From contig DASVNH010000241.1 of the NCBI GenBank assembly GCA_036383955.1, positions 24,261 to 88,260 on the forward strand: 64,000 nucleotides of DNA. The letters are read 5' to 3'. The DNA is from Planctomycetota bacterium (GTDB taxonomy: Bacteria > Planctomycetota > MHYJ01 > JACPRB01). Both the position numbers and the translations under genes were made by a program. Numbering within the stretch: position 1 is the first letter of the stretch; every line of letters starts with the position of its first letter. Below the pieces are notes generated by a model. The model searched no databases. It saw only the letters and a list, made by a program, of their open reading frames with translations, and was not told where the DNA came from. Positions 1-64,000 of the stretch are shown here, in pieces.

Positions 1-812
1 CGGGCGAGGCGGCCGTCACGCGGATCCGGGACGGCCGGCGGATCGCGGTCCCCCAGGGGATGGGGATCACGATCCGGGAGGCCGGCGAGCTCGAGGTCAA
101 GCCGATCGTCCTGGGCAGGCTCGAGGAGTTCCGGATGAAGGGCGGCGCGGACGCCAGCCTCATCGGGCACTGGAAGCTCGACGACGGACGGGGGGCCGTC
201 GCCCCGGATTCCTCCGGCCGCCGTCGCGACGGGACGCTGATCGGGAAAGGGGAGTGGGTCGAGGGGGCCCTGCGGCTCGACGGGGCCGGCCAGGTGGCGC
301 TGCCGAAGGATCCCGAGCTCGACGAGGCGTACAGGGCGAGCTTCTCGATGACGGCCTGGTTCAAGCCCGGGGCGCCGCCGCTGGACGACGGGACGAATTT
401 CAAGGGCTACCACGCCCTGCTGCTGAAAGGCCCGTACGCGGAAGGGCTGCTGTACACCGGCGGCCATTGGTTCGTGATGAAGCATCTGGTCGGGCCGGCG
501 AGGGACGGCGCGTTCACCTACAACGACGAGTATCCTCCCGGGACCTGGCACCACGCGGCGGCGACGATGGACAGCGAGAAACGCGAGACCCGGCTGTATA
601 TCGACGCCCGTCCGCGCCACGCGGCCCCGTGGGGGAAGGACGGCGAGCCCCAGCTGCGGACGTCCCAGCCCTGGCGCATCGGCGCGCACGAGACGCGCCC
701 GGAGACGTTCCGGAGCTACGCCAAGGGGGAGATCGCCGACGTCCGGATCTACAAGCGCGCGCTCGATCCGGAGGAAGTCGAGGTGGTCTACAAGGCGGGC
801 GGCAGAAAATAA
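1..812 (+). CDS. LamG/concanavalin-A-like lectin domain protein, 5'-truncated at window edge
   Basis: The frame is open from nt 3 to TAA 810-812; track ORF 60..812 only marks the first Met, so the 5' end probably lies outside the window. The last ~200 aa carry Laminin_G_3-type hallmarks (GHWKLDDG, ALRLDG, SFSMTAWFKP, GTWHHAAAT, TRLYIDA, GEIADVRIYKRAL). Confidence 0.75.
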   Translation, partial: GEAAVTRIRDGRRIAVPQGMGITIREAGELEVKPIVLGRLEEFRMKGGADASLIGHWKLDDGRGAVAPDSSGRRRDGTLIGKGEWVEGALRLDGAGQVALPKDPELDEAYRASFSMTAWFKPGAPPLDDGTNFKGYHALLLKGPYAEGLLYTGGHWFVMKHLVGPARDGAFTYNDEYPPGTWHHAAATMDSEKRETRLYIDARPRHAAPWGKDGEPQLRTSQPWRIGAHETRPETFRSYAKGEIADVRIYKRALDPEEVEVVYKAGGRK

Positions 813-845
813 AAGCCGGCGCCCTCGACCTCCGAGGACGCCGGC
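806..845 (-). terminator. Rho-independent terminator for the minus-strand gene 856..2046
   Basis: The minus-strand RNA folds GCCGGCGUCCUCG-GAGGU-CGAGGGCGCCGGC (845..815, 12 of 13 bp). It is followed directly by UUUUAUUUU (814..806). It lies 10 nt after the TAA at 858-856 and overlaps the stop of the convergent plus-strand gene. Confidence 0.7.
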
Positions 846-855
846 CCGATCGATC

Positions 856-2046
856 TTACTTGGTCGCGGTGTTCCGCAGCGCGGAGACGCACTGGCCGTT
901 GGACCTCAGGTACTCGCCCTGAAGCCAGCTGTACAGGGGCGGCACCTTGGTCGACTCCCCCGGCTCCGCCAGGCCGAACGCGACGGCCAGCGTGGTCGGT
1001 CCGAGCGGAAGCTCGCCCAGGGGGCTCTTCGTGGCGACGTGGGTCCCGCGCACCAGGACGTCGAAGCGCGTCACGACATCCCCCTTCGCCTCGAGGACGC
1101 CCCTCAGCTGGGCCTCGAAGCGGCGATTGCCCGCTTCCTCGAGGAGCAGGCTCCCTTCCAGAAGGAACGTCTTGCCGTCGGGGATGATCTGGATCCGCAG
1201 GCTCTTGAGGTGTTCCGGCATCCAGCGGGCGTGAACGCCCCGCGTGTTGTCGACGAGGTGGAAGCGGATCAGGCGTTCCACGAAAGAGTTCGGCAGGGAG
1301 CCCTTGGCCAGCTCCCGCGCCTCGACCTGGGTGGCCCAGAGGCGGTCCTTGCCCACGGCGTCGCGGATCATCTGGTAGCGCGACAGATTCGTGGCCTGCC
1401 ACTTGGCTTCGAGGAGCTTCGCGGCCACCTCGATCACCAGGCCTCCCTCCGGCGGCAGGGGGGTCGCGTTGCGGTCCACCTTGGAACGGTCGAGAGGAGC
1501 GACGTCCGCGGGAGGCTTGTACGCCTCGTGGACCTCCTTCAGGTTGCGCGTCATGGTCCCGTTGTCGGGGCGTGGGTACATCCAGCCCTTCAGCAGGGTG
1601 CCGTCGGGCGCGCAGATGTAGTAGCCCTGCTTCGAGTGCTTCGGCTCCGCCCGCTGGTTGACCACTTTCCGGAAGAAGTCGCCGGCCGCGTCGCGCGCTT
1701 TCAGCATCTCCGTGACGCTGGGCGCGTAGGCGACGTAATGGTCGCGCAGGAGCTTCAGGGTCTCGTCGTTCGCGAAGGTGGACTCACGGTCCACCACGCC
1801 GTTGTTTCAGGTGCAGCCGAGGGTCTGGCCGTCCATCGCCCAGATGAAGATCGGCTTCTTCTGCTGGATGGCGGTCTCCCGGGCGTCGTGCAGGTCGGTC
1901 TTCCAGGGAACCGACTCCCACTTCTCCTTCGCGCGCAGCTGGGCGTGGATCGACGTGAACTCCTCGGGCGTGAGAGGCGCGGGATCCTGTCCCCAGGCCA
2001 GGGCTCCGCCGGCGGCGGCCAGGCACAGCATCAGGGCGTGCTTCAT
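856..2046 (-). CDS. Candidate selenoprotein: secreted thioredoxin-fold (DUF255/Thioredoxin_7-like) protein with in-frame UGA (C-T-U motif)
   Basis: The last 80 codons of track ORF 1807..3813 start at ATG 2046 with signal peptide MKHALMLCLAAAGGALAWG. They share a minus-strand frame with ORF 856..1797, separated only by TGA 1809-1807 plus 3 codons. The downstream ORF has only a GTG start and no SD. The thioredoxin-fold signature spans the TGA (..KKPIFIWAMDGQTLGC-T-U-NNGVVDRESTFANDETLKLLRDHYV..). If the TGA is a true stop, this call becomes 1807..2046 plus 856..1797. Confidence 0.6.
1777..1809 (-). promoter_or_regulatory. In-frame UGA plus SECIS-like stem-loop
   Basis: UGA is at 1809-1807. After 11 nt comes GGUGGAC-CGUGA-GUCCACC (1795..1777): 7 perfect bp and a 5-nt G-containing loop 19-23 nt downstream of the UGA. 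The stem extends by GCG/CGC across a small internal loop. Confidence 0.55.
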
Positions 2047-2114
2047 CGCGGTTCTCCTCAGCATCCGCGAGCATTTCACGGAGACCGCCCGGATTGGCCC
2101 GAAAAAAACGGAAT

Positions 2115-3740
2115 CTAAGATTTCGCGGCGGCGGGCTTGCCCGACACGACCTTGCGGTCGGGGCCCAGCGTGAGCACCACGTCCTGCAGGGGCTCCTGGA
2201 TGACCTCCGAGCCTTCTCCGATCTCCACGGTCACGGGCGGATGGAGGTGGCCCGTGACGGCGATCGACGTCGGACGTCCGTCCTCCCGCCCCGCTTCCAG
2301 GCGCTGCCGCCGGCGCCGCAGCCCCCGGATCTCGTCGAGGGCCTGGATCTCCTTGCGGAGGATCGAGATGTAGAGCGCCTGGTGGTCCGGCGCCAGGCTC
2401 ACCGCCGACCGGCCGGCGCCCACGAACTGGCCCTTGAGGTCGTCGATCTTGACCAGCGTCTCCACGTTCTCGCGGATGCGCTTGACCAGCTCGGCGAGGA
2501 GCGGGCCCCGCAGGTCCTGCACGCCGACGCGGACGGTGGTGGGCAGGCCGAACGCGGAGCCGATCGTATGGGCGACCACGCCGCGGAAGGCCGAGACTTC
2601 GCCGCCTTCGATCCGCCCGCGGGAGGCGCGCGCCACGACGCGGCCGCTCGACGCCACCCGGCTCTCCACGATCGCGTCCGCCACGAACACGTCGCCGACG
2701 GCTCGCACGGTCGCGTCGGTCACCGAGCGGGTGAAGACGCGCCCTTCCGCCTCCACGGTCGCCTTGCCTTCGATCGCGCCGCCGACCCAGATGTCCCCCG
2801 AGGCCGAGAGCGACGCGGCCTCCGTGTTGCCGGCGATGAGGATGTCGCGCGCCTGGATCCGGACCGGGCCGGTGACGTGGCCGGTGACGAGGACGTTGCC
2901 GTCGAAGGCGACGTCCTGCCCGACGCTGACCTGGCCGTCGACCACGTGGAAGGGGACCAGGTCGAGCGCCTCGTCGCCGACGACGAGGCTGCCGCGCCCG
3001 AGCGCGTAGACCTCGCGGCCCTCGGCCTGGAGCTGCAGGCCCTCGCCGATGGCGAGGCTGAGCGGCTTGCCGGAGACGGCGGGGAGCTTGTTGCCCCGGA
3101 CGTCGCGCCCCGGCTTGCCCGGGGTGGCGGGGGTGATCCGCGCCACCAGGGTGCCGGCCTTGACGTCCTCCACGAGCGCGGCGAGGTCGCCGAAGAAGGA
3201 GCTGTCGGGATCGATGAGCATGCGCTTGTCGAAGGCCTTGACGCCGAAGGACACCGAGCCGTCCTCGCCGTCCTCGGCGGGCTGGCCGGTCGCGACGAGG
3301 AGCCGGTAGACGGTTTCGCGGCGGACGGAGGCGACTTCGCAGGCGGCCTTGACGACGTCCTCCTGGACGCCGTGGGCGATGCCGAGGGAGCGGACGCGGG
3401 CGAGGACCTGGGCGGGGGAGAGGGGCGCGCCGCCGGCCCGGGCGGGAACCAAGGTGAGCCGCGCCTCCATCGGGGTTTCGGCGATCACGATGACGGCGTC
3501 GTCCTTGCCGCGCTCGCCGGACGGCATGAGATAGAAGCGCTCGAACTCGCTGAGGATCACGCTGAGGCGGCGGAGGCGGGCGACATCCATCTCGGACTGG
3601 ATGGCGGAGCGGAGCAGGTTTTCGACTGAGACGACGGCGGCGCCGTCGCGCTGGGAATCGGGCGAGCTGAGCAGCTCCTCGGCCTTGCGGATCAGCTCGA
3701 GCAGGCGGGGGGGGATCAGATCGCGCTTCGGACTGTCCAT
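2115..3740 (-). CDS. FapA/DUF342 family protein
   Basis: ATG at 3740 is preceded by GGGAG. The long central region of repeated beta-helix-like segments (VxGNVxxxGxV.., IxAxGDIxVxG..) and a C-terminal coiled-coil segment are typical of DUF342. The first 20 codons of track ORF 2115..3800 were discarded. Confidence 0.7.
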   Translation of the reverse strand: MDSPKRDLIPPRLLELIRKAEELLSSPDSQRDGAAVVSVENLLRSAIQSEMDVARLRRLSVILSEFERFYLMPSGERGKDDAVIVIAETPMEARLTLVPARAGGAPLSPAQVLARVRSLGIAHGVQEDVVKAACEVASVRRETVYRLLVATGQPAEDGEDGSVSFGVKAFDKRMLIDPDSSFFGDLAALVEDVKAGTLVARITPATPGKPGRDVRGNKLPAVSGKPLSLAIGEGLQLQAEGREVYALGRGSLVVGDEALDLVPFHVVDGQVSVGQDVAFDGNVLVTGHVTGPVRIQARDILIAGNTEAASLSASGDIWVGGAIEGKATVEAEGRVFTRSVTDATVRAVGDVFVADAIVESRVASSGRVVARASRGRIEGGEVSAFRGVVAHTIGSAFGLPTTVRVGVQDLRGPLLAELVKRIRENVETLVKIDDLKGQFVGAGRSAVSLAPDHQALYISILRKEIQALDEIRGLRRRRQRLEAGREDGRPTSIAVTGHLHPPVTVEIGEGSEVIQEPLQDVVLTLGPDRKVVSGKPAAAKS

Positions 3741-3944
3741 GACCGGGGGCTCCCTCACTTGATCTGCGCTCCCCCCTCCCTCTGGAGTATGTCCCCGCAC
3801 ATTTAATATGCAACTGAAAAAGGGAAAGTGAGTTCAGGGAAAACCTGAATGATTCCCGAGGCCCGTTGAAAGGCGGCTCCCCCGCGCGCGCCGGCGAAAA
3901 AGGAGTAGACTGGCGGCCGAAAAGGCGATGCGGAGACTGGCACG

Positions 3945-4781
3945 ATGAAGCGACTGCCCTGGCTGGCCCTGCTGGCGGGATGCACCGCCGCCCCGCCGCC
4001 GCGGGACGCGACGTCCTTCTGGCTCGAGACCTGCGCGCGGCACGGCTTCACGCAGGCCGAGACGGCGATGGCGACGGGGCTGGAAGCGAAGGATGTCGCG
4101 CGCCGCGGCGTCCCGGCCGCGCCCCCGCCGCCCTTCACGATCCTGCCGTATCCGGGCGTCCGGCATCCGCGCGTCGGCTTCCTCGACGGGGCGATCGACC
4201 CCCACCGCGACACGAAGTTCAGCCTTTTCCTGCCCGGGGGCGGCTACGCGGTGATCGACTTCCCCGAGGCGGTCTGGGCGGACAAGGAGCTGCAGTACCT
4301 CGCGCACACGCACATCCCGACCGCGTGGGACAAGAAAGGCGTGAAGCTCCCGCGGATGGACTGGACGCGGACGGCGGACGGGCTCGAGGCGACGCGGGTG
4401 CTGCCCGACGGCCTCGAGTTCCACGCGCGCGTGGCCCCGTCCGACCGCGGCGCGAAGATGGAGCTGCGCCTGAAAAACGGGAGCGACCGGAAGCGGACGG
4501 CCCTGCGCGCCCAGGTCTGCGTCATGCTGAAGGGAGCGCCGGGCTTCACCGCCCAGACGAAGGACAACAAGCGCCATCTGCCGGACGCCGTCTGCGCGGC
4601 ACGCTCCGACGACGGCCGCCGCTGGCTCGCCGTGGTCTTCGAGGGCGGCAAGACCTGGGACAATCCGCCCTGCCCGTGCATCCACTCCGATCCGACCTTC
4701 CCCGACCTCGCGCCGGGCGAGGAGGCCGTCGCGCGCGGCCGCGTCTGGTACGCCGAAGGCGAGGAGCCGCCGACGCGATGA
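3945..4781 (+). CDS. Hypothetical lipoprotein
   Basis: ATG has GGAG about 10 nt upstream. Lipobox signal MKRLPWLALLAGC. No recognisable catalytic motif. The stop overlaps the next start (ATGA). Confidence 0.7.
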   Translation: MKRLPWLALLAGCTAAPPPRDATSFWLETCARHGFTQAETAMATGLEAKDVARRGVPAAPPPPFTILPYPGVRHPRVGFLDGAIDPHRDTKFSLFLPGGGYAVIDFPEAVWADKELQYLAHTHIPTAWDKKGVKLPRMDWTRTADGLEATRVLPDGLEFHARVAPSDRGAKMELRLKNGSDRKRTALRAQVCVMLKGAPGFTAQTKDNKRHLPDAVCAARSDDGRRWLAVVFEGGKTWDNPPCPCIHSDPTFPDLAPGEEAVARGRVWYAEGEEPPTR

Positions 4782-5515
4782 TCCTGGCGTTGCTGCTCCT
4801 GGCGCAGGAGCCCGCGGTCGACGCCCGCGCGAGGGCCTGGCTCGCGTGGTTCGACGGCGCCACGCTGGCCGATGGCCGGAGCGGGCAGGGGACGCGGACG
4901 GACGCCGGGGAGCTCGGCCTCGACGGGACGGAGCCCGCGGGCGCCGCGGAGCTGACGCTGCGGTGGCCGGACCTGGGGCGCTTCACGCTGGAGTACGCGC
5001 GGCTGGCTTTCGAAGGAAGCGAGACGCTCGCCGGGGAGGTCGTTTTCGACGACGACCTCTTTCCCGCGGGGACGCGGGTCGACGCGAGCCTCGCGCTGGA
5101 TCTCTGGTCCTTCGACTACGGCTTCGTCCTCTGGACCACCGGCGCGTTCCGGCTCGAGGGCGAGGCGGGAATGCGCTACGTGTCGGGACGGATGGAGCTG
5201 GAAGGCGGCGGCGCCGCGTCGAAGGCGAAGCTGAACCGGCCCCTGCTGATGCCGGGCTTGAAGGCGGAAGCGCGGCTGGCGCCCTGGCTGACGGCGGATC
5301 TGGATCTTCACGCGATCGCGTTCTCCGCGGCCAACGTGGCGCTGCGCTGGCTGGAGCTCGACGCGGCGGCGACCGTCCGCCCCGGCGGCGGGTTTCGAGC
5401 GGGACTCGGCTATCGACTGTACCGCGTCGACGTGAAGGCGACCGAAGACTCGACGAACTTCGACGTGGACGGCGTCCTTCATGGGCCCTATCTGGAGCTG
5501 GGCTGGGACTTCTAG
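4778..5515 (+). CDS. Putative outer-membrane beta-barrel protein
   Basis: In-frame Met inside track ORF 3866..5515. It has a short hydrophobic N-terminus (MILALLLLAQEP) and alternating amphipathic strands. The C-terminus LELGWDF ends in Phe, an OMP-like signature. It is ATGA-coupled to the upstream lipoprotein gene. Confidence 0.6.
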   Translation: MILALLLLAQEPAVDARARAWLAWFDGATLADGRSGQGTRTDAGELGLDGTEPAGAAELTLRWPDLGRFTLEYARLAFEGSETLAGEVVFDDDLFPAGTRVDASLALDLWSFDYGFVLWTTGAFRLEGEAGMRYVSGRMELEGGGAASKAKLNRPLLMPGLKAEARLAPWLTADLDLHAIAFSAANVALRWLELDAAATVRPGGGFRAGLGYRLYRVDVKATEDSTNFDVDGVLHGPYLELGWDF

Positions 5516-7413
5516 CGCCCCAGACGGCGCGCGGTCTCGGCCAAGACGTCGAACGGCTTGTCCACCACGCGGTCGGCGTGGCGCTCGCGGAAGGCCTGGG
5601 CGCGCGGAGTGAACGCGCCGCCCGTCATGAACACGACCTTGGCCAGCTGGCCCGGGGCGCGCGCCTCGAGCGCGTCGGCCACGTCCATGCCCGACATGCC
5701 GGGCATCATCAGGTCGCAGTACACGAGGTCGACGCGATCCCCGCCGCTCGCCAGGAGCTCCACGGCCTGGGTCGGGTCCTTCTCGATGGTCGCCTGGTAG
5801 CCCCCGGCGGCCAGCCGCGCGCGGAGGAGCGCCGCGACCGGCGGATCGTCGTCGACGATCAGCACGTGGGCGGAGGCCGGGCCGCTCGACGCCGCCGGCT
5901 TCGGAAGCCGCGGCGGCAGCATGGCCGGGCCGGCGGCCGGCAGGAGGACGCGGAACAGGGCGCCGCCGCCCGGCTGGTCGCCGACGGTCAGCGTCCCGCC
6001 GAAGCCGCGCACGATGTTGCGGGAGACGAAGAGCCCCAGGCCGGTGCCCTGGCCGACCTCCTTCGTCGTGACGAACGGCTCGAAGACGCGCTCCCGGTCC
6101 CGCGGCGGAATGCCCGGGCCGCTGTCGCCGACCTCGATCGCGACCTGGCCGCCCTCGTTCCGCGTGAGCACGGTGATGCGGTTCGACCCCCGCCGCTCCT
6201 CGCTCAGCGCCTGCGTCGCGTTGACCATGAGATTCAGGACCACCTGGGTCAGCCGGGACGCGTTGCCGCGGACCGCGGCGGTCTCGCCGAGATCCAGCCG
6301 CAGCTCGGCGCGCGCCTCGACTTCCTTCCGCACGAGCTTCAGGACGGAGGTCACGACGGCCCGGGCGTCCACCCGGGCGTCCTCGTCGGCCGAGGGCCGG
6401 CTGAACGTGCCCAGCTCCCGGGTGATGGAGGCGATGCGCTGGGTGCCCGCGCGGGCGGGCTCCACGGCCTCGCGGAGCCGGCCCAGGCGCGAGCTGAGGG
6501 CGTCGCGCGCGGCCTCCGGCAGCGACGGCAGGTCCCGCTCGAGGCGGTTGAGCTCGTCGTTCAGGAGGTCGAGATGCCCCAGCATGTAGGTGAGCGGGTT
6601 GTTGATCTCGTGGGCGACGCTGGCCGCCAGGGTGCCGATCGCGATGGCGCGGTCGTTCTGGATGGCGTTGGCCTGCAGCTTGCGCATCTCGCTGACGTCG
6701 TGGGACAGGGCGGAGACGCCGTTGAGGGCGCCGGACGGGTCGCGGATCGGCATCATCCAGGTGTCGAAGACGGTGTCGCCGACCCGCACGGTGTAGGACA
6801 GGGTTTCCCCGGCCAGGCCGCGGCGGATGAAGCGGGGGATCTCGGGGTGGTCCTTATAGAGCGCGAACACGCTCTGGCCCACCAGCTGTCCCGACGCGAC
6901 GCCGAGGCCGGCGAGGCCGGCGCCTTCCGACAGCGTGATGACGCCGTCGCGGTCGGTCGCCCAGATGACGATCGGCGCGTTGTTGACCGCGAGGGCCAGG
7001 CGCGCCTCCATCCGCTGCCGCTCGACCTTCGCCGCGACCTCCGCGGAGATGTCGAGGAACGCGACCTCCACGTGGGCCAGGACGCCCTGGGCGTCGAAGG
7101 CCGGATAGCCGAACGCGCGGAGGTCGATCTTCCGGCCGTCGGGCCGGTGGATGACGATGTCGTCCACCGACACGGGGCGGCCCGTCGCCACGACGCGCGA
7201 GAAGGGCAGGCGCTCGACCGGATAGGGCCGGCCGTCGCGGGTGAAGATGCCGTAGGCCTTCGGCGCGTCGCCGATCGTCACGCCCGGAGTGGCCCCGACG
7301 CCGAGGATCCGCTGGAACTCCGGGTTGGCGTAGACGACCTCGCCGTCCGGGACGCGGGCCACCCAGAGGCCCACGGGCAGGGACTCGAGAATCCAGTTCA
7401 GGTCGACCGGCAC
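5512..7413 (-). CDS. Hybrid sensor histidine kinase (PAS-PAS-HisKA-HATPase-REC)
   Basis: H-box ASVAHEINNPLTY, N/G boxes (NLMVNATQAL, DSGPGIP, GTGLGL), and a C-terminal receiver (HVLIVDDDP...DLVYCDLMMPGMSG...FMTG). Two N-terminal PAS-like segments. Confidence 0.9.
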   Translation of the reverse strand: MPVDLNWILESLPVGLWVARVPDGEVVYANPEFQRILGVGATPGVTIGDAPKAYGIFTRDGRPYPVERLPFSRVVATGRPVSVDDIVIHRPDGRKIDLRAFGYPAFDAQGVLAHVEVAFLDISAEVAAKVERQRMEARLALAVNNAPIVIWATDRDGVITLSEGAGLAGLGVASGQLVGQSVFALYKDHPEIPRFIRRGLAGETLSYTVRVGDTVFDTWMMPIRDPSGALNGVSALSHDVSEMRKLQANAIQNDRAIAIGTLAASVAHEINNPLTYMLGHLDLLNDELNRLERDLPSLPEAARDALSSRLGRLREAVEPARAGTQRIASITRELGTFSRPSADEDARVDARAVVTSVLKLVRKEVEARAELRLDLGETAAVRGNASRLTQVVLNLMVNATQALSEERRGSNRITVLTRNEGGQVAIEVGDSGPGIPPRDRERVFEPFVTTKEVGQGTGLGLFVSRNIVRGFGGTLTVGDQPGGGALFRVLLPAAGPAMLPPRLPKPAASSGPASAHVLIVDDDPPVAALLRARLAAGGYQATIEKDPTQAVELLASGGDRVDLVYCDLMMPGMSGMDVADALEARAPGQLAKVVFMTGGAFTPRAQAFRERHADRVVDKPFDVLAETARRLGR

Positions 7414-7430
7414 CGCTTCAAGATAATCGC

Positions 7431-7955
7431 TCAGGCGGCCGTCGGCAATGCCCGGCGCTGAAAGACGTGGAAGGCGTAGCCGATGCCCGCGCCGAAGCCG
7501 AGGCCGTAGCCGACGCCCCAGGCGAGCATCCCGAGGCGGTCGTGCTGGAAGACGCCGTAGCAGACGACGCCGCCGAGCCAGTAGCCGGCGGCGTGCAGCG
7601 CCGTCGCGACGGGCCAGACGTGGAGCCAGGCCCGACGTCCTCCGAGCGCCGCCGCCAGGATCGCGGTGAACGCCGCGACGGCCGCGACGGTCGCCAGATA
7701 ATCCCGCCCCTTGAAGCGGAAGTAGATCGCCGACCAGACGAACGCGTAGGCGACGAACGCCGGGATGAAGGCCTTCGCGAAGCGGACGGGCGACGGCGCC
7801 AGCCGGTGGAGCGCGAACCCGGTCAGGACGACGAAGACCGCGGCGACGCCGGCGTACATGGCCGCGCCTGTGAGCGGTCCGAACGCCCAGACCGAGAAGG
7901 CGGCCACGCTGACGGCCGCGAAACCCAGGGCGCCTCGAAGGACGTCGCGAATCAC
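7431..7955 (-). CDS. Hypothetical integral membrane protein
   Basis: GTG start. About 5-6 hydrophobic helices throughout the 174 aa. Lies 18 nt upstream of the kinase gene on the same strand. Confidence 0.6.
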   Translation of the reverse strand: MIRDVLRGALGFAAVSVAAFSVWAFGPLTGAAMYAGVAAVFVVLTGFALHRLAPSPVRFAKAFIPAFVAYAFVWSAIYFRFKGRDYLATVAAVAAFTAILAAALGGRRAWLHVWPVATALHAAGYWLGGVVCYGVFQHDRLGMLAWGVGYGLGFGAGIGYAFHVFQRRALPTAA

Positions 7956-7969
7956 GGTATCATGCCCTC

Positions 7970-8365
7970 GTGCTCAAGGACGGCGTGGTGGCGGTGCTCG
8001 CCGACGAGGCGGGCCGCTATCTGTTCATCCGGCGCGGCGCGAACGTGAAGCGCTCGCCCGGCTGGTGGTGCTTCGTGGGCGGGGAAGTCGATCCCGGCGA
8101 AACCCTCGAAGCGGCGATGGCCCGCGAGGTGCTGGAGGAAGTCGGCCTCCGCGTCCGCGTCCATGACAAGGTTCACGAGTGCGTCTCTCCCGACGGGACG
8201 TACCGGCTCCACTGGTTCCTGACCCGCCTGGAGCCCAACGATCAGAATCCCGTGCCGCATCCGCACGAGGTCGACGAGATCCGCTGGCTGTCGATCCCCG
8301 ACGCCCTCTGCCTCGACCCGATCCTGCCGCGCCTCAAGGAATGGCTGGCGGCACGCCAGGGGTGA
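7970..8365 (+). CDS. NUDIX hydrolase
   Basis: Nudix box GGEVDPGETLEAAMAREVLEEVGL (GX5EX7REUXEEXGU). GTG start. Confidence 0.85.
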   Translation: MLKDGVVAVLADEAGRYLFIRRGANVKRSPGWWCFVGGEVDPGETLEAAMAREVLEEVGLRVRVHDKVHECVSPDGTYRLHWFLTRLEPNDQNPVPHPHEVDEIRWLSIPDALCLDPILPRLKEWLAARQG

Positions 8366-8378
8366 GCCCGTCGAACCC

Positions 8379-9980
8379 CTAGCGGCCCGCCTCCAGGAAG
8401 GCCTTCCAGCGCGCCCAGTCTAATCCGAAGTCCTTCTCGGTGGCCGCGCGCAGGGTCTCCGCGATCGCGACTTCCCCCGCCGACGGCGTCTGGGTCGTGT
8501 CGACCTCCGGCAGCCACTCCAGGGCGTCCGCGGGTTTCGCCTTCAGCGCGGCCCGCAGCAGGAGGACGTAGCCGTGCGTCGACTTGCCCTCCTTCACGAC
8601 GGCGGCCGGCGAGGGACGTCGGTCGGGAGAAACCGCCTCGTTGCCGCGCGCCTTGAGGATCGCGAAGAGGTCCATGTCCCGGGAAAAGTTCGGCTCGTCC
8701 TTGTCCTTGGAAAAGCGCCGCGCCAGATCCTTGGACGGGATCGTGACGGTGCGGACGAGGTTCTCGCGGATGACCCAGCCGTAGGCGGCTTCCCCCACGC
8801 CGAGGCCTTGCTTCAGATCCTGGCAGGCCGCGTCGAGGAACTGCTCGTGGCGGTCCTTCGGATACGCGTCGGTGAAGAGGAAGTCGCGGTCGCGCAGGGC
8901 CTGCCCGAGGTAGTTGATGAAGTTCGAGCGGGCCGGCAGCTTCGCTTCGAAGAGGGCGTAGAAGGGCGTGGTCCGCGCCGCGTGGCTCTTGCGCGCGGCG
9001 ACGTAGGCCTTGGCGCCCTTGTCGGCTTCCTTGAGCGCCTCTTTGACCGTGTCGACGTCCAAAGGCTCGACCTTGACGCCGGAGGGGAAGGGCGGCTTGA
9101 GCGCGCCGGCCTTGAACAAGGTCGCGAGCGTCGCCTCCACCGCGAACGGCTCGAGGTAGCCGCCTCGGTAGGAAGCGAGCGCCCCGTCGCGCCTTCCATA
9201 GTCCTCGACGGCCAGGCTCGCGGAACGGGCGGTCTCCAGGTCCTTGGCCCGCCACGCGAGCAGGAATTGGGCTTCCAGCACGCGGGGATGCAGCCAGTGC
9301 CCGAGGAGGAAGTCGACGGCCTCCGGGCTCTTCAGCAGGCGCTCTTCGATCAGGCGCCGGGCGGCCTTGGCGACGCGAGGGGCGTCGATCCGCGGCGGCC
9401 CCGCGGGAGCGGCCAAGCCCTCCAGGATGTTCACGAACGCCGGGAGGATCAAGCGGGATTGATTGATGGCGCGATGCTGGAAGCAGGCGCGGACCAGCGG
9501 GTCGGGCTCGTGCTTCTCCAGCCACTCGAGGCTCCAGAGGTCGAAGGCCCGCACGGGGCAGTCCCACTTGTTCCGCTTGAGGGCCTCTTCGACCGCCTCC
9601 GTCGCGGACTTCCAATAGTCGGGGTTCTGCCGCGCGTTCAGGAGGATCCACCGCGCCCGGAAGAGCGACGCGTGAGAGGAGCCGGGAAGGGCTTCTTCGA
9701 CGGCCTTCACCGCCGCCTCATCCGCGGGCGTCGCGGACGCGCGCAGGACGGCCGCGAGGGGGCTGGGGCCGTCGAGGGTTCCGCCCTTGAACGCGGCGGC
9801 CCAGAGCTGGAGCTGGGCGTCGTTCGGCGCCGCCGCGAGCTGCTCGTCGGCGAGCTTTCGCAGCTTCTCGACGCCCTTGTCGAGGCGCTGGGCGGGCGTC
9901 GGCGGCGGAGGAGGTGGGGGCGGCGGCTCGGAGCAGGAGGCGATCAGCAGGACCCAGAGGGGAAGCGATCGGATCCTCAT
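8379..9980 (-). CDS. Hypothetical lipoprotein with polyproline linker
   Basis: Signal/lipobox MRIRSLPLWVLLIASC followed by SEPPPPPPPPPTP. Largely helical 533-aa body with no recognised domain. Confidence 0.65.
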   Translation of the reverse strand: MRIRSLPLWVLLIASCSEPPPPPPPPPTPAQRLDKGVEKLRKLADEQLAAAPNDAQLQLWAAAFKGGTLDGPSPLAAVLRASATPADEAAVKAVEEALPGSSHASLFRARWILLNARQNPDYWKSATEAVEEALKRNKWDCPVRAFDLWSLEWLEKHEPDPLVRACFQHRAINQSRLILPAFVNILEGLAAPAGPPRIDAPRVAKAARRLIEERLLKSPEAVDFLLGHWLHPRVLEAQFLLAWRAKDLETARSASLAVEDYGRRDGALASYRGGYLEPFAVEATLATLFKAGALKPPFPSGVKVEPLDVDTVKEALKEADKGAKAYVAARKSHAARTTPFYALFEAKLPARSNFINYLGQALRDRDFLFTDAYPKDRHEQFLDAACQDLKQGLGVGEAAYGWVIRENLVRTVTIPSKDLARRFSKDKDEPNFSRDMDLFAILKARGNEAVSPDRRPSPAAVVKEGKSTHGYVLLLRAALKAKPADALEWLPEVDTTQTPSAGEVAIAETLRAATEKDFGLDWARWKAFLEAGR

Positions 9981-10013
9981 GGTCGTCGAGGGTAGACCAT
10001 CCGGAGCGCCGGG

Positions 10014-11255
10014 TCAACGCTCGTCGACGCAGTAGAGGTGCGTGTTCGAGCGGATGAGCAGGCGGCCGTCGGCCGTCACCGGCGCGGCGTGGAAGAGGCT
10101 GCGGTCGCCGAGCTCGTTCGTGGCGAGCAGCTGGAACGTCGGCGAGGCCGCCACGACGTACGTCCGCCCGCCGCGGCCCACGTAGTAGATCTTCCCTTCG
10201 GCGAGGATCGGCGACGCGTAGACCTGGTCGCCCCGCCCCAGCCGCTCCTGGTAGACGATCTTGCCGGTGGCCGCCTCGGCGCAGAAGGCGATGCCCTGGC
10301 TGTCGCTCGCGAAGTAGAGATGCCCGTCGTGGTAGAGCGGCGAGGGGACGTTGGAGTTCTTCTCCGCGATCCAGAGGCGGTGGGTCGCCGTCACGTCGCC
10401 CCGGCCGCCGAGCCGCACCGCCAGCGCGCCGCCCGACCGCCCGCCGATCCAGTACGAGACGCCGTCCGCGACCACGGCCGTCGGCACCATGTACCACGGG
10501 ATGTTCGTCTCGCAGGACCAGAGCTCCTTGCCCGTCTTCGGATCCAGGCCGAGGATCTTGCCCAGGATCGCCACGAGCAGCTCCGTCGCGCCTTCCTTGG
10601 TCTTCGCCAGCACCGGCGTATTCCACGACTCCTTGATGCCGCGCGTCCGCCAGGCTTCCTTGCCGGTCGCGACGTCCAGCGCGACCAGCGACTGGCTCTC
10701 CACGCTCGCGTTGATGATCACCGTGTTCTCGAAGAGCAGCGGCGAGGCCGCCGAGCCCCAGCCGTTGAGGGCGTCGCCGACGTCCGCCGTCCACAGCTCC
10801 TTGCCCGTCAGGTCGAAGGCCTTCGCGCCCGACTTCCCGAAGAAGCAGTAGATCCGCTTGCCGTCGCTCGCCGGCGTGCTCGACGCGTAGCCGTGCTCGT
10901 CGCGGATCTTCGGCTGCTCGGGGAGCTTGGCCTCGACGTCCTTCGTCCACAGCAACTTGCCGCTCTTCCGCTCGAGGCAGACGAGATGCCGCTTGAGCGC
11001 GTTCATGTCGCCCGGCGCGCCGGGCACGTTGAAGCCGCTGTAGGCCGTCAGGTAGATCTTGTCGCCGACGACGATGGGGCTCGACGTCCCCGGCCCCGGG
11101 AGCGCCGTCTTCCAGACGACGTTCTGCGTCGCGCTCCACGTGGTGGGGAGCGTCTTCTCGGCGCTCACGCCCTGCGCGGGCCCGCGGAACTGCGACCAGT
11201 CCTGCGGGAGCCCTTCGACGGAGCTCAGGGCAAGGAGCGTGAGGCAGATGTTCAT
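10014..11255 (-). CDS. PQQ-like beta-propeller repeat protein (BamB-like fold), secreted
   Basis: Signal peptide, then DWSQFRGP...VVWK...SSPIVVGDKIYL and repeated G.xLW / xDGxxYxxxxxGxxxAxD blades. Confidence 0.8.
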   Translation of the reverse strand: MNICLTLLALSSVEGLPQDWSQFRGPAQGVSAEKTLPTTWSATQNVVWKTALPGPGTSSPIVVGDKIYLTAYSGFNVPGAPGDMNALKRHLVCLERKSGKLLWTKDVEAKLPEQPKIRDEHGYASSTPASDGKRIYCFFGKSGAKAFDLTGKELWTADVGDALNGWGSAASPLLFENTVIINASVESQSLVALDVATGKEAWRTRGIKESWNTPVLAKTKEGATELLVAILGKILGLDPKTGKELWSCETNIPWYMVPTAVVADGVSYWIGGRSGGALAVRLGGRGDVTATHRLWIAEKNSNVPSPLYHDGHLYFASDSQGIAFCAEAATGKIVYQERLGRGDQVYASPILAEGKIYYVGRGGRTYVVAASPTFQLLATNELGDRSLFHAAPVTADGRLLIRSNTHLYCVDER

Positions 11256-11425
11256 GTGGAGATTGTAGCTTTACGCCGCCGCGCCGGACGTCGTCGCAAC
11301 AACTTCAGCACCTCATTGGTCGTCCCGCAAAGCGGGCAGCGGATCGCGCGGGGAGCCCGATCGTGCCGCAGGGGAAGCCGGGCCTCGCAGGCGCGGCAGA
11401 GCACCAGGATCAGATCGCGTCGCAT
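11252..11425 (-). CDS. Small zinc-ribbon protein (57 aa), tentative
   Basis: Internal Met of track ORF 11252..11503: MRRDLILVLCRACEARLPL...IRCPLCGTTNEV plus a basic tail. It has two CxxC pairs. Its stop overlaps the start of the downstream propeller gene (ATGA). Confidence 0.4.
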   Translation of the reverse strand: MRRDLILVLCRACEARLPLRHDRAPRAIRCPLCGTTNEVLKLLRRRPARRRKATIST

Positions 11426-11567
11426 GGGTCGTCCCTCCCGTCGGTCCTGATCATCCAAAGCGGTTGGGACGGAAAGGGACGCATGCGAAGTGCCAAGCGC
11501 CAAGGCGTTCCCCCCCCTCCTCGCCCCCCTGGGGGGGCTGCGGCTCGGGGCTTGGAGCTTGGAGCTC

Positions 11568-14500
11568 TCAGTCGCCGAGACGGGCGCCGGGCGTGGCGAG
11601 CTCGTTGAAGCGGTCGACGGGCTCCTTCGCCGCCCACGCGATGCCGCGCAGCAGCAGCACGCGGAAGAGCGGGTCGTCGAAGGTCCACATGTAGTGGCCG
11701 AGGATCGAGACGAAGACGCGGCCCGTCCCGGACGCCTTCGCCCAGATCAGCGGCTGGGGCTGGCCGTCCTCGACGCCCGACGCGAGCACCTCGACGTCCT
11801 TCGGATCGCCGACCAGGTTCCAGTAGCTCTCGTCGTGGAAGCGGACCTTGCCGAAGTTGCGCGTGACCGGGTGCTCCCGGAAGCTCAGCTCCAACGGCCC
11901 GTGGCGGAACTTCGAGCGCCCGCCCTGCCACGCCAGGCCGATCCGCTTCGCGAAGCCCGCCGGATCCTTGCCGCCGTCGACCGCGTAGTGCGCGTAGACC
12001 AGGCCCGCGCCGCGCGCGAGGAGGGCGTCGACATCCTTCTCCCGCTCCGGCGTCCAGGTGCCCTGCTGGTAGAAGACCACGACGTCCGCCGTCTTGAGGT
12101 CCTCGGCCGAGGGCCATTCCATCGCCGACGTCACCTTCACGTCCGCCGCGCGCGAGAGCAGCGGGGTCCAGACGGTCCGCCACGCGGGATAGTCGTGCTC
12201 GCCCGGGCCGTGATCCTTGCGGCCGGCCACGAGGACGACGTGGATCGGCCGGGTCGGCGCGGCGGCCGCGCCGGCGAGGACGGCCTTCAGCTCCTCGCGC
12301 GGGCGCGGCGGCGGCGGCGTTTCCTTGCCGTACTCGGGCATGCGCGGCCCTTCCTGCAGGAGGAAGGTCAGGAGGTCGCGCATCCGCTCGGGCCCGAGCG
12401 CCTTCGCCATGCCCTCGGGCATGATCGAGATCGAGGCGGGCCGCGCCTTCGCGACCTTCTTCTTCGGGAACCGGGTGATCTGGCCTTTCGCGTCGGCGAG
12501 CAGGAGGTCGTCGCCCTCCGCGCGCGCGACGCCCGACAGCACCTGGCCGTCGTCGAGGGCGTAGACCTGCGCGACGTAGTCGGGGTGAATGGCGAAGTTG
12601 GGTTCGGCGACGTCCCGCAGCACGGACGCGTAGTCGCGATGGGGGAGGTTCGAGAGGTCGGGGCCGATCTCGCCGCCGAGGCCGTCGACGCGATGGCACT
12701 TGCCGCAGCCCGCGAGGTCGCCGTAGAAGAGGTCGCGGCCCTCCCTCCAGCGGCCGCCGGCGAGCTCGGGGATCTCGCGCGCGGCGGGGGCGCGCTCGCG
12801 CTGGAGCGGCGCCCAGGGCAGGAGGAAGCGGCGGAGGGGCAGGGCGCGCGGCCGCGGGTCCTCGTTCGTGGAGACGCTGACGCGCAGCTCGCCGGGCGTG
12901 GCGATCGTGATCTCCGCGAGGCCGTCGCCGAGCTCGCGGTCGCCGGCGAGGACGCGGACGTTTTCCTCGGGCAGGACGTAGTCGAGGCGCGCGCCCGGCT
13001 GGACCTCGGGGCGGAGGAGGTTCCGGAGATCGAGCCGGGTGCGCAGCGTCAGCTTGCCCGGGCGCGCGCAGCGGGCCCAGAGCTCGTCGTGGGTCGCGCT
13101 GCCCTTCGTGAACGCGCGGGCGACGTCCAGATCCAGGTGCGGCAGCCAGCCGGCCCAGCGGTCCTCGCCTTCCCAGACCGCCTCGACGCCGCGGAGGTCG
13201 TAGCGCAGCTCGGCGTCGGGGAGCGTCAGCGCGTAGCTCGCCGCTTCGGGATGGGCCGCGGTCGGGAGGATCAGCGTCCGGCCGTCGGCCGTCAGCTGCG
13301 CGCTGAGGACCCGCAGCTCGAAGCGCGGCGCGGCGAGCTGGTCCTGCACGACCTGGTAGCCCGGGCGCACGGATTCGTAGCGGTCGCCCGCCTCGACGTA
13401 GCGGCCGAACTCGATCGCGGCGCCGCGCGCCTGGTCGGGCTCGATCGGGCGGTCGAAGGCGACGCGCACTTCGCGCGGCCCCTGCGCCCAGGCCAGGACC
13501 GGCCGCGGCGCGGCGACGGACTGGATCTTGAACAGCTTTCCTTTCCCCTGGGGGCCGCTGCCCCAGTCGGGTCCGCCGCCGTGCGCCGCGATCACGAGAT
13601 CGCCCTTCGGCGAAAAGCAGACGTCCGCCGGCAGCGTCGTCATCGACGCGAAGAGCCGCGACCGCGCGACGTAGCCGGCGGGGGTTTTCACGAGCGACGT
13701 CCGATAGATCTTGCCGCGCGAGTAACCGGCGACCCAGGCGTCGCCGCTCTCGTCGAACGCCAGGCCGCAGGTCGACTGGTGCTGCGGCGCGTAGTCGAAG
13801 ACGCTCGGCTCGTCGAGAACGTTCGGAAGATGCTTGGGATGTCGGGGCGGAAACCCGTAGTGCCGGCCCTTTTGCACGTGCAGCAGCTCGTCGAAGGGAT
13901 TGCCGTTGGGCAGCCAGGTCGCGCCCTCCTGGTCGGTGGCGAAGAGGTCGCCCTCGCGGTTGAAGCGGAGGCCGACGGGGAAGCGGATCCCGGTCGCCAC
14001 GATCTCCCGGCTTGTGAAATCCGGCGACACCCGCAGCACCGTGCCGCGCTCGCCGTCGAGGCGGTAGTCGGACGTGCCGTCCTTGAGCAGATAGGCGTTC
14101 GTGAAGTTCGCGCAGCCCAGGCCGAAATAGACGCTGCCGTCGCGCGGGTCGACGGCGGCGCCCAGGGCGTCGACGCCGTGCGGCAGCTCCGTCCAGCCCG
14201 CGGCGATCACGGTCTCGCGGCCGCCGGGGAGGATCAGCGAGCACTTGCCCTTCGACGGCACGATCACGCCGTCGCCGAGGAGCGCCATCCCGATGGGCGC
14301 GCGCAGGCGGCCCTTGTTCTCCCAGAACAGCTCGGCCTGGTCCTCGAGGCCGTCGCCGTCCGTGTCGCGGAGCAGATGGATGTCGCCGTCGTACGCGAGC
14401 GCCAGGAGCGCGCCGTCCGGGCGGTACAGGACGTTGTTGATGTTGTTGAGGTCGACGGGCAGCGGCCGCGCGGCGTAGCCGGGAGCGAAGACTTTGACCG

Positions 14501-15293
14501 GCGGCGGCTTCGCCACGCGCTCGAGCCGCTTCGCGCCGGCGGGGAGGCGGGGGAGCGGCACCCTCCGCCCCGTGCCGTGCTTCGCGGCGAGGTAGGCGTC
14601 GACGGCCCCGCGCTCCGTGTCGCCGAGGGCGCGGCCGTAGACGAGGATCTCGGCGATCTCGCCCTCGAGGAAGCCGGTGGTCGCGGGCGGACCGCCGAAC
14701 GCGTAGCGCCGGGCGCCGACGGCCACGACGTCCATCGCGAGGGCCGGGCCCTTGCGCTCGCGCGACGCCTGGAGCGCGCCGTCGCGGTGGAGCGACGTCG
14801 TTCCGGCGGAGACGGTGGCGCAGAGCCGCGCGAGCACGCCGAAGTCGGCGCCGTCCTTGAGCAGGTTGCGCGCGCCGCCGAAGCCGGCCCCTTCGACGTT
14901 GAGGACGTCGAAGCGCTCCGTGCCGGCCGGCCCCAGGTCGAGGGTGAGGCCGCTGACGAAGTCGTTGGCGCCGTCGGCGTGGAGCGCGAGGAAGGCGGGG
15001 AAGGCGCCGCGATTCGAGGTCGGCGCGGCCACGACGAAGAGCGTCAGGGTCTCGAACGACGCGCGGGGGCCCTTCACGAGGAGATGCTGGCGCGCGCCGT
15101 CGAAGCGGACGCCGCCGGCCGCGCGGACGGGCCGGGCCGCTTCATCGGGGGCGACCGCGTGACGGCCGCGGCCGGAGGCGTCGGGCCACGCCTCGACGGG
15201 CGCGTCGGCCTTGAGGCGCGAGGCGTCGAGCCAGAGCTCGAGGCCGTCGCGCACGGGGAGCTCGGCCTGGACGAGCAAGAGGAGCAGGATCAT
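11568..15293 (-). CDS. Multidomain exported protein: LamG + beta-propeller (sugar-dehydrogenase-like) + cytochrome c (CxxCH) + ThuA-like domain
   Basis: N-terminal LamG (..FLEGEIAEILVYGRAL). A central propeller of the 'membrane-bound dehydrogenase' type. Haem motif CGKCHRVDGLGGEIGPDLS. C-terminal ThuA-like region (IHVVLVAG..DHGPGEHDY...FVSILGH). Confidence 0.85.
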   Translation of the reverse strand: MILLLLLVQAELPVRDGLELWLDASRLKADAPVEAWPDASGRGRHAVAPDEAARPVRAAGGVRFDGARQHLLVKGPRASFETLTLFVVAAPTSNRGAFPAFLALHADGANDFVSGLTLDLGPAGTERFDVLNVEGAGFGGARNLLKDGADFGVLARLCATVSAGTTSLHRDGALQASRERKGPALAMDVVAVGARRYAFGGPPATTGFLEGEIAEILVYGRALGDTERGAVDAYLAAKHGTGRRVPLPRLPAGAKRLERVAKPPPVKVFAPGYAARPLPVDLNNINNVLYRPDGALLALAYDGDIHLLRDTDGDGLEDQAELFWENKGRLRAPIGMALLGDGVIVPSKGKCSLILPGGRETVIAAGWTELPHGVDALGAAVDPRDGSVYFGLGCANFTNAYLLKDGTSDYRLDGERGTVLRVSPDFTSREIVATGIRFPVGLRFNREGDLFATDQEGATWLPNGNPFDELLHVQKGRHYGFPPRHPKHLPNVLDEPSVFDYAPQHQSTCGLAFDESGDAWVAGYSRGKIYRTSLVKTPAGYVARSRLFASMTTLPADVCFSPKGDLVIAAHGGGPDWGSGPQGKGKLFKIQSVAAPRPVLAWAQGPREVRVAFDRPIEPDQARGAAIEFGRYVEAGDRYESVRPGYQVVQDQLAAPRFELRVLSAQLTADGRTLILPTAAHPEAASYALTLPDAELRYDLRGVEAVWEGEDRWAGWLPHLDLDVARAFTKGSATHDELWARCARPGKLTLRTRLDLRNLLRPEVQPGARLDYVLPEENVRVLAGDRELGDGLAEITIATPGELRVSVSTNEDPRPRALPLRRFLLPWAPLQRERAPAAREIPELAGGRWREGRDLFYGDLAGCGKCHRVDGLGGEIGPDLSNLPHRDYASVLRDVAEPNFAIHPDYVAQVYALDDGQVLSGVARAEGDDLLLADAKGQITRFPKKKVAKARPASISIMPEGMAKALGPERMRDLLTFLLQEGPRMPEYGKETPPPPRPREELKAVLAGAAAAPTRPIHVVLVAGRKDHGPGEHDYPAWRTVWTPLLSRAADVKVTSAMEWPSAEDLKTADVVVFYQQGTWTPEREKDVDALLARGAGLVYAHYAVDGGKDPAGFAKRIGLAWQGGRSKFRHGPLELSFREHPVTRNFGKVRFHDESYWNLVGDPKDVEVLASGVEDGQPQPLIWAKASGTGRVFVSILGHYMWTFDDPLFRVLLLRGIAWAAKEPVDRFNELATPGARLGD

Positions 15294-15300
15294 CGCACCC

Positions 15301-16278
15301 TCACGAGGAGAAGCGGTGGACCATCACGTGGCGATACGTCTCGCCCGGGCGGAGCACGGGGGAAATCCAGCCCGGGCGGTTCACGGCGTCGGGGAACTTC
15401 TGGGTCTCGAGGCAGAGGCCCGCGTGCTTCGGATAGGTCGCGCCGGCTTTGCCCTTCGACGTCCCGTCGAGGAAGTTCCCGCTGTAGAACTGGATCCCCG
15501 GCTCGCTGGACCGGAGCTCGAGGGCGCGGCCCGACGCCGGATCCTCGAGGCGCGCGACGCCGCGGAACGCGAAGTTGTGGTCGTAGCCGCCCGGCACCTT
15601 CGCGAGATCGTCGCCGACGCGCTTGGGACGTCGGAAATCGAACGGCGTCCCCGCGACCGGGGCGATCTCGCCGGTCGGGATGAGGCCGGCGTCGACCGGG
15701 GTGTAGGCGTCGGCGTCGATCGTGAGGACGTGGTCGAGGATCGTCCCGCGGCCGGCGAGGTTCCAGTAGGTGTGGTGGGCGAGGTTGACGAGGGTGGGGG
15801 CGTCGGTGGTCGCCGTCATCTCGACGCGGAACTCGCCCGCCGGCGTGAGCGCGTACTCGACGGCGGCGCGCACGGCGCCGGGATAGCCTTCCTCGCCGTC
15901 GGGGCTGACGCGGGTGAAGCGCACGCGCGTGCCGTCGGCCTCGGCGTCCCAGACGCGGCGGTCGAAGCCGCGGACGCCGCCGTGGAGATGGTGGGGGCCG
16001 TTGTTGAGGGAGACCTGGTGGCCGCGGCCGTCGATCGAGAACCTCCCCGCGGCGATCCGGTTGGCGCAGCGGCCCGCCACGCAGCCGAAGTAGGGGTGGC
16101 CCGCGACGTAGCCGGCGAGGTCGGGGAGGCCGAGGGCGACGTCCGTCCCGTCCGGCAGGCGCAGCTCGGTGACGATGGCGCCGTAGGACATCGCCCGGAG
16201 CGTGAGGCCGCCGCTGGCGAGCGTGAAGAGGCGGACGGGGACGCCTTCGACCTCTCCCAGCGCGGCGGTGTTGGTCAC
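15301..16278 (-). CDS. galM: Aldose 1-epimerase (galactose mutarotase)
   Basis: GTG start. Motifs GAIVTEL, PYFGCVAGRCANRIAAGRF, LNNGPHHLHGG, HHTYWNL, YDHNF, LCLETQ. Confidence 0.85.
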   Translation of the reverse strand: MTNTAALGEVEGVPVRLFTLASGGLTLRAMSYGAIVTELRLPDGTDVALGLPDLAGYVAGHPYFGCVAGRCANRIAAGRFSIDGRGHQVSLNNGPHHLHGGVRGFDRRVWDAEADGTRVRFTRVSPDGEEGYPGAVRAAVEYALTPAGEFRVEMTATTDAPTLVNLAHHTYWNLAGRGTILDHVLTIDADAYTPVDAGLIPTGEIAPVAGTPFDFRRPKRVGDDLAKVPGGYDHNFAFRGVARLEDPASGRALELRSSEPGIQFYSGNFLDGTSKGKAGATYPKHAGLCLETQKFPDAVNRPGWISPVLRPGETYRHVMVHRFSS

Positions 16279-16442
16279 GCGGACATCTTATGCGCGCGGC
16301 GGAGAAAAGTGCCTGGCACATTTCTCGTAGTTATTTAAGAATGTTTACTAATTCGGTGTAACAAGGGGCGGGAGCGGCGTACTATAGAAGCGAGCGGGAG
16401 AATTAGCCCCCGAAAGGGCCGCTCGCGGAGGACAACTAGAGA

Positions 16443-18752
16443 GTGATGCTGGTCGCCGCGCTCGTCCTGGCCGTCGCGCAAGAGAAGCCTTCGCCCGAGG
16501 CCCTCGAGTTCTTCGAGAAGAAGATCCGGCCGGTCCTCGTCGAGCGCTGCTATTCCTGCCACAGCGCCGAGGCGAAGAAGCTCAAGGGCGCGCTGCGGGT
16601 GGACAGCCGGGCCGACATCCTTCAGGGCGGCGACACCGGGCCGTCGGCCGTCCCCGGCGATCCCGAGAAGAGCCTCCTCATCAAGGCGCTCCGCTACACC
16701 GACCCCGACCTCCAGATGCCGCCGAAGGAGAAGCTGCCGGCGGCGGTCGTCGACGACTTCGCCCGCTGGATCGTGATGGGCCTGCCCTGGCCCGGCGGCG
16801 GCGACGCGGCCAAGCCGGCCAAGCGCGAGGGGATGGAGATCCGCGCGGAGGACCGGGCCTACTGGGCGTACCGGCCCGTGAACCGGCCTGTCGTGCCCGC
16901 CGGCGCGCATCCCGTCGACGCCCTCCTGCTCGCGAAGCTCCGCGACAAGGGCCTGAGCCTCTCGCGCCCGGCGTCGCGCGAGGTCCTGATCCGCCGGGCG
17001 GCCTACGACCTCACCGGCCTGCCGCCGAGCGCGGAGGAGGTCGACGCCTTCCTCAAGGACCCCGCGCCCGACGCCTACGAGAAGCTGCTCGAGCGGCTCC
17101 TGGCGAGCCCGCGCTACGGCGAGAAGTGGGGGCGGCACTGGCTCGACCTCGTCCGCTTCGCGGAGACCAACGGCTACGAGCGCGACGGCGACAAGCCCAA
17201 CGCCTGGCGCTACCGCGACTACGTGATCCGCGCCTTCAACGAGGACAAGCCGTACGACCTCTTCCTCAAGGAGCAGCTCGCCGGCGACGAGATGGAGCCG
17301 CGGACGTCCGACGCGATCATCGCCACCGGCTACTACCGCCTCGGGCTCGTCGACGACGAGCCCGCCGACCGCGACCAGGCGAAATTCGACGGCCTGGACG
17401 GCTACGTTTCGACGACGTCCCAGGTCATGCTCGGCCTGACGATCGGCTGCGCCCGCTGCCACGACCACAAGAAGGACCCGATCCCGCAGACGGACTACTA
17501 CCGCTTCCTGGCGTTCTTCCACGGCGTCAATCCGACGGCGCGCGACGGCCCCGGCGCCGAGACCGTCCTGGCGCGCGACGAGGCCGGCCACAAGGCCTTC
17601 GAGGAGAAGCTGCGGCCCCTCGAGGAGGAGCTGAAGCGGAAGCCGGACGAGCCCCGCCGCAAGGCGCTGCAGAAGGCGATCGAGGACCTCAAGAAGTCGC
17701 CGCCGAAGGACGAGAAGGCCCTGAGCGTGGCGGAGACCGGGCGCCCCCCCGACACCTTCCTGCTCCGCCGCGGCAATCCGCGCGTCGAGGGCGAAAAGGT
17801 CGAGCCGGGCTTTCCCGTGGTCCTCGGCTTCCCCGACCCCGACCTCTCCAAGACGAAGAAGGGCCAGAGCAGCGGACGTCGCACCGTCCTCGCCGAGTGG
17901 ATCGCGAACCCCGCCAACCCGCTGACCTCGCGGGTCATGGCCAACCGCCTCTGGCAGCACCACTTCGGCCGCGCGATCGTCCCGACGTCCAGCGACTTCG
18001 GCCGCCTGGGCGAGGCGCCGACCCATCCGGAGCTTCTCGACTGGCTGGCCTCGGAGCTCGTCGCGCGCCGCTGGAAGCTCAAGGACATGCACCGGCTGCT
18101 CATGACGTCGAACGCCTACCGCGCCGCTTCGGCGGACGACCGCTCCGCCCTCGCGAAGGACCCGGCGAACGAGCTGTTCTGGCGCTATCCCATGCGGCGC
18201 CTGACGGCCGAGGAGCTCCGCGACTCGATCCTCGCGGTCAACGGCACGCTCAACCTGAAGGCGGGCGGGCCGAGCGTCTTCCCGCCCCTGCCGAAGGAGG
18301 TGCTGGCGACGTCCTCCACCCCCAAGAGCGCGTGGGGGAAGTCGACGCCCGAGGAAGCCGCGCGCCGCAGCGTCTACATCAAGGTCAAGCGCTCGCTGCT
18401 CGTGCCGCTGCTGGCGGCCCACGACTTCGCCGACACGGACTCCAGCTGCGCGGTGCGCTTCGCCACGACGGTGCCCACGCAGGCCCTGACGCTGCTCAAC
18501 AGCGAGTTCATGAACGAGCAGGCCGCGCTCTTCGCCCGGAAGCTGGAGCGGGAGGCGCCGGGGGACGTCGACGCCCAGATCCGCCTCGCCCTGCGCTCGG
18601 TGACGCAGCGGCCGGCTTCGGCGAAGGAAGTCGCGCGGGGCCGGGCGCTGATCGACGCCCTGCGCGGGCAGGACGGCCTGGACGCGGGGCGGGCGCTGAC
18701 GGGCTTCTGCCTGATGGCGTTGAACCTGAACGAATTCGTTTATTTGGATTGA
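16443..18752 (+). CDS. PSCyt1/PSCyt2/PSD1 (DUF1549/DUF1553) planctomycete cytochrome-c-domain protein
   Basis: N-terminal CYSCHSAEAKKLKGALRVDSR, then DUF1549-type YGEKWGRHWLDLVRFAETNGYERD, then CARCHDHKKDPI and DUF1553-type ANRLWQHHFGRAIV. Confidence 0.9.
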   Translation: MMLVAALVLAVAQEKPSPEALEFFEKKIRPVLVERCYSCHSAEAKKLKGALRVDSRADILQGGDTGPSAVPGDPEKSLLIKALRYTDPDLQMPPKEKLPAAVVDDFARWIVMGLPWPGGGDAAKPAKREGMEIRAEDRAYWAYRPVNRPVVPAGAHPVDALLLAKLRDKGLSLSRPASREVLIRRAAYDLTGLPPSAEEVDAFLKDPAPDAYEKLLERLLASPRYGEKWGRHWLDLVRFAETNGYERDGDKPNAWRYRDYVIRAFNEDKPYDLFLKEQLAGDEMEPRTSDAIIATGYYRLGLVDDEPADRDQAKFDGLDGYVSTTSQVMLGLTIGCARCHDHKKDPIPQTDYYRFLAFFHGVNPTARDGPGAETVLARDEAGHKAFEEKLRPLEEELKRKPDEPRRKALQKAIEDLKKSPPKDEKALSVAETGRPPDTFLLRRGNPRVEGEKVEPGFPVVLGFPDPDLSKTKKGQSSGRRTVLAEWIANPANPLTSRVMANRLWQHHFGRAIVPTSSDFGRLGEAPTHPELLDWLASELVARRWKLKDMHRLLMTSNAYRAASADDRSALAKDPANELFWRYPMRRLTAEELRDSILAVNGTLNLKAGGPSVFPPLPKEVLATSSTPKSAWGKSTPEEAARRSVYIKVKRSLLVPLLAAHDFADTDSSCAVRFATTVPTQALTLLNSEFMNEQAALFARKLEREAPGDVDAQIRLALRSVTQRPASAKEVARGRALIDALRGQDGLDAGRALTGFCLMALNLNEFVYLD

Positions 18753-18757
18753 GAGTT

Positions 18758-20206
18758 ATGAGCTTTTGCGGACGCACGCGGCGCGAGTTCCTCTGGCAGG
18801 CGGGCGGCGGCTTCGGGGCCGCGGCGCTGTCGAGCCTGCTCGGCGACGACTTCTTCGCGTCCCAGGCGCTGGCGGCGGACGGGCAGTCGGCGTACACGAG
18901 CCCGCTGGCGCCGAAGAAGCCGCACTTCAAGGCCAAGGCCAAGAGCGTGATCTTCCTCTTCATGTACGGCGGCCCCAGCCAGGTGGACACGTTCGACTAC
19001 AAGCCCGAGCTCTATCCGCTGGACGGGAAGACGATCCCGGTGAAGACGTTCGGGCGCGGCGGGAAGAAGAACGAAGGGCGCGTGGTCGGCCCCAAGTGGG
19101 CCTTCAAGCCCTACGGGAAGTGCGGCAAGCTCGTGTCCGACCTCTTCCCCCACGTGGGCACCTGCGTCGACGACATCGCCTTCCTGCATTCGATGACGGC
19201 CGACTCCCCGATCCACGGCTCGGCCATGCTGATGATGAACAGCGGCCGCGTGCTGAGCGGCCATCCCTGCATGGGCTCCTGGGTCAACTACGGCCTCGGC
19301 ACCGTGAACCAGAACCTGCCGGGCTTCGTCGTCATGCTCGACGAGAAGGGCGGTCCCATCAGCGGCGCCAAGAACTGGTCGAGCGGCTACATGCCCGCCT
19401 CGTACCAGGGCGTCGTGCTGCGCCCCACCGGCCAGCCCATCCTCGACCTGGAGCGGCCGGCGGGGATGACCGAGCCGGCGCAACGGAGGATCCTCGACGC
19501 CCTCAAGGACTTCAACCAGGAGCACGAGGCGACGCGCTCCAGCAACTCCAACCTCCAGGCGCGCATCGCCAGCTACGAGCTCGCCTTCAACATGCAGAAG
19601 CACGCGCCGGAGGCCGTCGACCTCTCCAAGGAGCCCGACCACATCCGCGAGCTCTACGGGCTGAACGAGAAGCGCACGGAGGACTTCGGGAAGAAGTGCC
19701 TGATGGCGCGACGGCTGGTGGAGCGGGGCGTGCGCTTCATCCAGCTCTACTCGGGCGGCGCGCACAACGACGACAACTGGGACGCCCACAGCGACATGGT
19801 GAAGAACCACACCTTCCACGCCGGGAACACGGACAAGCCGATCGCCGGCCTGCTCAAGGACCTGAAGCAGCGCGGGCTGCTCGACGAGACGCTGGTCGTC
19901 TGGGGCGGCGAGTTCGGCCGCCAGCCCACCGCCGAATACGCGCAGGGCACGGGCCGCGACCACAATTCCTACGGCTTCACGATGTGGGTCGCGGGCGGCG
20001 GCATCAAGGGCGGCATCAGCGTGGGCAAGACCGACGAGCTGGGCAGCGCGGCCATCGAGGACCGCTTCCACGTGAAGCACCTCCACGCGACCATCCTCCA
20101 CCAGCTCGGCCTCGATCCCGAGAAGCTCTCGTTCTTCTTCAGCGGGCTCGATCAGAAGCTCGTCGGCGTCGAAGGGGCGGAGCCCATCCACAAAATCATC
20201 GCGTGA
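18758..20206 (+). CDS. DUF1501 (sulfatase-like) protein with Tat signal
   Basis: ATG lies 6 nt after the previous stop. Tat motif GRTRREFLWQAGGG. DUF1501 hallmarks FLFMYGGPSQVDTFDYKP, SMTADSPIHG, WGGEFGRQP, GRDHN. In-frame Met inside track ORF 17126..20206. Confidence 0.9.
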   Translation: MSFCGRTRREFLWQAGGGFGAAALSSLLGDDFFASQALAADGQSAYTSPLAPKKPHFKAKAKSVIFLFMYGGPSQVDTFDYKPELYPLDGKTIPVKTFGRGGKKNEGRVVGPKWAFKPYGKCGKLVSDLFPHVGTCVDDIAFLHSMTADSPIHGSAMLMMNSGRVLSGHPCMGSWVNYGLGTVNQNLPGFVVMLDEKGGPISGAKNWSSGYMPASYQGVVLRPTGQPILDLERPAGMTEPAQRRILDALKDFNQEHEATRSSNSNLQARIASYELAFNMQKHAPEAVDLSKEPDHIRELYGLNEKRTEDFGKKCLMARRLVERGVRFIQLYSGGAHNDDNWDAHSDMVKNHTFHAGNTDKPIAGLLKDLKQRGLLDETLVVWGGEFGRQPTAEYAQGTGRDHNSYGFTMWVAGGGIKGGISVGKTDELGSAAIEDRFHVKHLHATILHQLGLDPEKLSFFFSGLDQKLVGVEGAEPIHKIIA

Positions 20207-20207
20207 T

Positions 20208-20272
20208 GAGCCGCGGAGCCACCGGGACGCCTCTGGTGGGTCGGGTCTCTGCGGCTCTGTGTCTCTGTGGCC
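20208..20272. repeat. REP-like extragenic element (imperfect hairpin plus CTCTGTGTCTCTGTGGC tail)
   Basis: GAGCCGCGGAGCCACC (20208..20223) pairs imperfectly with GGTGGGTCGGGTCTCTGCGGCTC (20235..20257). The 17-mer CTCTGTGTCTCTGTGGC (20255..20271) recurs exactly at 41930..41946. Confidence 0.6.
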
Positions 20273-20290
20273 AATAAGGGGTAAGGAAAC

Positions 20291-21184
20291 ATGCTTGTGA
20301 CGCTGCTGTTGTCGCTCGTTCTTCAGGACGTCAAGGTCCAGCAGGTCGGGACGCCCCGGCGGTTCCTGGCCGCCGACTACTCCAAGGGCACCCTCGCGAT
20401 CTTCGGCAAGGACGGCAAGGTCGAGTGGAAGACCAAGATCGGGGCCATCCACGACGCCTGGGTGCTGCCCAACGGCAACATCCTCTACCAGCAGGGCTGG
20501 ACGAAGATCCTCGAAGTGACGCCGGAGCAGAAGGAAGTCTGGTCCTACGACGCCGCGAAGATGAACGGCAACGAGGGCAGGAAAATCGAGGTCCACGCCT
20601 TCCAGCGGCTCGCCGACGGCCTGACGATGATCGTCGAGTCCGGCTCCGCGCGCATCATCGAAGTCGACAAGGACGGCGCGATCAAGAAGCTGGTCAAGCT
20701 CCCCATCGAGAAGCCCGATCCGCATCGCGACACCCGGAACGCCCGCAAGCTCGCCAACGGCAACTATCTCGTGTGCCACGAGTCCCTGCTGAAAGTGCGC
20801 GAGTACGACGGCGAGGGCAAGACCGTCTGGGAGCACGACGTGAAGTCCAAGGTCTACGGCGCCGTCCGCCTGAAGAACGGCAACACGCTGATCTCGGCCG
20901 GCGACGGCCACCGCGTGTTCGAAGTCGACCCCTCCGGCAAGGAAGTCTGGTCGATCGGAAAGGACGAGCTCCCCGGCGTGACCCTCGCGTGGATGACGCA
21001 GGTCGAGCGCCTGCCGAACGGCAACACGTTCATCGTCAACTGCCACGGCAAGCCGACCGACCCCCAGCTCATCGAGGTCTCCCCGGAGAAGAAGATCGTG
21101 TGGTCGTACCGCGACTTCGAGACGCTGGGGGGCGCGACGGCCGTCGCCCAGACCCTGGACGATCCGGCGGCCACGATCCGGTGA
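20291..21184 (+). CDS. Secreted beta-propeller-like repeat protein, function unknown
   Basis: SD AAGG upstream. Five or six repeats of xLxNGNxL plus (K/E)xVW(S/E)x (VLPNGNIL, KLANGNYL, RLKNGNTL, RLPNGNTF; KVEWKT, EVWSYD, TVWEHD, EVWSIG, IVWSYR). Confidence 0.7.
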   Translation: MLVTLLLSLVLQDVKVQQVGTPRRFLAADYSKGTLAIFGKDGKVEWKTKIGAIHDAWVLPNGNILYQQGWTKILEVTPEQKEVWSYDAAKMNGNEGRKIEVHAFQRLADGLTMIVESGSARIIEVDKDGAIKKLVKLPIEKPDPHRDTRNARKLANGNYLVCHESLLKVREYDGEGKTVWEHDVKSKVYGAVRLKNGNTLISAGDGHRVFEVDPSGKEVWSIGKDELPGVTLAWMTQVERLPNGNTFIVNCHGKPTDPQLIEVSPEKKIVWSYRDFETLGGATAVAQTLDDPAATIR

Positions 21185-21186
21185 CG

Positions 21187-21281
21187 TTCACCACGAAGGA
21201 CACGAAGACCACGAAGGACGAAACCATGAGGACGGGGCGTACAAGCGACGAAGAACGGATTCTTCGTGTCTTTGTGGTGAA
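21187..21281. repeat. REP-like inverted repeat (CACGAAG-period family)
   Basis: TTCACCACGAAGGACACGAAGA (21187..21208) pairs with TCTTCGTGTCTTTGTGGTGAA (21261..21281), with two differences between the arms. The left arm continues as a tandem of CCACGAAGGA-like units. The element fills the gap between the stop at 21184 and the GTG at 21285. Confidence 0.6.
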
Positions 21282-21284
21282 CAC

Positions 21285-22250
21285 GTGAAGAAACTGCGCT
21301 GGGGGATCCTGGGGACGGGGCGCATCGCGGGGACGTTCGCGGAGGCGCTGGCCGTCCTGCCGGAGATGGAGCTCGCCGCGGTCGGCTCCCGCTCCGCCGG
21401 CTCCGCGAAGGAGTTCGCCGCGAAGCACAAGGTCCCGCGGGCGCACGAGAGCTACGAGGCGCTCGCGAAGGACGACGTCGACGCCGTCTACGTCGCCACG
21501 CCGCATCCGTGCCACCGGGAGAACGCGATCCTCTGCCTGCGGGCGGGGAAGGCCGTGCTCGTCGAAAAACCGTTCGCGATGAACGAGCGCGAGGCCCGGG
21601 AGATGGTGGACGTCGCCCGGAAGGAAAGGCGCTTCCTGATGGAAGCCATGTGGACGCACTTCCTGCCGGCGATCGTCCGCGCCGAGGCGCTCGTGAAGAA
21701 GGGCGCGATCGGCGAGCTCCTGATGGTCCAGGCGGACTTCGGGTTCCGCGCGCCCTTCGATCCCAAGGGCCGGCTCTTCGACCCGGCGCTCGGCGGCGGC
21801 TCGCTGCTGGACGTCGGCGTCTACCCCGTCTCCCTCGCCACGCGGCTGCTGGGCGAGCCCGCGAAGATCCAGAGCGCGGCGGTGCTGGGGAAGACGGGCG
21901 TCGACGAGCAGGCCTCGATGATCCTGGAGTACGCGGGCGGCGCCCAGGCCGTCCTGTCCAGCGCCATCCGCTGCGAGACGGGGCACGCGGCCGTCCTGTC
22001 CGGGACGGAGGGCCGGATCCGGATCGAGGCGCCGTTCTGGAAGAGCCAGAAGCTGATGGTGAAGGAGGAGGCGGTCGACCTCCCCTTCCGCGGCAACGGC
22101 TACACGCACCAGGCGCTCGAGGTGGCGCGCTGCCTGGTCGAGGGCGAGCTCGAAAGCCCCCGGATGTCGCACGCCTTCTCGCTCTCGGTGATGCGGACGC
22201 TCGACGCCCTCCGCCGCCCCTGGGGGCTGCGTTATCCGGCCGACGGTTAA
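21285..22250 (+). CDS. Gfo/Idh/MocA family oxidoreductase
   Basis: GTG start. Rossmann motif WGILGTGRIA, then EKPFAMN and the typical C-terminal alpha/beta domain. Confidence 0.85.
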   Translation: MKKLRWGILGTGRIAGTFAEALAVLPEMELAAVGSRSAGSAKEFAAKHKVPRAHESYEALAKDDVDAVYVATPHPCHRENAILCLRAGKAVLVEKPFAMNEREAREMVDVARKERRFLMEAMWTHFLPAIVRAEALVKKGAIGELLMVQADFGFRAPFDPKGRLFDPALGGGSLLDVGVYPVSLATRLLGEPAKIQSAAVLGKTGVDEQASMILEYAGGAQAVLSSAIRCETGHAAVLSGTEGRIRIEAPFWKSQKLMVKEEAVDLPFRGNGYTHQALEVARCLVEGELESPRMSHAFSLSVMRTLDALRRPWGLRYPADG

Positions 22251-22311
22251 GAGTGGATGCCCCACGGACGCCTTTGATAAGGTGTCCAGGCTTTCCTAGG
22301 GAGATCAATCG

Positions 22312-23313
<1,002 letters not shown>

Positions 23314-24801
23314 ATGGCCGACCCGTTCCTCGAGGCCCGCGGCCTCGCCAAGCGCTTCCCCGGCGTCCGGGCCCTCGACGGCGTCGACCTCACGGTCGGC
23401 CGCGGCGAAACCGTGGCCGTCATCGGCGAGAACGGCGCGGGCAAGAGCACCCTCATGAAGATCCTGGCGGGCGTGCAAACGCCCGACGCCGGCGAGATCC
23501 GCGTCGAGGGACGGCCGGTCCGGATCGACTCCGTCCGCGCCGCCGAGAAGCTCGGCATCGCCCTCATCCACCAGGAGCTGAACCTCTGCGACAACCTGGA
23601 CATCGCCGCCAACATCTTCCTCGGCCGCGAGCCGCGCCGGGGGCCCTTCGTCGACCGCGTGAAGATGGAGATCGACGCCGCGGAGCTCGTCGAGCGGGTC
23701 GGCCTCGACGCCTACCCTCGCACGCTCGTGAGCACGCTCTCCATCGGCCGCCAGCAGATGGTCGAGATCGCCAAGGCCCTCTCGGTCGACGCGAAGCTGC
23801 TGATCATGGACGAGCCGACCTCCTCCCTCTCGCAGCGCGAGACGGAGCAGCTGTTCCGGGTGATCCGCGACCTCAAGAGCCGCGGCGTCGGCGTCGTTTA
23901 CATCTCGCACCGCCTCGGCGAGGTGAAGGAAGTCGCCGACCGCGTCGTGGTGCTGCGCGACGGCCGCAATTCCGGCGGTCTCGAGAAGAGCCAGATCGAG
24001 CACGCGGCCATGGTGAAGCTGATGGTCGGCCGCGAGCTCACCCAGCTCTTCCCGCATCAGGCGCGCCCGCCGGGCGAGCCGGCGCTGGAGGTCGACGCCC
24101 TCCGCACCGCCGCGCATCCGCGCCACGCGCTGTCGCTCTCGCTGCGAGCCGGCGAGATCGTGGGCGTGGCGGGCCTCGTGGGCTCGGGGCGGACCGAGCT
24201 GCTGACGACGCTGTTCGGCATCGACCGCGCGCGGGGCGGGACGATCCGCGTGGGCGGCCGGGCCGTCGAGTTCAAGCGGCCGCTCGACGCCATCCGCGCG
24301 GGCCTGGCGCTCGTTCCCGAGGACCGCAAGGAGCAGGGGCTGTTCCTGGAGATGGCGCTGCGCGACAACCTGAGCGTCGCGTGGATGCGGGGCCGGGGGC
24401 TCTTCGTCGACCGCGCGGCGGAGCGGACGATGTCGGAGGAGTCGATCGCCAAGCTGCGCGTGAAGACGCCGAACGACCGTCAGCTCGCGCAGTTCCTCTC
24501 GGGCGGGAACCAGCAGAAGATCGTGCTGGGGAAGTGGCTGGCGCTGAATCCCCGCGTGCTGCTCCTCGACGAGCCGACCCGGGGCGTCGACGTGGGCGCC
24601 AAGCAGGAGATCTACAGACTGATGGACGAGCTGTCGGCGAAGGGCGTCGCGATCCTCTTCGTGTCGAGCGATCTGGAGGAGATCCTGGGGATGTCGGACC
24701 GCGCGCTGGTGATGCACCAGGGGCAGATCGCGGGAGAGCTGCCCCGGGCGAAGCTGAGCGAGGAGGCGGTCATGCTGCTGGCGACGGGGACGGCCGCGTG
24801 A
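23314..24801 (+). CDS. Sugar ABC transporter ATP-binding protein (tandem ATPase, RbsA-like)
   Basis: Two Walker A / signature sets (GENGAGKST, LSIGRQQ, LIMDEPT; second half GLVGSGRTE, LSGGNQQK, LLLDEPTRGVD). Confidence 0.9.
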   Translation: MADPFLEARGLAKRFPGVRALDGVDLTVGRGETVAVIGENGAGKSTLMKILAGVQTPDAGEIRVEGRPVRIDSVRAAEKLGIALIHQELNLCDNLDIAANIFLGREPRRGPFVDRVKMEIDAAELVERVGLDAYPRTLVSTLSIGRQQMVEIAKALSVDAKLLIMDEPTSSLSQRETEQLFRVIRDLKSRGVGVVYISHRLGEVKEVADRVVVLRDGRNSGGLEKSQIEHAAMVKLMVGRELTQLFPHQARPPGEPALEVDALRTAAHPRHALSLSLRAGEIVGVAGLVGSGRTELLTTLFGIDRARGGTIRVGGRAVEFKRPLDAIRAGLALVPEDRKEQGLFLEMALRDNLSVAWMRGRGLFVDRAAERTMSEESIAKLRVKTPNDRQLAQFLSGGNQQKIVLGKWLALNPRVLLLDEPTRGVDVGAKQEIYRLMDELSAKGVAILFVSSDLEEILGMSDRALVMHQGQIAGELPRAKLSEEAVMLLATGTAA

Positions 24802-25754
24802 AGAAGGTCTGGGGCATCCTGGGGATCCTGATCTTCGTGATCGTGCTCACGTCGATCCTGAATCCGCGCTTCCTGGGGGCGGGGAACCTGCAGAACACGC
24901 TGCGCTGGTCCTCGCTCTACTCGATCATCAGCGTGGGCGCGGCCTTCGTGATCATCACGGGCGGCGTGGACCTCTCGATCGGCGCGGTGGTCGGCCTCTC
25001 GGGGACGCTGCTCGCGCTGCTGCTCTCGAAGGGCGTCCCCGTCCCCCTGGCCCTCGCGATCGTGCTCGGGCTCTCCGTGGCCATCGGCTTCGCCCACGGG
25101 CTCCTCATCACGAAGCTGAAGGTGCCGGCGTTCATCGTGACGCTCTGCGGCCTGATGATCTACCGCGGGATCGCGCGGGTCGTCACCGACGACCAGAGCC
25201 AGGGCTTCGGCAGCGACTATCCGCTCCTGCACCGCCTGGTCGAGCCGGTGATGGGCGTTCCGGCGCCCTTCATCATCATGGCGATCATCGCGGTGGGCGC
25301 CTCGGTCTTCCTCAACCGCACGGTCTGGGGATGCTGGCTCTACGCGATCGGCCGCAACGAGCGCGCGGCCCTCTACAGCGGCGTCAACACGCACGCCGTC
25401 ACGATCATGGCCTACGTGATCTGCGCCTTCCTGTCCGGCTGGGGCGGGATCCTGATGGCCCTCGACGTGAACTCGATCCAGCCCGCCCAGTTCGGCAACT
25501 TCTACGAGCTCTACGCGATCTCCGCCGCCGTCCTCGGCGGCTGCTCCCTCCGGGGCGGCGAGGGCTCCATCCTCGGCGTCGTCATCGGCTCCGCCGTCAT
25601 GCGCGTGCTCTACAACGCCATCAACGTGCTCGGCATCGAGAACACCTGGGAGTTCGTCATCATCGGCGCCGTCCTGCTCTGCGGCGTCGTCGCCGACGAG
25701 ATCGTCCGCCGCGTCGCCGCCAAACGCCGCGCCGCCAAGGAAGCCGCCGACTAG
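24798..25754 (+). CDS. Sugar ABC transporter permease (RbsC-like)
   Basis: GTG overlaps the previous stop (GTGA). Multi-TM protein with FVIITGGVDLSIGA and YAIGRNERAALYSG motifs. In-frame segment of track ORF 22326..25754. Confidence 0.85.
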   Translation: MKKVWGILGILIFVIVLTSILNPRFLGAGNLQNTLRWSSLYSIISVGAAFVIITGGVDLSIGAVVGLSGTLLALLLSKGVPVPLALAIVLGLSVAIGFAHGLLITKLKVPAFIVTLCGLMIYRGIARVVTDDQSQGFGSDYPLLHRLVEPVMGVPAPFIIMAIIAVGASVFLNRTVWGCWLYAIGRNERAALYSGVNTHAVTIMAYVICAFLSGWGGILMALDVNSIQPAQFGNFYELYAISAAVLGGCSLRGGEGSILGVVIGSAVMRVLYNAINVLGIENTWEFVIIGAVLLCGVVADEIVRRVAAKRRAAKEAAD

Positions 25755-25755
25755 C

Positions 25756-25790
25756 CCGTTCGGAAGCTGCCCGGCACAATCCGAACGGTT
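25756..25790 (+). terminator. Hairpin after the ABC operon (possible terminator)
   Basis: CCGTTCGGA (25756..25764) and TCCGAACGG (25780..25788) form 9 perfect bp with a 15-nt loop. The hairpin starts 2 nt after TAG 25752-25754. The tail is only TT, so there is no U-tract. Confidence 0.4.
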
Positions 25791-25801
25791 GGCGTTCGAC
25801 G

Positions 25802-26446
25802 TTAGTCGGGGATCAGGCAGGACACGCCGCGCTTCGCCAGCGCGCGGGACGTGGCGTCCCCGCTCCGGAAGCCCCAGCACCAGACTTCGCCGCCCGCCTT
25901 CCGGACGGCCGTGACCGTCGTCCGGTCCGCGCAGGACGCCGGCAGCACCAGCACGCTCGCCCCCGCCTCCGTCATCGCCTTCTCCGGCGCCACCAGGCGC
26001 GCCTCGAGCGTCACGCCGCGGCGCAGGGTGGGATGTCGACGTCCCAGCTCCCGGATCCCCGGATGCCAGAACGAGGAGAAGAAGAGGCGCTCCGGCGGCA
26101 GGACCCGCAGCGCGCGATCCGCGACCTCCACCGGCAGGCAGGTCTCCTTGAGGTCGAGGAAGACCAGGCCCCGCGTCGCCGCGCGGAGGAAGTCTTCGAG
26201 CGTCGGGATCGGTTCGCCGTTCGACAGCTTCCGCTTGCGGAGTCCCTGGGCGCTCAGCGATTCCACCGGCGTGCCGTCCGCGAACGCCGGATCGTGGTGG
26301 ATGAAGTACGCGCCGTCCGAGCTCCGGCGGACGTCGATCTCTACGCCGTCCGTCCGCCCCCGCAGGACCGCGCGCAGCGCGGCGAGCGAGTTCTCGGGAT
26401 GTCGGTGCCCCTGCCGGGCCCGATGGGCCAGCACCAGCGGTCGCAT
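25802..26446 (-). CDS. Glycerophosphodiester phosphodiesterase (GDPD family)
   Basis: Internal Met of track ORF 25802..26647. Motifs LAHRARQGHRHPENSLAAL and VEIDVRRSSDGAYFIHHD. Confidence 0.75.
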   Translation of the reverse strand: MRPLVLAHRARQGHRHPENSLAALRAVLRGRTDGVEIDVRRSSDGAYFIHHDPAFADGTPVESLSAQGLRKRKLSNGEPIPTLEDFLRAATRGLVFLDLKETCLPVEVADRALRVLPPERLFFSSFWHPGIRELGRRHPTLRRGVTLEARLVAPEKAMTEAGASVLVLPASCADRTTVTAVRKAGGEVWCWGFRSGDATSRALAKRGVSCLIPD

Positions 26447-27944
26447 GGTCTCATGGTACCATCGAAGCGTGGATCGCGCGGCGAACCTGGAGAGGCTCCG
26501 GCGGGAGCGCTTCGACGTCCTCGTCATCGGCGGCGGGATCACGGGGGCGGGCATCGCGCTCGACGCCGTGTCGCGCGGCCTGAAGACGGCGCTGGTCGAG
26601 CGCGGCGACTTCGCGTGCGGGACGTCGAGCCGCTCGTCCAAGCTCATCCACGGCGGCCTGCGCTACCTGAAGCAGCTGCAGTTCAAGGTGACCATCGAGG
26701 CTTCGCGGGAGAAAGCCCGGCTGAAGCGGCTCGCGCCGCACCTCGTCGAGGACCTCCCGTTCCTGCTGCCGTTCTGGACCCGGACCGCGCGGCCGCTCCT
26801 GGGCTCGGGCCTCTGGATCTACGACGCGGCGGCCGGCTTTCCGAAAGGGCTCGTCCACCGGCACCTCTCGGCGCGCGAGGCGCTCGAGACGCTCCCCTCG
26901 CTGCGCCCCGAGGGCCTCCGCGGCGCCTACCTCTACTACGACGCGCGCGCGGACGACTGCCGGCTCGTGATGCACGTGCTCCGCAAGGCGGCCGACCTCG
27001 GCGTCGTGGCGGCCAACGGCGTCGAGGTCGTCGGCTTCCTCAAGGACCGCGACCGCGTCGCCGGCGCGCGGACGCGGGACTTCGACATCGCCGCGGCCCG
27101 CGTCGTCAACGCGACCGGCGTCTGGTGCGACGACGTCCGCGGCGGGGAGCGCACCGTCCGGCCGTCGAAGGGCGTCCATCTCGTGGTGCCCATGAAACGG
27201 CTGCGGCTGACGTCCGCCGCCATGCTGCCCTCGCCGGCCGACGGCCGGATCGCCTTCCTCATCCCCTGGGGCGACCGGGCCATCGTCGGGACGACGGACA
27301 CGGACTACGCGGGATCTCTCGACCGCCCCCGCGCGGAGGCGGAGGATGTCGACTATCTCCTCGCCCTCGTCAACGCGAGCCTGCCTAGCGTCGGACTGAC
27401 GCGGCGCGACGTCCTGAGCACCTACGCCGGGCTGCGGCCGCTGCTGCGGGACGACGCCGAGGCCCCGTCGGCCCGGTCGCGGGAGCACCATCTCTTCGAG
27501 GACCCGTCGGGGCTGCTGACGATCACGGGGGGCAAACTGACGACCTACCGCCTGATGGCGCGGGAGGTCGTCGACCGCCTGACGCGGCGCAAGTGCCGGA
27601 CGCAGGAGATCGACCTCTACGCGACGGAGGGCCGGGACGCCCTGTCGCGCCGCTACGGCTCCGAGGCCGCGCGGATCGTCGACCGGACGCTGATCGTCGA
27701 CGGCCTGCCCTACGTCTGGGGCGAGGTGGACTACGCGATGGAGCGGGAGATGGCGCGGGGGCTCGTCGACGTCCTGTCGCGGCGGACGCGGCTGGCGCTC
27801 TTCGCGGAGGACCGGGGGCGTTCGGTGGCGGAGCCGGTGGCGCGCCGGATGGCCGCCCGCCTGGGCTGGGACGCGAAGGAGATCGGCCGGCAGCTCGAAG
27901 CATACGAGCTCGCCTTGGACGAAGAGTTCCCTCGACCGTATTAA
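26445..27944 (+). CDS. glpD: FAD-dependent glycerol-3-phosphate dehydrogenase
   Basis: FDVLVIGGGITGAGIALDAVSRGLKTALVERGDFACGTSSRSSKLIHGGLRYL. The start is uncertain: ATG 26445 overlaps the divergent start (CATG), and in-frame GTG 26469 is an alternative. Confidence 0.85.
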   Translation: MVSWYHRSVDRAANLERLRRERFDVLVIGGGITGAGIALDAVSRGLKTALVERGDFACGTSSRSSKLIHGGLRYLKQLQFKVTIEASREKARLKRLAPHLVEDLPFLLPFWTRTARPLLGSGLWIYDAAAGFPKGLVHRHLSAREALETLPSLRPEGLRGAYLYYDARADDCRLVMHVLRKAADLGVVAANGVEVVGFLKDRDRVAGARTRDFDIAAARVVNATGVWCDDVRGGERTVRPSKGVHLVVPMKRLRLTSAAMLPSPADGRIAFLIPWGDRAIVGTTDTDYAGSLDRPRAEAEDVDYLLALVNASLPSVGLTRRDVLSTYAGLRPLLRDDAEAPSARSREHHLFEDPSGLLTITGGKLTTYRLMAREVVDRLTRRKCRTQEIDLYATEGRDALSRRYGSEAARIVDRTLIVDGLPYVWGEVDYAMEREMARGLVDVLSRRTRLALFAEDRGRSVAEPVARRMAARLGWDAKEIGRQLEAYELALDEEFPRPY

Positions 27945-27948
27945 AGGC

Positions 27949-30900
27949 ATGAGAACGCTCCTCGTTTCGCTCCTTCTCCTCGTCCCCCAGGAAGCCGAGA
28001 AGTCCAAGGGCATGTTCAAGCTCGGGCCGGGGCTCTCGATCGAGCTCTTCTCCGCCGAGCCGCAGTTCGTCAATCCCGTCGCCTTCCACGCCGACGAACA
28101 GGGCCGCTTTTACGTCGTCGAGACGCACCGCCTGGGGAACGCGACCTTCGACATCCGCGGCCGCGGAGCCTGGGTGGACGACGACCTCGCCTGCCGCACG
28201 GTGGCCGACCGCGAGGCCATGCACCGCAAGCACATGGGCGCGAAGTACGACGCCCTGACCGCGTCGGAGCGGGTGCGGCTCGTCGAGGACACGGACGGCG
28301 ACGGCCGCGCGGACAAGGCGACGACCTTCGCCGAGAACTTCGGGACGCCGGCCGACGGCATCGCCTCCGGCGTGCTCGCGCGGAAGGGCGAGGTCTGGTT
28401 CGCGAACATTCCGAACCTGTGGAAGCTGAAGGACGTCGACGGCGACGGCAAGGCCGAGGTCCGCCAAGTCGTGCATACGGGCTACGGCGTGCGGCTCGCG
28501 TTCATCGGCCACGACCTGCACGGCCTGACGTTCGGGCCCGACGGGAAGCTGTACTTCTCCTGTGGCGACCGCGGGCTGCACGTGAAGCAGGGCGACCGGG
28601 TGATCTCGAATCCGGATTCGGGCGCGGTCCTGCGCTGCGATCCGGACGGCTCGAACCTCGAGGTCTACTGCACGGGCTTGCGCAATCCGCAGGAGCTCTG
28701 CTTCGACGACGTCGGCAACCTCTGGACCGGCGACAACAACTGCGACGCCGGCGACAAGGCGCGCTGGACCTATCTCATGGAAGGCGGCGACGTCGGCTGG
28801 CGCATCGGCTACCAGCAGGCGCCGGGCCGCGGGCCCTGGATGGCGGAGAAGCTCTGGGAGCTCGACGCCTGGAAGACCGCGCCGTCGCAGCTGCCGCCGA
28901 TCGCGCACGTCGGGCACGGGCCGTCGGGCCTCACGTTCAACCCCGGCGGCGCCGCGCTGCCGGCCGCCTACGACGGCCACTTCTTCATGTGCAACTTCCC
29001 GGGCAACGTCCTGACCTGGACGGTCCGGCCCAAGGGCGCGGGCTTCGAGGTCCAGAACCTCCGCGAGCTGATGTCCAACGTCTGGCCGACGGATGTCGAC
29101 TTCGCCCCCGACGGCGGCCTCTACGTGTCCGACTGGGTCGACGGCTGGGGCATGCCGGGCAAGGGGCGGCTCTGGCGCCTCTTCGATCCGGCGCGGGCGG
29201 AGGGGGCCAAGGGCGTGAAGCGGCTGCTGAACGAGGGCTTCGAGAAGCGGACGCCCGACGAGCTGTCCACGCTCCTCGGCCATCCGGACCGGCGCGTCCG
29301 GCAGGAAGCCCAGTTCGAGCTGGCGCGGCGCGGGACGTCCTCCGCGGCCGTCTTCGCGAAGGCGGCGGAGAATGGCCCGATCCACCGCCGGCTTCACGCG
29401 TTGTGGGGCGCGGGACAGGTCGGCGCCCTCGGCGTCGCGTTCGCGCATCTGAACGATCCCGAGGCCGAGGTGCGCGCGCAGGCGGCGCGGGTCGTCGGCG
29501 ACGGCCGGCACGGGCTGTCGATGCCGGGGCTGCTCGACCTCCTCAAGGATCCGAGTCTGAGGGTGCGCGGCTTCGCGGCGATGGCGCTCGGCAAGCTGGG
29601 GAAGGCGGAGGCCGTCGGGCCGATCCTCGCGATGCTCCGCGGCAACGAGGACGCCCACTTGCGCCACGCGGGCGTGATCGCGCTGGCGTGGATCGGGGAC
29701 GCCGCGGCCCTCGCGGCGCGCGCGAAGGATGAAGCGACGACGGTCCGGCTGGCCGCGCTGCTGGCCCTGCGCCGGATGGGACGGCCGGAGGTGGCCGCGT
29801 TCCTCGACGATCCGGAGCTGGCGCTGGAAGCGGCGCGCGCGATCAACGACGCGCCGGTGAACGCGGCGATGCCCGCGCTCGCGGCCCTGCTGGCGCGGCC
29901 GGGCCTGTCGGAGCGGATCCAGGTCCGGGCGATCAACGCGGCCTTCCGGACGGGGAAGGCGGCGGAGCTCGCGGCGTTCGCGGCGCGGGGGGATGTCGGG
30001 GAAGCCGCGCGGGCGGAGGCGCTCAAGGCCCTGGCGGACTGGGAGAAACCCTCGGGCCGGGACCGCGTGCTCCACGTGTGGCGGCCGCTGGAGCCGCGCG
30101 ATCCGGGTCCGGCGCGCGAGGTGATGGACGCGCGCCTCGGCGCGCTGCTGAGCGGGACGCCGGCAACCGTGCGGATCGAGGCGTTGAAGGCCGCGCTCGC
30201 GCTGGGCGCGAAGGACGTCGGCCGGGAAGCGTCCGCGCTGGCGCTGGACCGGAAGGCGCCGGGCGCGGCGCGGGCGGAGGCGCTGAAGGCGCTGGCCCGG
30301 CTGAAGGATCCCGCGCTGAACGCGGCGGTGGCGGCGGGGCTGTCGGATCCGGACGCCGGGGTCCGCAAGGAGGCCACGCGGCTGGCGGGCCAGGCGAAGA
30401 TCGCGAACGCGGCGGCGCTGCTGGACGAGTTGGTGACGAAGGACGGCCCGGTCGAGACGCGGCAGGCGGCGCTGGGGGCGCTCGCGGACCTGCCCGAGGG
30501 CGAGGCGATCCTCGCCCGCTACCTGGACCGGGCGGCGGCGGGGTCGTTCCCGGCGGCGCTGCGGCTCGACCTCCTGGACGCCGCGGCGAAGCGGCCCGGG
30601 CTGAAGAAGCTCGAGGCCGGGTGGGGCGACTGCCTGGAAGGCGGCGACGCGGACGCGGGGCGCCGGATCTTCTTCGAGCGCTCCGACGCCAACTGCGCGC
30701 GCTGCCACAAAGTGGGGGGGACGGGCGGGGAGGTCGGTCCGGCCCTGCCGACCCCGGCCACGAAGAAGAGCCGCGCGTACCTCCTGGAGTCCCTGACGAA
30801 GCCCAACGCGATCATCGCGGAGGGCTACGGCCAGACGCTCCTCCAGATGGAAAGCGGGGCCGTCGAAACCGGCCGGATCGAGAAGGAGTCGGACGTCGAC

Positions 30901-31059
30901 CTCGTCCTGATCCTGCCCGACGGCCAGCGCCGGACGCTGGCGAAGAAGGACGTGCGGGCGCGGAAGGCGGGCCTGTCGGCGATGCCCGAGGACGCGCTCA
31001 AGGCGCTCAGCCGGCGGGACGTCCGGGACCTGGTCGAATACCTGGCGGGATTGCCCTGA
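27949..31059 (+). CDS. PVC-type 'membrane-bound dehydrogenase' beta-propeller + HEAT repeats + cytochrome c haem-binding domain
   Basis: N-terminal LSIELFSAEPQFVNPVAFHADEQGRFYVVE. A propeller with DGDGKAD-type loops. A long HEAT/ARM-like region (VRQEA..VRAQAA..VRGFAA..VRLAAL..). C-terminal CARCHKVGGTGGEVGPAL. Confidence 0.85.
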   Translation: MRTLLVSLLLLVPQEAEKSKGMFKLGPGLSIELFSAEPQFVNPVAFHADEQGRFYVVETHRLGNATFDIRGRGAWVDDDLACRTVADREAMHRKHMGAKYDALTASERVRLVEDTDGDGRADKATTFAENFGTPADGIASGVLARKGEVWFANIPNLWKLKDVDGDGKAEVRQVVHTGYGVRLAFIGHDLHGLTFGPDGKLYFSCGDRGLHVKQGDRVISNPDSGAVLRCDPDGSNLEVYCTGLRNPQELCFDDVGNLWTGDNNCDAGDKARWTYLMEGGDVGWRIGYQQAPGRGPWMAEKLWELDAWKTAPSQLPPIAHVGHGPSGLTFNPGGAALPAAYDGHFFMCNFPGNVLTWTVRPKGAGFEVQNLRELMSNVWPTDVDFAPDGGLYVSDWVDGWGMPGKGRLWRLFDPARAEGAKGVKRLLNEGFEKRTPDELSTLLGHPDRRVRQEAQFELARRGTSSAAVFAKAAENGPIHRRLHALWGAGQVGALGVAFAHLNDPEAEVRAQAARVVGDGRHGLSMPGLLDLLKDPSLRVRGFAAMALGKLGKAEAVGPILAMLRGNEDAHLRHAGVIALAWIGDAAALAARAKDEATTVRLAALLALRRMGRPEVAAFLDDPELALEAARAINDAPVNAAMPALAALLARPGLSERIQVRAINAAFRTGKAAELAAFAARGDVGEAARAEALKALADWEKPSGRDRVLHVWRPLEPRDPGPAREVMDARLGALLSGTPATVRIEALKAALALGAKDVGREASALALDRKAPGAARAEALKALARLKDPALNAAVAAGLSDPDAGVRKEATRLAGQAKIANAAALLDELVTKDGPVETRQAALGALADLPEGEAILARYLDRAAAGSFPAALRLDLLDAAAKRPGLKKLEAGWGDCLEGGDADAGRRIFFERSDANCARCHKVGGTGGEVGPALPTPATKKSRAYLLESLTKPNAIIAEGYGQTLLQMESGAVETGRIEKESDVDLVLILPDGQRRTLAKKDVRARKAGLSAMPEDALKALSRRDVRDLVEYLAGLP

Positions 31060-31067
31060 GTTCACCC

Positions 31068-31096
31068 TTGAACGCACCCATGGGGTATGCTATACC
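31068..31096 (+). promoter_or_regulatory. Putative sigma70-like promoter placing the TSS at the start codon (leaderless)
   Basis: TTGAAC (31068..31073), 17 nt, TATACC (31091..31096), 6 nt, ATG 31103. No SD. A 7-bp hairpin GGGGTAT-GCT-ATACCCC (31082..31098) overlaps the -10 box. Confidence 0.35.
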
Positions 31097-31102
31097 CCTA
31101 GA

Positions 31103-32842
31103 ATGGCGCGCAAGGACGATCCTCGGATGGATCTGCTCCTGGGGCGTGTGGCCCTGGAGCGGGGCCTCATTTCCGAGGCCCAGCTGCGCGACGCCCTGTC
31201 GGAGCGCGCGCTCAGCGTCGCCCGGGGGCGCAAGGTGCCGCGGCCCATCGGCGCCATCCTCGCCGCCAAGAAGCAGCTGAGCGACGCCCAGGTCGTCGAG
31301 CTCACTCGCGAGATCGAGGGCCGGATCGAGAAAGAGGCGGAGGGCCGGCGGAAGGACGCCTTCCTCGGGCAGATCCTCATCGACGCCGACCTCGTCGCGC
31401 CCAAGCATGTCGAGGACTGCCTCTTCGACCAGGCCGAGCGCTGGAAGGAAGGGGAGACCCCGCTGCCGCGGCTCGGCGACCTCCTCGTCCTCAAGGGCTA
31501 CGCGACGCGCGAGGACGTCGCCCAGGCCCTCGCGCTCCAGAAGTCCATGGTCCAGGTCTGCGCGAAATGCCGGCGCGAATGCAGCCTGTCGGACGACGTC
31601 GACCGCTGCCCGGTCTGCGGCGGCGCGTTCAAGCCCCGCGCCGAGTCGGCCGTGATCCCGCCCAGACCGGTCGTCGCTCCCGCGGCTCCGGCGCCGGACG
31701 TCGCCACCCTCGGCCGCTACCAGCTCCGCGCCACGCTGGAAAAGAGCGACGCGGCGGTCCTGTATGATGCCCACGACGCCGAGCTCGACCGCCGCGTCTC
31801 CCTCCGGGTCCTCGAGCGGAACCGGCCGGAGGACGTCGAACGCGCCCGCGCCGCGGCCGCCCTCAAGCATCCGAACATCGCCGCCATCTACGACTCGGGG
31901 CTGCTCGACGGCCGGCCCTATGTGGCGGCGGAGCGCGTGGAGGGCCGCTCGCTGGGCGAGCTGAGGAAGTCGGGAGCCCTCAAGGCGCGGCAGGAGATCC
32001 GGGCGCTGCGGGACGTCGCCCTCGCGCTCGACCACGCCCACCAGCGGGGGCTGGTCCACCGCGACCTGAATCCGGAGAGCGTGCGTTTCGGCGCCCAGGA
32101 CCGCCCGCTGATCGTCGATCTCTGGGCGGGCGCGGCCGCGAGTCCCGCGCACATGAGCCCCGAGCGGGCGCGCGGCGACCGCGACCTCGGGCCGGCGGCG
32201 GACGTCTGGTCCCTCGGCGTCCTTCTCTACGAGGCGCTGGCGGGCGCGCCGCCCTTCCACGGCGACACGCCGGAGTCGACGCTCTCGAAGGTGATGTGCG
32301 AATCGCCGGCGCCGCCCTCGGCGGCCGCGCCGTCGAAGGCGGGCCGCGCCGTGTATCGCCCGCTGGAGACGCTGTGCCTGCGCGCGCTGGAAAAGAAGCC
32401 GTCCCGGCGTCCGGCCTCCGCGAAGGCCTTCGCGGACGAGCTTTCGGCCTGGCTCAAGGGCGAGGCCGAAGCGGCGCCGCGGCCGAAGCGGGTCGACCGC
32501 CGGCGTCGCTGGATCGCGATCGCGGCCGGCGCGCTGGTCGGCGTCGCGGGCCTGATCGCGGCCTTCGCGCTGGCGACGAGGGAGAGCCGGACGGACCGCA
32601 CGCTGCGGAAGGCGGCGGAGTACATGGCGGAGGGGCATCCCGACGCCGCCCTGCAGCTTTACGACCGGATCCTCGAGCGCGAGCCCGGGGAGCCGCGGGC
32701 CCTGACCGGGCGCGAAGCCGCCCGGGCGCGGATCGACGCGGACGAAGCGCGGGTGAAGCTCGAGGAGACCCAGGCCGAGCTCGAACGCGTGCGCCGGGAC
32801 GCGGACCGCCCCCGCCGTCCCGAGGCCCAGGCCCGCGACTGA
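31103..32842 (+). CDS. Ser/Thr-kinase-like protein (predicted pseudokinase or atypical kinase) with MshEN-like repeats, zinc ribbon, TM helix and C-terminal helical region
   Basis: Hanks-type fold markers are present: HPNIAAIYD, VHRDLNPESV, MSPER, DVWSLGVLLYEALAG.PPF. The G-loop, beta3 Lys, catalytic-loop Lys/Asn and DFG are substituted. CxxC..CxxC at aa 153-172. TM segment WIAIAAGALVGVAGLIAAFAL. Confidence 0.8.
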   Translation: MARKDDPRMDLLLGRVALERGLISEAQLRDALSERALSVARGRKVPRPIGAILAAKKQLSDAQVVELTREIEGRIEKEAEGRRKDAFLGQILIDADLVAPKHVEDCLFDQAERWKEGETPLPRLGDLLVLKGYATREDVAQALALQKSMVQVCAKCRRECSLSDDVDRCPVCGGAFKPRAESAVIPPRPVVAPAAPAPDVATLGRYQLRATLEKSDAAVLYDAHDAELDRRVSLRVLERNRPEDVERARAAAALKHPNIAAIYDSGLLDGRPYVAAERVEGRSLGELRKSGALKARQEIRALRDVALALDHAHQRGLVHRDLNPESVRFGAQDRPLIVDLWAGAAASPAHMSPERARGDRDLGPAADVWSLGVLLYEALAGAPPFHGDTPESTLSKVMCESPAPPSAAAPSKAGRAVYRPLETLCLRALEKKPSRRPASAKAFADELSAWLKGEAEAAPRPKRVDRRRRWIAIAAGALVGVAGLIAAFALATRESRTDRTLRKAAEYMAEGHPDAALQLYDRILEREPGEPRALTGREAARARIDADEARVKLEETQAELERVRRDADRPRRPEAQARD

Positions 32843-32857
32843 AAACCGGACCCGGAC

Positions 32858-32877
32858 CCGGAACCGACCTGTTCCGG
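32858..32877. terminator. Short hairpin between convergent genes
   Basis: CCGGAAC-CGACCT-GTTCCGG (32858..32877) sits between TGA 32840-32842 and the TAA (32880-32878) of the minus gene. It is preceded by tandem CCGGACC units. No U-tract. Confidence 0.3.
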
Positions 32878-33882
32878 TTATTGCGGGAGGACCGGGATGA
32901 CGGCCGCCCGCGGGTCCCGCTTGTCGCCCGTCAGCGCGTGGAGGAAGAGCTCGAGGTCCTTCTTCTCGGCCTCGTCGAGCTTGAAGGGCAGCATGAAGAT
33001 CGACATCTTCGGGTGCTTCTCTTTCTCGCCCACGACCTTCTCGTAATGGTCGATCACCTCGCGCAGGGTCTTGAGCGAGCCGTCGTGCATGTAGGGCGCC
33101 GTCAGCGCCGCGTTCCGGATCGTCGGCGTGCGGAAGGCGCCGGTCTCTTTCTCGTCCTTCGAGACGGCGACGCGGCCCTGGTCGTCGCCCGGCAGCCCGA
33201 TGTTGTGGTAGCGCTTGTCCATGAAGGCCGGGCCCGAGTGGCAGACGGCGCAGCGCGCCTTGCCGGTGAAGAGCTCGAAGCCCCGCTTCTGCGCGTCCGT
33301 CATCGCCTTGTCGTCGCCGCGCGCCCAGCGGTCGAAGGGGGAGTCGAGGTCCACCACCGTCCGCTCGAACGCGGCGATCGCCATCGCGATCCGGTCGAAC
33401 GTCACCTCGCCGCCGAAGACCTCGTTGAAGCGCTTCGCGTAGCCGGGGATCCCGGCGACGGTGGACGTCGCCTTCTCCGCCGACCCGCCCATCTCGGCCG
33501 CGCTCTGGATCGGACCCTTGGCCTGATCCTCGAGCGTCGCCGCCCGGCCGTCCCAGAACTGCGTCTCGTAGTACGCCGCGTTCAGGACCGAGGGCGACGA
33601 GCGGCCCAGCTTCGCGCCGTTGATGCCGACGCCCTTCGCCAGGCCGTCGGCCCAGCCGAGCGCGGGGTTGTGGCAGGTCGCGCAGGAGATCGTCCCGTTG
33701 CCCGAGAGCCGCGGATCGTAGTAGAGCATCCGCCCCAGCTCGACCTTCGCGTCGCTCATCGCGTTGTCCTTCGGCACGGGCGGCGCCGGCAGCGGCCCGA
33801 GGAAGGCGGGCAGGTCGCGGGACTCCTGCTTCTGCTGGGGGGCCGCCGCCAGCAGCAGCAGGGCGAGGGGGGCGAAGCGCAT
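32878..33882 (-). CDS. Di-haem cytochrome c peroxidase (CCP/MauG family)
   Basis: Signal peptide. Two haem motifs, CATCHNPALGWADG and CAVCHSGPAF. Also FRTPTIRN and APYMHDGS. GGAG SD 5 nt upstream of the ATG. Confidence 0.9.
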   Translation of the reverse strand: MRFAPLALLLLAAAPQQKQESRDLPAFLGPLPAPPVPKDNAMSDAKVELGRMLYYDPRLSGNGTISCATCHNPALGWADGLAKGVGINGAKLGRSSPSVLNAAYYETQFWDGRAATLEDQAKGPIQSAAEMGGSAEKATSTVAGIPGYAKRFNEVFGGEVTFDRIAMAIAAFERTVVDLDSPFDRWARGDDKAMTDAQKRGFELFTGKARCAVCHSGPAFMDKRYHNIGLPGDDQGRVAVSKDEKETGAFRTPTIRNAALTAPYMHDGSLKTLREVIDHYEKVVGEKEKHPKMSIFMLPFKLDEAEKKDLELFLHALTGDKRDPRAAVIPVLPQ

Positions 33883-33915
33883 GCTGTCTCCTTCGTTGGG
33901 TGGACCGACATCCTA

Positions 33916-33944
33916 TTCAACGCTCCGGCCGGACGGAATATAAT
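33916..33944 (+). promoter_or_regulatory. Putative sigma70-like promoter, leaderless arrangement
   Basis: TTCAAC (33916..33921), 17 nt, perfect TATAAT (33939..33944), 7 nt, ATG 33952. No SD in the 7 nt. Confidence 0.45.
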
Positions 33945-33951
33945 CCGCGCC

Positions 33952-34503
33952 ATGGCAGACGACTTCTTCCGCCTCCCGGCCGGCCTGCCCGTCCCCGTCC
34001 AGGACGGCGCCTGCGATCATCTGCCCGGGAAATCCCTGCCGCGGCTGTCGCTCCCCTCGACGTCCGGCGGACGCGTGGAGCTCGACGCCCCCGGCCGCGC
34101 GATCTACTTCGTCTATCCGCGGACCGGAGTGCCCGGCCAGCCGACGCCCGAGGGCTGGAACGACATCCCCGGCGCGCGCGGCTGAACGCCCCAGTGCGCG
34201 GGCTTCGGGACCGAAGCCTCCAGATTCGCGCGCCTGGGCTGGACGATCTACGGCCTGAGCTCCCAGGAGACGGCCGTCCAGAAGGAGGTCGTCGACCGCC
34301 TCGGCCTCCCCTACGAGATCCTCTCCGACCGCGAGTTCGCGCTGGCCGACGCGCTCGCGCTGCCGACTTTCGTCTTCCAGGGGGTGAAGCTGCACACGCG
34401 GCTTGTCCTCGCGGTGGAGGCGGGTCGGATCGTGAAGGTCTTCTATCCCGTCTTTCCGCCCGACCGGAGCGCCGCGGACGTCCTCGCCTGGCTGGAGCGC
34501 TAG
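33952..34503 (+). CDS. Candidate selenocysteine-containing peroxiredoxin (AhpC/TSA-redoxin family), UGA at the peroxidatic position
   Basis: The tail of track ORF 32296..34185 (MADDFFRLPAGLP...IYFVYPRTGVPG...WNDIPGARG) stops at TGA 34183-34185. The same frame continues without a stop for 105 codons to TAG 34501-34503 (TPQCAGFGTEASRFARLGWTIYGLSSQETAVQKEVVDRLGLPYEILSD...). This reconstitutes the G-[C/U]-TPQ-C active site and the rest of the redoxin fold. Confidence 0.75.
34183..34218 (+). promoter_or_regulatory. In-frame UGA plus SECIS-like stem-loop
   Basis: UGA 34183-34185, then 15 nt, then GGCUUCG-GGAC-CGAAGCC (34201..34218): 7 perfect bp with a G-rich tetraloop about 25 nt from the UGA. 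GCGCG (34196..34200) could pair with CGCGC (34227..34231) as a lower stem. Confidence 0.6.
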
Positions 34504-35525
34504 CGGAACAGGGCGGCGGGCGGGATCTTCTGCCGCGGCAGCTCGGGGCCTTCCCAGTAGACCTCGAGCACCGTGTTCCCGCCCTCCTGGAAATACGTCA
34601 GCGCGATCGCGTGCTTGCCGGGCTTCAGCGCGATCTGGCCGGCCATCTCGACGGCCCCATGGTGGTGGTCGTTGTTCACCACCTCCAGGTTGCCGATGTA
34701 GAGCTTCGAGCCGTCGTTCGACAGCGTCCGGAACGTGTAGACGCCCTCCCGCGGGACGTCGAGATACCCGCTGAACCGCAGCCCGAAGTGCGTCTCGCGC
34801 CCGCGGTGGACGTTGGAAAACTCGGCCGTCGCGCCGCTCTTGACGGGCTTGAGGGCCTTGAAGTCGGGGAGCGACGTCCATTGCCCTTCGTAGTAGTCGA
34901 AGGCGAGGCCGGCGGACGTCGACGCCGGATTCTCCGGCGCTCGGGGCTTCAGGGCGCCGCGGGCGAACGGCGCGGGGAGGGCGGCTTCGTCGGCGACGGC
35001 CTCCAGCGGCGCGGGGAGGGCCTTGAGCGTGGCGGCGTCCATCGGGGGGATCTTGGCGTTCGGCTCGGGCGCCTTGGCCTTGCCGGCGAGGACGCGGCCC
35101 ACGAGGTCGGCGAGCTCGGGCGCGGGGCCGACGAACGTCCGGTTCATGCGGATCTCGATGTGGGTGAACGTCCACCAGGCCTTCTCGGGCGGCGCGCCGG
35201 CGTCGCCGTAGAGCTGGAAGAAGAAGCGGTTGAGGTAGACCTCGGCCTGGCGGCCCGCGTTGTAGAAGATCAGCGCGGGGGCGCCCACGACGAGATGCTT
35301 GCGGATGGCGTCGGGGTGAAAGGCCTGGCCGCCGCTGAAGTTCATGCGGATGACCGCGTAGGCGCAGGAGCCCTTCAGCGAGCGCGTCACCTTCATGAAG
35401 GCGACGTGGTTCGTGGCGTCGACCTTGTCGATCACGCCCTCGGCGATCACCTCGGACTCGTTGAGGACCTGCTGAAGGGGATAGATCGCCTCGACGTAAG
35501 GCAGGCAGAACAGCAGCAGGGCCAC
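34500..35525 (-). CDS. PA14-domain protein with N-terminal signal anchor
   Basis: GTG 35525 lies 7 nt after GGAGG. N-terminus (V)ALLLFCLPYVEA. C-terminal PA14-type domain (GLAFDYYEGQW...GLRFSGYLDVPREGVYTFRTLSNDGSKLYIGN...LTYFQEGG..LEVYWEGP). The upstream part of track ORF 34500..35846 was discarded. Confidence 0.7.
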   Translation of the reverse strand: MALLLFCLPYVEAIYPLQQVLNESEVIAEGVIDKVDATNHVAFMKVTRSLKGSCAYAVIRMNFSGGQAFHPDAIRKHLVVGAPALIFYNAGRQAEVYLNRFFFQLYGDAGAPPEKAWWTFTHIEIRMNRTFVGPAPELADLVGRVLAGKAKAPEPNAKIPPMDAATLKALPAPLEAVADEAALPAPFARGALKPRAPENPASTSAGLAFDYYEGQWTSLPDFKALKPVKSGATAEFSNVHRGRETHFGLRFSGYLDVPREGVYTFRTLSNDGSKLYIGNLEVVNNDHHHGAVEMAGQIALKPGKHAIALTYFQEGGNTVLEVYWEGPELPRQKIPPAALFR

Positions 35526-35536
35526 GGCGTCGCCTC

Positions 35537-36151
35537 CTACCGGACCGCTTCGAAGATGACCTTCACGGGCGTGCCTTCCTTGGGCAGCAGCTCCTTGTTC
35601 GCCTTGTAGCGGTTGCCGTCGGCGGAGGCCGTCGGGTTCGTCGCCAGCACCGTCGGGTCCGAGTGGTGCAGCGCGACCAGGTTCTTGGCGACCAGCACCA
35701 GGAGGTCCTGGCGCTCGAGGTCGGGGATGAAGCCCTTCTTCGACCCCGTGAAGATCCAGTCCGCGGCCCCCATCGGCTTGCCCGTCGTGGTGTCGAGCAC
35801 GAACGCGCCGATCGGCTCCTTGCGGGCCTTGTCGCCGTCCTTCCACTCCACGAAGATCCGCAGCTTGCCGCCCTCGGGAGGGAGCTTCTTCTCGTCCTCC
35901 TCGCGCGCGGGCCTGCCGGGCGCGGCGCCCAGCTTCTTCAGGCCCTCGTAGAGGGCCATCGGATCGACGGCCGACTCGAACACGCTCTCGTAGGCCTTGC
36001 CGCCCTTGTTGACCAGGACGTACTCGATCGCGCCCTTGAGCTGGGCGTAGACCTCCGGCTTGAGCGTCACCGCGCCGAACGACACCGTCGTGCCGTCGAC
36101 CGCCGGCTTTTCCAGCGCCTGCAGAGCCAGTCCCAGCAGAACCGCGATCAT
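35537..36151 (-). CDS. Hypothetical exported protein (possibly YdjY-like; weak recollection)
   Basis: Short signal MIAVLLGLALQALE. 204 aa. Codon usage and reading frame are consistent with its neighbours. No motif I can name with confidence. Confidence 0.6.
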   Translation of the reverse strand: MIAVLLGLALQALEKPAVDGTTVSFGAVTLKPEVYAQLKGAIEYVLVNKGGKAYESVFESAVDPMALYEGLKKLGAAPGRPAREEDEKKLPPEGGKLRIFVEWKDGDKARKEPIGAFVLDTTTGKPMGAADWIFTGSKKGFIPDLERQDLLVLVAKNLVALHHSDPTVLATNPTASADGNRYKANKELLPKEGTPVKVIFEAVR

Positions 36152-36229
36152 GCCTTGCCCTCGCGACGAGCGACCTTCACGCCCCCCTCCGGGAAATCTG
36201 TGCCTCGGGAAGGGGCACCGTTACCGGGG

Positions 36230-37255
36230 CTATTTCAGGCCCTCGAGGAGCTTCTTCGCTTCCTGGGCGGCCTTCGCCTTCGGGTAGTCCTTGAGAACGG
36301 ACTCCAAGGTTGCGCGGGCTTTGGCCTCCCGGCCCTGTCTGATCTGTTCGCGCGCGATCTTGATCTGGGCCTCGATGAAGAGGCGGTCGACTTCGTCGTC
36401 CGTCAGATCGTTGAGGTCGCCACCGACTCCCGGCACGATGCCCGTCGCTTTGACCTCCGCCAGCTCCGCCTTCCAAGCCGCCAGCCGCTCCGCGTCGACC
36501 TTCGCGTCGGTCCAGACGACGCGCAATTCCGAAGCGGCCGTGATCTCCTTCGCGCGCCGCGCCTCGTCGCTCTCCGGGTCCCCCAGGTAGCGGTTCATGA
36601 GCTCGTTGTCGACCGCGACGGCGGCCGCGGATCCCTCTTTGGACGTGAAGCCCCACGTGTCGGTGACGGAGCCCGGAACGACGACGCGCACGGTGATCCG
36701 CATGCCCTGGGTTTCGGCCGCGAAACGGGCCCGCTCGACTCTCAACCTCTCGATGGCGTCGGGTCCGAGGATCCGAAGGTATTTCGCTTCGACGTCCCGA
36801 AAGGGATTGTTCAAGGTCAGGGAGTTGGACGTCGCGCGCAGATAGTACTTCTGGTCGAAAAAGCCCTCTTTGGACCCGGGGATGCGGACCTTATTGGCGT
36901 CGTCGAAATAACCGATCGCGGAGCCGCGTTCCCAGGCGCCGTCATCGGTGACGGGGCCGGGCTTCAGGGCCACGATGCCTTCGGCTTTGTGGAAGAACAA
37001 TCCGACCTCCGGCAGGCCCGAGGCGGGCGGGGTTCTCCCCGCCGCCCGCGCTTTCTGGTCCAAGACCGCGCGGTACGCCTTGCTGGAGGCCATGCGGAGC
37101 TCGATCTTGCCGCTTCCGTCGGGGAAGAGCGTGACGATCTCTTCGATCTGGAGGCAGCCGCCGAGGCCGGACGCGAGGAGCAGGGCCGCGCCGCGCATGA
37201 GGAACCTCCGGGAAAATCCTGGTCTCCGGACGTGTTGACGAAAGGACCGCGTCAT
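36230..37255 (-). CDS. Tat-signal lipoprotein with C-terminal helical (TPR-like) tail
   Basis: MTRSFRQHVRRPGFSRRFLMRGAALLLASGLGGC combines a twin-arginine motif (SRRFLM) with a lipobox. ATG 37255 overlaps the upstream stop (ATGA). An alternative start is Met at 37198. Confidence 0.65.
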   Translation of the reverse strand: MTRSFRQHVRRPGFSRRFLMRGAALLLASGLGGCLQIEEIVTLFPDGSGKIELRMASSKAYRAVLDQKARAAGRTPPASGLPEVGLFFHKAEGIVALKPGPVTDDGAWERGSAIGYFDDANKVRIPGSKEGFFDQKYYLRATSNSLTLNNPFRDVEAKYLRILGPDAIERLRVERARFAAETQGMRITVRVVVPGSVTDTWGFTSKEGSAAAVAVDNELMNRYLGDPESDEARRAKEITAASELRVVWTDAKVDAERLAAWKAELAEVKATGIVPGVGGDLNDLTDDEVDRLFIEAQIKIAREQIRQGREAKARATLESVLKDYPKAKAAQEAKKLLEGLK

Positions 37256-38346
37256 TTCGACAACACTTCGAGGACCGGCCGGCCGTCGATGCCCTCGGGG
37301 TAGCCGAGGCCGATGAAGGCGAGGGCGGTGGGCGCCGTGTCGTAGGTGCGGACGATCCGGTCGATCTTGAGCCCCGCCGGCACGCCCGGGCCCACGCAGA
37401 TCCAGGGGATGGTCACGTTCTCGACCTTGTTCGGCTCGAAGATCCGGTAGTGCCCCTTGCCGCTCCCGCCGTGGTCCGCGGTGACGATGACCGCCGTGGT
37501 CTCCGCCTGGCCGCTGTCGCGGATCGCGTCGAGGATGCGCCCGACCGCCCGGTCCGCCTTGCGGACGGCGTCGAGGTAATCCAGGCCCATCCAGCCTTTG
37601 CCGTGCCCGGCGCCGTCCGCTTCGCGGACATGCACGAACGTCATCGCCCAGCCCCCCTGGGGCCATTCCTTCTCGAAGGCGCGGCCGATGTTTTCCGCCG
37701 ACGTCCGATGCTCCGGGGCCTTCGCGGGCGCCGGCGTTCCCGGAGGCGGCGCCTCCGGATCCGGCAAGGCCTTCTGACCCGCCGCGATCCTCTTGTCGTT
37801 CTCGTCGTAGAACCGCTGCCGCCGCTCGACCCACTCAATATCGTTGTAGTCTTCCAGCTTCGGGACCTTGCCGGGGATCACGTTGCCCCAGATCCACGTC
37901 ACCGCCTGGGGATGGGCGAGGTAGTGGAACTTGTCCTTCGAGAAGAACATCGCGGTCGACATCCCCGCCTGCGCCGTCACCGAGAAGACCGACGGATGCC
38001 CGAAATGGCCGGGCCGGTAGTTGTTCCACGACACTCCGTGCCGCCGGTAGTCGAGCCCCGACAGCATCGCCGTGTGGCTCGGCAGCGTGATGGACGGCCG
38101 GATCGTCTCCGCCTTCTCGCAGTAGGCTCCGCGGCGGATCATCCCCAGCAGCGCGGGCGCCGGCGCCGCCTCGATCGCGTCGGGGCGGAGGCCGTCGATC
38201 GAAATCACCACCACCCGCTTCGCCTTCGCGGCGGCCGGCCGGGCCGTGAGCGCCGGCGGGGTCAGCTCGGGAGTGACGCCGGTCTCGGGCGTGAGCTCGC
38301 AGGCTGCGAGCGCGAGGAAAACGAGCGCGAAGAGTCGGCGCATCAT
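37252..38346 (-). CDS. Type I phosphodiesterase/nucleotide pyrophosphatase (ENPP/alkaline-phosphatase superfamily) lipoprotein
   Basis: Lipobox FLALAAC. Motifs VVISIDGLRPD, PSITLPSHTAMLSG, HVREADGAGHGKGW, VTADHGG. Confidence 0.8.
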   Translation of the reverse strand: MMRRLFALVFLALAACELTPETGVTPELTPPALTARPAAAKAKRVVVISIDGLRPDAIEAAPAPALLGMIRRGAYCEKAETIRPSITLPSHTAMLSGLDYRRHGVSWNNYRPGHFGHPSVFSVTAQAGMSTAMFFSKDKFHYLAHPQAVTWIWGNVIPGKVPKLEDYNDIEWVERRQRFYDENDKRIAAGQKALPDPEAPPPGTPAPAKAPEHRTSAENIGRAFEKEWPQGGWAMTFVHVREADGAGHGKGWMGLDYLDAVRKADRAVGRILDAIRDSGQAETTAVIVTADHGGSGKGHYRIFEPNKVENVTIPWICVGPGVPAGLKIDRIVRTYDTAPTALAFIGLGYPEGIDGRPVLEVLSK

Positions 38347-38364
38347 GCGGGGAATGATAGCAGA

Positions 38365-39156
38365 CTATTGAACTTTCATCACGCGACGGAGGAGCAGCGC
38401 GACGACCATGGCGGCGACCAGGTAGAGGCCGCCCCACTGCAGCCAGAGGTTCCACCAGGCCGAGGGCACGCTGTCGGCCAGCTTGAGCTCGACGGCCTGC
38501 AGGCGGTCCTGCCGCGGGGACGCCGCGCCGAAGACCGTCACGAGGTCGGGCGGCCGCGAGCCGGGCACGCGGACCTCGTAGGTCCGCCCTCCGTGCCGGA
38601 TCCGCAGCGTCCGCTCCCCCCCGCCCAGGGCCTTCACCGTCCACGCCGCCTGCTTGCCGAGGGCGCCGTCGGGGACCGCCGCCGCGGCGATCGCGGGCCC
38701 TTCGACGGCGAAGCCGTCGCCCGGCACCACGTGCGCCCAGCCTTCCGCGGCGTCCTCGAAGTGCGCCACCACCTTCAGCGGCTCGTTCGGCCGCGGCGGC
38801 AGGTAGGCGAGCCGCGCGCCCGCCCAGAGCCCCACGACGCCGATGATCGGCACCGTCCAGAGCGCGGGCTTCAGCGCGGCCCACATGTACTTGCCGCCGA
38901 TCCGGCCGGACAGGCCCTGCAGGCGCCGCGCGCCCTCGGGATCCCTCTTCGCGGCCTTCATCCGCGCCTTGAGGATCTTCAGGTCCGCCTTGCAGCGCCC
39001 CAGGAGATCCTGGTCGCTCGCGTACTTCTGGAAGAGGATCACCGCCAGGCCCGACAGCACGCCGACGATCGTCAGCGCCCCCGTCGCGCCGAAGAACGCG
39101 GTCCATCCGAACAGGAGGTCGCAGCCGGCGTACAGGACGTCGAGGACCGCCGTCAT
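38365..39156 (-). CDS. Hypothetical membrane protein
   Basis: Hydrophobic helices flank an amphipathic basic segment (KADLKILKARMKAAKRDPEGARRLQ) and a soluble insert. The start overlaps the upstream stop (ATGA). Confidence 0.6.
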   Translation of the reverse strand: MTAVLDVLYAGCDLLFGWTAFFGATGALTIVGVLSGLAVILFQKYASDQDLLGRCKADLKILKARMKAAKRDPEGARRLQGLSGRIGGKYMWAALKPALWTVPIIGVVGLWAGARLAYLPPRPNEPLKVVAHFEDAAEGWAHVVPGDGFAVEGPAIAAAAVPDGALGKQAAWTVKALGGGERTLRIRHGGRTYEVRVPGSRPPDLVTVFGAASPRQDRLQAVELKLADSVPSAWWNLWLQWGGLYLVAAMVVALLLRRVMKVQ

Positions 39157-41816
39157 TTCCTCACCAGCTCCACGCGGCCCTTGCCGCCGTCGACCTTCAC
39201 CGAGGCGCCGTCCGCGAGCAGCTTGGTCGCGTCGCGCAGCACGACGGCGGGGATGCCGAAGTCGCGCGCGACGATCGCCCCGTGCGAGAGCATGCCGCCG
39301 CGCTCGACCACGAGGCCGGCCGCGTTGATGAAGAGCGGCGTCCAGGCGGGGTCGGTCGTCGGACAGACCAGCACGTAACCGGCGCCCAGGTCGCCGGCGT
39401 CGGCGGGGCTCATGAGGATCCGCGCCGGGCCGGTGCCCGTGCCCGTCGCCACGCCGAGGCCGGTCCAGACGCCGTCGGACGACGCGGGCGCGGCCTCCTC
39501 GCGGCCGAGCGCCTCGGCGTCGGCGGCGCGCAGGACGTCGGGCGCCGCGATCTTCTGGAACGCCTGCCAGCGGAGGCGGCGCTCCTTGATCGTCGCGCGC
39601 AAGACCTCCTTCTCGGCGCCCCAGCGGTCGAGCTCCCCGCGCTTCAGGTAATAGATGTCCTTGCCGAGGTCCCAGCGCTCGGCGAGCTCCTGGACCGCCT
39701 CACGCACGAGCGTGAGCCCGAGGATGAACCAGTGCTTGCAGGTCTCGCGCCAGGGCATGTGGCGCTGGGCGCCCGCGAGGTCGGCGCGGATCTCCTCGCG
39801 CAGCGACGCGGCGCCCGCCTGGGCGAGGAGGACGTCGAGCGCCGCCTCCGCCGCCTCGCGCTCCTTCCGCTTGCGCTCGTGCAGCTCCGCGGGCGAGACG
39901 CCCGCCACGCGCCGGTACTGCTCGACGCGCTGCCGCACGTAGCCGGCGTCCTCGCTCCAGCGCGCCTCGGCCAGCTCGAACTCGGCGACGCCCCGGTGCC
40001 CGAACTCCTTCAGGTAGGCCTCGAGCGCGACCTCCCCCGTCGACACCTTCCAGAGCAGGATGTTCGATTCGACCGTCTTGTCCCCTTCGAGCCCCGTCAG
40101 CAGCCGCGCCGCGAGCGCCCGGCCGTCCTGCTCGCCCAGCGCCTGCTCCAGCGTCGACGTCAGCCGCCCGTGGTAATAGCCCGCCAGGAAGCCGGGCTTG
40201 AGCAGCTCGCCGCCGTAGTCGACCAGCGCCAGCGTCGCCCGCGCGTCGAGCTCCGCCAGCACCTGGGCGTCCGACATCCCGTCGAGCTTGCGCGCGCGCG
40301 CGTCGTCGACGGCCTTCCGGAACGCCGGCAGCGTCTTCGCCTTCAGGTCGTCGAGGCACGACGCCTTGAGCCGCTTGAGGACGCGGCCCGCGCGGACCAT
40401 GCGGCCGATGTGGAGGGGCAGCTTGAAGAGGAAGCCCAGGCCGGCCTTCTCGATGTTGAACTTCGTCGGCCGTCCGAGCAGGGCCTCCGTGCTCTTGCCG
40501 TTCGCGACGTCGTACTCCATGGGAAAGTCGTCGAAGAAGAGCTCCGCGGAGCGCTCGAGGTCGGCGTAGATCCGCCCGGCGATGAGCTCGAGGAAGCCGT
40601 CGCGCGCGACCCGCTCGGACGGCGTGAAGCCGAGCTCGCGGTAGAAGCGGACGAAGCCCTCCGTCATGAAGCGCCGGCCCACCAGGTCCCAGGTGAGCGG
40701 CGTGGGCGCCGGCAGCGTCTCGGCCAGGTTGTGGATCGCCCAGGTCGCGCCCGGGCGCTTTTTCGACATCGTGTGGATCCGGTCGATCTCCTCCTTGCGG
40801 AGGTTGGGGACCGCGCGGGCGACGTCCAGCCCGCGCACGGCCCGGCTCTGGAGGAGCACGAGGGCGCCGTCGGCGATGGCCCACTCGACGTCCACCGGCG
40901 TCCCGAAGTAGGCCTCGACGCGCAGGCCGAGGTCGATGACCTGGAGCGCCTGCTCGTCGCTCAGGCACGCGCGCTCGCCCGTCCCGACGCGGCGGTCGCG
41001 GATGGAGCGCGTGGCGCGGTCGACCGTGAAGGTGTCGGGTTCGACGTGCCCGCGGACGATGGCCTCGCCGAGGCCCGTGGAGGCCTCGAGGATGATCCGT
41101 CCCTCGTCGGGCCGGTTCGGGTCCTCGGTGAACAGGATGCCCGAGCGCTGGGAGGGGAACATCGCCATGACGGTCACCGCGGTGCCGTCGAGCCCGCGCA
41201 CGTTGTTGCGCTGGCGGTACTTGATGGCCCGCTCGTTGTTCCAGGACTCGAAGACGGCGGCGACGGCCTCCTTGAGCATCGTCCAGGGGTCGGTGGGGAA
41301 GGCCTGGCCCGTCGCCTTCCGGTAGGCCTCGAAGGCGTCGCCGGTCCCGTCGAAGACGTTCTCGTCGAGCCCGCGCACGGTCTCGCCGAAGGAGCGGACG
41401 AAGTCGCGCAGGTCCTCCCGGAACCGGGCGGGGTCGGGGAAGCAGGATTCCAGGCCGGGGTGGAGGCCGGTGTTGAGGACCGTGTCCATCATGCCGGGCA
41501 TGCTGGCGGCGGCGCCGCTGCGCACGGCCACGAGCAGCGGGTTCGGCGCGGCCCCGAGGCGGCGGCCGGTGCGCGCCTCCAGCCAGTCCATCGCCTGCCG
41601 CAGCTCCTCTTCGAGCCCGGCGGGCCAGCTCCGTCCGCCCTCGTGGTACGCCTTGCACACGCGGGTGGAGATCGTGAACCCCGGCGGCACCGGCAGCGCC
41701 GCCTTGCTCATCGCCGCGAGGCTGTGCCCCTTGCCCCCCAGGATCTCCTTTGGCGCCGGGTCGCCGGGCAGACCCGGATAGAAGAAGTGGATCATCGACA
41801 GCGCGGGCGGCGTCAT
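39153..41816 (-). CDS. PEP-synthase-like phosphotransferase with rifampicin-phosphotransferase-type architecture (N-terminal ATP-grasp/PPDK_N, C-terminal swivel His domain, no TIM-barrel domain)
   Basis: N-terminus LGGKGHSLAAMSKAALPVPPGFTIST. C-terminus VCPTTDPAWTPLFINAAGLVVERGGMLSHGAIVARDFGIPAVV. The start is taken at Met 41816 (alternative 41795), because the first 33 codons of track ORF 39153..41915 read through a palindromic repeat. Confidence 0.8.
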   Translation of the reverse strand: MTPPALSMIHFFYPGLPGDPAPKEILGGKGHSLAAMSKAALPVPPGFTISTRVCKAYHEGGRSWPAGLEEELRQAMDWLEARTGRRLGAAPNPLLVAVRSGAAASMPGMMDTVLNTGLHPGLESCFPDPARFREDLRDFVRSFGETVRGLDENVFDGTGDAFEAYRKATGQAFPTDPWTMLKEAVAAVFESWNNERAIKYRQRNNVRGLDGTAVTVMAMFPSQRSGILFTEDPNRPDEGRIILEASTGLGEAIVRGHVEPDTFTVDRATRSIRDRRVGTGERACLSDEQALQVIDLGLRVEAYFGTPVDVEWAIADGALVLLQSRAVRGLDVARAVPNLRKEEIDRIHTMSKKRPGATWAIHNLAETLPAPTPLTWDLVGRRFMTEGFVRFYRELGFTPSERVARDGFLELIAGRIYADLERSAELFFDDFPMEYDVANGKSTEALLGRPTKFNIEKAGLGFLFKLPLHIGRMVRAGRVLKRLKASCLDDLKAKTLPAFRKAVDDARARKLDGMSDAQVLAELDARATLALVDYGGELLKPGFLAGYYHGRLTSTLEQALGEQDGRALAARLLTGLEGDKTVESNILLWKVSTGEVALEAYLKEFGHRGVAEFELAEARWSEDAGYVRQRVEQYRRVAGVSPAELHERKRKEREAAEAALDVLLAQAGAASLREEIRADLAGAQRHMPWRETCKHWFILGLTLVREAVQELAERWDLGKDIYYLKRGELDRWGAEKEVLRATIKERRLRWQAFQKIAAPDVLRAADAEALGREEAAPASSDGVWTGLGVATGTGTGPARILMSPADAGDLGAGYVLVCPTTDPAWTPLFINAAGLVVERGGMLSHGAIVARDFGIPAVVLRDATKLLADGASVKVDGGKGRVELVRK

Positions 41817-41832
41817 CGTCCGCACCGAATTG

Positions 41833-41946
41833 GCCACAGAGGCACAGAGACACAGAGACGACCCTTGGGGCGCGTCCCCCCCGCCCCCCCGGGGGGGAGG
41901 GGGGATGCTCCACAAAGCCGCCTCTGTGTCTCTGTGTCTCTGTGGC
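41833..41946. repeat. 114-bp nested palindromic element (CACAGAG-period arms plus C7GC7/G7AG6 core)
   Basis: GCCACAGAGGCACAGAGACACAGAGAC (41833..41859) pairs with GCCTCTGTGTCTCTGTGTCTCTGTGGC (41920..41946). The centre is CCCCCCCGCCCCCCC (41876..41890) abutting GGGGGGGAGGGGGG (41891..41904). Confidence 0.8.
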
Positions 41947-41949
41947 TAA

Positions 41950-44811
41950 TCACTTGGCACCCAGGATCACCAGGCCGCGCGCGCTCGTGCCCACCCAGAT
42001 CGTCTCGAAGGCCACGACCGGCGCCGAGGTCGCCTTCCCGATGTGGTCCTGGTCCTTGAAGTTCCACGGCCACTCGCCCGCCGCCAGGTCGAACGCGGCG
42101 ATCCGCTGCTCCGCGCCCATCACCAGCATGTCCCGCGCGATCGCCGGCGGCACCGGGGACGGGCCCACCGGCAGCTCGTGCAGCGACTTGCCGTCCGCCG
42201 CCGCGAAGATCCGCATCATCGCCTCGCAGGGCACCGCGACCACGCCCTCCGTCGCCGCCGCGTGGGCGATCACGACGTCCTCCAGGTCCTTCGCCCACAG
42301 CAGCGCCCCGTCGGGCAGCGCGCGCGCCTGCAGCGTCGACTTGGCCTTGCCCTGCCCGCGGACCGCCGTGAAGATCCGGCCGCCCGCGACGGCCGGCGCC
42401 GCCAGCGGGGCGCCCTCCACCGTCCAGAGCGCCGCGCCGCCCTCCGCGCTCAGGCACGCGAGGCCGCCGGTCGTCGCCGCCACGATCAGGTCGTGCGCGG
42501 CGGCGGGCGCGCCGAGCAGCGCGCCGCACGGCGCCGTCCAGGACGCGGTCCCGTCGGACGCCCGCAGGCAGCGCAGGCCCCGGTCGGCCGGGACGTAGAG
42601 GCGGTCGCCGTCGAGCGCGACGAACGGCGCGCCGTCGCCGGCCTTGACCGGGCCCCAGAGCGCCCGGCCCGTGGCGGCGTCGAGCGCGCGGACCTCGCCT
42701 CCCGCGAAGACGTAGACGCGCGCGGCGTCGGCCGCCATCGCGGCCACCGCGGGGCTGTCGACCTCCCACACGGCCTTGGACGTCCTTGCGTCGAGCGCGG
42801 CCAGCCGGGTCGCGGGGCCCTGCGCGAACGGGACGAAGACGCGGGTCCCGCACGCGATCACCGGGCCCGAGACGGGCCGCTTCAGGCCCTCGTCCGCGGG
42901 CCACTTGCGTTCGCAGTTGCCGTCGGCGTCCGTCGGGATCGCCGGCAGGCCCCGGTCGTCCGCGAGGCCCAGGCGGTCGGCCCCGCCGCCCGGCCCGCTC
43001 CAGGGGCGGATCGCGACGGCCTCCTCTTCGCCCGGGGCTTCCGCGAGCGCGAGGAAGCCCTTCTTGCTGGTGCCGACCAGGATCTTGTCCGCGGAGGCGA
43101 CGGGCGACGCGATGACGGGCGAGTGGAGCGGGAACGTCCAGCGGATCTTTCCGGCGGCGCGGTCGACGCACAGCAGCTTGCCCGCGTCGGTGGAGACGTA
43201 GACCGCGTCCGCGGTGAGCGACGGCGAGCAGACCATCGGCGCGCCGACCGGGATCTTCTGGAGCAGCTTGCCGTCCTTCACGTCGAGGACGTAGAGACCG
43301 CCGTCGCGCGAGCCCGCGTAGCCCCGGCCGCCGTCGACGGCCACCGCGCCGAGGACGACGTCGCCCGTCGGCAGCGTCCAGGCCGGCTTGCCGTCGGCGA
43401 GCGCGAGCGCGACGATCGCGCCCACCGGATGCGGATCGCTCCGCGTGAAGATGCCGTTGCCCAGGCCGATGAGGACCTTGCCGTCGACGACCGTCGGTGC
43501 CCCGAACGCCGGGTGGGGGACGGGCGTCTTCCAGAGGATCGCGCCCGTCTTCGCGTCCGCGCAGACCACGGCGTTGCCGCCGAGCCCGGAGCCGAAGATG
43601 ACTTTGCCGTCGACGGCCACCGGCGACGACTCGCAGTCGGGGATCCAGGTGGCGATCTCCAGGCGGAAGCCCGAGCCGTCCTTCGTGCGCTTCGCGTCCT
43701 TCGGCGCCTCGACGACCTTCCCGATCACGACCCGCTCGGTCGGCGAGGGGCCGGCGGGCGCGGGCCCGGGCGGCGCCTCCTGGAAGGCGCTCACGCGCAG
43801 GACGTGGATGTTCGCGTCGGCGGATTCGCCGGTGAAGACGCGGGTGGACGCGCCGACGGCCGCGACGGTCTTCCCGACGAGCTTGCCCAGCGCCTCGACG
43901 TGGGGTCCGGCGGCGATCTCGTAGAACGCGTCGCCTTCGATCCGCCACGCGACATTGCCGGCCGCGAGATCGAACGCGTAGAAGCCGTCGTCGCCCGCCC
44001 CGACGAACGCCCGGCCGTCCAGGATCGCGGGGCTGGACTCGACATGGCTCGTGGTCTGGACCCAGGCGTGCAGCGCGGGCGGCCGTTTGCCTCCGGAGGC
44101 CCGGACGGGCTCGAGATTGAGGACGATCAGCCGGCAGTCGCGGTCCTCGTGGTAGCCCTCGCCGGACACGAGGTAGCGCGCGCCCACGGCGGGGGACGCG
44201 AACACCGGCCGCAGCGGCGCCGGCAGCTCGCCCTTGCCGGTCCAGCTCCACGCCCGCCCGCCCGTGTCGAGGTCGATGGCGTGCAGCGCGCCCGAGGCGT
44301 TGCCCATTACCGACGAGACGCCCGAGCCGAAGTAGACGCGGTTGCCGACGACCGCCGGGGACGAATCGACGGCCCCGCCGCCGCCCAGGACGTCGGCCCC
44401 CACCTGCCACACGGCGCGCGGCGGACGTCGGGGGCCGGCCGCGCCGGCCGTCGCGCCCGTCCGCGACGGCCCGCCGCGGAACGCGGTCCAGGCGTCGCCG
44501 GTTTTCTCGGCCGTGACCCCCGCCGTGAAGAGGCGGCCCAGGCCCCAGACGCCCAGCGCGAGGGCGACGACGAGGGCCGCGGAGAGGGCCTTGTGGGCCC
44601 AGAGATAGGCGAAGAGGAGCTTGTAGGTGCGCGGCTTGAACAGCGCGACCACGCCGAGCGCGAACGCCAGGATGAGCTGGGGAAGGATGACGAGGAGGGC
44701 CTGGATGGGTCCGAAGGCCGATGGAATCACCGCCTCGGCATCGCGCGCGGGCAGCAGCAGCGCGAGGAGGAGGGCCGCGGACGTCCAGCGAAGAAGATCG
44801 GAGCGTTTCAC
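41950..44811 (-). CDS. Membrane-anchored protein with multiple PQQ-like beta-propeller repeats
   Basis: GTG start. N-terminal TM helices, then WTAFRGGPSRTG...SSPAVVGNRVYFGSG and many xDGKxxW / GxxYAxD blades, enough for two to three propellers. Confidence 0.8.
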   Translation of the reverse strand: MKRSDLLRWTSAALLLALLLPARDAEAVIPSAFGPIQALLVILPQLILAFALGVVALFKPRTYKLLFAYLWAHKALSAALVVALALGVWGLGRLFTAGVTAEKTGDAWTAFRGGPSRTGATAGAAGPRRPPRAVWQVGADVLGGGGAVDSSPAVVGNRVYFGSGVSSVMGNASGALHAIDLDTGGRAWSWTGKGELPAPLRPVFASPAVGARYLVSGEGYHEDRDCRLIVLNLEPVRASGGKRPPALHAWVQTTSHVESSPAILDGRAFVGAGDDGFYAFDLAAGNVAWRIEGDAFYEIAAGPHVEALGKLVGKTVAAVGASTRVFTGESADANIHVLRVSAFQEAPPGPAPAGPSPTERVVIGKVVEAPKDAKRTKDGSGFRLEIATWIPDCESSPVAVDGKVIFGSGLGGNAVVCADAKTGAILWKTPVPHPAFGAPTVVDGKVLIGLGNGIFTRSDPHPVGAIVALALADGKPAWTLPTGDVVLGAVAVDGGRGYAGSRDGGLYVLDVKDGKLLQKIPVGAPMVCSPSLTADAVYVSTDAGKLLCVDRAAGKIRWTFPLHSPVIASPVASADKILVGTSKKGFLALAEAPGEEEAVAIRPWSGPGGGADRLGLADDRGLPAIPTDADGNCERKWPADEGLKRPVSGPVIACGTRVFVPFAQGPATRLAALDARTSKAVWEVDSPAVAAMAADAARVYVFAGGEVRALDAATGRALWGPVKAGDGAPFVALDGDRLYVPADRGLRCLRASDGTASWTAPCGALLGAPAAAHDLIVAATTGGLACLSAEGGAALWTVEGAPLAAPAVAGGRIFTAVRGQGKAKSTLQARALPDGALLWAKDLEDVVIAHAAATEGVVAVPCEAMMRIFAAADGKSLHELPVGPSPVPPAIARDMLVMGAEQRIAAFDLAAGEWPWNFKDQDHIGKATSAPVVAFETIWVGTSARGLVILGAK

Positions 44812-44955
44812 GAAGTCGGTGTCGAATAGCCAGGACCGCCGGAGATGTTACCAGAAGCGGGCCGCGTCATGGAGGTAAGTGCGCGGGAGGGGCCCCCGGT
44901 TACACCCGGGATGTGATAGATTCAGTTAGATAATTAGTTGAACGGACCGGGGGGC

Positions 44956-47900
44956 ATGGGCCAGGAAATCGTCTACTGTTTCAAGTGCCTCACCCGCTTG
45001 ATCGGCGGCGACTTCGAGAAGGGCAAGGCGTTCCGTTACGGGCCGCGCGTCTCCTGCAAGGCCTGCCTCCCCCACCTCCTTCAGGAACTCAGCCCCGCCG
45101 AGCAGGAAGAGTTCGTCCGGGCGTCCAAGCCGGCCGACTCGCCCTCTTCGACCCGGATCCCCCTCACGCCGAGGCCGTCGACGACCCGCCGCCGCGGCGA
45201 GGGCGACGTCCCGAAAGGGAAGGGCATGGCGCTGGGCATCGGCCTGGGCGCCGGCGCGGCGCTCGTGCTCGTGGTCGGCCTGATCCTCCTGCGGACGCCC
45301 CCGCCGCCTCCGCCGCCGCCCGACCCCCCGAAAATCGCGGATCCCGCGCCCTCGACCGAAGGCGAAGCGCTGCGGACCGCCCGGCGGGCCGTCGAGAAGG
45401 CGCGCGACCCGTCGGTCACGGATCCCGCCGTCCGCCTGGCCCTGTGGTCGGAGGCGGCCCGGCTGGCGCGGGGCACGCCGCTGTACGAGGAAGCGCTCGA
45501 CGGCGAGCGGGAGCTGATCGAGCGGCGCGCGGCCGCGCGCGAAAAGGAGCTCGCCGAGCTGGACGAAGTCGCGCGTCCTCTGGCGACGGCGGGCGAGCCC
45601 GCCAAGGCGGCCGCCGTGTACGAGGCGGCCCGGGGCCGGCACGCGGACGCGGAATGGGCGGCCGCCCTGTCGGAAAAAACGGCCGCGCTCCGGCGGGACG
45701 CGGCGGAGACCGGGCGGCGCCTGACGGCGGACGCGGTCGAGGCGGCGCGGAAGGGCGACGCGGCGGGCGCGCGGGCCGCGGAGGAGGCGGTCGCGCGCCT
45801 GGGCTATCCGGAGCCGCTGGCGGAGTTCCGCGCGGCGCTGGCCGCGGTGAAGCCGGCGGAGAAGCCGCCCGCGCCGCGTCCCGCGACCGCGGAGGAGAAG
45901 GCCTATCGCGAGGCCTGGATCAAGCTGGCCCCGCGGACCGCCGCGCGCGATTTCGAGGGGGCGGAGGCCGAGCTGACGAAGATCGCGGCCGAGCTGAAGG
46001 AAGAGCTCCCGAAGCTCGACGCCAAGCGGGACCTCGAGGATCTCGTCCGCCTGCGCGAGCTGTACGCGGAGCTCGGCCGGGCGGCCGAGCGGCTGCCGGC
46101 GGGCAAGGATCTCTCCCTGGAAGTCTTCAACGACAACGGCGCGCGCGTGAAGATTAGCGGCAAGGTGGCGAAGGCCTGGCCCGGCCGGGTCGAGCTCGCC
46201 GGCGAGCCGACGACCTTCGTGGAGCTCGAGGATCTCTGCGCCGGGGCGGTCGCCGACGTCCTCGCCCTGACGCGGAAGCTCGCGTGGACGGACTCCCGCG
46301 CGCTCGCCCTGCTCTGCGCGGCCGAGGGCGACGGGACGCGCGCCCTCCGCCTCGCCACGACGCTCCCCGAGCGGGTCCGCTCTCTCGTGAAGGACGGCGC
46401 GGCGCGCGTGCCCAAGCGGACGGAGAAGGAGCGGGAGGCCCGGAAGGCCTTCTACGAGGCGGAGCGCGCCTACCGCGACGGCTCGAGCCGCGCGGAGGCC
46501 GTCGCCCTCTACCGGAAGCTCGCGGCCGAGTTCGCGGACGCCGCGATCGTGAAGGGGGACGCCGACCTCGTCCGCCGCCGGGCGGAGGAGGGCCGCGAGG
46601 CGTTCCTCGGCCCCGGCGCGCTCAAGGCGGGCGGCACGTTCAAGCCGGCGAAGGACGAGAAACTGGGCTCCGTCTGGACGTCGTCGGACGACAGCGATCC
46701 GGCGAAGGCCGTCGCGAACTTCCTCGAGTTCGAGTTCCTGGCGGTCGCGGATTCCGCCTACAAGGCCTGGGTCTACGCGGGCGGCTGCTGCGGGGAAGTG
46801 TTCGGCTTCAGCCTGCAGGCGACGGACCTCGCCGGACCCAAGGCGGCGTCCGCGGCGCCCGGCGGCGAGGCGTGGGTCCCCGTGCGGCACGGCGTGAGCT
46901 CCGTCAAGCCGAAGCACGAGGACCACATGGGGCCGAAGTCGCCCAAGAAGTGGGCCTGGGTGCCGCTGCCGCTCCCGAAGTTCGCGGCGGGCGGGCTCAA
47001 GCGCGTGCGCGTCCTCACGAACCAGAAAGGCTTCTCGGTCGGCTGCGCGTTCGTGTCCTCCCAGAAAGCCACCCCGCCCGGCGAGGCCGACCTCCGCGAG
47101 CGGCTGGGCCGCGGGAAGGACGCGGATCCGTCGCTCGTCGCGTGGTGGCGGATGGACGAGCCGGGCGTCGAGTCGAGCGGCCAGGGCCCGATGCTCCTCA
47201 TGAAGGGGGCCGTCGAGTGGCTCAAGGACGGCAAGCTCGGCGGCGCGGTGAAGGTCGGCGCGGCCGGCCAGCTGGAGGCCCCCCATCGGCCCGCGCTGAA
47301 CGGGTTCCCGCTCACGGTGAGCGCGTGGGCGCGGACGACCGCCGTCGGCGACAAGGGGGGCGTGGTCTGCAAGTACCTGGCCGGGTCCAACAACGGGTGG
47401 AATCTCCACCTGCTCAAGGGCGAGATCAAGGCGTGGTACTTCCGGAGCGCGACCAACAAGGTCATGGAATCCCCGGACGGCGTCGGCGGCGGGCCGATCA
47501 ACGACGGCGCCTGGCACCACGTGGTCTTCGTGGTCGACGCGGACGGGGGAAGGCTCTTCGTCGACGGCGTCCGCAAGGGCGCCGCGCCCTGGTTGGGGCC
47601 GCCGGGGCCGGCGACGACGACGCAGCCGCTGTCCATCGGGGTCTTTCCGGTGTCCACCGGCTCCCGCATGTTCGAGGGGAGCGTCGACGACGTCCGGATC
47701 TACGCGCGGGGGCTGAGCGACGCCGAGGTCATGGCGCTGTACACGGCATCGGGTGGCACGCCGGAGGAGAGCCGTCCCTGGACGGCGATGTTCGACGGAA
47801 AGCCGGGCTTTCTCAGCAACGACAGCGAAAAGACGTGGAAGATCGAGGACGGCGCGCTGGTCCGGGCGTCCGACTCGATGGACGCGGGACAGAGCCGCCT

Positions 47901-48195
47901 GGATATCGGGGACGGCGAGTTCCGGATGCGGGTGGAGGCGGCGGGGCTGTCGCGGATCGCCGTGTCCGTGCGGCAAGGCGTGGACGGGAGGTACACCGCG
48001 GAGATCAAAGGCCCGATCTCCGACGGACCGCACGAGATCGTGTTCACCTGCGCGGGCGACGACGTCAAAGCCACCGTCGACGGGAAGGCGGCGACGGTCG
48101 AACCCATCGGCCGGCCCCGCCGCGGCCGCATCCAGATCGCCTTCAACGGGAAGTCGTTGCGGATCCTGTCGGTCGAGCAGCGCCCGCTGCCCTGA
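44956..48195 (+). CDS. Zinc-ribbon / single-TM / large ectodomain protein with LamG and DUF1080-like C-terminal domains
   Basis: MGQEIVYCFKCLTRL...VSCKACL (two CxxC). TM segment MALGIGLGAGAALVLVVGLILL plus a poly-Pro stretch. LamG (LVAWWRMDE..LTVSAWAR..GAWHHVVFVVD..GSVDDVRIYARGL). C-terminal DUF1080-like region (WTAMFDGK..W.IEDGAL...). The track start TTG 44938 is an alternative. Confidence 0.8.
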   Translation: MGQEIVYCFKCLTRLIGGDFEKGKAFRYGPRVSCKACLPHLLQELSPAEQEEFVRASKPADSPSSTRIPLTPRPSTTRRRGEGDVPKGKGMALGIGLGAGAALVLVVGLILLRTPPPPPPPPDPPKIADPAPSTEGEALRTARRAVEKARDPSVTDPAVRLALWSEAARLARGTPLYEEALDGERELIERRAAAREKELAELDEVARPLATAGEPAKAAAVYEAARGRHADAEWAAALSEKTAALRRDAAETGRRLTADAVEAARKGDAAGARAAEEAVARLGYPEPLAEFRAALAAVKPAEKPPAPRPATAEEKAYREAWIKLAPRTAARDFEGAEAELTKIAAELKEELPKLDAKRDLEDLVRLRELYAELGRAAERLPAGKDLSLEVFNDNGARVKISGKVAKAWPGRVELAGEPTTFVELEDLCAGAVADVLALTRKLAWTDSRALALLCAAEGDGTRALRLATTLPERVRSLVKDGAARVPKRTEKEREARKAFYEAERAYRDGSSRAEAVALYRKLAAEFADAAIVKGDADLVRRRAEEGREAFLGPGALKAGGTFKPAKDEKLGSVWTSSDDSDPAKAVANFLEFEFLAVADSAYKAWVYAGGCCGEVFGFSLQATDLAGPKAASAAPGGEAWVPVRHGVSSVKPKHEDHMGPKSPKKWAWVPLPLPKFAAGGLKRVRVLTNQKGFSVGCAFVSSQKATPPGEADLRERLGRGKDADPSLVAWWRMDEPGVESSGQGPMLLMKGAVEWLKDGKLGGAVKVGAAGQLEAPHRPALNGFPLTVSAWARTTAVGDKGGVVCKYLAGSNNGWNLHLLKGEIKAWYFRSATNKVMESPDGVGGGPINDGAWHHVVFVVDADGGRLFVDGVRKGAAPWLGPPGPATTTQPLSIGVFPVSTGSRMFEGSVDDVRIYARGLSDAEVMALYTASGGTPEESRPWTAMFDGKPGFLSNDSEKTWKIEDGALVRASDSMDAGQSRLDIGDGEFRMRVEAAGLSRIAVSVRQGVDGRYTAEIKGPISDGPHEIVFTCAGDDVKATVDGKAATVEPIGRPRRGRIQIAFNGKSLRILSVEQRPLP

Positions 48196-48201
48196 CGGAA
48201 A

Positions 48202-48300
48202 TCCCAAACCCCAACTCCCAACGTGCGCGGGATCTACAAGGACTCGAGGTTCCCATCCCGCCTGGAAAACGTGTCAGGCCTTGGGAGTTGGGGTTTGGGA
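48202..48300. repeat. Perfect 20-bp inverted repeat between convergent genes (REP-like / bidirectional terminator candidate)
   Basis: TCCCAAACCCCAACTCCCAA (48202..48221) and TTGGGAGTTGGGGTTTGGGA (48281..48300) are exact reverse complements, separated by 59 nt. An extra GTTGGGAG unit follows at 48301..48308. Confidence 0.75.
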
Positions 48301-48314
48301 GTTGGGAGTTTCCC

Positions 48315-49658
48315 TCAGGCCGACTTCCAGGGCCCCGTCACGGCCAGCGTGACGCCCGGGCGCTGGATGTTGAAGAAGAACGTCGTGCCGTCCGGGGAAA
48401 AGCAGCCGCCCGCGACCTCGCAGGTGTTGTAGACGTTCTCGGCGAACGTGTAGAGCTCACCCTTCGGCGTGACCGCCACGATCCGCTGCCAGCCCGGGCC
48501 GTCCTCGCAGAGAAAGAGGTCGCCCCACGGCGCGATCGTCACGTTGTCGCAGTTCTCCAGCAGGTCCGCGTCGCCCGGCTCACAGAACAGCTCCAGCGTC
48601 TCCGGACGGTAGCGCCAGACCTGGCCCTTCCGCGCCGCTCCGCCGGCCGTCGCGCAGAAGTAGATCCCGTCCGCGCCGGTCCAGATCCCCTCGCCGCGGT
48701 CGAAGGTCGCCGCGCCCGCCCGGGCGCCGCGGCGGCGCAGGTCGTCGTTCGGGGCGTCGACTCCGTCGAGGTCGATCCACGCGACCTCCGCCGTCTCCCC
48801 CGCGCGCATCCCGCGGGTCGTGGGTCGGCCCGGGAGGGCAAGCGCCTGGAGCCGTCCGCCCTTCCGGAGCTCGCCCGGGACGCTCGGCGTGAAGCGGTAG
48901 AGGAGGCCGTCGGGGCGATCCTCGGTGAGGAGCACCGCGCCGGAGACGGGTTCTACGGCCGCCGCCTCGTGGTTGAAGCGGCCCATGGCCTTGAGGGGGA
49001 TCGGGTCGGCGAGGCCGATCGTGCCGGAGGCGGGGACCTCGAAGACGTAGCCGTGGTCGCGTTCGACGAGGCCGCTCGCCCGTCGGGTGTCCTCCTCGCA
49101 GGAGAGCCAGGAGTTCCAGGGCGTCGGGCCGCCCGCGCAGTTGCGCCAGGTGCCGGCGAGGCTGAGGAAGTGCCGCTCGAGGCGGCGCGCGCGGGTGTCG
49201 TAGACGAGCGTCGTGGTGCCGCCCTGGCCGGGATAGCGGCCGCCGCCGGCGTCGTAGAGGCGGGACGGGGGGATCTTTCCCAGCCCCTCGAGGCCGGAGC
49301 CGAAGGGGCCGACCGCGGCTTGGCGTCCTTCCAGCTCGTGGTTGCGGACGAGGAGGGTGCGGCCGTCCGGGCCGGGAAAGGCGCCCATGCCGTCGTGGTG
49401 CCCGGGAACCCGCAGGCCGTCGTCCATGGTCTCGCCGGCCCGCGAGATCGCGGCGCAGCTGAAGCCCTCGGGAAGGGCGAGGTAGCCCAGGGGCTCGGCG
49501 CGGAGGCGGCCGTAGCGCTTCGACATCCCCGGCGCGGGCGCGGACAGGGCGTGGCGCAGGCCCAGGAAGCCGGCGGTGACGCCGGCGCCGCCGGCCAGCC
49601 AGGCGCGCCGCGAGATTTTCAAGCGGCTCAGGATAAGGCATGCGGGACCCGCCCGCAA
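48315..49658 (-). CDS. PhoX-like / DUF839 secreted phosphatase with Tat signal
   Basis: Motifs SRRAWLAGGAG, LVRNHE, RNCAGGPTPWNSWLSCEE, HGYVFEV, GRFNHEAAAV, LTEDRPDG, CDNVTIAPWGDLFLCEDG, FSPDGTTFFFNIQ. An alternative start is TTG 49622, giving (M)KISRRAWL. Confidence 0.8.
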   Translation of the reverse strand: MRAGPACLILSRLKISRRAWLAGGAGVTAGFLGLRHALSAPAPGMSKRYGRLRAEPLGYLALPEGFSCAAISRAGETMDDGLRVPGHHDGMGAFPGPDGRTLLVRNHELEGRQAAVGPFGSGLEGLGKIPPSRLYDAGGGRYPGQGGTTTLVYDTRARRLERHFLSLAGTWRNCAGGPTPWNSWLSCEEDTRRASGLVERDHGYVFEVPASGTIGLADPIPLKAMGRFNHEAAAVEPVSGAVLLTEDRPDGLLYRFTPSVPGELRKGGRLQALALPGRPTTRGMRAGETAEVAWIDLDGVDAPNDDLRRRGARAGAATFDRGEGIWTGADGIYFCATAGGAARKGQVWRYRPETLELFCEPGDADLLENCDNVTIAPWGDLFLCEDGPGWQRIVAVTPKGELYTFAENVYNTCEVAGGCFSPDGTTFFFNIQRPGVTLAVTGPWKSA

Positions 49659-50482
49659 CGTTCCCCGGAAGGGCGGATCGACCTCGTGTGGAAGCGCACG
49701 AAGTGTCGCGCGCGAGCCCGTCGCGGCGGGGCGGGCCGAATCTCGTCCGCGTGGCGGCCGTCGCGGACCTCCACTGCACGCGCCGTTCGCGGGGGGTGCT
49801 GGAGCCGCTCTTCGCGCGGATGGCGGAGGACGCCGACCTGATCCTGCTGGGGGGCGACCTCACCGACTACGGCCTGCCGGAGGAAGCCCGGATCCTGGCG
49901 GCCGAGCTGAAGGCGATCGCGCCGCGGCCGGTGATCGCCGTCCTGGGCAATCACGACTACGAGTCCGGGCGGGAAAAGGAAGTGATGGAGATCCTCGCGG
50001 CGGGGGGCGCGCGCGTCCTCGACGGCGACGCCTGCGAGGTCCTCGGCGTGGGCGTCGCGGGGGTCAAAGGCTTTCTCGGCGGCTTCGGCGAGCGGATGCT
50101 GCAGTCCTGGGGAGAGGCGGCCACGAAGGCGATCGTGCGCGAGGACATGGACCAGGCCTTGAAGCTGGAGACCGCGCTGGCCCGGCTCAAGACGCCCACG
50201 CGGATCGTCCTCCTGCACTACTCGCCCATCCGCGCCACCCTCGAGGGCGAGCCGCCCGAGATCATCCCCTTCCTGGGGTCGAGCCGCCTCGAAGAGCCCA
50301 TGCACCGCCACCCCGTGGCGGCGGTGTTCCACGGCCACGCCCACTACGGCTCGCTCGAGGGCGCCACCTCGAACGGCATCCCGGTCTACAACGTCGCGCT
50401 TCCCCTGCTCAAGCGGCGACGTCCGGACGCCCCCGCGTTCCGGTCGCTGGAGGTCGTCGCGGGACCCGCGCATGGAGACTAA
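49640..50482 (+). CDS. Calcineurin-like metallophosphoesterase
   Basis: Motifs VADLHC, LGGDLTDYG, VLGNHDYE, VLLHYSP, VFHGHAHYG. The start is uncertain: ATG 49640 overlaps the divergent gene, and in-frame GTGs occur at 49688, 49703 and 49751. Confidence 0.75.
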   Translation: MRDPPATFPGRADRPRVEAHEVSRASPSRRGGPNLVRVAAVADLHCTRRSRGVLEPLFARMAEDADLILLGGDLTDYGLPEEARILAAELKAIAPRPVIAVLGNHDYESGREKEVMEILAAGGARVLDGDACEVLGVGVAGVKGFLGGFGERMLQSWGEAATKAIVREDMDQALKLETALARLKTPTRIVLLHYSPIRATLEGEPPEIIPFLGSSRLEEPMHRHPVAAVFHGHAHYGSLEGATSNGIPVYNVALPLLKRRRPDAPAFRSLEVVAGPAHGD

Positions 50483-51200
50483 GGCCCGCCACGCGTTCTA
50501 CCGGGGCGTGGCGAAGGAGCTGCGCGACGCGAAGATCCCCTTCCTGGTCGGCGGCGCCTACGCGATGCGGCGCTACGCCGACGTCCGTCGCGACACCAAG
50601 GACCTGGACCTGTTCCTGGAGCGCGGGAAGTCGCGGGAGGTCGTCCGCTTCCTGTCGCGCCGCGGCTACGCCGCGCGGATCGTTTCGCCGCACTGGCTCG
50701 GGAAGGTCTCGGCCGGCGACGCCTACGTGGACCTGATCTTCGGCTCGCGCAACGGAATCTGCGCGGTGGACCGGGACTGGTTCCGGCACGCCGAGTCCGG
50801 CCGGCTGCTCGGGCTCCCCGTCCGCTGGGTCCCGCCCGAAGAGATGGTCTGGTCCAAGGCCTTCGTCATGGCCCGCGACCGTTTCGACGGCGCCGACATC
50901 GCCCAGCTCGTCCGCGCGCGCGGGAAGTCGCTGAACTGGACGCGGCTCCTCGACCGCTTCGGCTCCCACTGGCCGGTCCTCTTCGTCCACCTCGTCCTCT
51001 TCGGCTACACCTTCCCCTCGGAGCACGGCGCCGTGCCGGCGTGGGTGCTCGAGGAGCTCGACCGCCGCCGGCACGAGACGCCCCAGAACGGCCGGAAGCT
51101 GTGCCGCGGGACGCTGCTGTCGCCGGGGGAGTATCTGGACGACATCCGCCGCCGGGGCTACGTCGACGCCCGCCAGCGCGACGCGGCGCGGGAAAACTAA
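50472..51200 (+). CDS. Pol-beta-superfamily nucleotidyltransferase-fold protein
   Basis: FLVGGAYAMRRYADVRRDTKDLDLFL matches the GG-x(n)-D-x-D minimal NTase signature. The gene overlaps the upstream gene by 11 nt. Confidence 0.65.
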   Translation: METKARHAFYRGVAKELRDAKIPFLVGGAYAMRRYADVRRDTKDLDLFLERGKSREVVRFLSRRGYAARIVSPHWLGKVSAGDAYVDLIFGSRNGICAVDRDWFRHAESGRLLGLPVRWVPPEEMVWSKAFVMARDRFDGADIAQLVRARGKSLNWTRLLDRFGSHWPVLFVHLVLFGYTFPSEHGAVPAWVLEELDRRRHETPQNGRKLCRGTLLSPGEYLDDIRRRGYVDARQRDAAREN

Positions 51201-51357
51201 GCAGGGCGAGCAAAGTAGTGGCATCCTCTCGCCCTGCTTACCCTGAGCGAAGCGAAGCGGAGTCGAAGGGTTATCGATGGAAATCCTTCGACTCGCTTGC
51301 GGCTCGCTCAGGATAAGCGGCCCGCGAGGAGTGCCAGAAGTTACGTCGGGCCGCTTA
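51199..51357. repeat. Array of three consecutive extragenic hairpins between convergent stop codons
   Basis: H1 is AAGCAGGGCGAG (51199..51210) / CTCGCCCTGCTT (51228..51239), 12 perfect bp. H2 is CCTGAGCGAAGCGAAGCGGAGTCGAAGG (51242..51269) / CCTTCGACTCGCTTGCGGCTCGCTCAGG (51285..51312), with 9 bp matched at each end and a mostly unpaired centre. H3 is TAAGCGGCCCG (51314..51324) / CGGGCCGCTTA (51347..51357), 11 perfect bp. Confidence 0.75.
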
Positions 51358-52380
51358 GGCCCAGTCGAGGATGACCTTGCCGGAGTTGCCCGACTTCACC
51401 ACCTCGAAGGCCTTCTCCCAGTCCGCGGCGGGGAAGCGGTGGGTCACCACCGGCGAGATGTCCAGGCCCGTCTGCAGGAGCACGGTCATCTGGTACCAGG
51501 TCTCGTACATCTCGCGGCCGTAGATGCCCCGGATCGTGAGCATGTTGAAGATGACCTTGTTCCAGTCGATCGCCATCTCCTTCTCGGGGATGCCCAGCAT
51601 CGCGATCTTGCCGCCGTGCGTCATGTTCTCGAGCATCTCGCGGAACGCCGCGGGATGGCCCGACATCTCCAGCCCCACGTCGAAGCCTTCCTTCATGCCG
51701 AGGCGCTTCTGGACGTCGGAGGTCCGCTCGCTCCGGGCGTCGACGGCCGCCGTCACCCCGATCTTGCGGGCGAGCTCGAGGCGGTAGGGATTGATGTCGG
51801 TGATGACGACGTGGCGGGCGCCGGCGTGCTTGGCGACGGCCGCCGCCATGATGCCGATGGGGCCGGCGCCGGTGATGAGGACGTCCTCGCCCAGGACGGG
51901 GAAGGCGAGGGCGCAGTGGACGGCGTTGCCGAAGGGGTCGAAGATCGCCTGGAGGTCGCGCGGGATGTGGGGGTCGTGGCCCCAGACGTTCGTGACGGGC
52001 AGCGCGACGAACTCGGCGAAGGCGCCGGCGCGGTTGACGCCGATGCCCTGGGTGTCCTTGCACTGGGCGCGGCGCCCGGCCATGCAGTTGCGGCAGCGGC
52101 CGCAGACGACGTGGCCTTCGCCGCTGACGAGGTCGCCGGCCTTGAAGTCCTTCACGTTCGAGCCGACGTCGACGATCTTGCCGACGAACTCGTGGCCGAC
52201 GATCAGGGGCGGCTTGATGTTCTTCTGGGCCCAGCCGTCCCAGCCGTGGATGTGCAGATCGGTGCCGCAGATGCCGGTCTTCTCGACGCGGATCAGGACG
52301 TCGTTGATCCCGATCGCGGGCGTCGGGACCTCCTCCATCCACAGCCCGGGTTCGGCCTTCTTTTTGACGAGCGCTTTCAT
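51355..52380 (-). CDS. tdh: L-threonine 3-dehydrogenase
   Basis: From [19 protein letters not shown] onward the protein is near-colinear with what I remember of E. coli Tdh ([83 protein letters not shown]). The first 12 codons of the track ORF were discarded. Confidence 0.9.
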
Positions 52381-52431
52381 GGCGTCCTCAGAATAGCGGT
52401 GGACCGGATGAGACACCAGGAAATGGGGGGG

Positions 52432-52779
52432 CTACTCGACTTTGGAGTGGTCGTGGAGGACGTACTGGGTGGTGAGGACGCTCTGGACCAGGTTTCCCAT
52501 CGGATCGAGGGTGGCGGGCGGGGGCGGCACGGTGTGCAGCTCGCCTTTCAGCGTGAGGCGCTTGCCCACGACGTCGGCCGGCCAGGCCGCGAGCCCGTGG
52601 ATGCTGACGGTCTTGTCGCTCGTCTTCAGGACGGCCCCGGCCTTGGCGTTCTGGGCGGTGCCTTCGAGCGTGACGGCCTCCTTCTTGATCGCCGCGGCGG
52701 GCTTCTTGGCCGGGGGCGGCGGCGGCTTGGGCGAGCAGCCGGAGAGCGCCGCGAGGAGGAGGCAGAGCTGAAGTTTCAT
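52432..52779 (-). CDS. Small lipoprotein with Pro/Lys-rich linker
   Basis: MKLQLCLLLAALSGC lipobox, then SPKPPPPPAKKP, then a roughly 90-aa beta-rich body. Confidence 0.6.
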   Translation of the reverse strand: MKLQLCLLLAALSGCSPKPPPPPAKKPAAAIKKEAVTLEGTAQNAKAGAVLKTSDKTVSIHGLAAWPADVVGKRLTLKGELHTVPPPPATLDPMGNLVQSVLTTQYVLHDHSKVE

Positions 52780-52793
52780 CCGCCCATCCTACG

Positions 52794-53684
52794 CTAAGGG
52801 GCTTCGATCTGCTCGACTTGGATGCCTTTCTTGCGGAGGAGCTCGACGACGCCCTTCTCGCCAAGCAGGTGGCCGGCGCCCATGACGACGAAGTGGACGT
52901 CGCCGCTCTTCAGGTAGCCCGCGACCTTCTCCGCCATCCCGGCGTTGCGCTCGTCGAAGAGCTTCAGGCGCAGCGGGGTCATCTCGGGCTTCTTGGCCAT
53001 GCCTTCCTTGAGGACGAGCGTTTCCAGGGCGTCGGCGTCCCCGCGGGTCCACGCGTCGAACATCCTCTTCATGTTCTCCTCGATCTTGTCGAGGTCCTCG
53101 AGCGTCGAGGTGACGAAGAGCGTCTGGAGGTCGTCGGAGAAGCCCGCCAGGAGGTCGAGCTGGAACTCCGTCGACTCCAGCTCCTGGATCGGCTTGCCTT
53201 TCGCCCGGGCCGCTTCCATGAAGTGGTGGTCGATGCCGAACTTGGGGTCGTAGCCCAGCGCCTGGATCTTCGCCATCGAGACGTTCAGGCAGAGGAACCA
53301 GGGCTTCATGCGCTCGGCCTGCTCCGCGGGAAGGCCGATCTTCGCGGCCAGCTCCAGGGCCTTCCGGGCGCCCTCGGGCGGCATCTTCGTCGAGAGGGAC
53401 TCGCCCGGCTTGTAGAGGCCGCGCGCGAGCACCATCTGCTGCAGCTTCGCGGGATCGACCTTGCTCTGGTCCGCCTCCACGACCAGGATCTTCGCCGCCG
53501 CGAAGGCCTTCTCGATCTCGGCGGGCAGGGGATAGATCTCCTTCTTCGCCGCGTGGATCGAGCCCAGGAGATAGACGTGCGCGCCCCCGGACGAGGCCTT
53601 CCAGAGGAAGCGCTTGTCGCCCGCCGTGCCGGCCGCCGCCGACAGCGGGAGCAGGAAAACCAGGGTGCGCAGGATCATCCGCAT
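52794..53684 (-). CDS. TraB/GumN family protein
   Basis: Signal peptide, then FLWKASSGGAHVYLLGSIH and the C-terminal FVVMGAGHLLGEKG, both typical of the family. Confidence 0.8.
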   Translation of the reverse strand: MRMILRTLVFLLPLSAAAGTAGDKRFLWKASSGGAHVYLLGSIHAAKKEIYPLPAEIEKAFAAAKILVVEADQSKVDPAKLQQMVLARGLYKPGESLSTKMPPEGARKALELAAKIGLPAEQAERMKPWFLCLNVSMAKIQALGYDPKFGIDHHFMEAARAKGKPIQELESTEFQLDLLAGFSDDLQTLFVTSTLEDLDKIEENMKRMFDAWTRGDADALETLVLKEGMAKKPEMTPLRLKLFDERNAGMAEKVAGYLKSGDVHFVVMGAGHLLGEKGVVELLRKKGIQVEQIEAP

Positions 53685-53747
53685 GGCGCGTCCTTTCCGA
53701 ACGGTCAGAGTTTATACGACGGCGGGCCGCTTTGGTATCCTCCGGAG

Positions 53748-54452
53748 ATGAGCGGAGCGTACGCCAACCGGTTCCTCGGGACGCGGCTTTGCTGGGACGT
53801 CGAGCGCCGCGTCCGGAAGATCTTCATGGACGACGACCAGGCCGACGACTACCACCAGGAGCACGACCGGGAGGCCAAGGCCCGCTTCCTGGCGGCGGAG
53901 CCGCTCTGGGAGGCCGCGCTGGCGAACGCGGGCGTCCTGCCCTTCGATCCGTTCCGCGAAAACGTCCGCCTCGACGTCAGCCGCGATGAGGATGTCGCCG
54001 AACACCTCGAGCTGACCTTCGCGACTCCGCCCGCCGCGCTCGAAAAGCTGCGGACGTCGCTCCGCGACGCGGCATCGCGGGTCGAGGGGAAGGACGTCGC
54101 CGACTTCCAGAATCCCGTGGCGGCGGTGCGCTGGGGCGACCGCCTGGGCCTCTACGTCGGCGTCCGGATGGAGGCGCGGCCGGACGTCGCCGCCGCCCTG
54201 CGGCCGCGGCTTCAGAAGGCGCTCGACGTCCTGTGGCCGATCGCCGCGTCGAAGGCGGGCGACTTCCCGGCGCTGTCCGGAAAGGTCCGGGATCCCATCC
54301 GGGACTTCAATCCCTGGGGGCCGCTGCAGGACAGCCAGTTCATGCGCGAATCGTGGGGCGTGGGGAGCGTCGACGTCCGGATCGCGTTTCAGCCCGCGAA
54401 GGCCGACCGCCGGATCGATCTTGCCGCGTGGTTCGCGGGGGTGCGGCTCTAG
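53748..54452 (+). CDS. Hypothetical protein
   Basis: In-frame Met inside track ORF 52818..54452. 234 aa, no signal peptide and no recognised motif. The next gene starts 2 nt after its stop. Confidence 0.55.
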   Translation: MSGAYANRFLGTRLCWDVERRVRKIFMDDDQADDYHQEHDREAKARFLAAEPLWEAALANAGVLPFDPFRENVRLDVSRDEDVAEHLELTFATPPAALEKLRTSLRDAASRVEGKDVADFQNPVAAVRWGDRLGLYVGVRMEARPDVAAALRPRLQKALDVLWPIAASKAGDFPALSGKVRDPIRDFNPWGPLQDSQFMRESWGVGSVDVRIAFQPAKADRRIDLAAWFAGVRL

Positions 54453-54453
54453 G

Positions 54454-55188
54454 ATGGACATCCGCGTCGCCCAGCTTGCCGTCGGGCGGGATCTCGCGGC
54501 CAACCTGGCCCGGATCCTGGCCGTGCTCGAAAGCGCGCGTCCGGGCGAGCTCGTGATATTCCCCGAGGGGATGCTCTCCGGATACGCCCCGGAGGACGAC
54601 CGCTACGCCGCCTCCCTCGACGAACGCGCGATCGAGGACGGGATCGCGGAGACGGCCCGTCGGGCGGCCGCCCGCCGCTGCCACTGCCTGCTTGGCAGCG
54701 CGACCCGGTCGGGCGGGGCCTGGAGGAACTCCGTCGTGCTACTCGGCGGACCGGGCGAGGCGCCGCGCTACCACAAGGCGGAGCTTTCGGGCCTGGACCG
54801 CCGGCACTTCAGCCCCGGGCCCGCGGCCGGCGAGCTCTTCGACGTCGGCGGCGTCCCCGTCGGCGTGCTGGCCTGCCGCGAGATCCTCTTCCCGGCCGCC
54901 TGGATGCGCCTGCGGGAACGCGGCGCGAAGCTGATCGTCCACCTCAACAACGCCGTCCAGCCTCAGGACGCCGTGTGGATCCACGTCTTCCCGACCCGCG
55001 CCATGGAGCTGGGGCTCTTCGTCTGCAGCGTGAACAACGGCGCCCCGACCCAGCCGCTGCCTTCGGTCCTCGTGGCGCCGTCGGGACGCGAGGTCCTGCG
55101 GACGGATCTGAGGAAAGATCACGTCCTGTCCGCCGCCATCGACCTTGGGGAGGTGGTCCCCGACCTCGCCTCGCGGACCGACTTCTAG
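54454..55188 (+). CDS. Carbon-nitrogen hydrolase (nitrilase superfamily)
   Basis: MDIRVAQL.. with the Glu-Lys-Cys triad in context: FPEG, YHKAEL, VLACREI. Internal Met of track ORF 54421..55188. Confidence 0.8.
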   Translation: MDIRVAQLAVGRDLAANLARILAVLESARPGELVIFPEGMLSGYAPEDDRYAASLDERAIEDGIAETARRAAARRCHCLLGSATRSGGAWRNSVVLLGGPGEAPRYHKAELSGLDRRHFSPGPAAGELFDVGGVPVGVLACREILFPAAWMRLRERGAKLIVHLNNAVQPQDAVWIHVFPTRAMELGLFVCSVNNGAPTQPLPSVLVAPSGREVLRTDLRKDHVLSAAIDLGEVVPDLASRTDF

Positions 55189-56321
55189 CGGTCGACGGAG
55201 GCGATGAGCGGCTGGGTGGCTTTCTTCAGGAAGAGGATGGCGAAGCAGGTCTGCCAGACCGCGTTCTCTCCCGAGCTGTCCTTGTTCCAGGAGCCGTTCT
55301 TGTCCTGCGCCGCCAGCAGCACGCGCGCGCCGTCGAGGTACCAGTCCTTGTTCCCCAGCAGCGGATTCCCCGTCAGGATGCCGGCGCGCTCGAGGGCATA
55401 GAGATAGTAGTAGCGGGCCGCCTTCGGGCCGCCGTCGCCGAAGTGGACTTTCGCCCCAGGGTTGTTCTCGACCGAGTAGTTCTTCGCCAGCCAGGCCAGC
55501 CCGCCCTGCACGACCGGATCCTTCCGGAAGTCCTTGTCCAGCAGGTGGTCGTAGATCGCCACGGCCCCGACGGCCCCCGCCGTCATCGAGCCGTACGGCT
55601 CCGCGCCGTCGTTGATCCGGTAACCCCACCCTTGCGGGACGCCTCCCACCCCCGATGCCACCGCGTCCTTGTCGCCGTCTTTGACGGCCGTCGACACCCA
55701 CCACGTCCGCGCCAGGTTGATCACGTTCTTGGGGACGTTGATCCCGGCCTCCTGGCAGGCGCGGAGGCCGAGCGCGGCATACTGGCTGTTCGAGTTGTCG
55801 CCCGATTCCCCGGTGAATCGCGTCTGCGTGACGTTCAGGCGCTTGGAGACGGCGGGCTTCACGCGCGGGCCGCCTTCCTTGCCGCCCACGGATCGCACGG
55901 CCGGGCCTCCGCTGGGCGTCGATGGCGGCGGCGCGGCGACCGGCTCCCCGTAGCCCCACTGCCCGTTGCGGCACTGGTTGTCGACCAGGAAATGCGCGCA
56001 GTGGGAGATCCGCTTCTGCCAGGTCTTGCGGTCGACCTCCTCCAGGATCATGGCCTGCAGGGCCGCCTTGTAGGTGCGGCCCAGCGGCGCCTCGACCATC
56101 TTCTGGAAGTACTCCTTGAACTTGGGATCGGACTCCGGCACGCCCGCGTGCGTGAACGTCCAGAGGATGAGCTCGTCGGAGTCGGGGACGTGCCAGCCGT
56201 CCTCCGGCTTGGCGAACGCCGGGGACCCCGACGTTTTCAGCCAGGCGATGCCCTTCGCGACCGCCTCGTCGATCGCCTTCTGGTCGACGGCCTGCAGCAG
56301 CAGCGCGAGAAGGATCGACAT
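55185..56321 (-). CDS. Prenyltransferase/squalene-oxidase-repeat (alpha/alpha-toroid) protein
   Basis: QW-type repeats (NQCRNGQWGY, AQDKNGSWN), plus NSQYAALGL and YYLYALERAG. Confidence 0.65.
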   Translation of the reverse strand: MSILLALLLQAVDQKAIDEAVAKGIAWLKTSGSPAFAKPEDGWHVPDSDELILWTFTHAGVPESDPKFKEYFQKMVEAPLGRTYKAALQAMILEEVDRKTWQKRISHCAHFLVDNQCRNGQWGYGEPVAAPPPSTPSGGPAVRSVGGKEGGPRVKPAVSKRLNVTQTRFTGESGDNSNSQYAALGLRACQEAGINVPKNVINLARTWWVSTAVKDGDKDAVASGVGGVPQGWGYRINDGAEPYGSMTAGAVGAVAIYDHLLDKDFRKDPVVQGGLAWLAKNYSVENNPGAKVHFGDGGPKAARYYYLYALERAGILTGNPLLGNKDWYLDGARVLLAAQDKNGSWNKDSSGENAVWQTCFAILFLKKATQPLIASVDR

Positions 56322-56338
56322 GCATCAATTATACGGCG

Positions 56339-57793
56339 TCAAGGCTTCCATGTGGGATCGCGATCGTCGCCGGCGTGCTCGGTCGTGACGAGCGCCAGGC
56401 CCCAGTTCGCCGTCTGGTCGGTCAGCAGCAGCGTCGCCACGCTGGAGTGCTCGAAGAACATCCGGTGGTGCCAGTGGTGGGCGTTCGACTGCGTGAAGCG
56501 CTCGGGCATCAGCAGCATGAAGTCCTGCTCGACCAGGTAGAGCGCCTTCGCGGAAAAGACCGCGTCGTGCGGGTAGAGGCCGTAGATCGACGTCTTCCCG
56601 CCCTGCCAGAAGTAGGAGGCCCAGGACGTCGGCATCGGCGCGACCTTCGACAGCCCGCTCGGCCAGGTCGCGTGCCGCCCCGCGAAGGACTCCCGCGCGC
56701 GCTCGGCGACGCGCCGCGCGAGGGCCGTCGACGTCCCGCACGCGGGCACCAGGACGTCGCCGCCCTGATGCAGCTGCGCGAGCGCGTAGATCCGGTCGTT
56801 CTTCTGGACGTCGACGCGATCCTCCCCCTCGAAGTCGTAGAGCGAGGGCTTCATGATCGGGATGACCTTGATCGAGCGCGACGGCCTCGCCCGCGAGAGC
56901 AGCTCCATCAGGCTCAGCGCGCCGAGCGCGGGCGCCCACTCGTCGGAGGCGTGGAACATCCCGACGAACACATGGAGCTCCTGGGACGGATCTCCCCTCG
57001 TGAAGGCGAGGATCTCGTCGTCCCCTCGACGTCCGATGACGCTCACCGCCCATTCCGGGTGGGCCGCCGCGAACGCGCGGAGCTCCTTCAAGTACTCCTT
57101 GTAGGTCGGCTTCGACGTCCAAAACCGTCCCGCGAGCACGCCGCGGCCGGCGAGGTTCGACACGGGCACCCATTTGTGCAGCGCGCCGCGGTGATCCCAT
57201 GTCCCGCGAAGCTCCTCGAGTCTCAGGTCCATCGCGTAGAGCGAGCCCTGGCGGAGGATCACCGCTTTTCCGTTCTGTTCCGAGACCGCCAGCGCGCCGT
57301 CCGCCGCGCTCGTGCGCTGGACGTAGACGCCGTCGCGATGCGCGCACCAGGGCACGAGCGCGCCGACGGGAAAGCCGCGAAGGGCCGGGTCTTCCGCGAC
57401 GATCCGCATCCGGGGAATGGGCTCGCCCACTTCGGCGCGAAGGCCGTCGCGAACCTTCAGCGTCCGCTCGGCGGCCGGCTCCTTCTTCGTGAGATGCCGC
57501 TCCCAGTCGCGCCCGACCTCCTCGATGGTCCGGATGTCGTAGGGATCGATCGGGAGTCGGTTCGGATTCTCGATCCGGACTTCCTCCACGGGCCCGAGGA
57601 CGGCGAGGTCGACGACCACCGTCGCGCCCTTCAGCGCCCGATACGCGGCGAGCTCGCCCTTCATCCCGATCACGAGCTTCGCCTCGACGGGGGCGTCGAC
57701 GACCCGAAGCTCCGGCCAGAGCGCCTTCAGCGTTCGCGCCGCGGGACTGTCGGGCGCGTCGACGAGGACGATCTGGAGCAGGGCGAGGATCAT
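56339..57793 (-). CDS. Hypothetical protein (484 aa)
   Basis: In-frame Met (MILALLQIV) in the C-terminal third of track ORF 56339..59986. The start overlaps the upstream stop (ATGA). Amino-acid composition is normal, unlike the Arg/Pro-rich upstream part of the ORF. Confidence 0.6.
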   Translation of the reverse strand: MILALLQIVLVDAPDSPAARTLKALWPELRVVDAPVEAKLVIGMKGELAAYRALKGATVVVDLAVLGPVEEVRIENPNRLPIDPYDIRTIEEVGRDWERHLTKKEPAAERTLKVRDGLRAEVGEPIPRMRIVAEDPALRGFPVGALVPWCAHRDGVYVQRTSAADGALAVSEQNGKAVILRQGSLYAMDLRLEELRGTWDHRGALHKWVPVSNLAGRGVLAGRFWTSKPTYKEYLKELRAFAAAHPEWAVSVIGRRGDDEILAFTRGDPSQELHVFVGMFHASDEWAPALGALSLMELLSRARPSRSIKVIPIMKPSLYDFEGEDRVDVQKNDRIYALAQLHQGGDVLVPACGTSTALARRVAERARESFAGRHATWPSGLSKVAPMPTSWASYFWQGGKTSIYGLYPHDAVFSAKALYLVEQDFMLLMPERFTQSNAHHWHHRMFFEHSSVATLLLTDQTANWGLALVTTEHAGDDRDPTWKP

Positions 57794-60018
57794 TCGATTC
57801 TCGGGACGCGCTGGACCTCCCAGTCGCGCTTGCCTTCCAGGACGAGGAGCCACTGGGCGGCGGCCTTGAGGAGGTGCGCGTAGCCGCCGGCGTCCGAGTA
57901 CGTGTCCCAGCGCCCGAAGCCGGTCGGGATGTAGCCGAGCTTGTCGAAGAGCGTCTTCCAGGTCCGCAGGCCTTCGCCGAGCTCGCGGCGCAGGGCCGCT
58001 TTCACGCGGGCCTCGCTCGAGGCGATCCGGAACGGCGCGCCGGCGATCTCGTACGTCCCGCGCTCGATCAGATTCGCCCAGGGTTTCTGGTCCTTCGTCG
58101 ACGTCCAGGGCAGCGCGAACTCGAAGACGAAGCCCTCCGGCGCGGAGAGCGTGTTGCCCGTGACGCGCAGCGTCTCCCCCTTGTCGTTGACCGCGTCCCA
58201 CCTGCGGTTCTTGCGCAGCGTGACGTCCGCCCAGCCGCTCTTCGCGCCGACCCGCACCGTGACGCTCTCGCCTTTCGCGGAGCCCGCGACGAGCAGCGCG
58301 GCGGGATGGGCGGCGACGCGGAAGCCCGCGACGTCCTTCATCGCCTCGGCCGGCTTCGTGTCGACGCCGTAGGGGCCGTCGAGCACCGGCACGCCCTCCT
58401 CCCAGAGTCCCGGAAACGCCTCGAGCGCCTGGAGGGCCCAGCCGCAGACGACCATGGTCTGGGGGCCGACGCGGGAGCCCATGGGGATGAGGCGGTCGGA
58501 GCGATATGCCTCGGGCCGGCCGTTCTTGAAGGGCAGCGCGCCGAGGTCGAAGCGGCCGAGGCCCGGCGGGATCTCGCCCGCGTCGGACCAGATCCGAAGC
58601 AGCTGGGGCATGGTGAAGGCGTCGTAGACCAGGCGGAGCGCGACGGCCTTCGGGAGGGTCCCCTTCGCGATCGCGGCGTAGTACTCGTATTCCTGGTTGT
58701 CCGCGAATCCCGGCGCCTGGACGGTCTTGTCGCCCGGCTCCAGCGCCGGCACGCGGAGCTCGCCTTTCGGTTCGCCGATCCGCCGCAGGAGCGCCGCGTC
58801 GCGGTTCGTGAGGCCGGCCGCGGCGAGCACGGCGGGAATCCCCGCCGCGCCGTGGCGCTTGCGGCAGTCCTGCAGGTTGCGTGCCGCCTCGGCGATCTCG
58901 GCGGCGACCTCCTTCTCGCGCAGGAGGCACCACGAGGTCTGCAGCAGGATCGCGAGGTCCTGCGCCAGATGGTTCGAGCTGCCGTGCGCCCAGCCGTCGA
59001 GGCGCATGTCGGGGTTGGGCTTCTCCGAAAGCCGGTCCGTGGAGGAGAAGACCGGCTTGCCCGACTTTTTCCGGGCCGCCTCCAGGCTGAACGACGCGCC
59101 GTCGTCCCACCAGTACGGCACGAAGCCCTTCTCGCCTTTTTGCAGCTGGTGCTCGAGGCCCCAGCGGTGGCCCTTCTCGTCGACGTCGTCCCGGTCCGCG
59201 TTGAAGAGCGTGTCCGAGTGGTTGAGCATCTTCAGGTAGAACGGCAGCGTCCACGTCGTCAGCAGCTCTTTGTAGTAGGCGTCGCCGGTCGCGCGTGCGG
59301 CCGTCGCGAGCGCGGCGCCGAACCACGCGCCGTCGTGCATGGTGTCGAGGGCCTCGCCCTGGATCCACCGGCCCGTCGGGACGTCGAAGTACTCGTAGAT
59401 CATCCCGCGCTGTTCCGAGTCCTTCTTCAGATGCTTGTCGAAGACGAAGCCCGCGAGCGCGCGCATGAAGGCCTTCGTCTCGTCGGCGGTCAGCGGGGCG
59501 GCGGAATCGACGTCCCACGCGGGGCGGGGGGCGTCGAGCCGCTTCACCTGGACTCCGCGGAACGCCACGTCCGTGCCGTGCTCCTGCAGCCCGATCGGGC
59601 CGCGGAAGGGGAGGTCGTCGATCACGGCGCGGTCGACGACCTTCGTTCCGTTGTAGGTCACGCTCGCGACGCGGCCGCGGACCTCGAGCTCCAGGCTGTT
59701 CCATTCGCCGGCGGGCTTGGCGGCGTTGGAGGTCGGAATCGCCCTCCGGAAGATCGAGCCGGAGGAGCCGCTGTGGACGGGCCGCCCGGCGTCGGCGAGC
59801 AGCTCGACCTGGTGCTCGACGCTGTTCCGGCTCCGGAAGAGGATGCCCGAGTTGCCGCCCTCCGGCAGCTTGAACTCGAGGCGCAGGGCGAAGTCGCCGA
59901 ACGTCTCCTTCGACCAGAGCGTGCCCGCCTTTTCGACGCGCTCGATCCGGTCGCCGTCGATCTTCCAGCCGGGATGGGGCTCCCACTCGATCGCTTGAAT
60001 CAGGAGGAGAATCATCAT
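57790..60018 (-). CDS. DUF1080 (3-keto-disaccharide-hydrolase-like lectin fold) domain fused to a large helical, glycoside-hydrolase-like region
   Basis: N-terminus W..HPGWKIDGD.I...GTLWSKETFGDFALRLEFKL.EGGNSGI.FR...IGLQEHG..VAFRGV.VK, then about 550 aa rich in W/Y/H/D acidic motifs. Confidence 0.75.
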   Translation of the reverse strand: MMILLLIQAIEWEPHPGWKIDGDRIERVEKAGTLWSKETFGDFALRLEFKLPEGGNSGILFRSRNSVEHQVELLADAGRPVHSGSSGSIFRRAIPTSNAAKPAGEWNSLELEVRGRVASVTYNGTKVVDRAVIDDLPFRGPIGLQEHGTDVAFRGVQVKRLDAPRPAWDVDSAAPLTADETKAFMRALAGFVFDKHLKKDSEQRGMIYEYFDVPTGRWIQGEALDTMHDGAWFGAALATAARATGDAYYKELLTTWTLPFYLKMLNHSDTLFNADRDDVDEKGHRWGLEHQLQKGEKGFVPYWWDDGASFSLEAARKKSGKPVFSSTDRLSEKPNPDMRLDGWAHGSSNHLAQDLAILLQTSWCLLREKEVAAEIAEAARNLQDCRKRHGAAGIPAVLAAAGLTNRDAALLRRIGEPKGELRVPALEPGDKTVQAPGFADNQEYEYYAAIAKGTLPKAVALRLVYDAFTMPQLLRIWSDAGEIPPGLGRFDLGALPFKNGRPEAYRSDRLIPMGSRVGPQTMVVCGWALQALEAFPGLWEEGVPVLDGPYGVDTKPAEAMKDVAGFRVAAHPAALLVAGSAKGESVTVRVGAKSGWADVTLRKNRRWDAVNDKGETLRVTGNTLSAPEGFVFEFALPWTSTKDQKPWANLIERGTYEIAGAPFRIASSEARVKAALRRELGEGLRTWKTLFDKLGYIPTGFGRWDTYSDAGGYAHLLKAAAQWLLVLEGKRDWEVQRVPRIE

Positions 60019-60056
60019 GCCTAGGTAGGGCTCCCGCGCGCCGTTTTAGGCGCGGG

Positions 60057-60755
60057 TTAGCGAAAGAGGACGTCGGGGGGCACGGTCTCCTTCGGGAACG
60101 ACGGCCCGCTCCAGGTCAGGCGGAGCGCGCCCGGGCCGTTGAGGTTGAAGTACTCGAGCCGGATCGGGACGGTGACGCCGGCCTCGAGGAGCGTCGATCC
60201 CGCGCGCTCGGTCCGGGTCTGCTCCTTCCAGTGGTCGATCAGCAGGCGGTCGCCGATCCACAGGCGGACGCCGTCGTCGGCGGTCAGGTGGAAGGTGTGG
60301 GGGCCCGACGTCCGGGGCCGCAGCGTGCCCGACCAGCGCGCCGACCACGAGCCGGGCGCGACGGCCGGGTCCGGCGAGCCGGAGGTCCAGTGGAAATCGA
60401 GGAAGGAGTCGATCCGCGTCGCGCGCGGCTCGGTGAGGTCCGGGCGGTCGAAGTACTCCGCGCGCAGCCCCGTGCCGGCCGCGGGCCGCGGGGGCGTGGA
60501 GGGCGTCGGCGCCAGGAAGAGCGTCCCCGCGGCGATGAGGAGGGCGGCGGCGACGAGCCAGCGCGAGCGGGACGGCGCCTCGAGCGCGCGGACGGCGCGG
60601 GCTTCGACGACGGCCTCCGCGAGCAGGGCCTCGTCGCGCGCGAGCTCGAGGTAGCGGAGCGCGGCGGCCTCGTCGCTCTTGAGGAGCTCGGCGAGGGCGC
60701 GCTCGTCGGCCTCGGACAGCTCCTCGTCGAAGGCGCGACTCAGGAGGTCGTTCAT
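60057..60755 (-). CDS. Anti-sigma factor with extracytoplasmic PA14 domain
   Basis: The start overlaps the sigma gene stop (ATGA). N-terminal helical anti-sigma segment, TM segment WLVAAALLIAAGTLFLA, and a C-terminal PA14-type domain (GLRAEYFD...FHWTSGSP...WSARWSGTL...GPHTFHLTADDGVRLWIGD...IRLEYFN). Confidence 0.75.
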   Translation of the reverse strand: MNDLLSRAFDEELSEADERALAELLKSDEAAALRYLELARDEALLAEAVVEARAVRALEAPSRSRWLVAAALLIAAGTLFLAPTPSTPPRPAAGTGLRAEYFDRPDLTEPRATRIDSFLDFHWTSGSPDPAVAPGSWSARWSGTLRPRTSGPHTFHLTADDGVRLWIGDRLLIDHWKEQTRTERAGSTLLEAGVTVPIRLEYFNLNGPGALRLTWSGPSFPKETVPPDVLFR

Positions 60756-61282
60756 CGCCCCTCCGACGCCAGGCGGCGGGCGACGCAGTCGCGGAGCGCC
60801 TCCTTGGCGCGCTTGAGCATCGCGTAGGTGGCCTGGACGCTGCGGCCGGCGCGGTCGGCGACGTCCTCCACGCCGAGGCGCTCGTCGTAGCGCAGCTCCA
60901 GGACGCGGCGCGCGCGGCCGCCGAGCCCTTCGAGGCAGCGGCGGAGGGCGAGGCGCCGCGGCTCGACGGGCTCCGGATCGAGGCGGGCGGCGGCGACGTC
61001 GAGGCGGGCGAGGACCTCCGGATCGAGCAGGGCGGGGCGGCGGGCGCGGCGGCCGGCGAAGTCGAGGACGCGGCGGCGGGCGATCTCGCGGGCCCAGGGC
61101 AGGAACGGGGTGTCGGGGTCGTACTGGCTCCACGAGGAGGTGGCGGCGAGCGACACGTCCTGGAGGAGGTCCTCGGCGTCGTGGGGGTTCCGGAGGGCGG
61201 CGAGGAGATACGCGAAGAGGACGCCGCGATGGCGCATCAGCAGGCGGGCCACGCGGCCGGGTCCGTCGTCTTCCAGGTCCAT
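60752..61282 (-). CDS. ECF-type RNA polymerase sigma-70 factor
   Basis: Region 2 is DAEDLLQDV...FLPWAREIARRRVLDF. Region 4 is VLELRYDERLGVEDVADRAGRSVQATYAMLKRAKEALRDC. Confidence 0.85.
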   Translation of the reverse strand: MDLEDDGPGRVARLLMRHRGVLFAYLLAALRNPHDAEDLLQDVSLAATSSWSQYDPDTPFLPWAREIARRRVLDFAGRRARRPALLDPEVLARLDVAAARLDPEPVEPRRLALRRCLEGLGGRARRVLELRYDERLGVEDVADRAGRSVQATYAMLKRAKEALRDCVARRLASEGR

Positions 61283-61321
61283 ACCCTACTTACAGAGGGG
61301 ACGGGACGCGGATTCTAGGCG

Positions 61322-61362
61322 CTGAAAATGGAAAGGGGGCCCTCCAGGGGGAGGGCCCCCTT
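61322..61362 (-). terminator. Rho-independent terminator after gene 61433..63646
   Basis: AAGGGGGCCCTCC / GGAGGGCCCCCTT (61333..61362) form 13 perfect bp with a 4-nt loop. On the minus strand they are followed by UCCAUUUUCAG (61332..61322). Confidence 0.6.
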
Positions 61363-61432
61363 GTCGCGGGGGCTGGGGTCTTGGGACGCCTGGAGAGTAG
61401 CGCGGGGACGTAAAGGACGCGTGAGCGGGAGG

Positions 61433-63646
61433 TTAGTCTCCGACGAGCCTGACCTCGTTCCAGTAGGCCCACTCGTTGTTCCAGTCGTTGGCCCGGTTCT
61501 CGAGCTCCAGCTTCACGCGCTTGCCCGCGAAGGCCGAGAGGTCGATCTCGAGGTCGGCCCATTCGTCGACGACGCTGGCCGCCCCGATGATCTTGTCGAG
61601 CAGGTCCTTGCCGTCGGCGCGCACGATCAGGCGCCAGTCGGCGTGCGGGTGATGGCTGACCTTCACCCGCAGCCGCGGCTTCCCGCCGGCGGGGACGTCG
61701 AGCTCGCCTTTCAATACGCAGGGCTTGTCCTTGCCCGCCGGATGGGTCTTCACGGCGGGGCGGTTCCGGAACACGGGGAGGAACTGGACGTCGTTCTCGC
61801 CGTCGCCCGCCGCCGTCACGCTGAAGGCCGGCGCGACCTTCCTGATCGTCTTCGTCCACTCGGCCGGGCCGCGCCCCGCCAGGCCGGTCTCGCCGGCGAT
61901 CCGCCGCACCACGAACTGGCGCAGCAGGGGGATCTTGCTCGCGACCATCAGCTTGAGCGCCCGGTCCTTGTCCAGCGGCACCAGCGGCTCCAGGGCGTAC
62001 CAGTACATCAGCGGGAGGTTGGGGTCGCCGACATCCTCCGCGCGCGCGACCAGGCCGTCGACGATCCCCCAGCGCTTCTCCGGCTCGATCCGCTGGAGCG
62101 CCGAGGCCAGGTAAAGGCGGACGACGGCCGACGGATCGGCCTTGGCGAGGGAGGCGAGCTTTTCGAGGACGTCCGCCGCCGGCGTGCCGTCTTCGCAGAG
62201 GAACTGGATCGCCCAGGCGCGGACGTATTCGTCCTCGTGGGCGAGCAGCGCCGCGGGATCGAGGCCGCCCGCGAGGCGCCAGGCCCAGAGGGCGCGGAGG
62301 CGGCGGCCCGGGTCGGTCTGCGCCTCGAAGAGCGCCTTGAGCTTGCCGGAGATCGAGGGATCGAGCTTCCCGGAGGCGGCGCGCTGGTGCAGGAGCGTCC
62401 GGGCCTGCCGGACGTACCAGTCGTTCGGATGGGTCTGCAGCGCGACGAGCTCGGCGTCGGAAAGGGCCGGCAGGTTCGGGCGGGCGATCTTCTTCGCGTC
62501 CTTCGGCAGGATGCGGTAGACGCGGCCGGTGTCGGCGTGCTGGACCACCTTGCCGCAGATGTCCTGGTCGTGCCAGTCGAGGATGTAAACGCCGCCCTCG
62601 GGCCCGATCTCGACGCTGAAGCCGACCCACTGGAGGTCGTTGGCCGAGAGGAAGTCGTCGCCGTGCTTCCCGACGAAGCCGGAGCCCTTGCGCTCCATCA
62701 CGTCGGTGAGGACCTGGTGCTGGTGGATGTTGCACATGAAGAGCCGGTTCCGGTACTCGGCGGGGAAGGCGTCGGCGAGGTAGAAGCGGGCGCCGCCGTG
62801 GGCGGACTTGTGGTTGTGGTCGCGGATGGTCTTGATGTCGTCGTAGACGTACTTGTTGTAGTGCTGGCCGCCCTGGCGGTGGTAGTAGCCGCCCTGGGAC
62901 ACGTGGAAGAGGTGGGGGATGACGCAGGCCGTCGCGAACATCTGGCCGCGGTCGTCGAAGTCGAGGCCCCAGGGGTTGGAGAGCCCGGAGGCGAAGACCT
63001 CGAAGCGCTTCCGCGTGGGGTGATAGCGCCAGATGCCGGCGTTGAGCTTCTGGCGCTCGGCCTCGGGGGCGCCGGGCTTGCCGACGTTGGACTGGGTGAA
63101 GACGCCGTGGCAGCCGTAGAGCCAGCCGTCGGGGCCCCAGCTGAAGCTGTTCAGGGTTTCGTGGCGGTCGTTGATGCCCCAGCCGTCCAGGAGCGGCTGC
63201 GGCGGGCCGTCGGGCCGGTCGTCGCCGTCGGCGTCGGGGATGAAGCTGAAGTTGGGCGGGGAGCCGACCCAGACGCCGCCGTGGCCGACGGCGATGCCGG
63301 ACGTGAAGGTCAGCTTGTCGGTGAAGACCTTCTTGTCGTCGAAGCGGCCGTCGCCGTCCGTGTCCTCGAGGATGGAGACGAGCGTCGCCTGGTCGCCCGT
63401 GTGGGAGCCGCGGGTTCGGTAGTTGAAGTTCTCGACGACCCACAGCCGCCCCTTCGGATCGAACGTGAAGGCGATGGGCTGTCCGATCTTGGGCTCGGCG
63501 GCGAAGATCGTGACGTCGAAGGCCGGCGGATAGGTCATCTTGGCGACGGCCTGCTCCGGCGTGAGGTAGGGGACTTTTTCCTGGGGAGAGGCGAAGGCCG
63601 CGGCCGCGACGGCCAGGGCGACGGCGACGACGGCAAAGCGGCGCAT
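61433..63646 (-). CDS. PVC-type beta-propeller ('membrane-bound dehydrogenase' domain) + HEAT/alpha-solenoid protein without haem motif
   Basis: AAGGAG SD lies 5 nt before ATG 63646. Signal peptide MRRFAVVAVALAVAAAAFA. FDVTIFAAEPKIGQPIAFTFDPKGRLWVVE and DTDGDGRFD propeller motifs. A HEAT-like region (..YVRQAR..YVRAWAIQ..VVRLYLASAL..). No CxxCH anywhere. The upstream 106 codons of track ORF 61433..63964 were discarded. Confidence 0.85.
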   Translation of the reverse strand: MRRFAVVAVALAVAAAAFASPQEKVPYLTPEQAVAKMTYPPAFDVTIFAAEPKIGQPIAFTFDPKGRLWVVENFNYRTRGSHTGDQATLVSILEDTDGDGRFDDKKVFTDKLTFTSGIAVGHGGVWVGSPPNFSFIPDADGDDRPDGPPQPLLDGWGINDRHETLNSFSWGPDGWLYGCHGVFTQSNVGKPGAPEAERQKLNAGIWRYHPTRKRFEVFASGLSNPWGLDFDDRGQMFATACVIPHLFHVSQGGYYHRQGGQHYNKYVYDDIKTIRDHNHKSAHGGARFYLADAFPAEYRNRLFMCNIHQHQVLTDVMERKGSGFVGKHGDDFLSANDLQWVGFSVEIGPEGGVYILDWHDQDICGKVVQHADTGRVYRILPKDAKKIARPNLPALSDAELVALQTHPNDWYVRQARTLLHQRAASGKLDPSISGKLKALFEAQTDPGRRLRALWAWRLAGGLDPAALLAHEDEYVRAWAIQFLCEDGTPAADVLEKLASLAKADPSAVVRLYLASALQRIEPEKRWGIVDGLVARAEDVGDPNLPLMYWYALEPLVPLDKDRALKLMVASKIPLLRQFVVRRIAGETGLAGRGPAEWTKTIRKVAPAFSVTAAGDGENDVQFLPVFRNRPAVKTHPAGKDKPCVLKGELDVPAGGKPRLRVKVSHHPHADWRLIVRADGKDLLDKIIGAASVVDEWADLEIDLSAFAGKRVKLELENRANDWNNEWAYWNEVRLVGD

Positions 63647-63765
63647 CGGGGGCTCCTTTCGATCTGTTACCTCGATAACCGAACTACCCCAAGCGCGCAT
63701 TGAGATGTGGCGGATTCCTATTGAGATTTTTGACCGCCGGAAACGGAGCCCGCCAGGGGCCCTCC

Positions 63766-63795
63766 TTGACACGCACCGGGGAGACCGGCTGCAAT
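63766..63795 (+). promoter_or_regulatory. Putative sigma70-like promoter, leaderless arrangement
   Basis: Perfect TTGACA (63766..63771), 18 nt, TGCAAT (63790..63795), 7 nt, ATG 63803. No SD. Confidence 0.4.
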
Positions 63796-63802
63796 CCTCA
63801 CC

Positions 63803-64000
63803 ATGAGGCTCGGCGCGCTGGTGCGTCCCCTGACGGCGGCGCAATTCCTGGACCGCCACTGGCCGGGCGTGCCGCGGGTCGCGCACGGGGACGTCGGCCG
63901 CCTGGGCGACTGGGTCCGCGACCCGGCGTGGTCGGATCCCTCGAAGCTGCTGCGCGGGACGCACGACGGGATCCGCGTCTGGCGTCCCGGGGCCGGCGGC
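63803..64000 (+). CDS. Possible cupin-4/JmjC-type oxygenase, 3'-truncated at window edge
   Basis: The frame is open for 66 codons to the window end (MRLGALVRPLTAAQFLDRHWPGVPRVAHGD...). The FL(D/E)RHW..P...G opening resembles the N-termini of cupin-4 / ribosomal-oxygenase-like proteins. It is absent from the track because no stop falls inside the window. Confidence 0.45.
   Translation, partial: MRLGALVRPLTAAQFLDRHWPGVPRVAHGDVGRLGDWVRDPAWSDPSKLLRGTHDGIRVWRPGAGG

Follow-up and report, generated by a model that had tools for sequence, protein, structure and literature searches.

A predicted secreted selenoprotein family with a thioredoxin fold and a C-x-U motif in Planctomycetota and Verrucomicrobiota

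Introduction

The published model of the bacterial SECIS element (bSECIS), with Escherichia coli fdhF as its archetype, describes a hairpin within the coding sequence just 3' of the UGA. [quoted passage not shown] A 2026 review tabulates 119 prokaryotic selenoprotein families (PMC13188914, Table 1), four of them with a C-x-U motif. The Trx7/PDZ domain-containing selenoprotein (NF041199), found in marine metagenomes in the GOS survey (PMC9312934), has likewise been predicted to be a bacterial selenoprotein; it combines a Thioredoxin_7-type fold with a CxxU motif and a PDZ partner domain. Another family, GOS_A, is reported as 2 selenocysteine (Sec) and 155 Cys forms. Complete selABCD sets are on record in several Planctomycetes (PMC4807772, Table S8).

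The closest described folds to that considered here are the Thioredox_DsbH/DUF255 domain (PF03190), which forms the N-terminal domain of YyaL/SPATA20-type proteins and is represented by structures 7tkv and 3ira, and Thioredoxin_7 (PF13899). These share with the protein described below a thioredoxin-like fold, a recognisable pattern, KPIF...(redox motif)...ES/TF.D.E...LL...FV.V..D, and a redox residue that N-caps helix alpha1. Where the present protein departs from them is in its C-x-U motif, whose partner Cys lies upstream and in which Gly stands where CxxC has its second Cys, and in its signal peptide. We analysed a 64-kb stretch (64,000 nucleotides; hereafter the window) of a Planctomycetota contig, in which the minus-strand region 2046..856 is very probably one gene, encoding a selenoprotein of 396 residues that is secreted or periplasmic, Sec being inserted, we infer, by SelB.

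Results and discussion

One reading frame interrupted by a single UGA

From ATG 2046 to TAA 856 the minus strand holds a single reading frame whose only interruption is TGA 1809-1807. The ATG opens 79 codons, ending ...IWAMDGQTLGCT, before the TGA; beyond it come 9 nt (AAC AAC GGC) and then, in the same frame, a 313-codon ORF (856..1797) which runs to TAA 858-856. GC3 is 0.93-0.95 on either side of the UGA. The features of the locus are as follows.

856..2046, minus strand: complete selenoprotein CDS (predicted), 396 codons including Sec80, then stop TAA 858-856
2054..2058, minus strand: Shine-Dalgarno-like AGGAG, 7 nt 5' of ATG 2046, from direct sequence reading
1990..2046, minus strand: signal peptide MKHALMLCLAAAGGALAWG, cleavage site approximate
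1513..1974, minus strand: DsbH/DUF255-like thioredoxin-fold domain, approximately residues 25-178, spanning the UGA; boundaries approximate, mapped from a model of a Cys homologue (P0077)
1813..1815, minus strand: Cys78 codon TGC, proposed resolving partner of Sec80; Cys in all 82 Sec forms
1807..1809, minus strand: UGA within the frame, codon 80, proposed to specify selenocysteine; TGA in all 82 copies, Cys in full-length homologues, paired by hhalign with the first Cys of the 3ira CxxC
1777..1795, minus strand: SECIS-like hairpin, 7-bp stem GGUGGAC (1795-1789)/GUCCACC (1783-1777), loop CGUGA (1788-1784)
1772..1799, minus strand: the same hairpin with its lower GCG/CGC extension, the RNAfold MFE structure
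859..1479, minus strand: C-terminal domain, residues 190-395, about 200 residues, beta-rich, with a conserved RFHLVDNTRG motif
813..847, minus strand: intrinsic terminator, a 16-bp G+C-rich stem and U tract, 9 nt past the stop codon

The ORFs, frame, 9-nt gap and hairpin all lie where an earlier sequence-only reading of the window had placed them, and its remark that the downstream ORF begins with GTG and has no Shine-Dalgarno sequence is borne out. That reading had supposed that automatic ORF calling would miss the protein entirely; GenBank does in fact annotate it, though because of the internal stop codon it is divided there between two hypothetical proteins of 79 aa (VF950_24755) and 312 aa (VF950_24750). 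UGA is otherwise an ordinary stop in the window, as had also been said, and indeed the commonest, ending 18 of the 37 other genes called by GC3. No other selenoprotein candidate emerged from the window: TGA 10016-10014, which is followed by a gene in the same frame, is a plain gene stop.

Conservation across the UGA

Codon 80 is TGA in every one of 82 copies (80 species-level genomes plus the window), which cover Planctomycetota, Verrucomicrobiota and related MAGs; TAA or TAG is never found. Three closer relatives (L083, L084 and L085) likewise have TGA. The protein is strongly conserved on both sides of this codon, as ...FIWAMDGxxLGC[TV]-U-NNGV[LIV]DR..., and conservation at the protein level with synonymous variation extends over codons -16 through -1 and +1 through +25. 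Within the motif itself, TGC and TGT swap freely at Cys78. At the N-terminus, a hydrophobic signal-like segment is present in 78 of 81 Sec-form homologues.

The sequence-only reading had called for an alignment in which Cys homologues would place a Cys at the UGA and continue beyond it. Ten homologues do so, colinearly. Eight have C-T-C (P0077, P0103, P0188, P0189, P0296, P0198, P0204 and P0220) and two carry the Cys at the U column with no upstream Cys, as T-T-C (P0321) and S-T-C (P0326). Such full-length Cys homologues are rare and independent. Of the 731 clusters that the family comprises at 50% identity, most are Sec forms; hits in genomes number 292. Approximately 62 of the best 150 family representatives begin exactly past the U column, and the N-terminal matches are without exception (67/67) fragments of 70-92 residues ending at it. 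The pattern of two independently conserved genes was not seen, in that homologues neither end nor begin independently at this position. Together with the Cys/Sec column, the conserved UGA almost certainly marks the internal stop as a selenocysteine codon.

A conserved, covarying hairpin

The hairpin begins 11 nt 3' of the UGA and its loop 18 nt after it. Considered alone, it is only modestly unusual for sequence of 71% G+C (MFE -16.7 kcal/mol, z = -2.26, with 7 of 200 shuffles folding as well), so that its significance rests on comparative data. The 7-bp stem is identical in L083 and L085. The core helix conserved throughout the family is of 5 bp, 1793-1789 paired with 1783-1779; the GCG/CGC extension is restricted to the subfamily of the window and is not kept family-wide. 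The freeze on synonymous sites is confined to codons +1 and +4 to +9, coinciding with the hairpin, and the frozen Arg codon is CGT in 80 of 82 copies, compared with 16% in the remainder of these genes. Two third-codon positions paired in the stem show compensatory synonymous changes (CG in 68 copies, GC in 9, UA in 3 and GU in 2). The covariation score of 0.117 compares with 0.046 in shuffles, none of 500 shuffles reaches it, and every slid register scores lower. RNAalifold recovers the same helix, outside which no covariation was found. Since the 5-bp family helix overlaps a highly conserved peptide, part of the hairpin conservation is protein-driven. One Cys homologue, L081, retains the hairpin.

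Set against the bSECIS model, the element is alike in its position within the coding sequence just 3' of the UGA and in every dimension: a small apical loop of 5 nt whose second nucleotide is G and third U, a stem of 7 bp (5 family-wide) and a UGA-to-loop distance of 18 nt. It has no sequence similarity to described SECIS elements, from which its core of only 5 bp and its family-specific loop CGUGN set it apart. The SECIS proposed from the sequence alone thus agrees with the published model on all counts, but Rfam covariance models give no match, either at the gathering threshold over the whole window or at E <= 10 in 1650-1900.

A thioredoxin fold with a proposed rearrangement of the active site

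Neither half of the gene had appeared to be a complete domain, and Pfam, AlphaFold2 (AF2), Foldseek and hhalign concur that the two halves give one thioredoxin-like fold only when joined: the N-terminal piece contributes the signal peptide and strand beta1, the C-terminal piece the rest of the fold. Pfam matches are below threshold, with Thioredox_DsbH in 16 and Thioredoxin_7 in 11 of 21 members (best E 0.0015). The protein of the window itself scores 13.2-15.8 bits with Thioredoxin_7 and 12.6 bits with Thioredox_DsbH, well short of the gathering cut-off of 27. Profile searches of PDB sequences (A1, A5) gave matches at chance level only.

The AF2 model of this domain was made for the natural Cys homologue P0077 rather than for the window protein. 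It has a pLDDT of 87 and pTM of 0.88, falling to a pLDDT of about 60 around the active-site loop, and places strand beta1 before the U column and helix alpha1 after it. Its best Foldseek matches are 7tkv_A and 7tkv_B, a Thioredox_DsbH protein (probability 1.00, 126 columns, rmsd 3.3 A). An hhalign comparison with 3ira (E 3e-4, probability 40%) pairs C-T-U-N-N-G with S-T-C-H-W-C; the matching of U with the opening Cys of CxxC comes from this one alignment, the 7tkv alignment placing its gaps elsewhere. Thus aligned, the motif is not CxxC: Gly fills the second Cys position, and the partner Cys lies at -2.

The C-terminal domain is structurally new. The AF2 model for the window's own sequence is confident (pLDDT 92.7, pTM 0.89), yet this domain has no PDB fold match at E <= 0.001 and no Pfam or NCBIfam match. 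It differs from the C-terminal partner domain in 7tkv, a protein of 668 residues.

A plausible course of expression and action can be put together from these features. Translation would start at ATG 2046 and the hairpin 1795-1777 would recruit SelB with Sec-tRNA(Sec) at UGA 1809-1807; Sec would be inserted at residue 80 and 316 further codons read as far as TAA 858-856, the terminator at 847-813 presumably ending the transcript. The signal peptide would direct export. In the protein Sec80 would stand where CxxC has its first, nucleophilic Cys, N-capping helix alpha1 in a fold distantly of DsbH/DUF255 type, with the second canonical Cys replaced by Gly and the partner of Sec80, Cys78, two residues upstream in C-T-U. 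A selenol/thiol redox cycle by way of a Cys78-Sec80 selenenylsulfide is the likeliest chemistry, and the conserved C-terminal domain, some 200 residues long, may hold the substrate.

Alternative explanations of the internal stop

The GenBank annotation implies either two independent adjacent genes or a pseudogene produced by nonsense mutation. Gene callers at both GenBank and JGI do give two ORFs, and a GTG lies 9 nt past the stop. Nevertheless, the split falls at the same codon in 82 of 82 copies, which span phyla and 35-100% identity and have both parts under purifying selection, conservation of a kind not expected of a pseudogene. The incomplete domains, the full-length Cys forms and the absence of both a Shine-Dalgarno sequence before the GTG and a terminator between the two halves of 856..2046 argue further against two genes. 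Moreover, as only the N-terminal piece has a signal peptide, two separate polypeptides would land in different compartments. We regard this explanation as very improbable. That the TGA arose through an error in sequencing or assembly, which the MAG origin of the contig might suggest, is effectively refuted: the identical sequence, TGA included, occurs in an independent Logan assembly (L084), and the same TGA in the 81 other copies as well as in L083 and L085.

Improbable too, if slightly less so than two genes or a pseudogene, is decoding or partial termination at UGA 1809-1807 without SelB, whether through hairpin-stimulated near-cognate read-through (Trp, Cys or Arg) or through regulated termination yielding mostly a 79-residue secreted peptide. 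Consistent with it are the shortness of the hairpin, its lack of an Rfam match and the results of searches for the Sec machinery. Neither selA, selB, selD nor tRNA-Sec was found in the 64-kb window (Pfam on approximately 34 GC3-called genes, and a tRNA search), no Sec machinery in the flanks of related loci (1.2 Mb) and no tRNA-Sec in 60 related loci; tblastn over 1.2 Mb of loci with an approximate E. coli SelD sequence as query produced no match. Two related contigs carry, 8-10 kb from the gene, neighbours matching the PF03841 'SelA' model; these are not true selA (47 bits against a cut-off of 268) and are assigned by NCBIfam to a DgaE-family lyase (TIGR01437, 190 bits). Against decoding without SelB, homologues have a redox-active Cys at this position, which lines up with the nucleophile of CxxC, a classic Sec/Cys signature, and the hairpin geometry and G-U loop match the bSECIS model exactly. 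Read-through signals would allow other stops, but TGA alone occurs in all 82 copies, and UGA is an efficient ordinary stop in the window. Insertion of Sec at this codon is consequently the reading that we favour.

Relation to known selenoprotein families

The read-through protein has no match at E <= 1 in NCBIfam release 20, and in Pfam only the weak Thioredoxin_7 match; none of the 119 families of the 2026 review (PMC13188914, Table 1) matches by family model. The C-x-U spacing, held to be unusual in the sequence-only reading, is indeed uncommon but is already recorded there for four families. These share the spacing of the Sec motif, but their domains are unrelated or different and the present protein has no Pfam or NCBIfam model match to them. 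The NF041199 model does not match the read-through protein either. GOS_A is unlikely to be the present family, from which, lacking a model or accession, it is set apart only by its reported Sec/Cys ratio, the opposite of that found here. Literature searches for the motif gave no match; one 'hypothetical' candidate is mentioned from a Porphyra-associated planctomycete. On this basis we consider it correct to predict an uncatalogued family of secreted thioredoxin-fold selenoproteins, large in Planctomycetota and Verrucomicrobiota.

Every member that we met in public annotation is entered as two 'hypothetical proteins'. A family profile would mend hundreds to thousands of gene models in genomes and metagenomes of Planctomycetota and Verrucomicrobiota, and the family brings a large group, for the most part of Sec forms, to phyla hardly mentioned in selenoproteome surveys. 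Since its Cys homologues are rare, it would tend to escape methods that depend on pairs of Sec and Cys forms. The combination of a C-x-U centre, with Sec at the CxxC nucleophile position, and an adjoining domain without structural relatives suggests an uncharacterised redox reaction.

More tentatively, and with a little less than even confidence, we picture a selenoenzyme family very widespread in the PVC group, with its Sec nucleophile, upstream resolving Cys and new C-terminal domain, whose two-domain module also has non-redox relatives serving as extracytoplasmic sensors of Ser/Thr kinases and FecR-type anti-sigma factors. If these relatives do act as sensor domains, it would follow that the module binds selectively to some molecule of the envelope or the environment, one which the Sec forms might chemically transform.

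Experiments are made feasible by Stieleria marina K23_9 (locus L078), a carrier that is in culture and whose genome is complete; the gene lies near position 2,307,200 of NZ_CP036526.1. A metagenome scan yielded two loci only. Across 80 loci no conserved neighbour genes were found. Sulfatase, DUF1501-like and PSCyt/PSD1-like genes recur near the family in these 80 loci; genes of these kinds are very abundant in Planctomycetota and Verrucomicrobiota.

Reading frame and annotation

The gene at window 2046..856 (minus strand) is very probably a genuine selenoprotein gene, the case resting on the codon at the UGA, Cys-containing homologues, a covarying hairpin and a fold spanning the UGA. The frame from ATG 2046 encodes MKHALMLCLAAAGGALAWG...KKPIFIWAMDGQTLGCT before reaching TGA 1809-1807, past which the unchanged frame reads NNGVVDRESTFANDETLKLLRDHYV... 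over 316 codons until TAA 858-856. The accompanying features are:

2058-2054, minus: Shine-Dalgarno-like AGGAG before ATG 2046, read from the sequence
856..1797, minus: GTG ORF of 313 codons, from a mechanical ORF list
847-813, minus: intrinsic terminator with a 16-bp stem, 3' of TAA 858-856

No terminator was found between the two halves of the gene. The region is identical, TGA included, in an independent Logan assembly (L084, run SRR10695391), and all coordinates in the sequence-only reading, for the ORFs, the TGA and the hairpin, proved correct. Its statement that automatic ORF calling would miss the protein needs correcting, as the annotation contains the gene in two parts: the N-terminal 79 aa are identical to GenBank VF950_24755 and the C-terminal piece is identical to "hypothetical protein VF950_24750" (Planctomycetota MAG). 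The mechanical ORF list also contains a 668-aa TTG ORF (1807-3813, minus) in the same frame as the N-terminal part. It overlaps the upstream FapA-like gene, whose frame differs, and is presumably spurious, long open frames of this sort being expected at 71 % G+C.

Conservation of the UGA

The protein search retrieved 426 homologues, nearly all of 295-313 aa and starting V/M-[VL]-DR exactly past the stop, and a search with the N-terminal part gave 67 fragments of 70-92 aa, every one ending ...LGCT. Scanning one genome for each species yielded 292 relatives. Codons were counted in the best 80 of these 292 loci (81 copies, two of them in L024) plus the window, and in all 82 copies the codon at the column of the in-frame UGA (the U column) is TGA. 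The motif across these copies is ...KPIFIWAMDGHPLGC[TV]-TGA-NNGV[LIV]DR..., and a signal-like hydrophobic segment is present in 78 of 81 N-termini. The closer relatives L085 (86 % identity) and L083 (59 %) have the TGA and the same 7-bp stem, and on four further contigs an ORF of 74-85 aa is separated by 9-12 nt from one of 307-313 aa. The Planctomycetota MAG locus L024 carries two paralogues 1.1 kb apart, with an in-frame TGA in both (9097-9099, 10226-10228); in the more divergent of the two the hairpin is a compensated one of 4 bp, GGAU/AUCC.

Searching exhaustively with P0077, a Cys homologue, gave 731 representative clusters; of the best 150, about 62 begin directly past the U column and 20 extend across it. 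Residues were read in the column-spanning representatives, the query and a second Cys form, P0103. The Cys that the first reading had suggested seeking at this column was found, as C-T-C in eight homologues (P0077, P0103, P0188, P0189, P0296, P0198, P0204 and P0220), as T-T-C in P0321 and as S-T-C in P0326; the remaining column-spanning homologues retain at most one redox residue. UGA is otherwise an ordinary stop, as had been claimed: 18 of the 37 GC3-called window genes end in it, so that the genetic code is unchanged.

Searches for tRNA-Sec and sel genes gave none in the window or in the flanks of related loci. Complete selABCD sets are known from several Planctomycetes (PMC4807772, Table S8). 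Neighbours with a PF03841 'SelA' domain were considered as selA and rejected, NCBIfam assigning them to the DgaE-family SelA-related ammonia lyases:

L083:19777-20933 and P0023 contig 18220-19419 (locus coordinates): PF03841 gene, 8-10 kb from the selenoprotein gene

The hairpin

The hairpin GGUGGAC-CGUGA-GUCCACC (1795-1777, minus), with its GCG/CGC extension, is the MFE structure of the 45 nt past the UGA (-16.7 kcal/mol), with a z-score of only -2.26 in a sequence of 71 % G+C. The published bacterial SECIS model (bSECIS) specifies a loop of 3-9 nt and a stem of 4-16 bp, a G within the first two loop positions with G or U as the next base, a distance of 16-37 nt from the UGA and an MFE <= -7.5 kcal/mol (PMC13188914). 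The hairpin agrees with every one of these, bearing out the SECIS-like position and shape first proposed; Rfam gave no match to it.

With numbering from the U of UGA (nt 1), the helix over the 82 copies pairs nt 17-21 with nt 27-31 around a CGUGN loop (nt 22-26), and RNAalifold returns exactly those five pairs. Pair 18-30, formed by the third positions of two codons (Leu/Val/Ile and Ser), is CG in 68 copies, GC in nine, UA in three and GU in two, and is never unpaired; pair 21-27 is CG in 80 and UA in two. The covariation score of 0.117, against 0.046 in shuffles, was reached by none of 500 shuffles and is higher than in every slid register. A sharp fall in synonymous-site entropy is confined to codons +1 and +4 to +9, with frozen AAC (82/82), GAC (79/81), CGT (80/82) and GCG (45/46), CGT making up 16 % of Arg codons elsewhere in the same genes; conserved codons flanking the hairpin region vary freely at synonymous sites. 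Judged from this codon use, an RNA-level constraint acts at codons +1 and +4 to +9 in addition to the protein constraint. The first Asn codon past the UGA (window 1806-1804, and the same place in L001-L080) is AAC in 82/82 and never AAT, compared with 57 AAC and 25 AAT at the second, and a 3' context effect on recoding is possible. In the two Cys-form loci with DNA, the hairpin is kept in L081 and lost in L082, a pattern that, at n = 2, fits relaxed constraint following a Sec-to-Cys switch.

Domains and redox centre

In Pfam the joined protein gives a weak Thioredoxin_7 match only, which spans the UGA and is absent when the halves are apart. Sub-threshold matches among 21 diverse reconstructed N-terminal domains were to Thioredox_DsbH (16/21) and Thioredoxin_7 (11/21). 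The AlphaFold2 model of the natural Cys homologue P0077 (pLDDT 87.3, pTM 0.88) has strand beta1 at 49-55, then the loop SGHPLGCTC, where confidence is about 60, and helix alpha1 from residue 65, which places the U-column residue C64 at the helix N-cap. In the PDB it matches best the Thioredox_DsbH protein 7tkv (prob 1.00, with an rmsd of 3.3 A over 126 columns). With hhalign, the family profile aligns to 3ira (E 3e-4) with C-T-U-N-N-G over S-T-C-H-W-C, gapless; in the weaker 7tkv alignment the gaps fall elsewhere. The gapless alignment implies that, compared with the CxxC of 3ira, Sec replaces the nucleophilic first Cys, Gly the second, and the partner Cys lies upstream at -2.

The C-terminal domain (residues 190-395, window 859-1479, minus), modelled separately (pLDDT 92.7, pTM 0.89), finds no PDB match by Foldseek at E <= 0.001 (E 0.03 at best, TM <= 0.29) and belongs to no family in Pfam or NCBIfam. 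It is possibly a new fold or a new domain family.

Relation to catalogued selenoproteins

The 2026 catalogue covers 119 prokaryotic families and gives, for nearly all of them, an NCBIfam, Pfam, TIGR or CDD model (PMC13188914); the read-through protein matches nothing in NCBIfam at E <= 1. The C-x-U spacing, at first called unusual, does occur in the catalogue, in four families, all of them unrelated. The Thioredoxin_7/PDZ selenoprotein has CxxU (PMC13188914), unlike the C-x-U of the present family. "Hypothetical protein GOS_A", for which 2 Sec forms and 155 Cys forms were reported, is mostly Cys whereas the present family is mostly Sec, a separation by reported counts, GOS_A having no accession. 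A 2016 study of Porphyra-associated planctomycetes mentions one unnamed "hypothetical" Sec candidate. Literature searches by motif found nothing, and none of the database homologues found for either half bears a selenoprotein name. The family appears uncatalogued, within the well-known kind of thioredoxin-fold bacterial selenoproteins decoded via an in-frame SECIS; its points of note are its size, the dominance of Sec over Cys forms, the rearranged C-x-U centre and the possibly novel C-terminal domain.

Genomic context

Across 80 loci there is no conserved neighbour gene. The window gene lies between the same-strand FapA-like gene and a convergent downstream Laminin_G_3 gene, and on two related contigs (L083:7492-9596 and the P0023 contig) the Sec-form gene has ECF sigma/FecR pairs as neighbours. 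The whole two-domain module is also fused to Ser/Thr kinases (Pkinase; P0204, P0208, P0277) and to zf-HC2/FecR anti-sigma factors (P0293, P0335, P0319), as the C-terminal and presumably extracytoplasmic domain. In most of these fused relatives at least one redox residue has been lost, but P0204 retains C-T-C. Such fusions of non-redox relatives hint at recognition of an extracytoplasmic ligand by the module. Any function assigned beyond "periplasmic selenol/thiol oxidoreductase" is presumptive. The Cys forms P0077 and P0103 have no signal peptide (L081:2838-6864, L082:3217-6218), and their genes lie directly 3' of an asparagine-synthase gene amid glycosyltransferases, a radical SAM/SPASM pair coming next in L081; this cytoplasmic setting differs clearly from the one in which the secreted Sec forms occur.

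Elsewhere in the window the gene content is typical of Planctomycetota, with PSCyt1/PSCyt2/PSD1, DUF7133 with cytochrome c, PQQ_2 propellers, a sulfatase-type enzyme and a di-haem peroxidase. The Planctomycete-typical periplasmic redox/haem proteins are at:

16443-18752, 27949-31059, 32878-33882, 61433-63964: PSCyt1-PSCyt2-PSD1, two DUF7133 proteins (one with HEAT repeats and cytochrome c) and a di-haem cytochrome c peroxidase

These are consistent with the taxonomic assignment; no link between them and the selenoprotein was established. No second selenoprotein candidate was found in the window. The only other in-frame window TGA flanked by coding signal both before and after it, 10016-10014 (minus), was rejected as recoding, since it ends a PQQ_2 propeller gene (10014-11255) and 34 nt past it, in the same frame, lies an unannotated gene of 533 aa.

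Follow-up and report, generated by a model that had tools for sequence, protein, structure and literature searches.

Peroxiredoxins in which selenocysteine (Sec) replaces the peroxidatic cysteine have been known since 2001, the described example being PrxU of Eubacterium acidaminophilum (Söhling et al. 2001, as cited in PMC13188914), and they are catalogued as 'Peroxiredoxin (Prx), PF00578, TxxU' (PMC13188914), with counts given in PMC1794560 and PMC5029168. They have many Cys homologues, and repeated Cys-to-Sec conversions have been inferred for them in the literature. Sec/Cys exchange at the peroxidatic residue is well established, and nothing in it is overturned by the locus described here, which is located in a 64-kb stretch of DNA (the window) from a Planctomycetota metagenome-assembled genome with locus tags VF950_*.

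The window gene has in common with PrxU and the TxxU family the thioredoxin-fold peroxiredoxin superfamily, a UGA in place of the peroxidatic Cys codon, a SECIS-like element within the coding sequence just downstream of the UGA, and many Cys homologues. Unlike the TxxU family, whose motif is given in PMC13188914 and PMC1794560, it reads A-R-G-U and so lacks T/S-x-x-U, and unlike PrxU it carries an inserted stretch of about 15 residues ahead of the active site, has its closest structures among BCP/PrxQ proteins, and belongs to a family whose candidate resolving Cys is found four to five residues after Sec in the same helix. Its best profile and structure matches are Mycobacterium tuberculosis BcpB (5epf, matched by the family profile at 1.4e-13), yeast Dot5 (2a4v), Sulfolobus Bcp1 (3drn) and Xanthomonas PrxQ (5iiz), with which the family shares G-C-T at the N-terminus of helix α2, a Cys at +5 (in the Cys forms), a later F-R-D motif and the catalytic Arg (R150). 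It differs from them in having Sec for Cys and in the insertion (…GxPGxPxPxGW[DN]xIPGAR…), which interrupts PxxxTxxC, and the window protein differs further by the position of its second Cys, +4 rather than +5, and by the loss of R-D.

Two other catalogued families, 'Redoxin family protein (PF08534), UxxC' (the GOS 'Prx-like 3') and the Prx-like thiol:disulfide oxidoreductases (PF00578) with UxxC or UxxU, belong to the same Pfam superfamily, have Sec in a redox motif and were also found through Sec/Cys homology. Those motifs are of the thioredoxin type U-x-x-C, whereas in the window protein the motif is U-T-P-Q-C (Ux3C), and elsewhere in its family Ux4C, with Sec at the peroxidatic position of peroxiredoxins. 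Among the motifs of the 2026 catalogue none matches G-U-T-P-[QH]-x-C, and the literature search returned no paper on this motif or on the use of Sec in Planctomycetota specifically.

With a probability of roughly 85%, the gene encodes a 183-residue selenoprotein, a divergent peroxiredoxin-fold enzyme of the BCP/PrxQ type (atypical 2-Cys) in which the peroxidatic residue is Sec specified by UGA 34183-34185. It is thus very probably a genuine unannotated selenoprotein, yet one of a fairly ordinary kind among those that are missed.

Reading frame, fold and neighbourhood

The frame opens at ATG 33952, meets the in-frame TGA and runs on for 105 further open codons to TAG 34501-34503 (Table 1), and each statement of the earlier note on the sequence itself, namely the ORF boundaries, the TGA stop and the 105 codons up to TAG, was confirmed. 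The program-made ORF list contains only 32296..34185, that is, the truncated N-terminal part, as had also been pointed out; the 3' part has no ORF of at least 40 aa and is missing from the list because its first start codon is codon 146. The base composition of this part is of the coding type, with GC1/2/3 values of 0.70/0.45/0.93. In GenBank the gene is represented by a stub of 77 aa, the 'hypothetical protein' HEX7901016.1, and the Logan metagenome gene calls likewise list the 77-aa stub only.

Table 1 Features of the locus and of the second UGA gene (positions in the window).
Feature	Position	Strand	Details
Probable selenoprotein CDS	33952..34503	+	183 codons plus TAG stop; BCP/PrxQ-like, Redoxin family; proposed Sec at residue 78
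In-frame UGA, proposed Sec codon (U78)	34183..34185	+	peroxidatic-Cys position; Cys in every Cys-form homologue
Cys82 codon TGC, candidate resolving Cys	34195..34197	+	+4 from Sec; family norm +5
Arg150 codon CGG	34399..34401	+	invariant column R150; counterpart of the catalytic Arg in BCP peroxiredoxins
SECIS-like upper stem-loop	34200..34219	+	7 Watson-Crick bp (34201-07 with 34212-18), closing G·U, loop GGAC 34208-34211
Extended predicted structure	34188..34239	+	lower stem 34194-34200 with 34227-34233; outer stem 34188-91 with 34236-39; 8-nt internal loop
Divergent intergenic region, 69 bp	33883..33951	.	between the gene and the cytochrome c peroxidase gene; TATAAT 33939-33944, 7 nt before ATG
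Di-haem cytochrome c peroxidase (CCP/MauG)	32878..33882	-	PF03150 CCP_MauG; HEX7901015.1; divergently transcribed neighbour
Second candidate selenoprotein gene	856..2064	-	UGA 1807-1809; motif G-C-T-U-N-N-G

The sequence on both sides of the UGA belongs to one domain. The Pfam family Redoxin (PF08534) covers residues 25-176 and thus spans the UGA, scoring 35.9 bits (cut-off 26.6) with Cys placed at position 78, while AhpC-TSA (PF00578) scores 31.3 bits (cut-off 26); the 3' part alone matches Redoxin with E = 2e-6. Compared with full-length homologues, the read-through product shows a coverage of 97-99% and an identity of 55-63%, with E values down to 2e-67. An AF2 model was available for a Cys homologue (P0001), which is 63% identical and serves as a proxy for the window protein (pLDDT 87), and it superposes on BCP/PrxQ proteins with TM values of 0.82-0.83 (Foldseek top matches). 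The Pfam hits, the structure-profile matches and the proxy model all bear out the proposal that the 105 codons after the UGA make up the remainder of a Redoxin/AhpC-TSA fold.

The UGA lies at the catalytic position, as first suggested. Its column is occupied by Cys in all 120 of the Cys homologues listed (…IPGARG-C-TPQSC…) and is invariant in 41 aligned Cys homologues, and in BCP/PrxQ structures its counterpart is the peroxidatic Cys, the one in PG-C-T of BcpB (5epf) and Dot5; the column was also inspected for other sense codons, and orthologues carry either Cys or TGA there. In the proxy model the equivalent Cys directly precedes helix 84-91, and the stretch 'kRltlv' containing Arg150 aligns with 'vkRtTfVid' of 5epf.

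The protein is labelled here BCP/PrxQ-like and not a canonical member because the contiguous PxxxT/SxxC(U) motif is interrupted: the sequence runs from Y-P-R-T-G-x-P-G through the insertion of about 15 aa into P-G-A-R-G-C/U, with Ala at -3 and a residue other than Pro at -7. T58 or T79 may substitute for the Thr of the motif in three dimensions. On the NCBIfam equivalogs for BCP (NF006960) and PrxQ (NF053650) the window protein scores 23.5 and 19 bits and its relatives at most 55 bits, the cut-offs being 140 and 260. Peroxidase activity is not guaranteed in such a divergent, insertion-bearing BCP-like subfamily.

The short intergenic region upstream of the gene may have a regulatory role; a consensus scan of 33700-34700 revealed no full sigma-70 site and no promoter or terminator. 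Comparison of the surrounding genes (CCP, PA14, YdjY and kinase) with all Sec- and Cys-form loci revealed no conserved neighbourhood, the matches being to generic Ser/Thr-kinases only, nor is the cytochrome c peroxidase gene conserved next to the other Sec forms.

The downstream hairpin and the second UGA gene

The hairpin GGCUUCG-GGAC-CGAAGCC (34201-34218) begins 15 nt past the UGA, its loop starts 22 nt past it, and the stem-loop, with a stem of 7-8 bp and a loop beginning with G, has a ΔG of -12.0 kcal/mol. The published bSECIS criteria (PMC13188914) comprise a loop of 3-9 nt, a stem of 4-16 bp, G in the first two loop positions, a distance of 16-37 nt after the UGA and an MFE of -7.5 kcal/mol or lower. 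The hairpin noticed earlier is indeed located where it had been reported and agrees with all four constraints of the bSECISearch consensus described in that paper, its loop, stem, G position, spacing and energy all lying within the quoted values. The same is true of 16 of 18 distinct forms of the gene carrying TGA (Sec forms) and of none of eight Cys forms, the median ΔG being -11.9 kcal/mol in the former and -2.8 kcal/mol in the latter (Mann-Whitney p = 9e-5, the sequences not being phylogenetically independent). The element is therefore specific to the Sec forms, the exceptions without a convincing SECIS being the sequence common to L047, L055 and L058, and L103. Just 2.0% of window positions are followed, within the 16-37 nt frame, by a hairpin that has at least 7 perfect bp and a loop with G first, which gives the chance expectation, and the combination of UGA, open frame and hairpin exceeds chance.

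Unlike the usual bSECIS picture, two registers occur within this one protein family, most Sec forms having the loop start 17 nt past the UGA and the window and its closest Sec form (L105), which has the same stem and the loop GAUC, 22 nt past it; the hairpins of the two registers are built from different codons. The extended structure given in Table 1 has a predicted MFE of -31.4 kcal/mol (z = -2.0 against shuffles), the best single hairpin reaching -21.2. Support across sequences is limited to the upper stem-loop, where stem covariation is thin, and the lower stems are a prediction. Rfam, which covers bacterial SECIS elements poorly, gave no SECIS in a gathering-threshold scan of the whole window or in an E-value scan of 34100-34320. 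The Rfam scans produced chance matches of the miRNA type only.

A sweep of the window for in-frame TGAs flanked by coding-like sequence returned only the UGA discussed here, the one at 1807-1809 and a trivial gene junction. The earlier note had counted two candidate Sec codons in 64 kb, which holds, as the UGA of the second gene also falls on a conserved Cys, with the full-length homologues P0126, P0157 and P0169 reading G-C-T-C at this column, and is followed by a SECIS-like hairpin of its own (GGUGGAC-CGUGA-GUCCACC, loop 18 nt past the UGA). Most database homologues of the second gene are gene calls starting right past the UGA position. Such stub annotation, seen in the window gene and in most database members of the second one, keeps out of sight the capacity of Planctomycetota and Methylomirabilota for antioxidant defence and their dependence on selenium, both phyla being environmentally abundant and mostly uncultured. 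The second gene would provide indirect, though independent, evidence that UGA is decoded as Sec in this organism.

Structures downstream of a stop codon are in general able to stimulate its read-through, and if the organism had no Sec pathway, the UGA might be read by near-cognate insertion of Cys or Trp, or with stimulation by the hairpin. What speaks for this is that no selA, selB, selD or tRNA-Sec was detected in the 64-kb window: Pfam annotation of its approximately 30 ORFs returned no SelA, SelB or SelD, and neither a tRNA nor tRNA-Sec turned up in ARAGORN scans of the window and of 25 Sec-form loci. It would, however, be an odd route to a Cys enzyme to rely on inefficient suppression when TGC is one mutation away. 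The hairpins, moreover, fit constraints of the SelB type (a G within the first two nucleotides of the loop, a distance of 16-37 nt) in two registers, the UGA sits exactly on the redox-catalytic Cys, a classic site of Sec/Cys exchange, and the second gene of the window has the same signature of a UGA on a Cys followed by a hairpin. Read-through without Sec is accordingly improbable, although it fares best among the alternatives to a selenoprotein.

Recurrence of the UGA and selection on the downstream sequence

A pattern search of genomes and metagenomes gave 42 and 70 matches, respectively, out of which 24 contigs were true homologues on both sides of the TGA; 40 of the 42 genome matches and 48 of the 70 metagenome matches were rejected after translation as chance occurrences in GC-rich DNA. 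About 24 further contigs, from Planctomycetota, Methylomirabilota and soil and water metagenomes, thus share the TGA at this codon; among them are two MAGs, L030 (JAHFOZ01) from Planctomycetota and L032 (JBKPCB01) from Methylomirabilota. The closest Sec form, L105, shows 87% nucleotide identity to the window gene and retains the TGA, the frame and the position of the stop. Compared with it, dN/dS equals 0.26 before the UGA and 0.22 after it; since the downstream value is this low at a dS of 0.34, the part behind the UGA evolves in the manner of a coding sequence, under purifying selection.

These data bear on the suggestion that the gene is a pseudogene in which a recent nonsense mutation turned a Cys codon (TGC or TGT) into TGA, leaving a 77-residue stub and a decaying 3' part. 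TGC is one substitution away from TGA, the gene calls in GenBank and Logan stop at the stub, the window gene has lost the conserved R-D motif, and the Sec-form contig L103, which has no good SECIS and groups among Cys forms, indicates that the family does undergo isolated nonsense changes or errors. Despite that, decay is largely refuted by the downstream dN/dS, which equals the upstream value, and the retention of TGA, frame and stop in L105 at this dS, the GC3 of the 3' part, the recurrence of the TGA at the exact codon in at least two phyla and the association of the SECIS-type hairpin with the TGA forms and not with the TGC/TGT forms all point in the same direction, making a pseudogene very improbable.

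TGA is the commonest stop codon in the window, and because it ends 17 of the 37 coding-like ORFs, the code is the standard one and UGA 34183-34185 is exceptional. A sequencing or assembly error, which the earlier note had named as a possible ground for refutation, or an alternative code with UGA as a sense codon is hardly credible, as, although the source is a metagenome-assembled genome, the same TGA recurs in the Logan assembly of run SRR10695391 (L113) and in the independent, 13%-diverged L105 from a different JGI sample, and just two TGAs lie in frame within coding sequence.

The candidate resolving cysteine and the active-site helix

If the gene is indeed decoded as a selenoprotein, then, going by how Sec insertion works in bacteria, SelB·GTP·Sec-tRNASec would bind the stem-loop at 34200-34219 within the ORF during translation, and SelB would supply Sec at the UGA, 22 nt upstream, while release factor 2 competes for the codon. 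By peroxiredoxin chemistry, U78 would lie close to Arg150 at the N-terminal end of helix α2, and its selenolate would attack the peroxide and give a selenenic acid, which Cys82 in the same helix would then resolve into an intramolecular selenenylsulfide, presumably reduced by a thioredoxin-type reductant.

The earlier note placed the resolving Cys four residues after the UGA (U78/C82, +4), which holds for the window protein itself; the motif it gave for the Cys-type relatives is corrected here, the family norm being C-TPQ-S-C with the second Cys at +5. All 120 Cys forms listed have Cys at +5 only, and a +5 Cys is also found in most Sec forms. The Planctomycetota-type clade (the window, L105, L030 and L057) has Cys at +4: in the window, L105 and L057 it is found at +4 only, the +5 residue being Ala or Leu, while L030, as well as L047, has Cys at both positions. 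An indel pair relating Q-CAGF to QSCA-F was considered and rejected, since the intermediates CC (L030, L047) and CL (L057) trace an ungapped path of substitutions. In the F-R-D motif, the otherwise invariant R-D is replaced by G-T or G-S in the window and L105, which together with the missing +5 Cys could reflect functional drift in these two sequences.

Sec may have been gained from Cys ancestors more than once, in a Methylomirabilota-type clade, in a Planctomycetota-type clade and in a singleton. This is part of a broader reading, to which we give even odds: the gene would belong to an uncatalogued subfamily of BCP-like redoxins with the motif IPGARG-U-TP[QH]-x-C, with repeated gains of Sec and a helix remodelled by the SECIS, and perhaps without being a classical peroxidase. 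The active-site helix would have been visibly reshaped by the need to house the SECIS, with Ser at +4 and Ala at +6 changed to Gly, building the hairpin of the 17-nt register, and the R-D of F-R-D would have been lost in the window lineage because the hairpin there is shifted 5 nt downstream. The absence of the +5 Cys from the window, L105 and L057 would then imply a U-x3-C selenenylsulfide ring. With its PxxxTxxC motif interrupted, the protein might not be a classical peroxidase at all.

The family, with about 8000 Cys forms and a few dozen Sec forms, amounts to a clean natural experiment on how a SECIS within an ORF may constrain and remodel the helix of an active site, the signs of remodelling being the two hairpin registers, the Gly substitutions that create the stem and the lost R-D motif. 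It also displays a shift in the position of the resolving Cys when selenium replaces sulfur.

Reading frame and affiliation of the product

The frame opened by the ATG at 33952 runs to a TGA and then through 105 further codons to a TAG. The start, both stops, the codon count, the inverted repeat GGCUUCG-GGAC-CGAAGCC and the state of the ORF track, as described in an earlier note, agree base for base with the window sequence read directly. The mechanical ORF list contains no ORF of at least 40 aa covering the 3′ part, and GenBank lists just a hypothetical protein of 77 aa. A separate gene in the 3′ part is excluded, since ATG, GTG and TTG are all absent in frame before codon 146, and the G+C content of this part at codon positions 1/2/3 (0.70/0.45/0.93) matches real coding sequence in a genome of such composition (71% G+C in the window). 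A perfect TATAAT, for which a consensus promoter scan found no matching -35 element, lies 7 nt 5′ of the ATG in the 69 bp that separate the gene from a divergent cytochrome c peroxidase gene, which suggests a leaderless or near-leaderless transcript.

Features of the window discussed in the text
Feature	Position	Strand	Remark
Sec-redoxin gene	33952-34503	+	183 codons; UGA 34183-34185 (U78); TAG 34501-34503
Inverted repeat	34201-34218	+	candidate SECIS
TATAAT	33939-33944
Di-haem cytochrome c peroxidase (CCP/MauG)	32878-33882	-	HEX7901015.1; divergent from Sec-redoxin gene
Ser/Thr protein kinase homologue	31103-32842		upstream of Sec-redoxin gene
Second candidate selenoprotein	856-2064	-	UGA 1807-1809; secreted, ~396 aa; UGA within G-C-T-U-N-N-G
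BamB/PQQ_2-like gene	10017-11270		stop TGA 10014-10016 (minus strand)
Gene following this TGA	8382-10013	-	own Met soon after TGA

With Cys put at the UGA codon, the 183-residue product matches Pfam Redoxin (PF08534) in a stretch that includes the UGA (residues 25-176), as well as Pfam AhpC-TSA, both with scores above the curated cut-offs. The C-terminal 105 residues match Redoxin by themselves, in keeping with the earlier note's reading of them as the remainder of an AhpC/TSA-redoxin fold. The best 120 of about 8000 homologues are full-length (184-223 aa, covering 96-100% of the query), show 53-63% identity where the search gives one, and are labelled 'peroxiredoxin' where named. When aligned, all of these 120 carry Cys opposite the UGA, within the invariant motif I-P-G-A-R-G-C-T-P-Q-S-C-A-F-R-D, so the IPGARGCTPQ motif given for Cys-type relatives in the earlier note is indeed present at this point.

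The only solved relatives found by the family profile search are BCP/PrxQ-type peroxiredoxins, namely M. tuberculosis BcpB 5epf (E = 1.4e-13), yeast Dot5, Sulfolobus Bcp1 and Xanthomonas PrxQ. The UGA column aligns with the Cys of their P-G-C-T motif, which is the peroxidatic Cys of these enzymes, in line with the position proposed in the earlier note, and the invariant Arg150 aligns with their catalytic Arg. The AlphaFold model of the closest Cys-form homologue P0001 (63% identical), used as a proxy for the window protein (pLDDT 87, pTM 0.86), superposes best on BCP/PrxQ structures (TM 0.82-0.83) and places the Cys equivalent to U78 directly before helix α2. In contrast to canonical BCP, the family has Ala at -3 and a specific insertion of about 15 residues between Y-P-R-T-G-x-P-G and G-C-T, because of which the textbook PxxxTxxC motif is not contiguous. 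As the NCBIfam BCP and PrxQ equivalog models also score far below their cut-offs, the name 'BCP/PrxQ-like' was chosen, and peroxidase activity is inferred.

According to a 2026 review, knowledge of Sec at the peroxidatic position of peroxiredoxins goes back to PrxU of E. acidaminophilum (PMC13188914). 'Prx (TxxU)' counts among the commoner selenoprotein families of bacteria (PMC13188914, PMC1794560), for which the literature infers several conversions of Cys to Sec (PMC1794560). The 2026 catalogue lists Prx-like UxxC/UxxU, Redoxin PF08534 UxxC (GOS 'Prx-like 3'), cd02970 UxxS and Prx-SUH CxxU (PMC13188914), none of which has the signature A-R-G-U-T-P-[QH]-x-C found here, and no NCBIfam model covers such a subfamily. 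The kind is therefore well known, whereas the subfamily appears to be uncatalogued.

Probable recoding of the UGA and the predicted SECIS hairpin

It is quite reasonable to suggest, with a probability of about 85%, that this is a genuine, unannotated Sec-encoding gene, a finding useful for annotation. Six independent lines point to a real Sec codon, as the earlier note had proposed: UGAs in orthologues, selection, the SECIS, the second UGA gene, a sweep of in-frame UGAs, and a standard code with a reproducible base call.

A changed genetic code or a sequencing error is very unlikely: the code is standard, TGA being the commonest ordinary stop (17/37 coding-like ORFs in the window), and the same TGA is present in L113, a Logan assembly of run SRR10695391. 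Genome and metagenome collections were scanned for the degenerate pattern P-G-A-R-G-TGA-T-P-[QH] and every match was translated. In 24 contigs a TGA at this very codon is flanked on either side by sequence that encodes a true homologue; the remaining 88 matches proved to be chance. Among the 24 are MAGs of Planctomycetota (L030) and Methylomirabilota (L032) as well as L105, which is closely related to the window gene and comes from a different sample. The orthologues compared thus have Cys (120/120) or TGA (24 contigs) in this column. A dead gene is ruled out by the comparison with L105 (87% nucleotide identity, dS 0.34), in which frame and stop position are kept and dN/dS amounts to 0.26 before the UGA and 0.22 behind it, showing that purifying selection acts on the 3′ part as coding sequence.

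According to published criteria, a bacterial SECIS has a loop of 3-9 nt with G in its first two positions, a stem of 4-16 bp, a distance of 16-37 nt to the UGA and a ΔG not above -7.5 kcal/mol (PMC13188914). When codon-aligned sequences were scanned accordingly, a qualifying stem-loop was found in 16/18 distinct Sec forms (homologues with TGA) and in 0/8 Cys forms compared at the DNA level, including those nearest each Sec clade, with median ΔG of -11.9 vs -2.8 kcal/mol (Mann-Whitney p = 9e-5, a test that ignores relatedness). The predicted SECIS is thus specific to Sec forms. Most of them have the hairpin GGUUGCGG-GUA/GUU-CCGCGACC whose loop follows the UGA at 17 nt, its stem made by Gly codons (GGU, GGG) in place of the Cys-form Ser+4 and Ala+6 codons. 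The hairpin of the window and L105, GG(G)CUUCG-GGAC/GAUC-CGAAGCC, differs in lying 5 nt further downstream, its loop following the UGA at 22 nt, with ΔG values of -12 (window) and -10.4 kcal/mol (L105); a hairpin as good and at a suitable distance occurs behind just 2% of window positions. Rfam gave no match in the window. Three metagenome contigs (L047, L055, L058), which share one sequence in the stretch compared around their UGA (U-TPQ-C-C-GFRD), have a weak hairpin in the usual register (5 bp, loop CUU), and -12.4 kcal/mol is attained only by an interrupted structure whose loop, CGAC, follows the UGA at 23 nt; their TGA is real since it recurs in three samples, and their SECIS may be atypical.

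By analogy with the bacterial pathway, SelB·GTP·Sec-tRNASec would bind the apical part of the 34200-34219 stem-loop as the ribosome nears the UGA, and Sec would then be inserted.

Clades and the active-site helix

The neighbour-joining tree divides the Sec forms into three: 14 distinct sequences make up a Methylomirabilota-type clade, the window, L105, L030 and L057 form a small one, and L103 (JACXTT010310563.1) stands alone, nested among Cys forms. L103 has a TGA at 0-based position 1090, retains the Cys-form sequence TPHSCAYRD and shows no convincing SECIS (best -6.8 kcal/mol); it may be a sequencing error, a nascent Sec form, or a fresh nonsense or dead allele.

The second Cys, placed four residues after U78 by the earlier note, is found there in the window (Cys82), whereas Cys forms carry it at +5, all of the best 120 reading [S/T/A/N]-C at +4/+5 followed by F/Y-R-D/N. 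The small clade has Cys at +4, with C-C in L030 (as in L047), C-L in L057 and C-A in the window and L105, so the path from C-x4-C to U-x3-C is one of ungapped substitutions, with C-C and C-L as intermediates. Only in the window (F85-G86-T87-E88, 34204-34215) and L105 is R-D of the F/Y-R-D motif replaced by G-T or G-S; the other Sec forms retain this motif, and so do the 120 Cys forms except two with F-R-N. The replaced codons (GGG ACC) are exactly the loop and 3′ arm of the relocated hairpin, and it looks as if the SECIS constraint overrides a conserved protein motif here, which would make the family a tidy example of SECIS-driven active-site helix remodelling.

Judging from Prx chemistry and the alignment, the U78 selenolate at the α2 N-terminus, activated by Arg150, would reduce peroxide and become a selenenic acid, Cys82, one helical turn off, would form an intramolecular selenenylsulfide with U78, and a thioredoxin-like reductant would regenerate the enzyme.

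The second UGA gene and the neighbourhood

The sweep for in-frame TGAs with coding-like sequence on both sides yielded, over the whole window, only the two candidate Sec codons already noticed and one trivial adjacent-gene junction. The TGA at 10014-10016 was rejected, being the stop of the BamB/PQQ_2-like gene after which the next gene continues in the same frame. The second candidate (…KPIFIWAMDGQTLG-C-T-U-NNG…) has no Pfam match and is followed by a SECIS-like hairpin, GGUGGAC-CGUGA-GUCCACC, with the loop 18 nt downstream of the UGA. In an exhaustive search, three full-length homologues read G-C-T-C at the UGA column, and the majority of the 398 homologues in databases are gene calls starting directly after it, a probable footprint of truncated selenoproteins, so the family probably consists of uncharacterised selenoproteins that are widely mis-annotated.

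No tRNA was found in the 64-kb window, and the roughly 30 window ORFs scanned yielded neither SelA nor SelB nor SelD; the gene content includes PSCyt1/PSCyt2/PSD1, DUF7133, Laminin_G_3 and ThuA. The cytochrome c peroxidase could fit a peroxide-defence pairing, which is absent from the other Sec-form loci compared. The kinase homologue upstream of the Sec-redoxin gene has a counterpart in L057 (1249-1881; 40% identical), which may be remnant synteny in the Planctomycetota-type clade or reflect mere kinase abundance.
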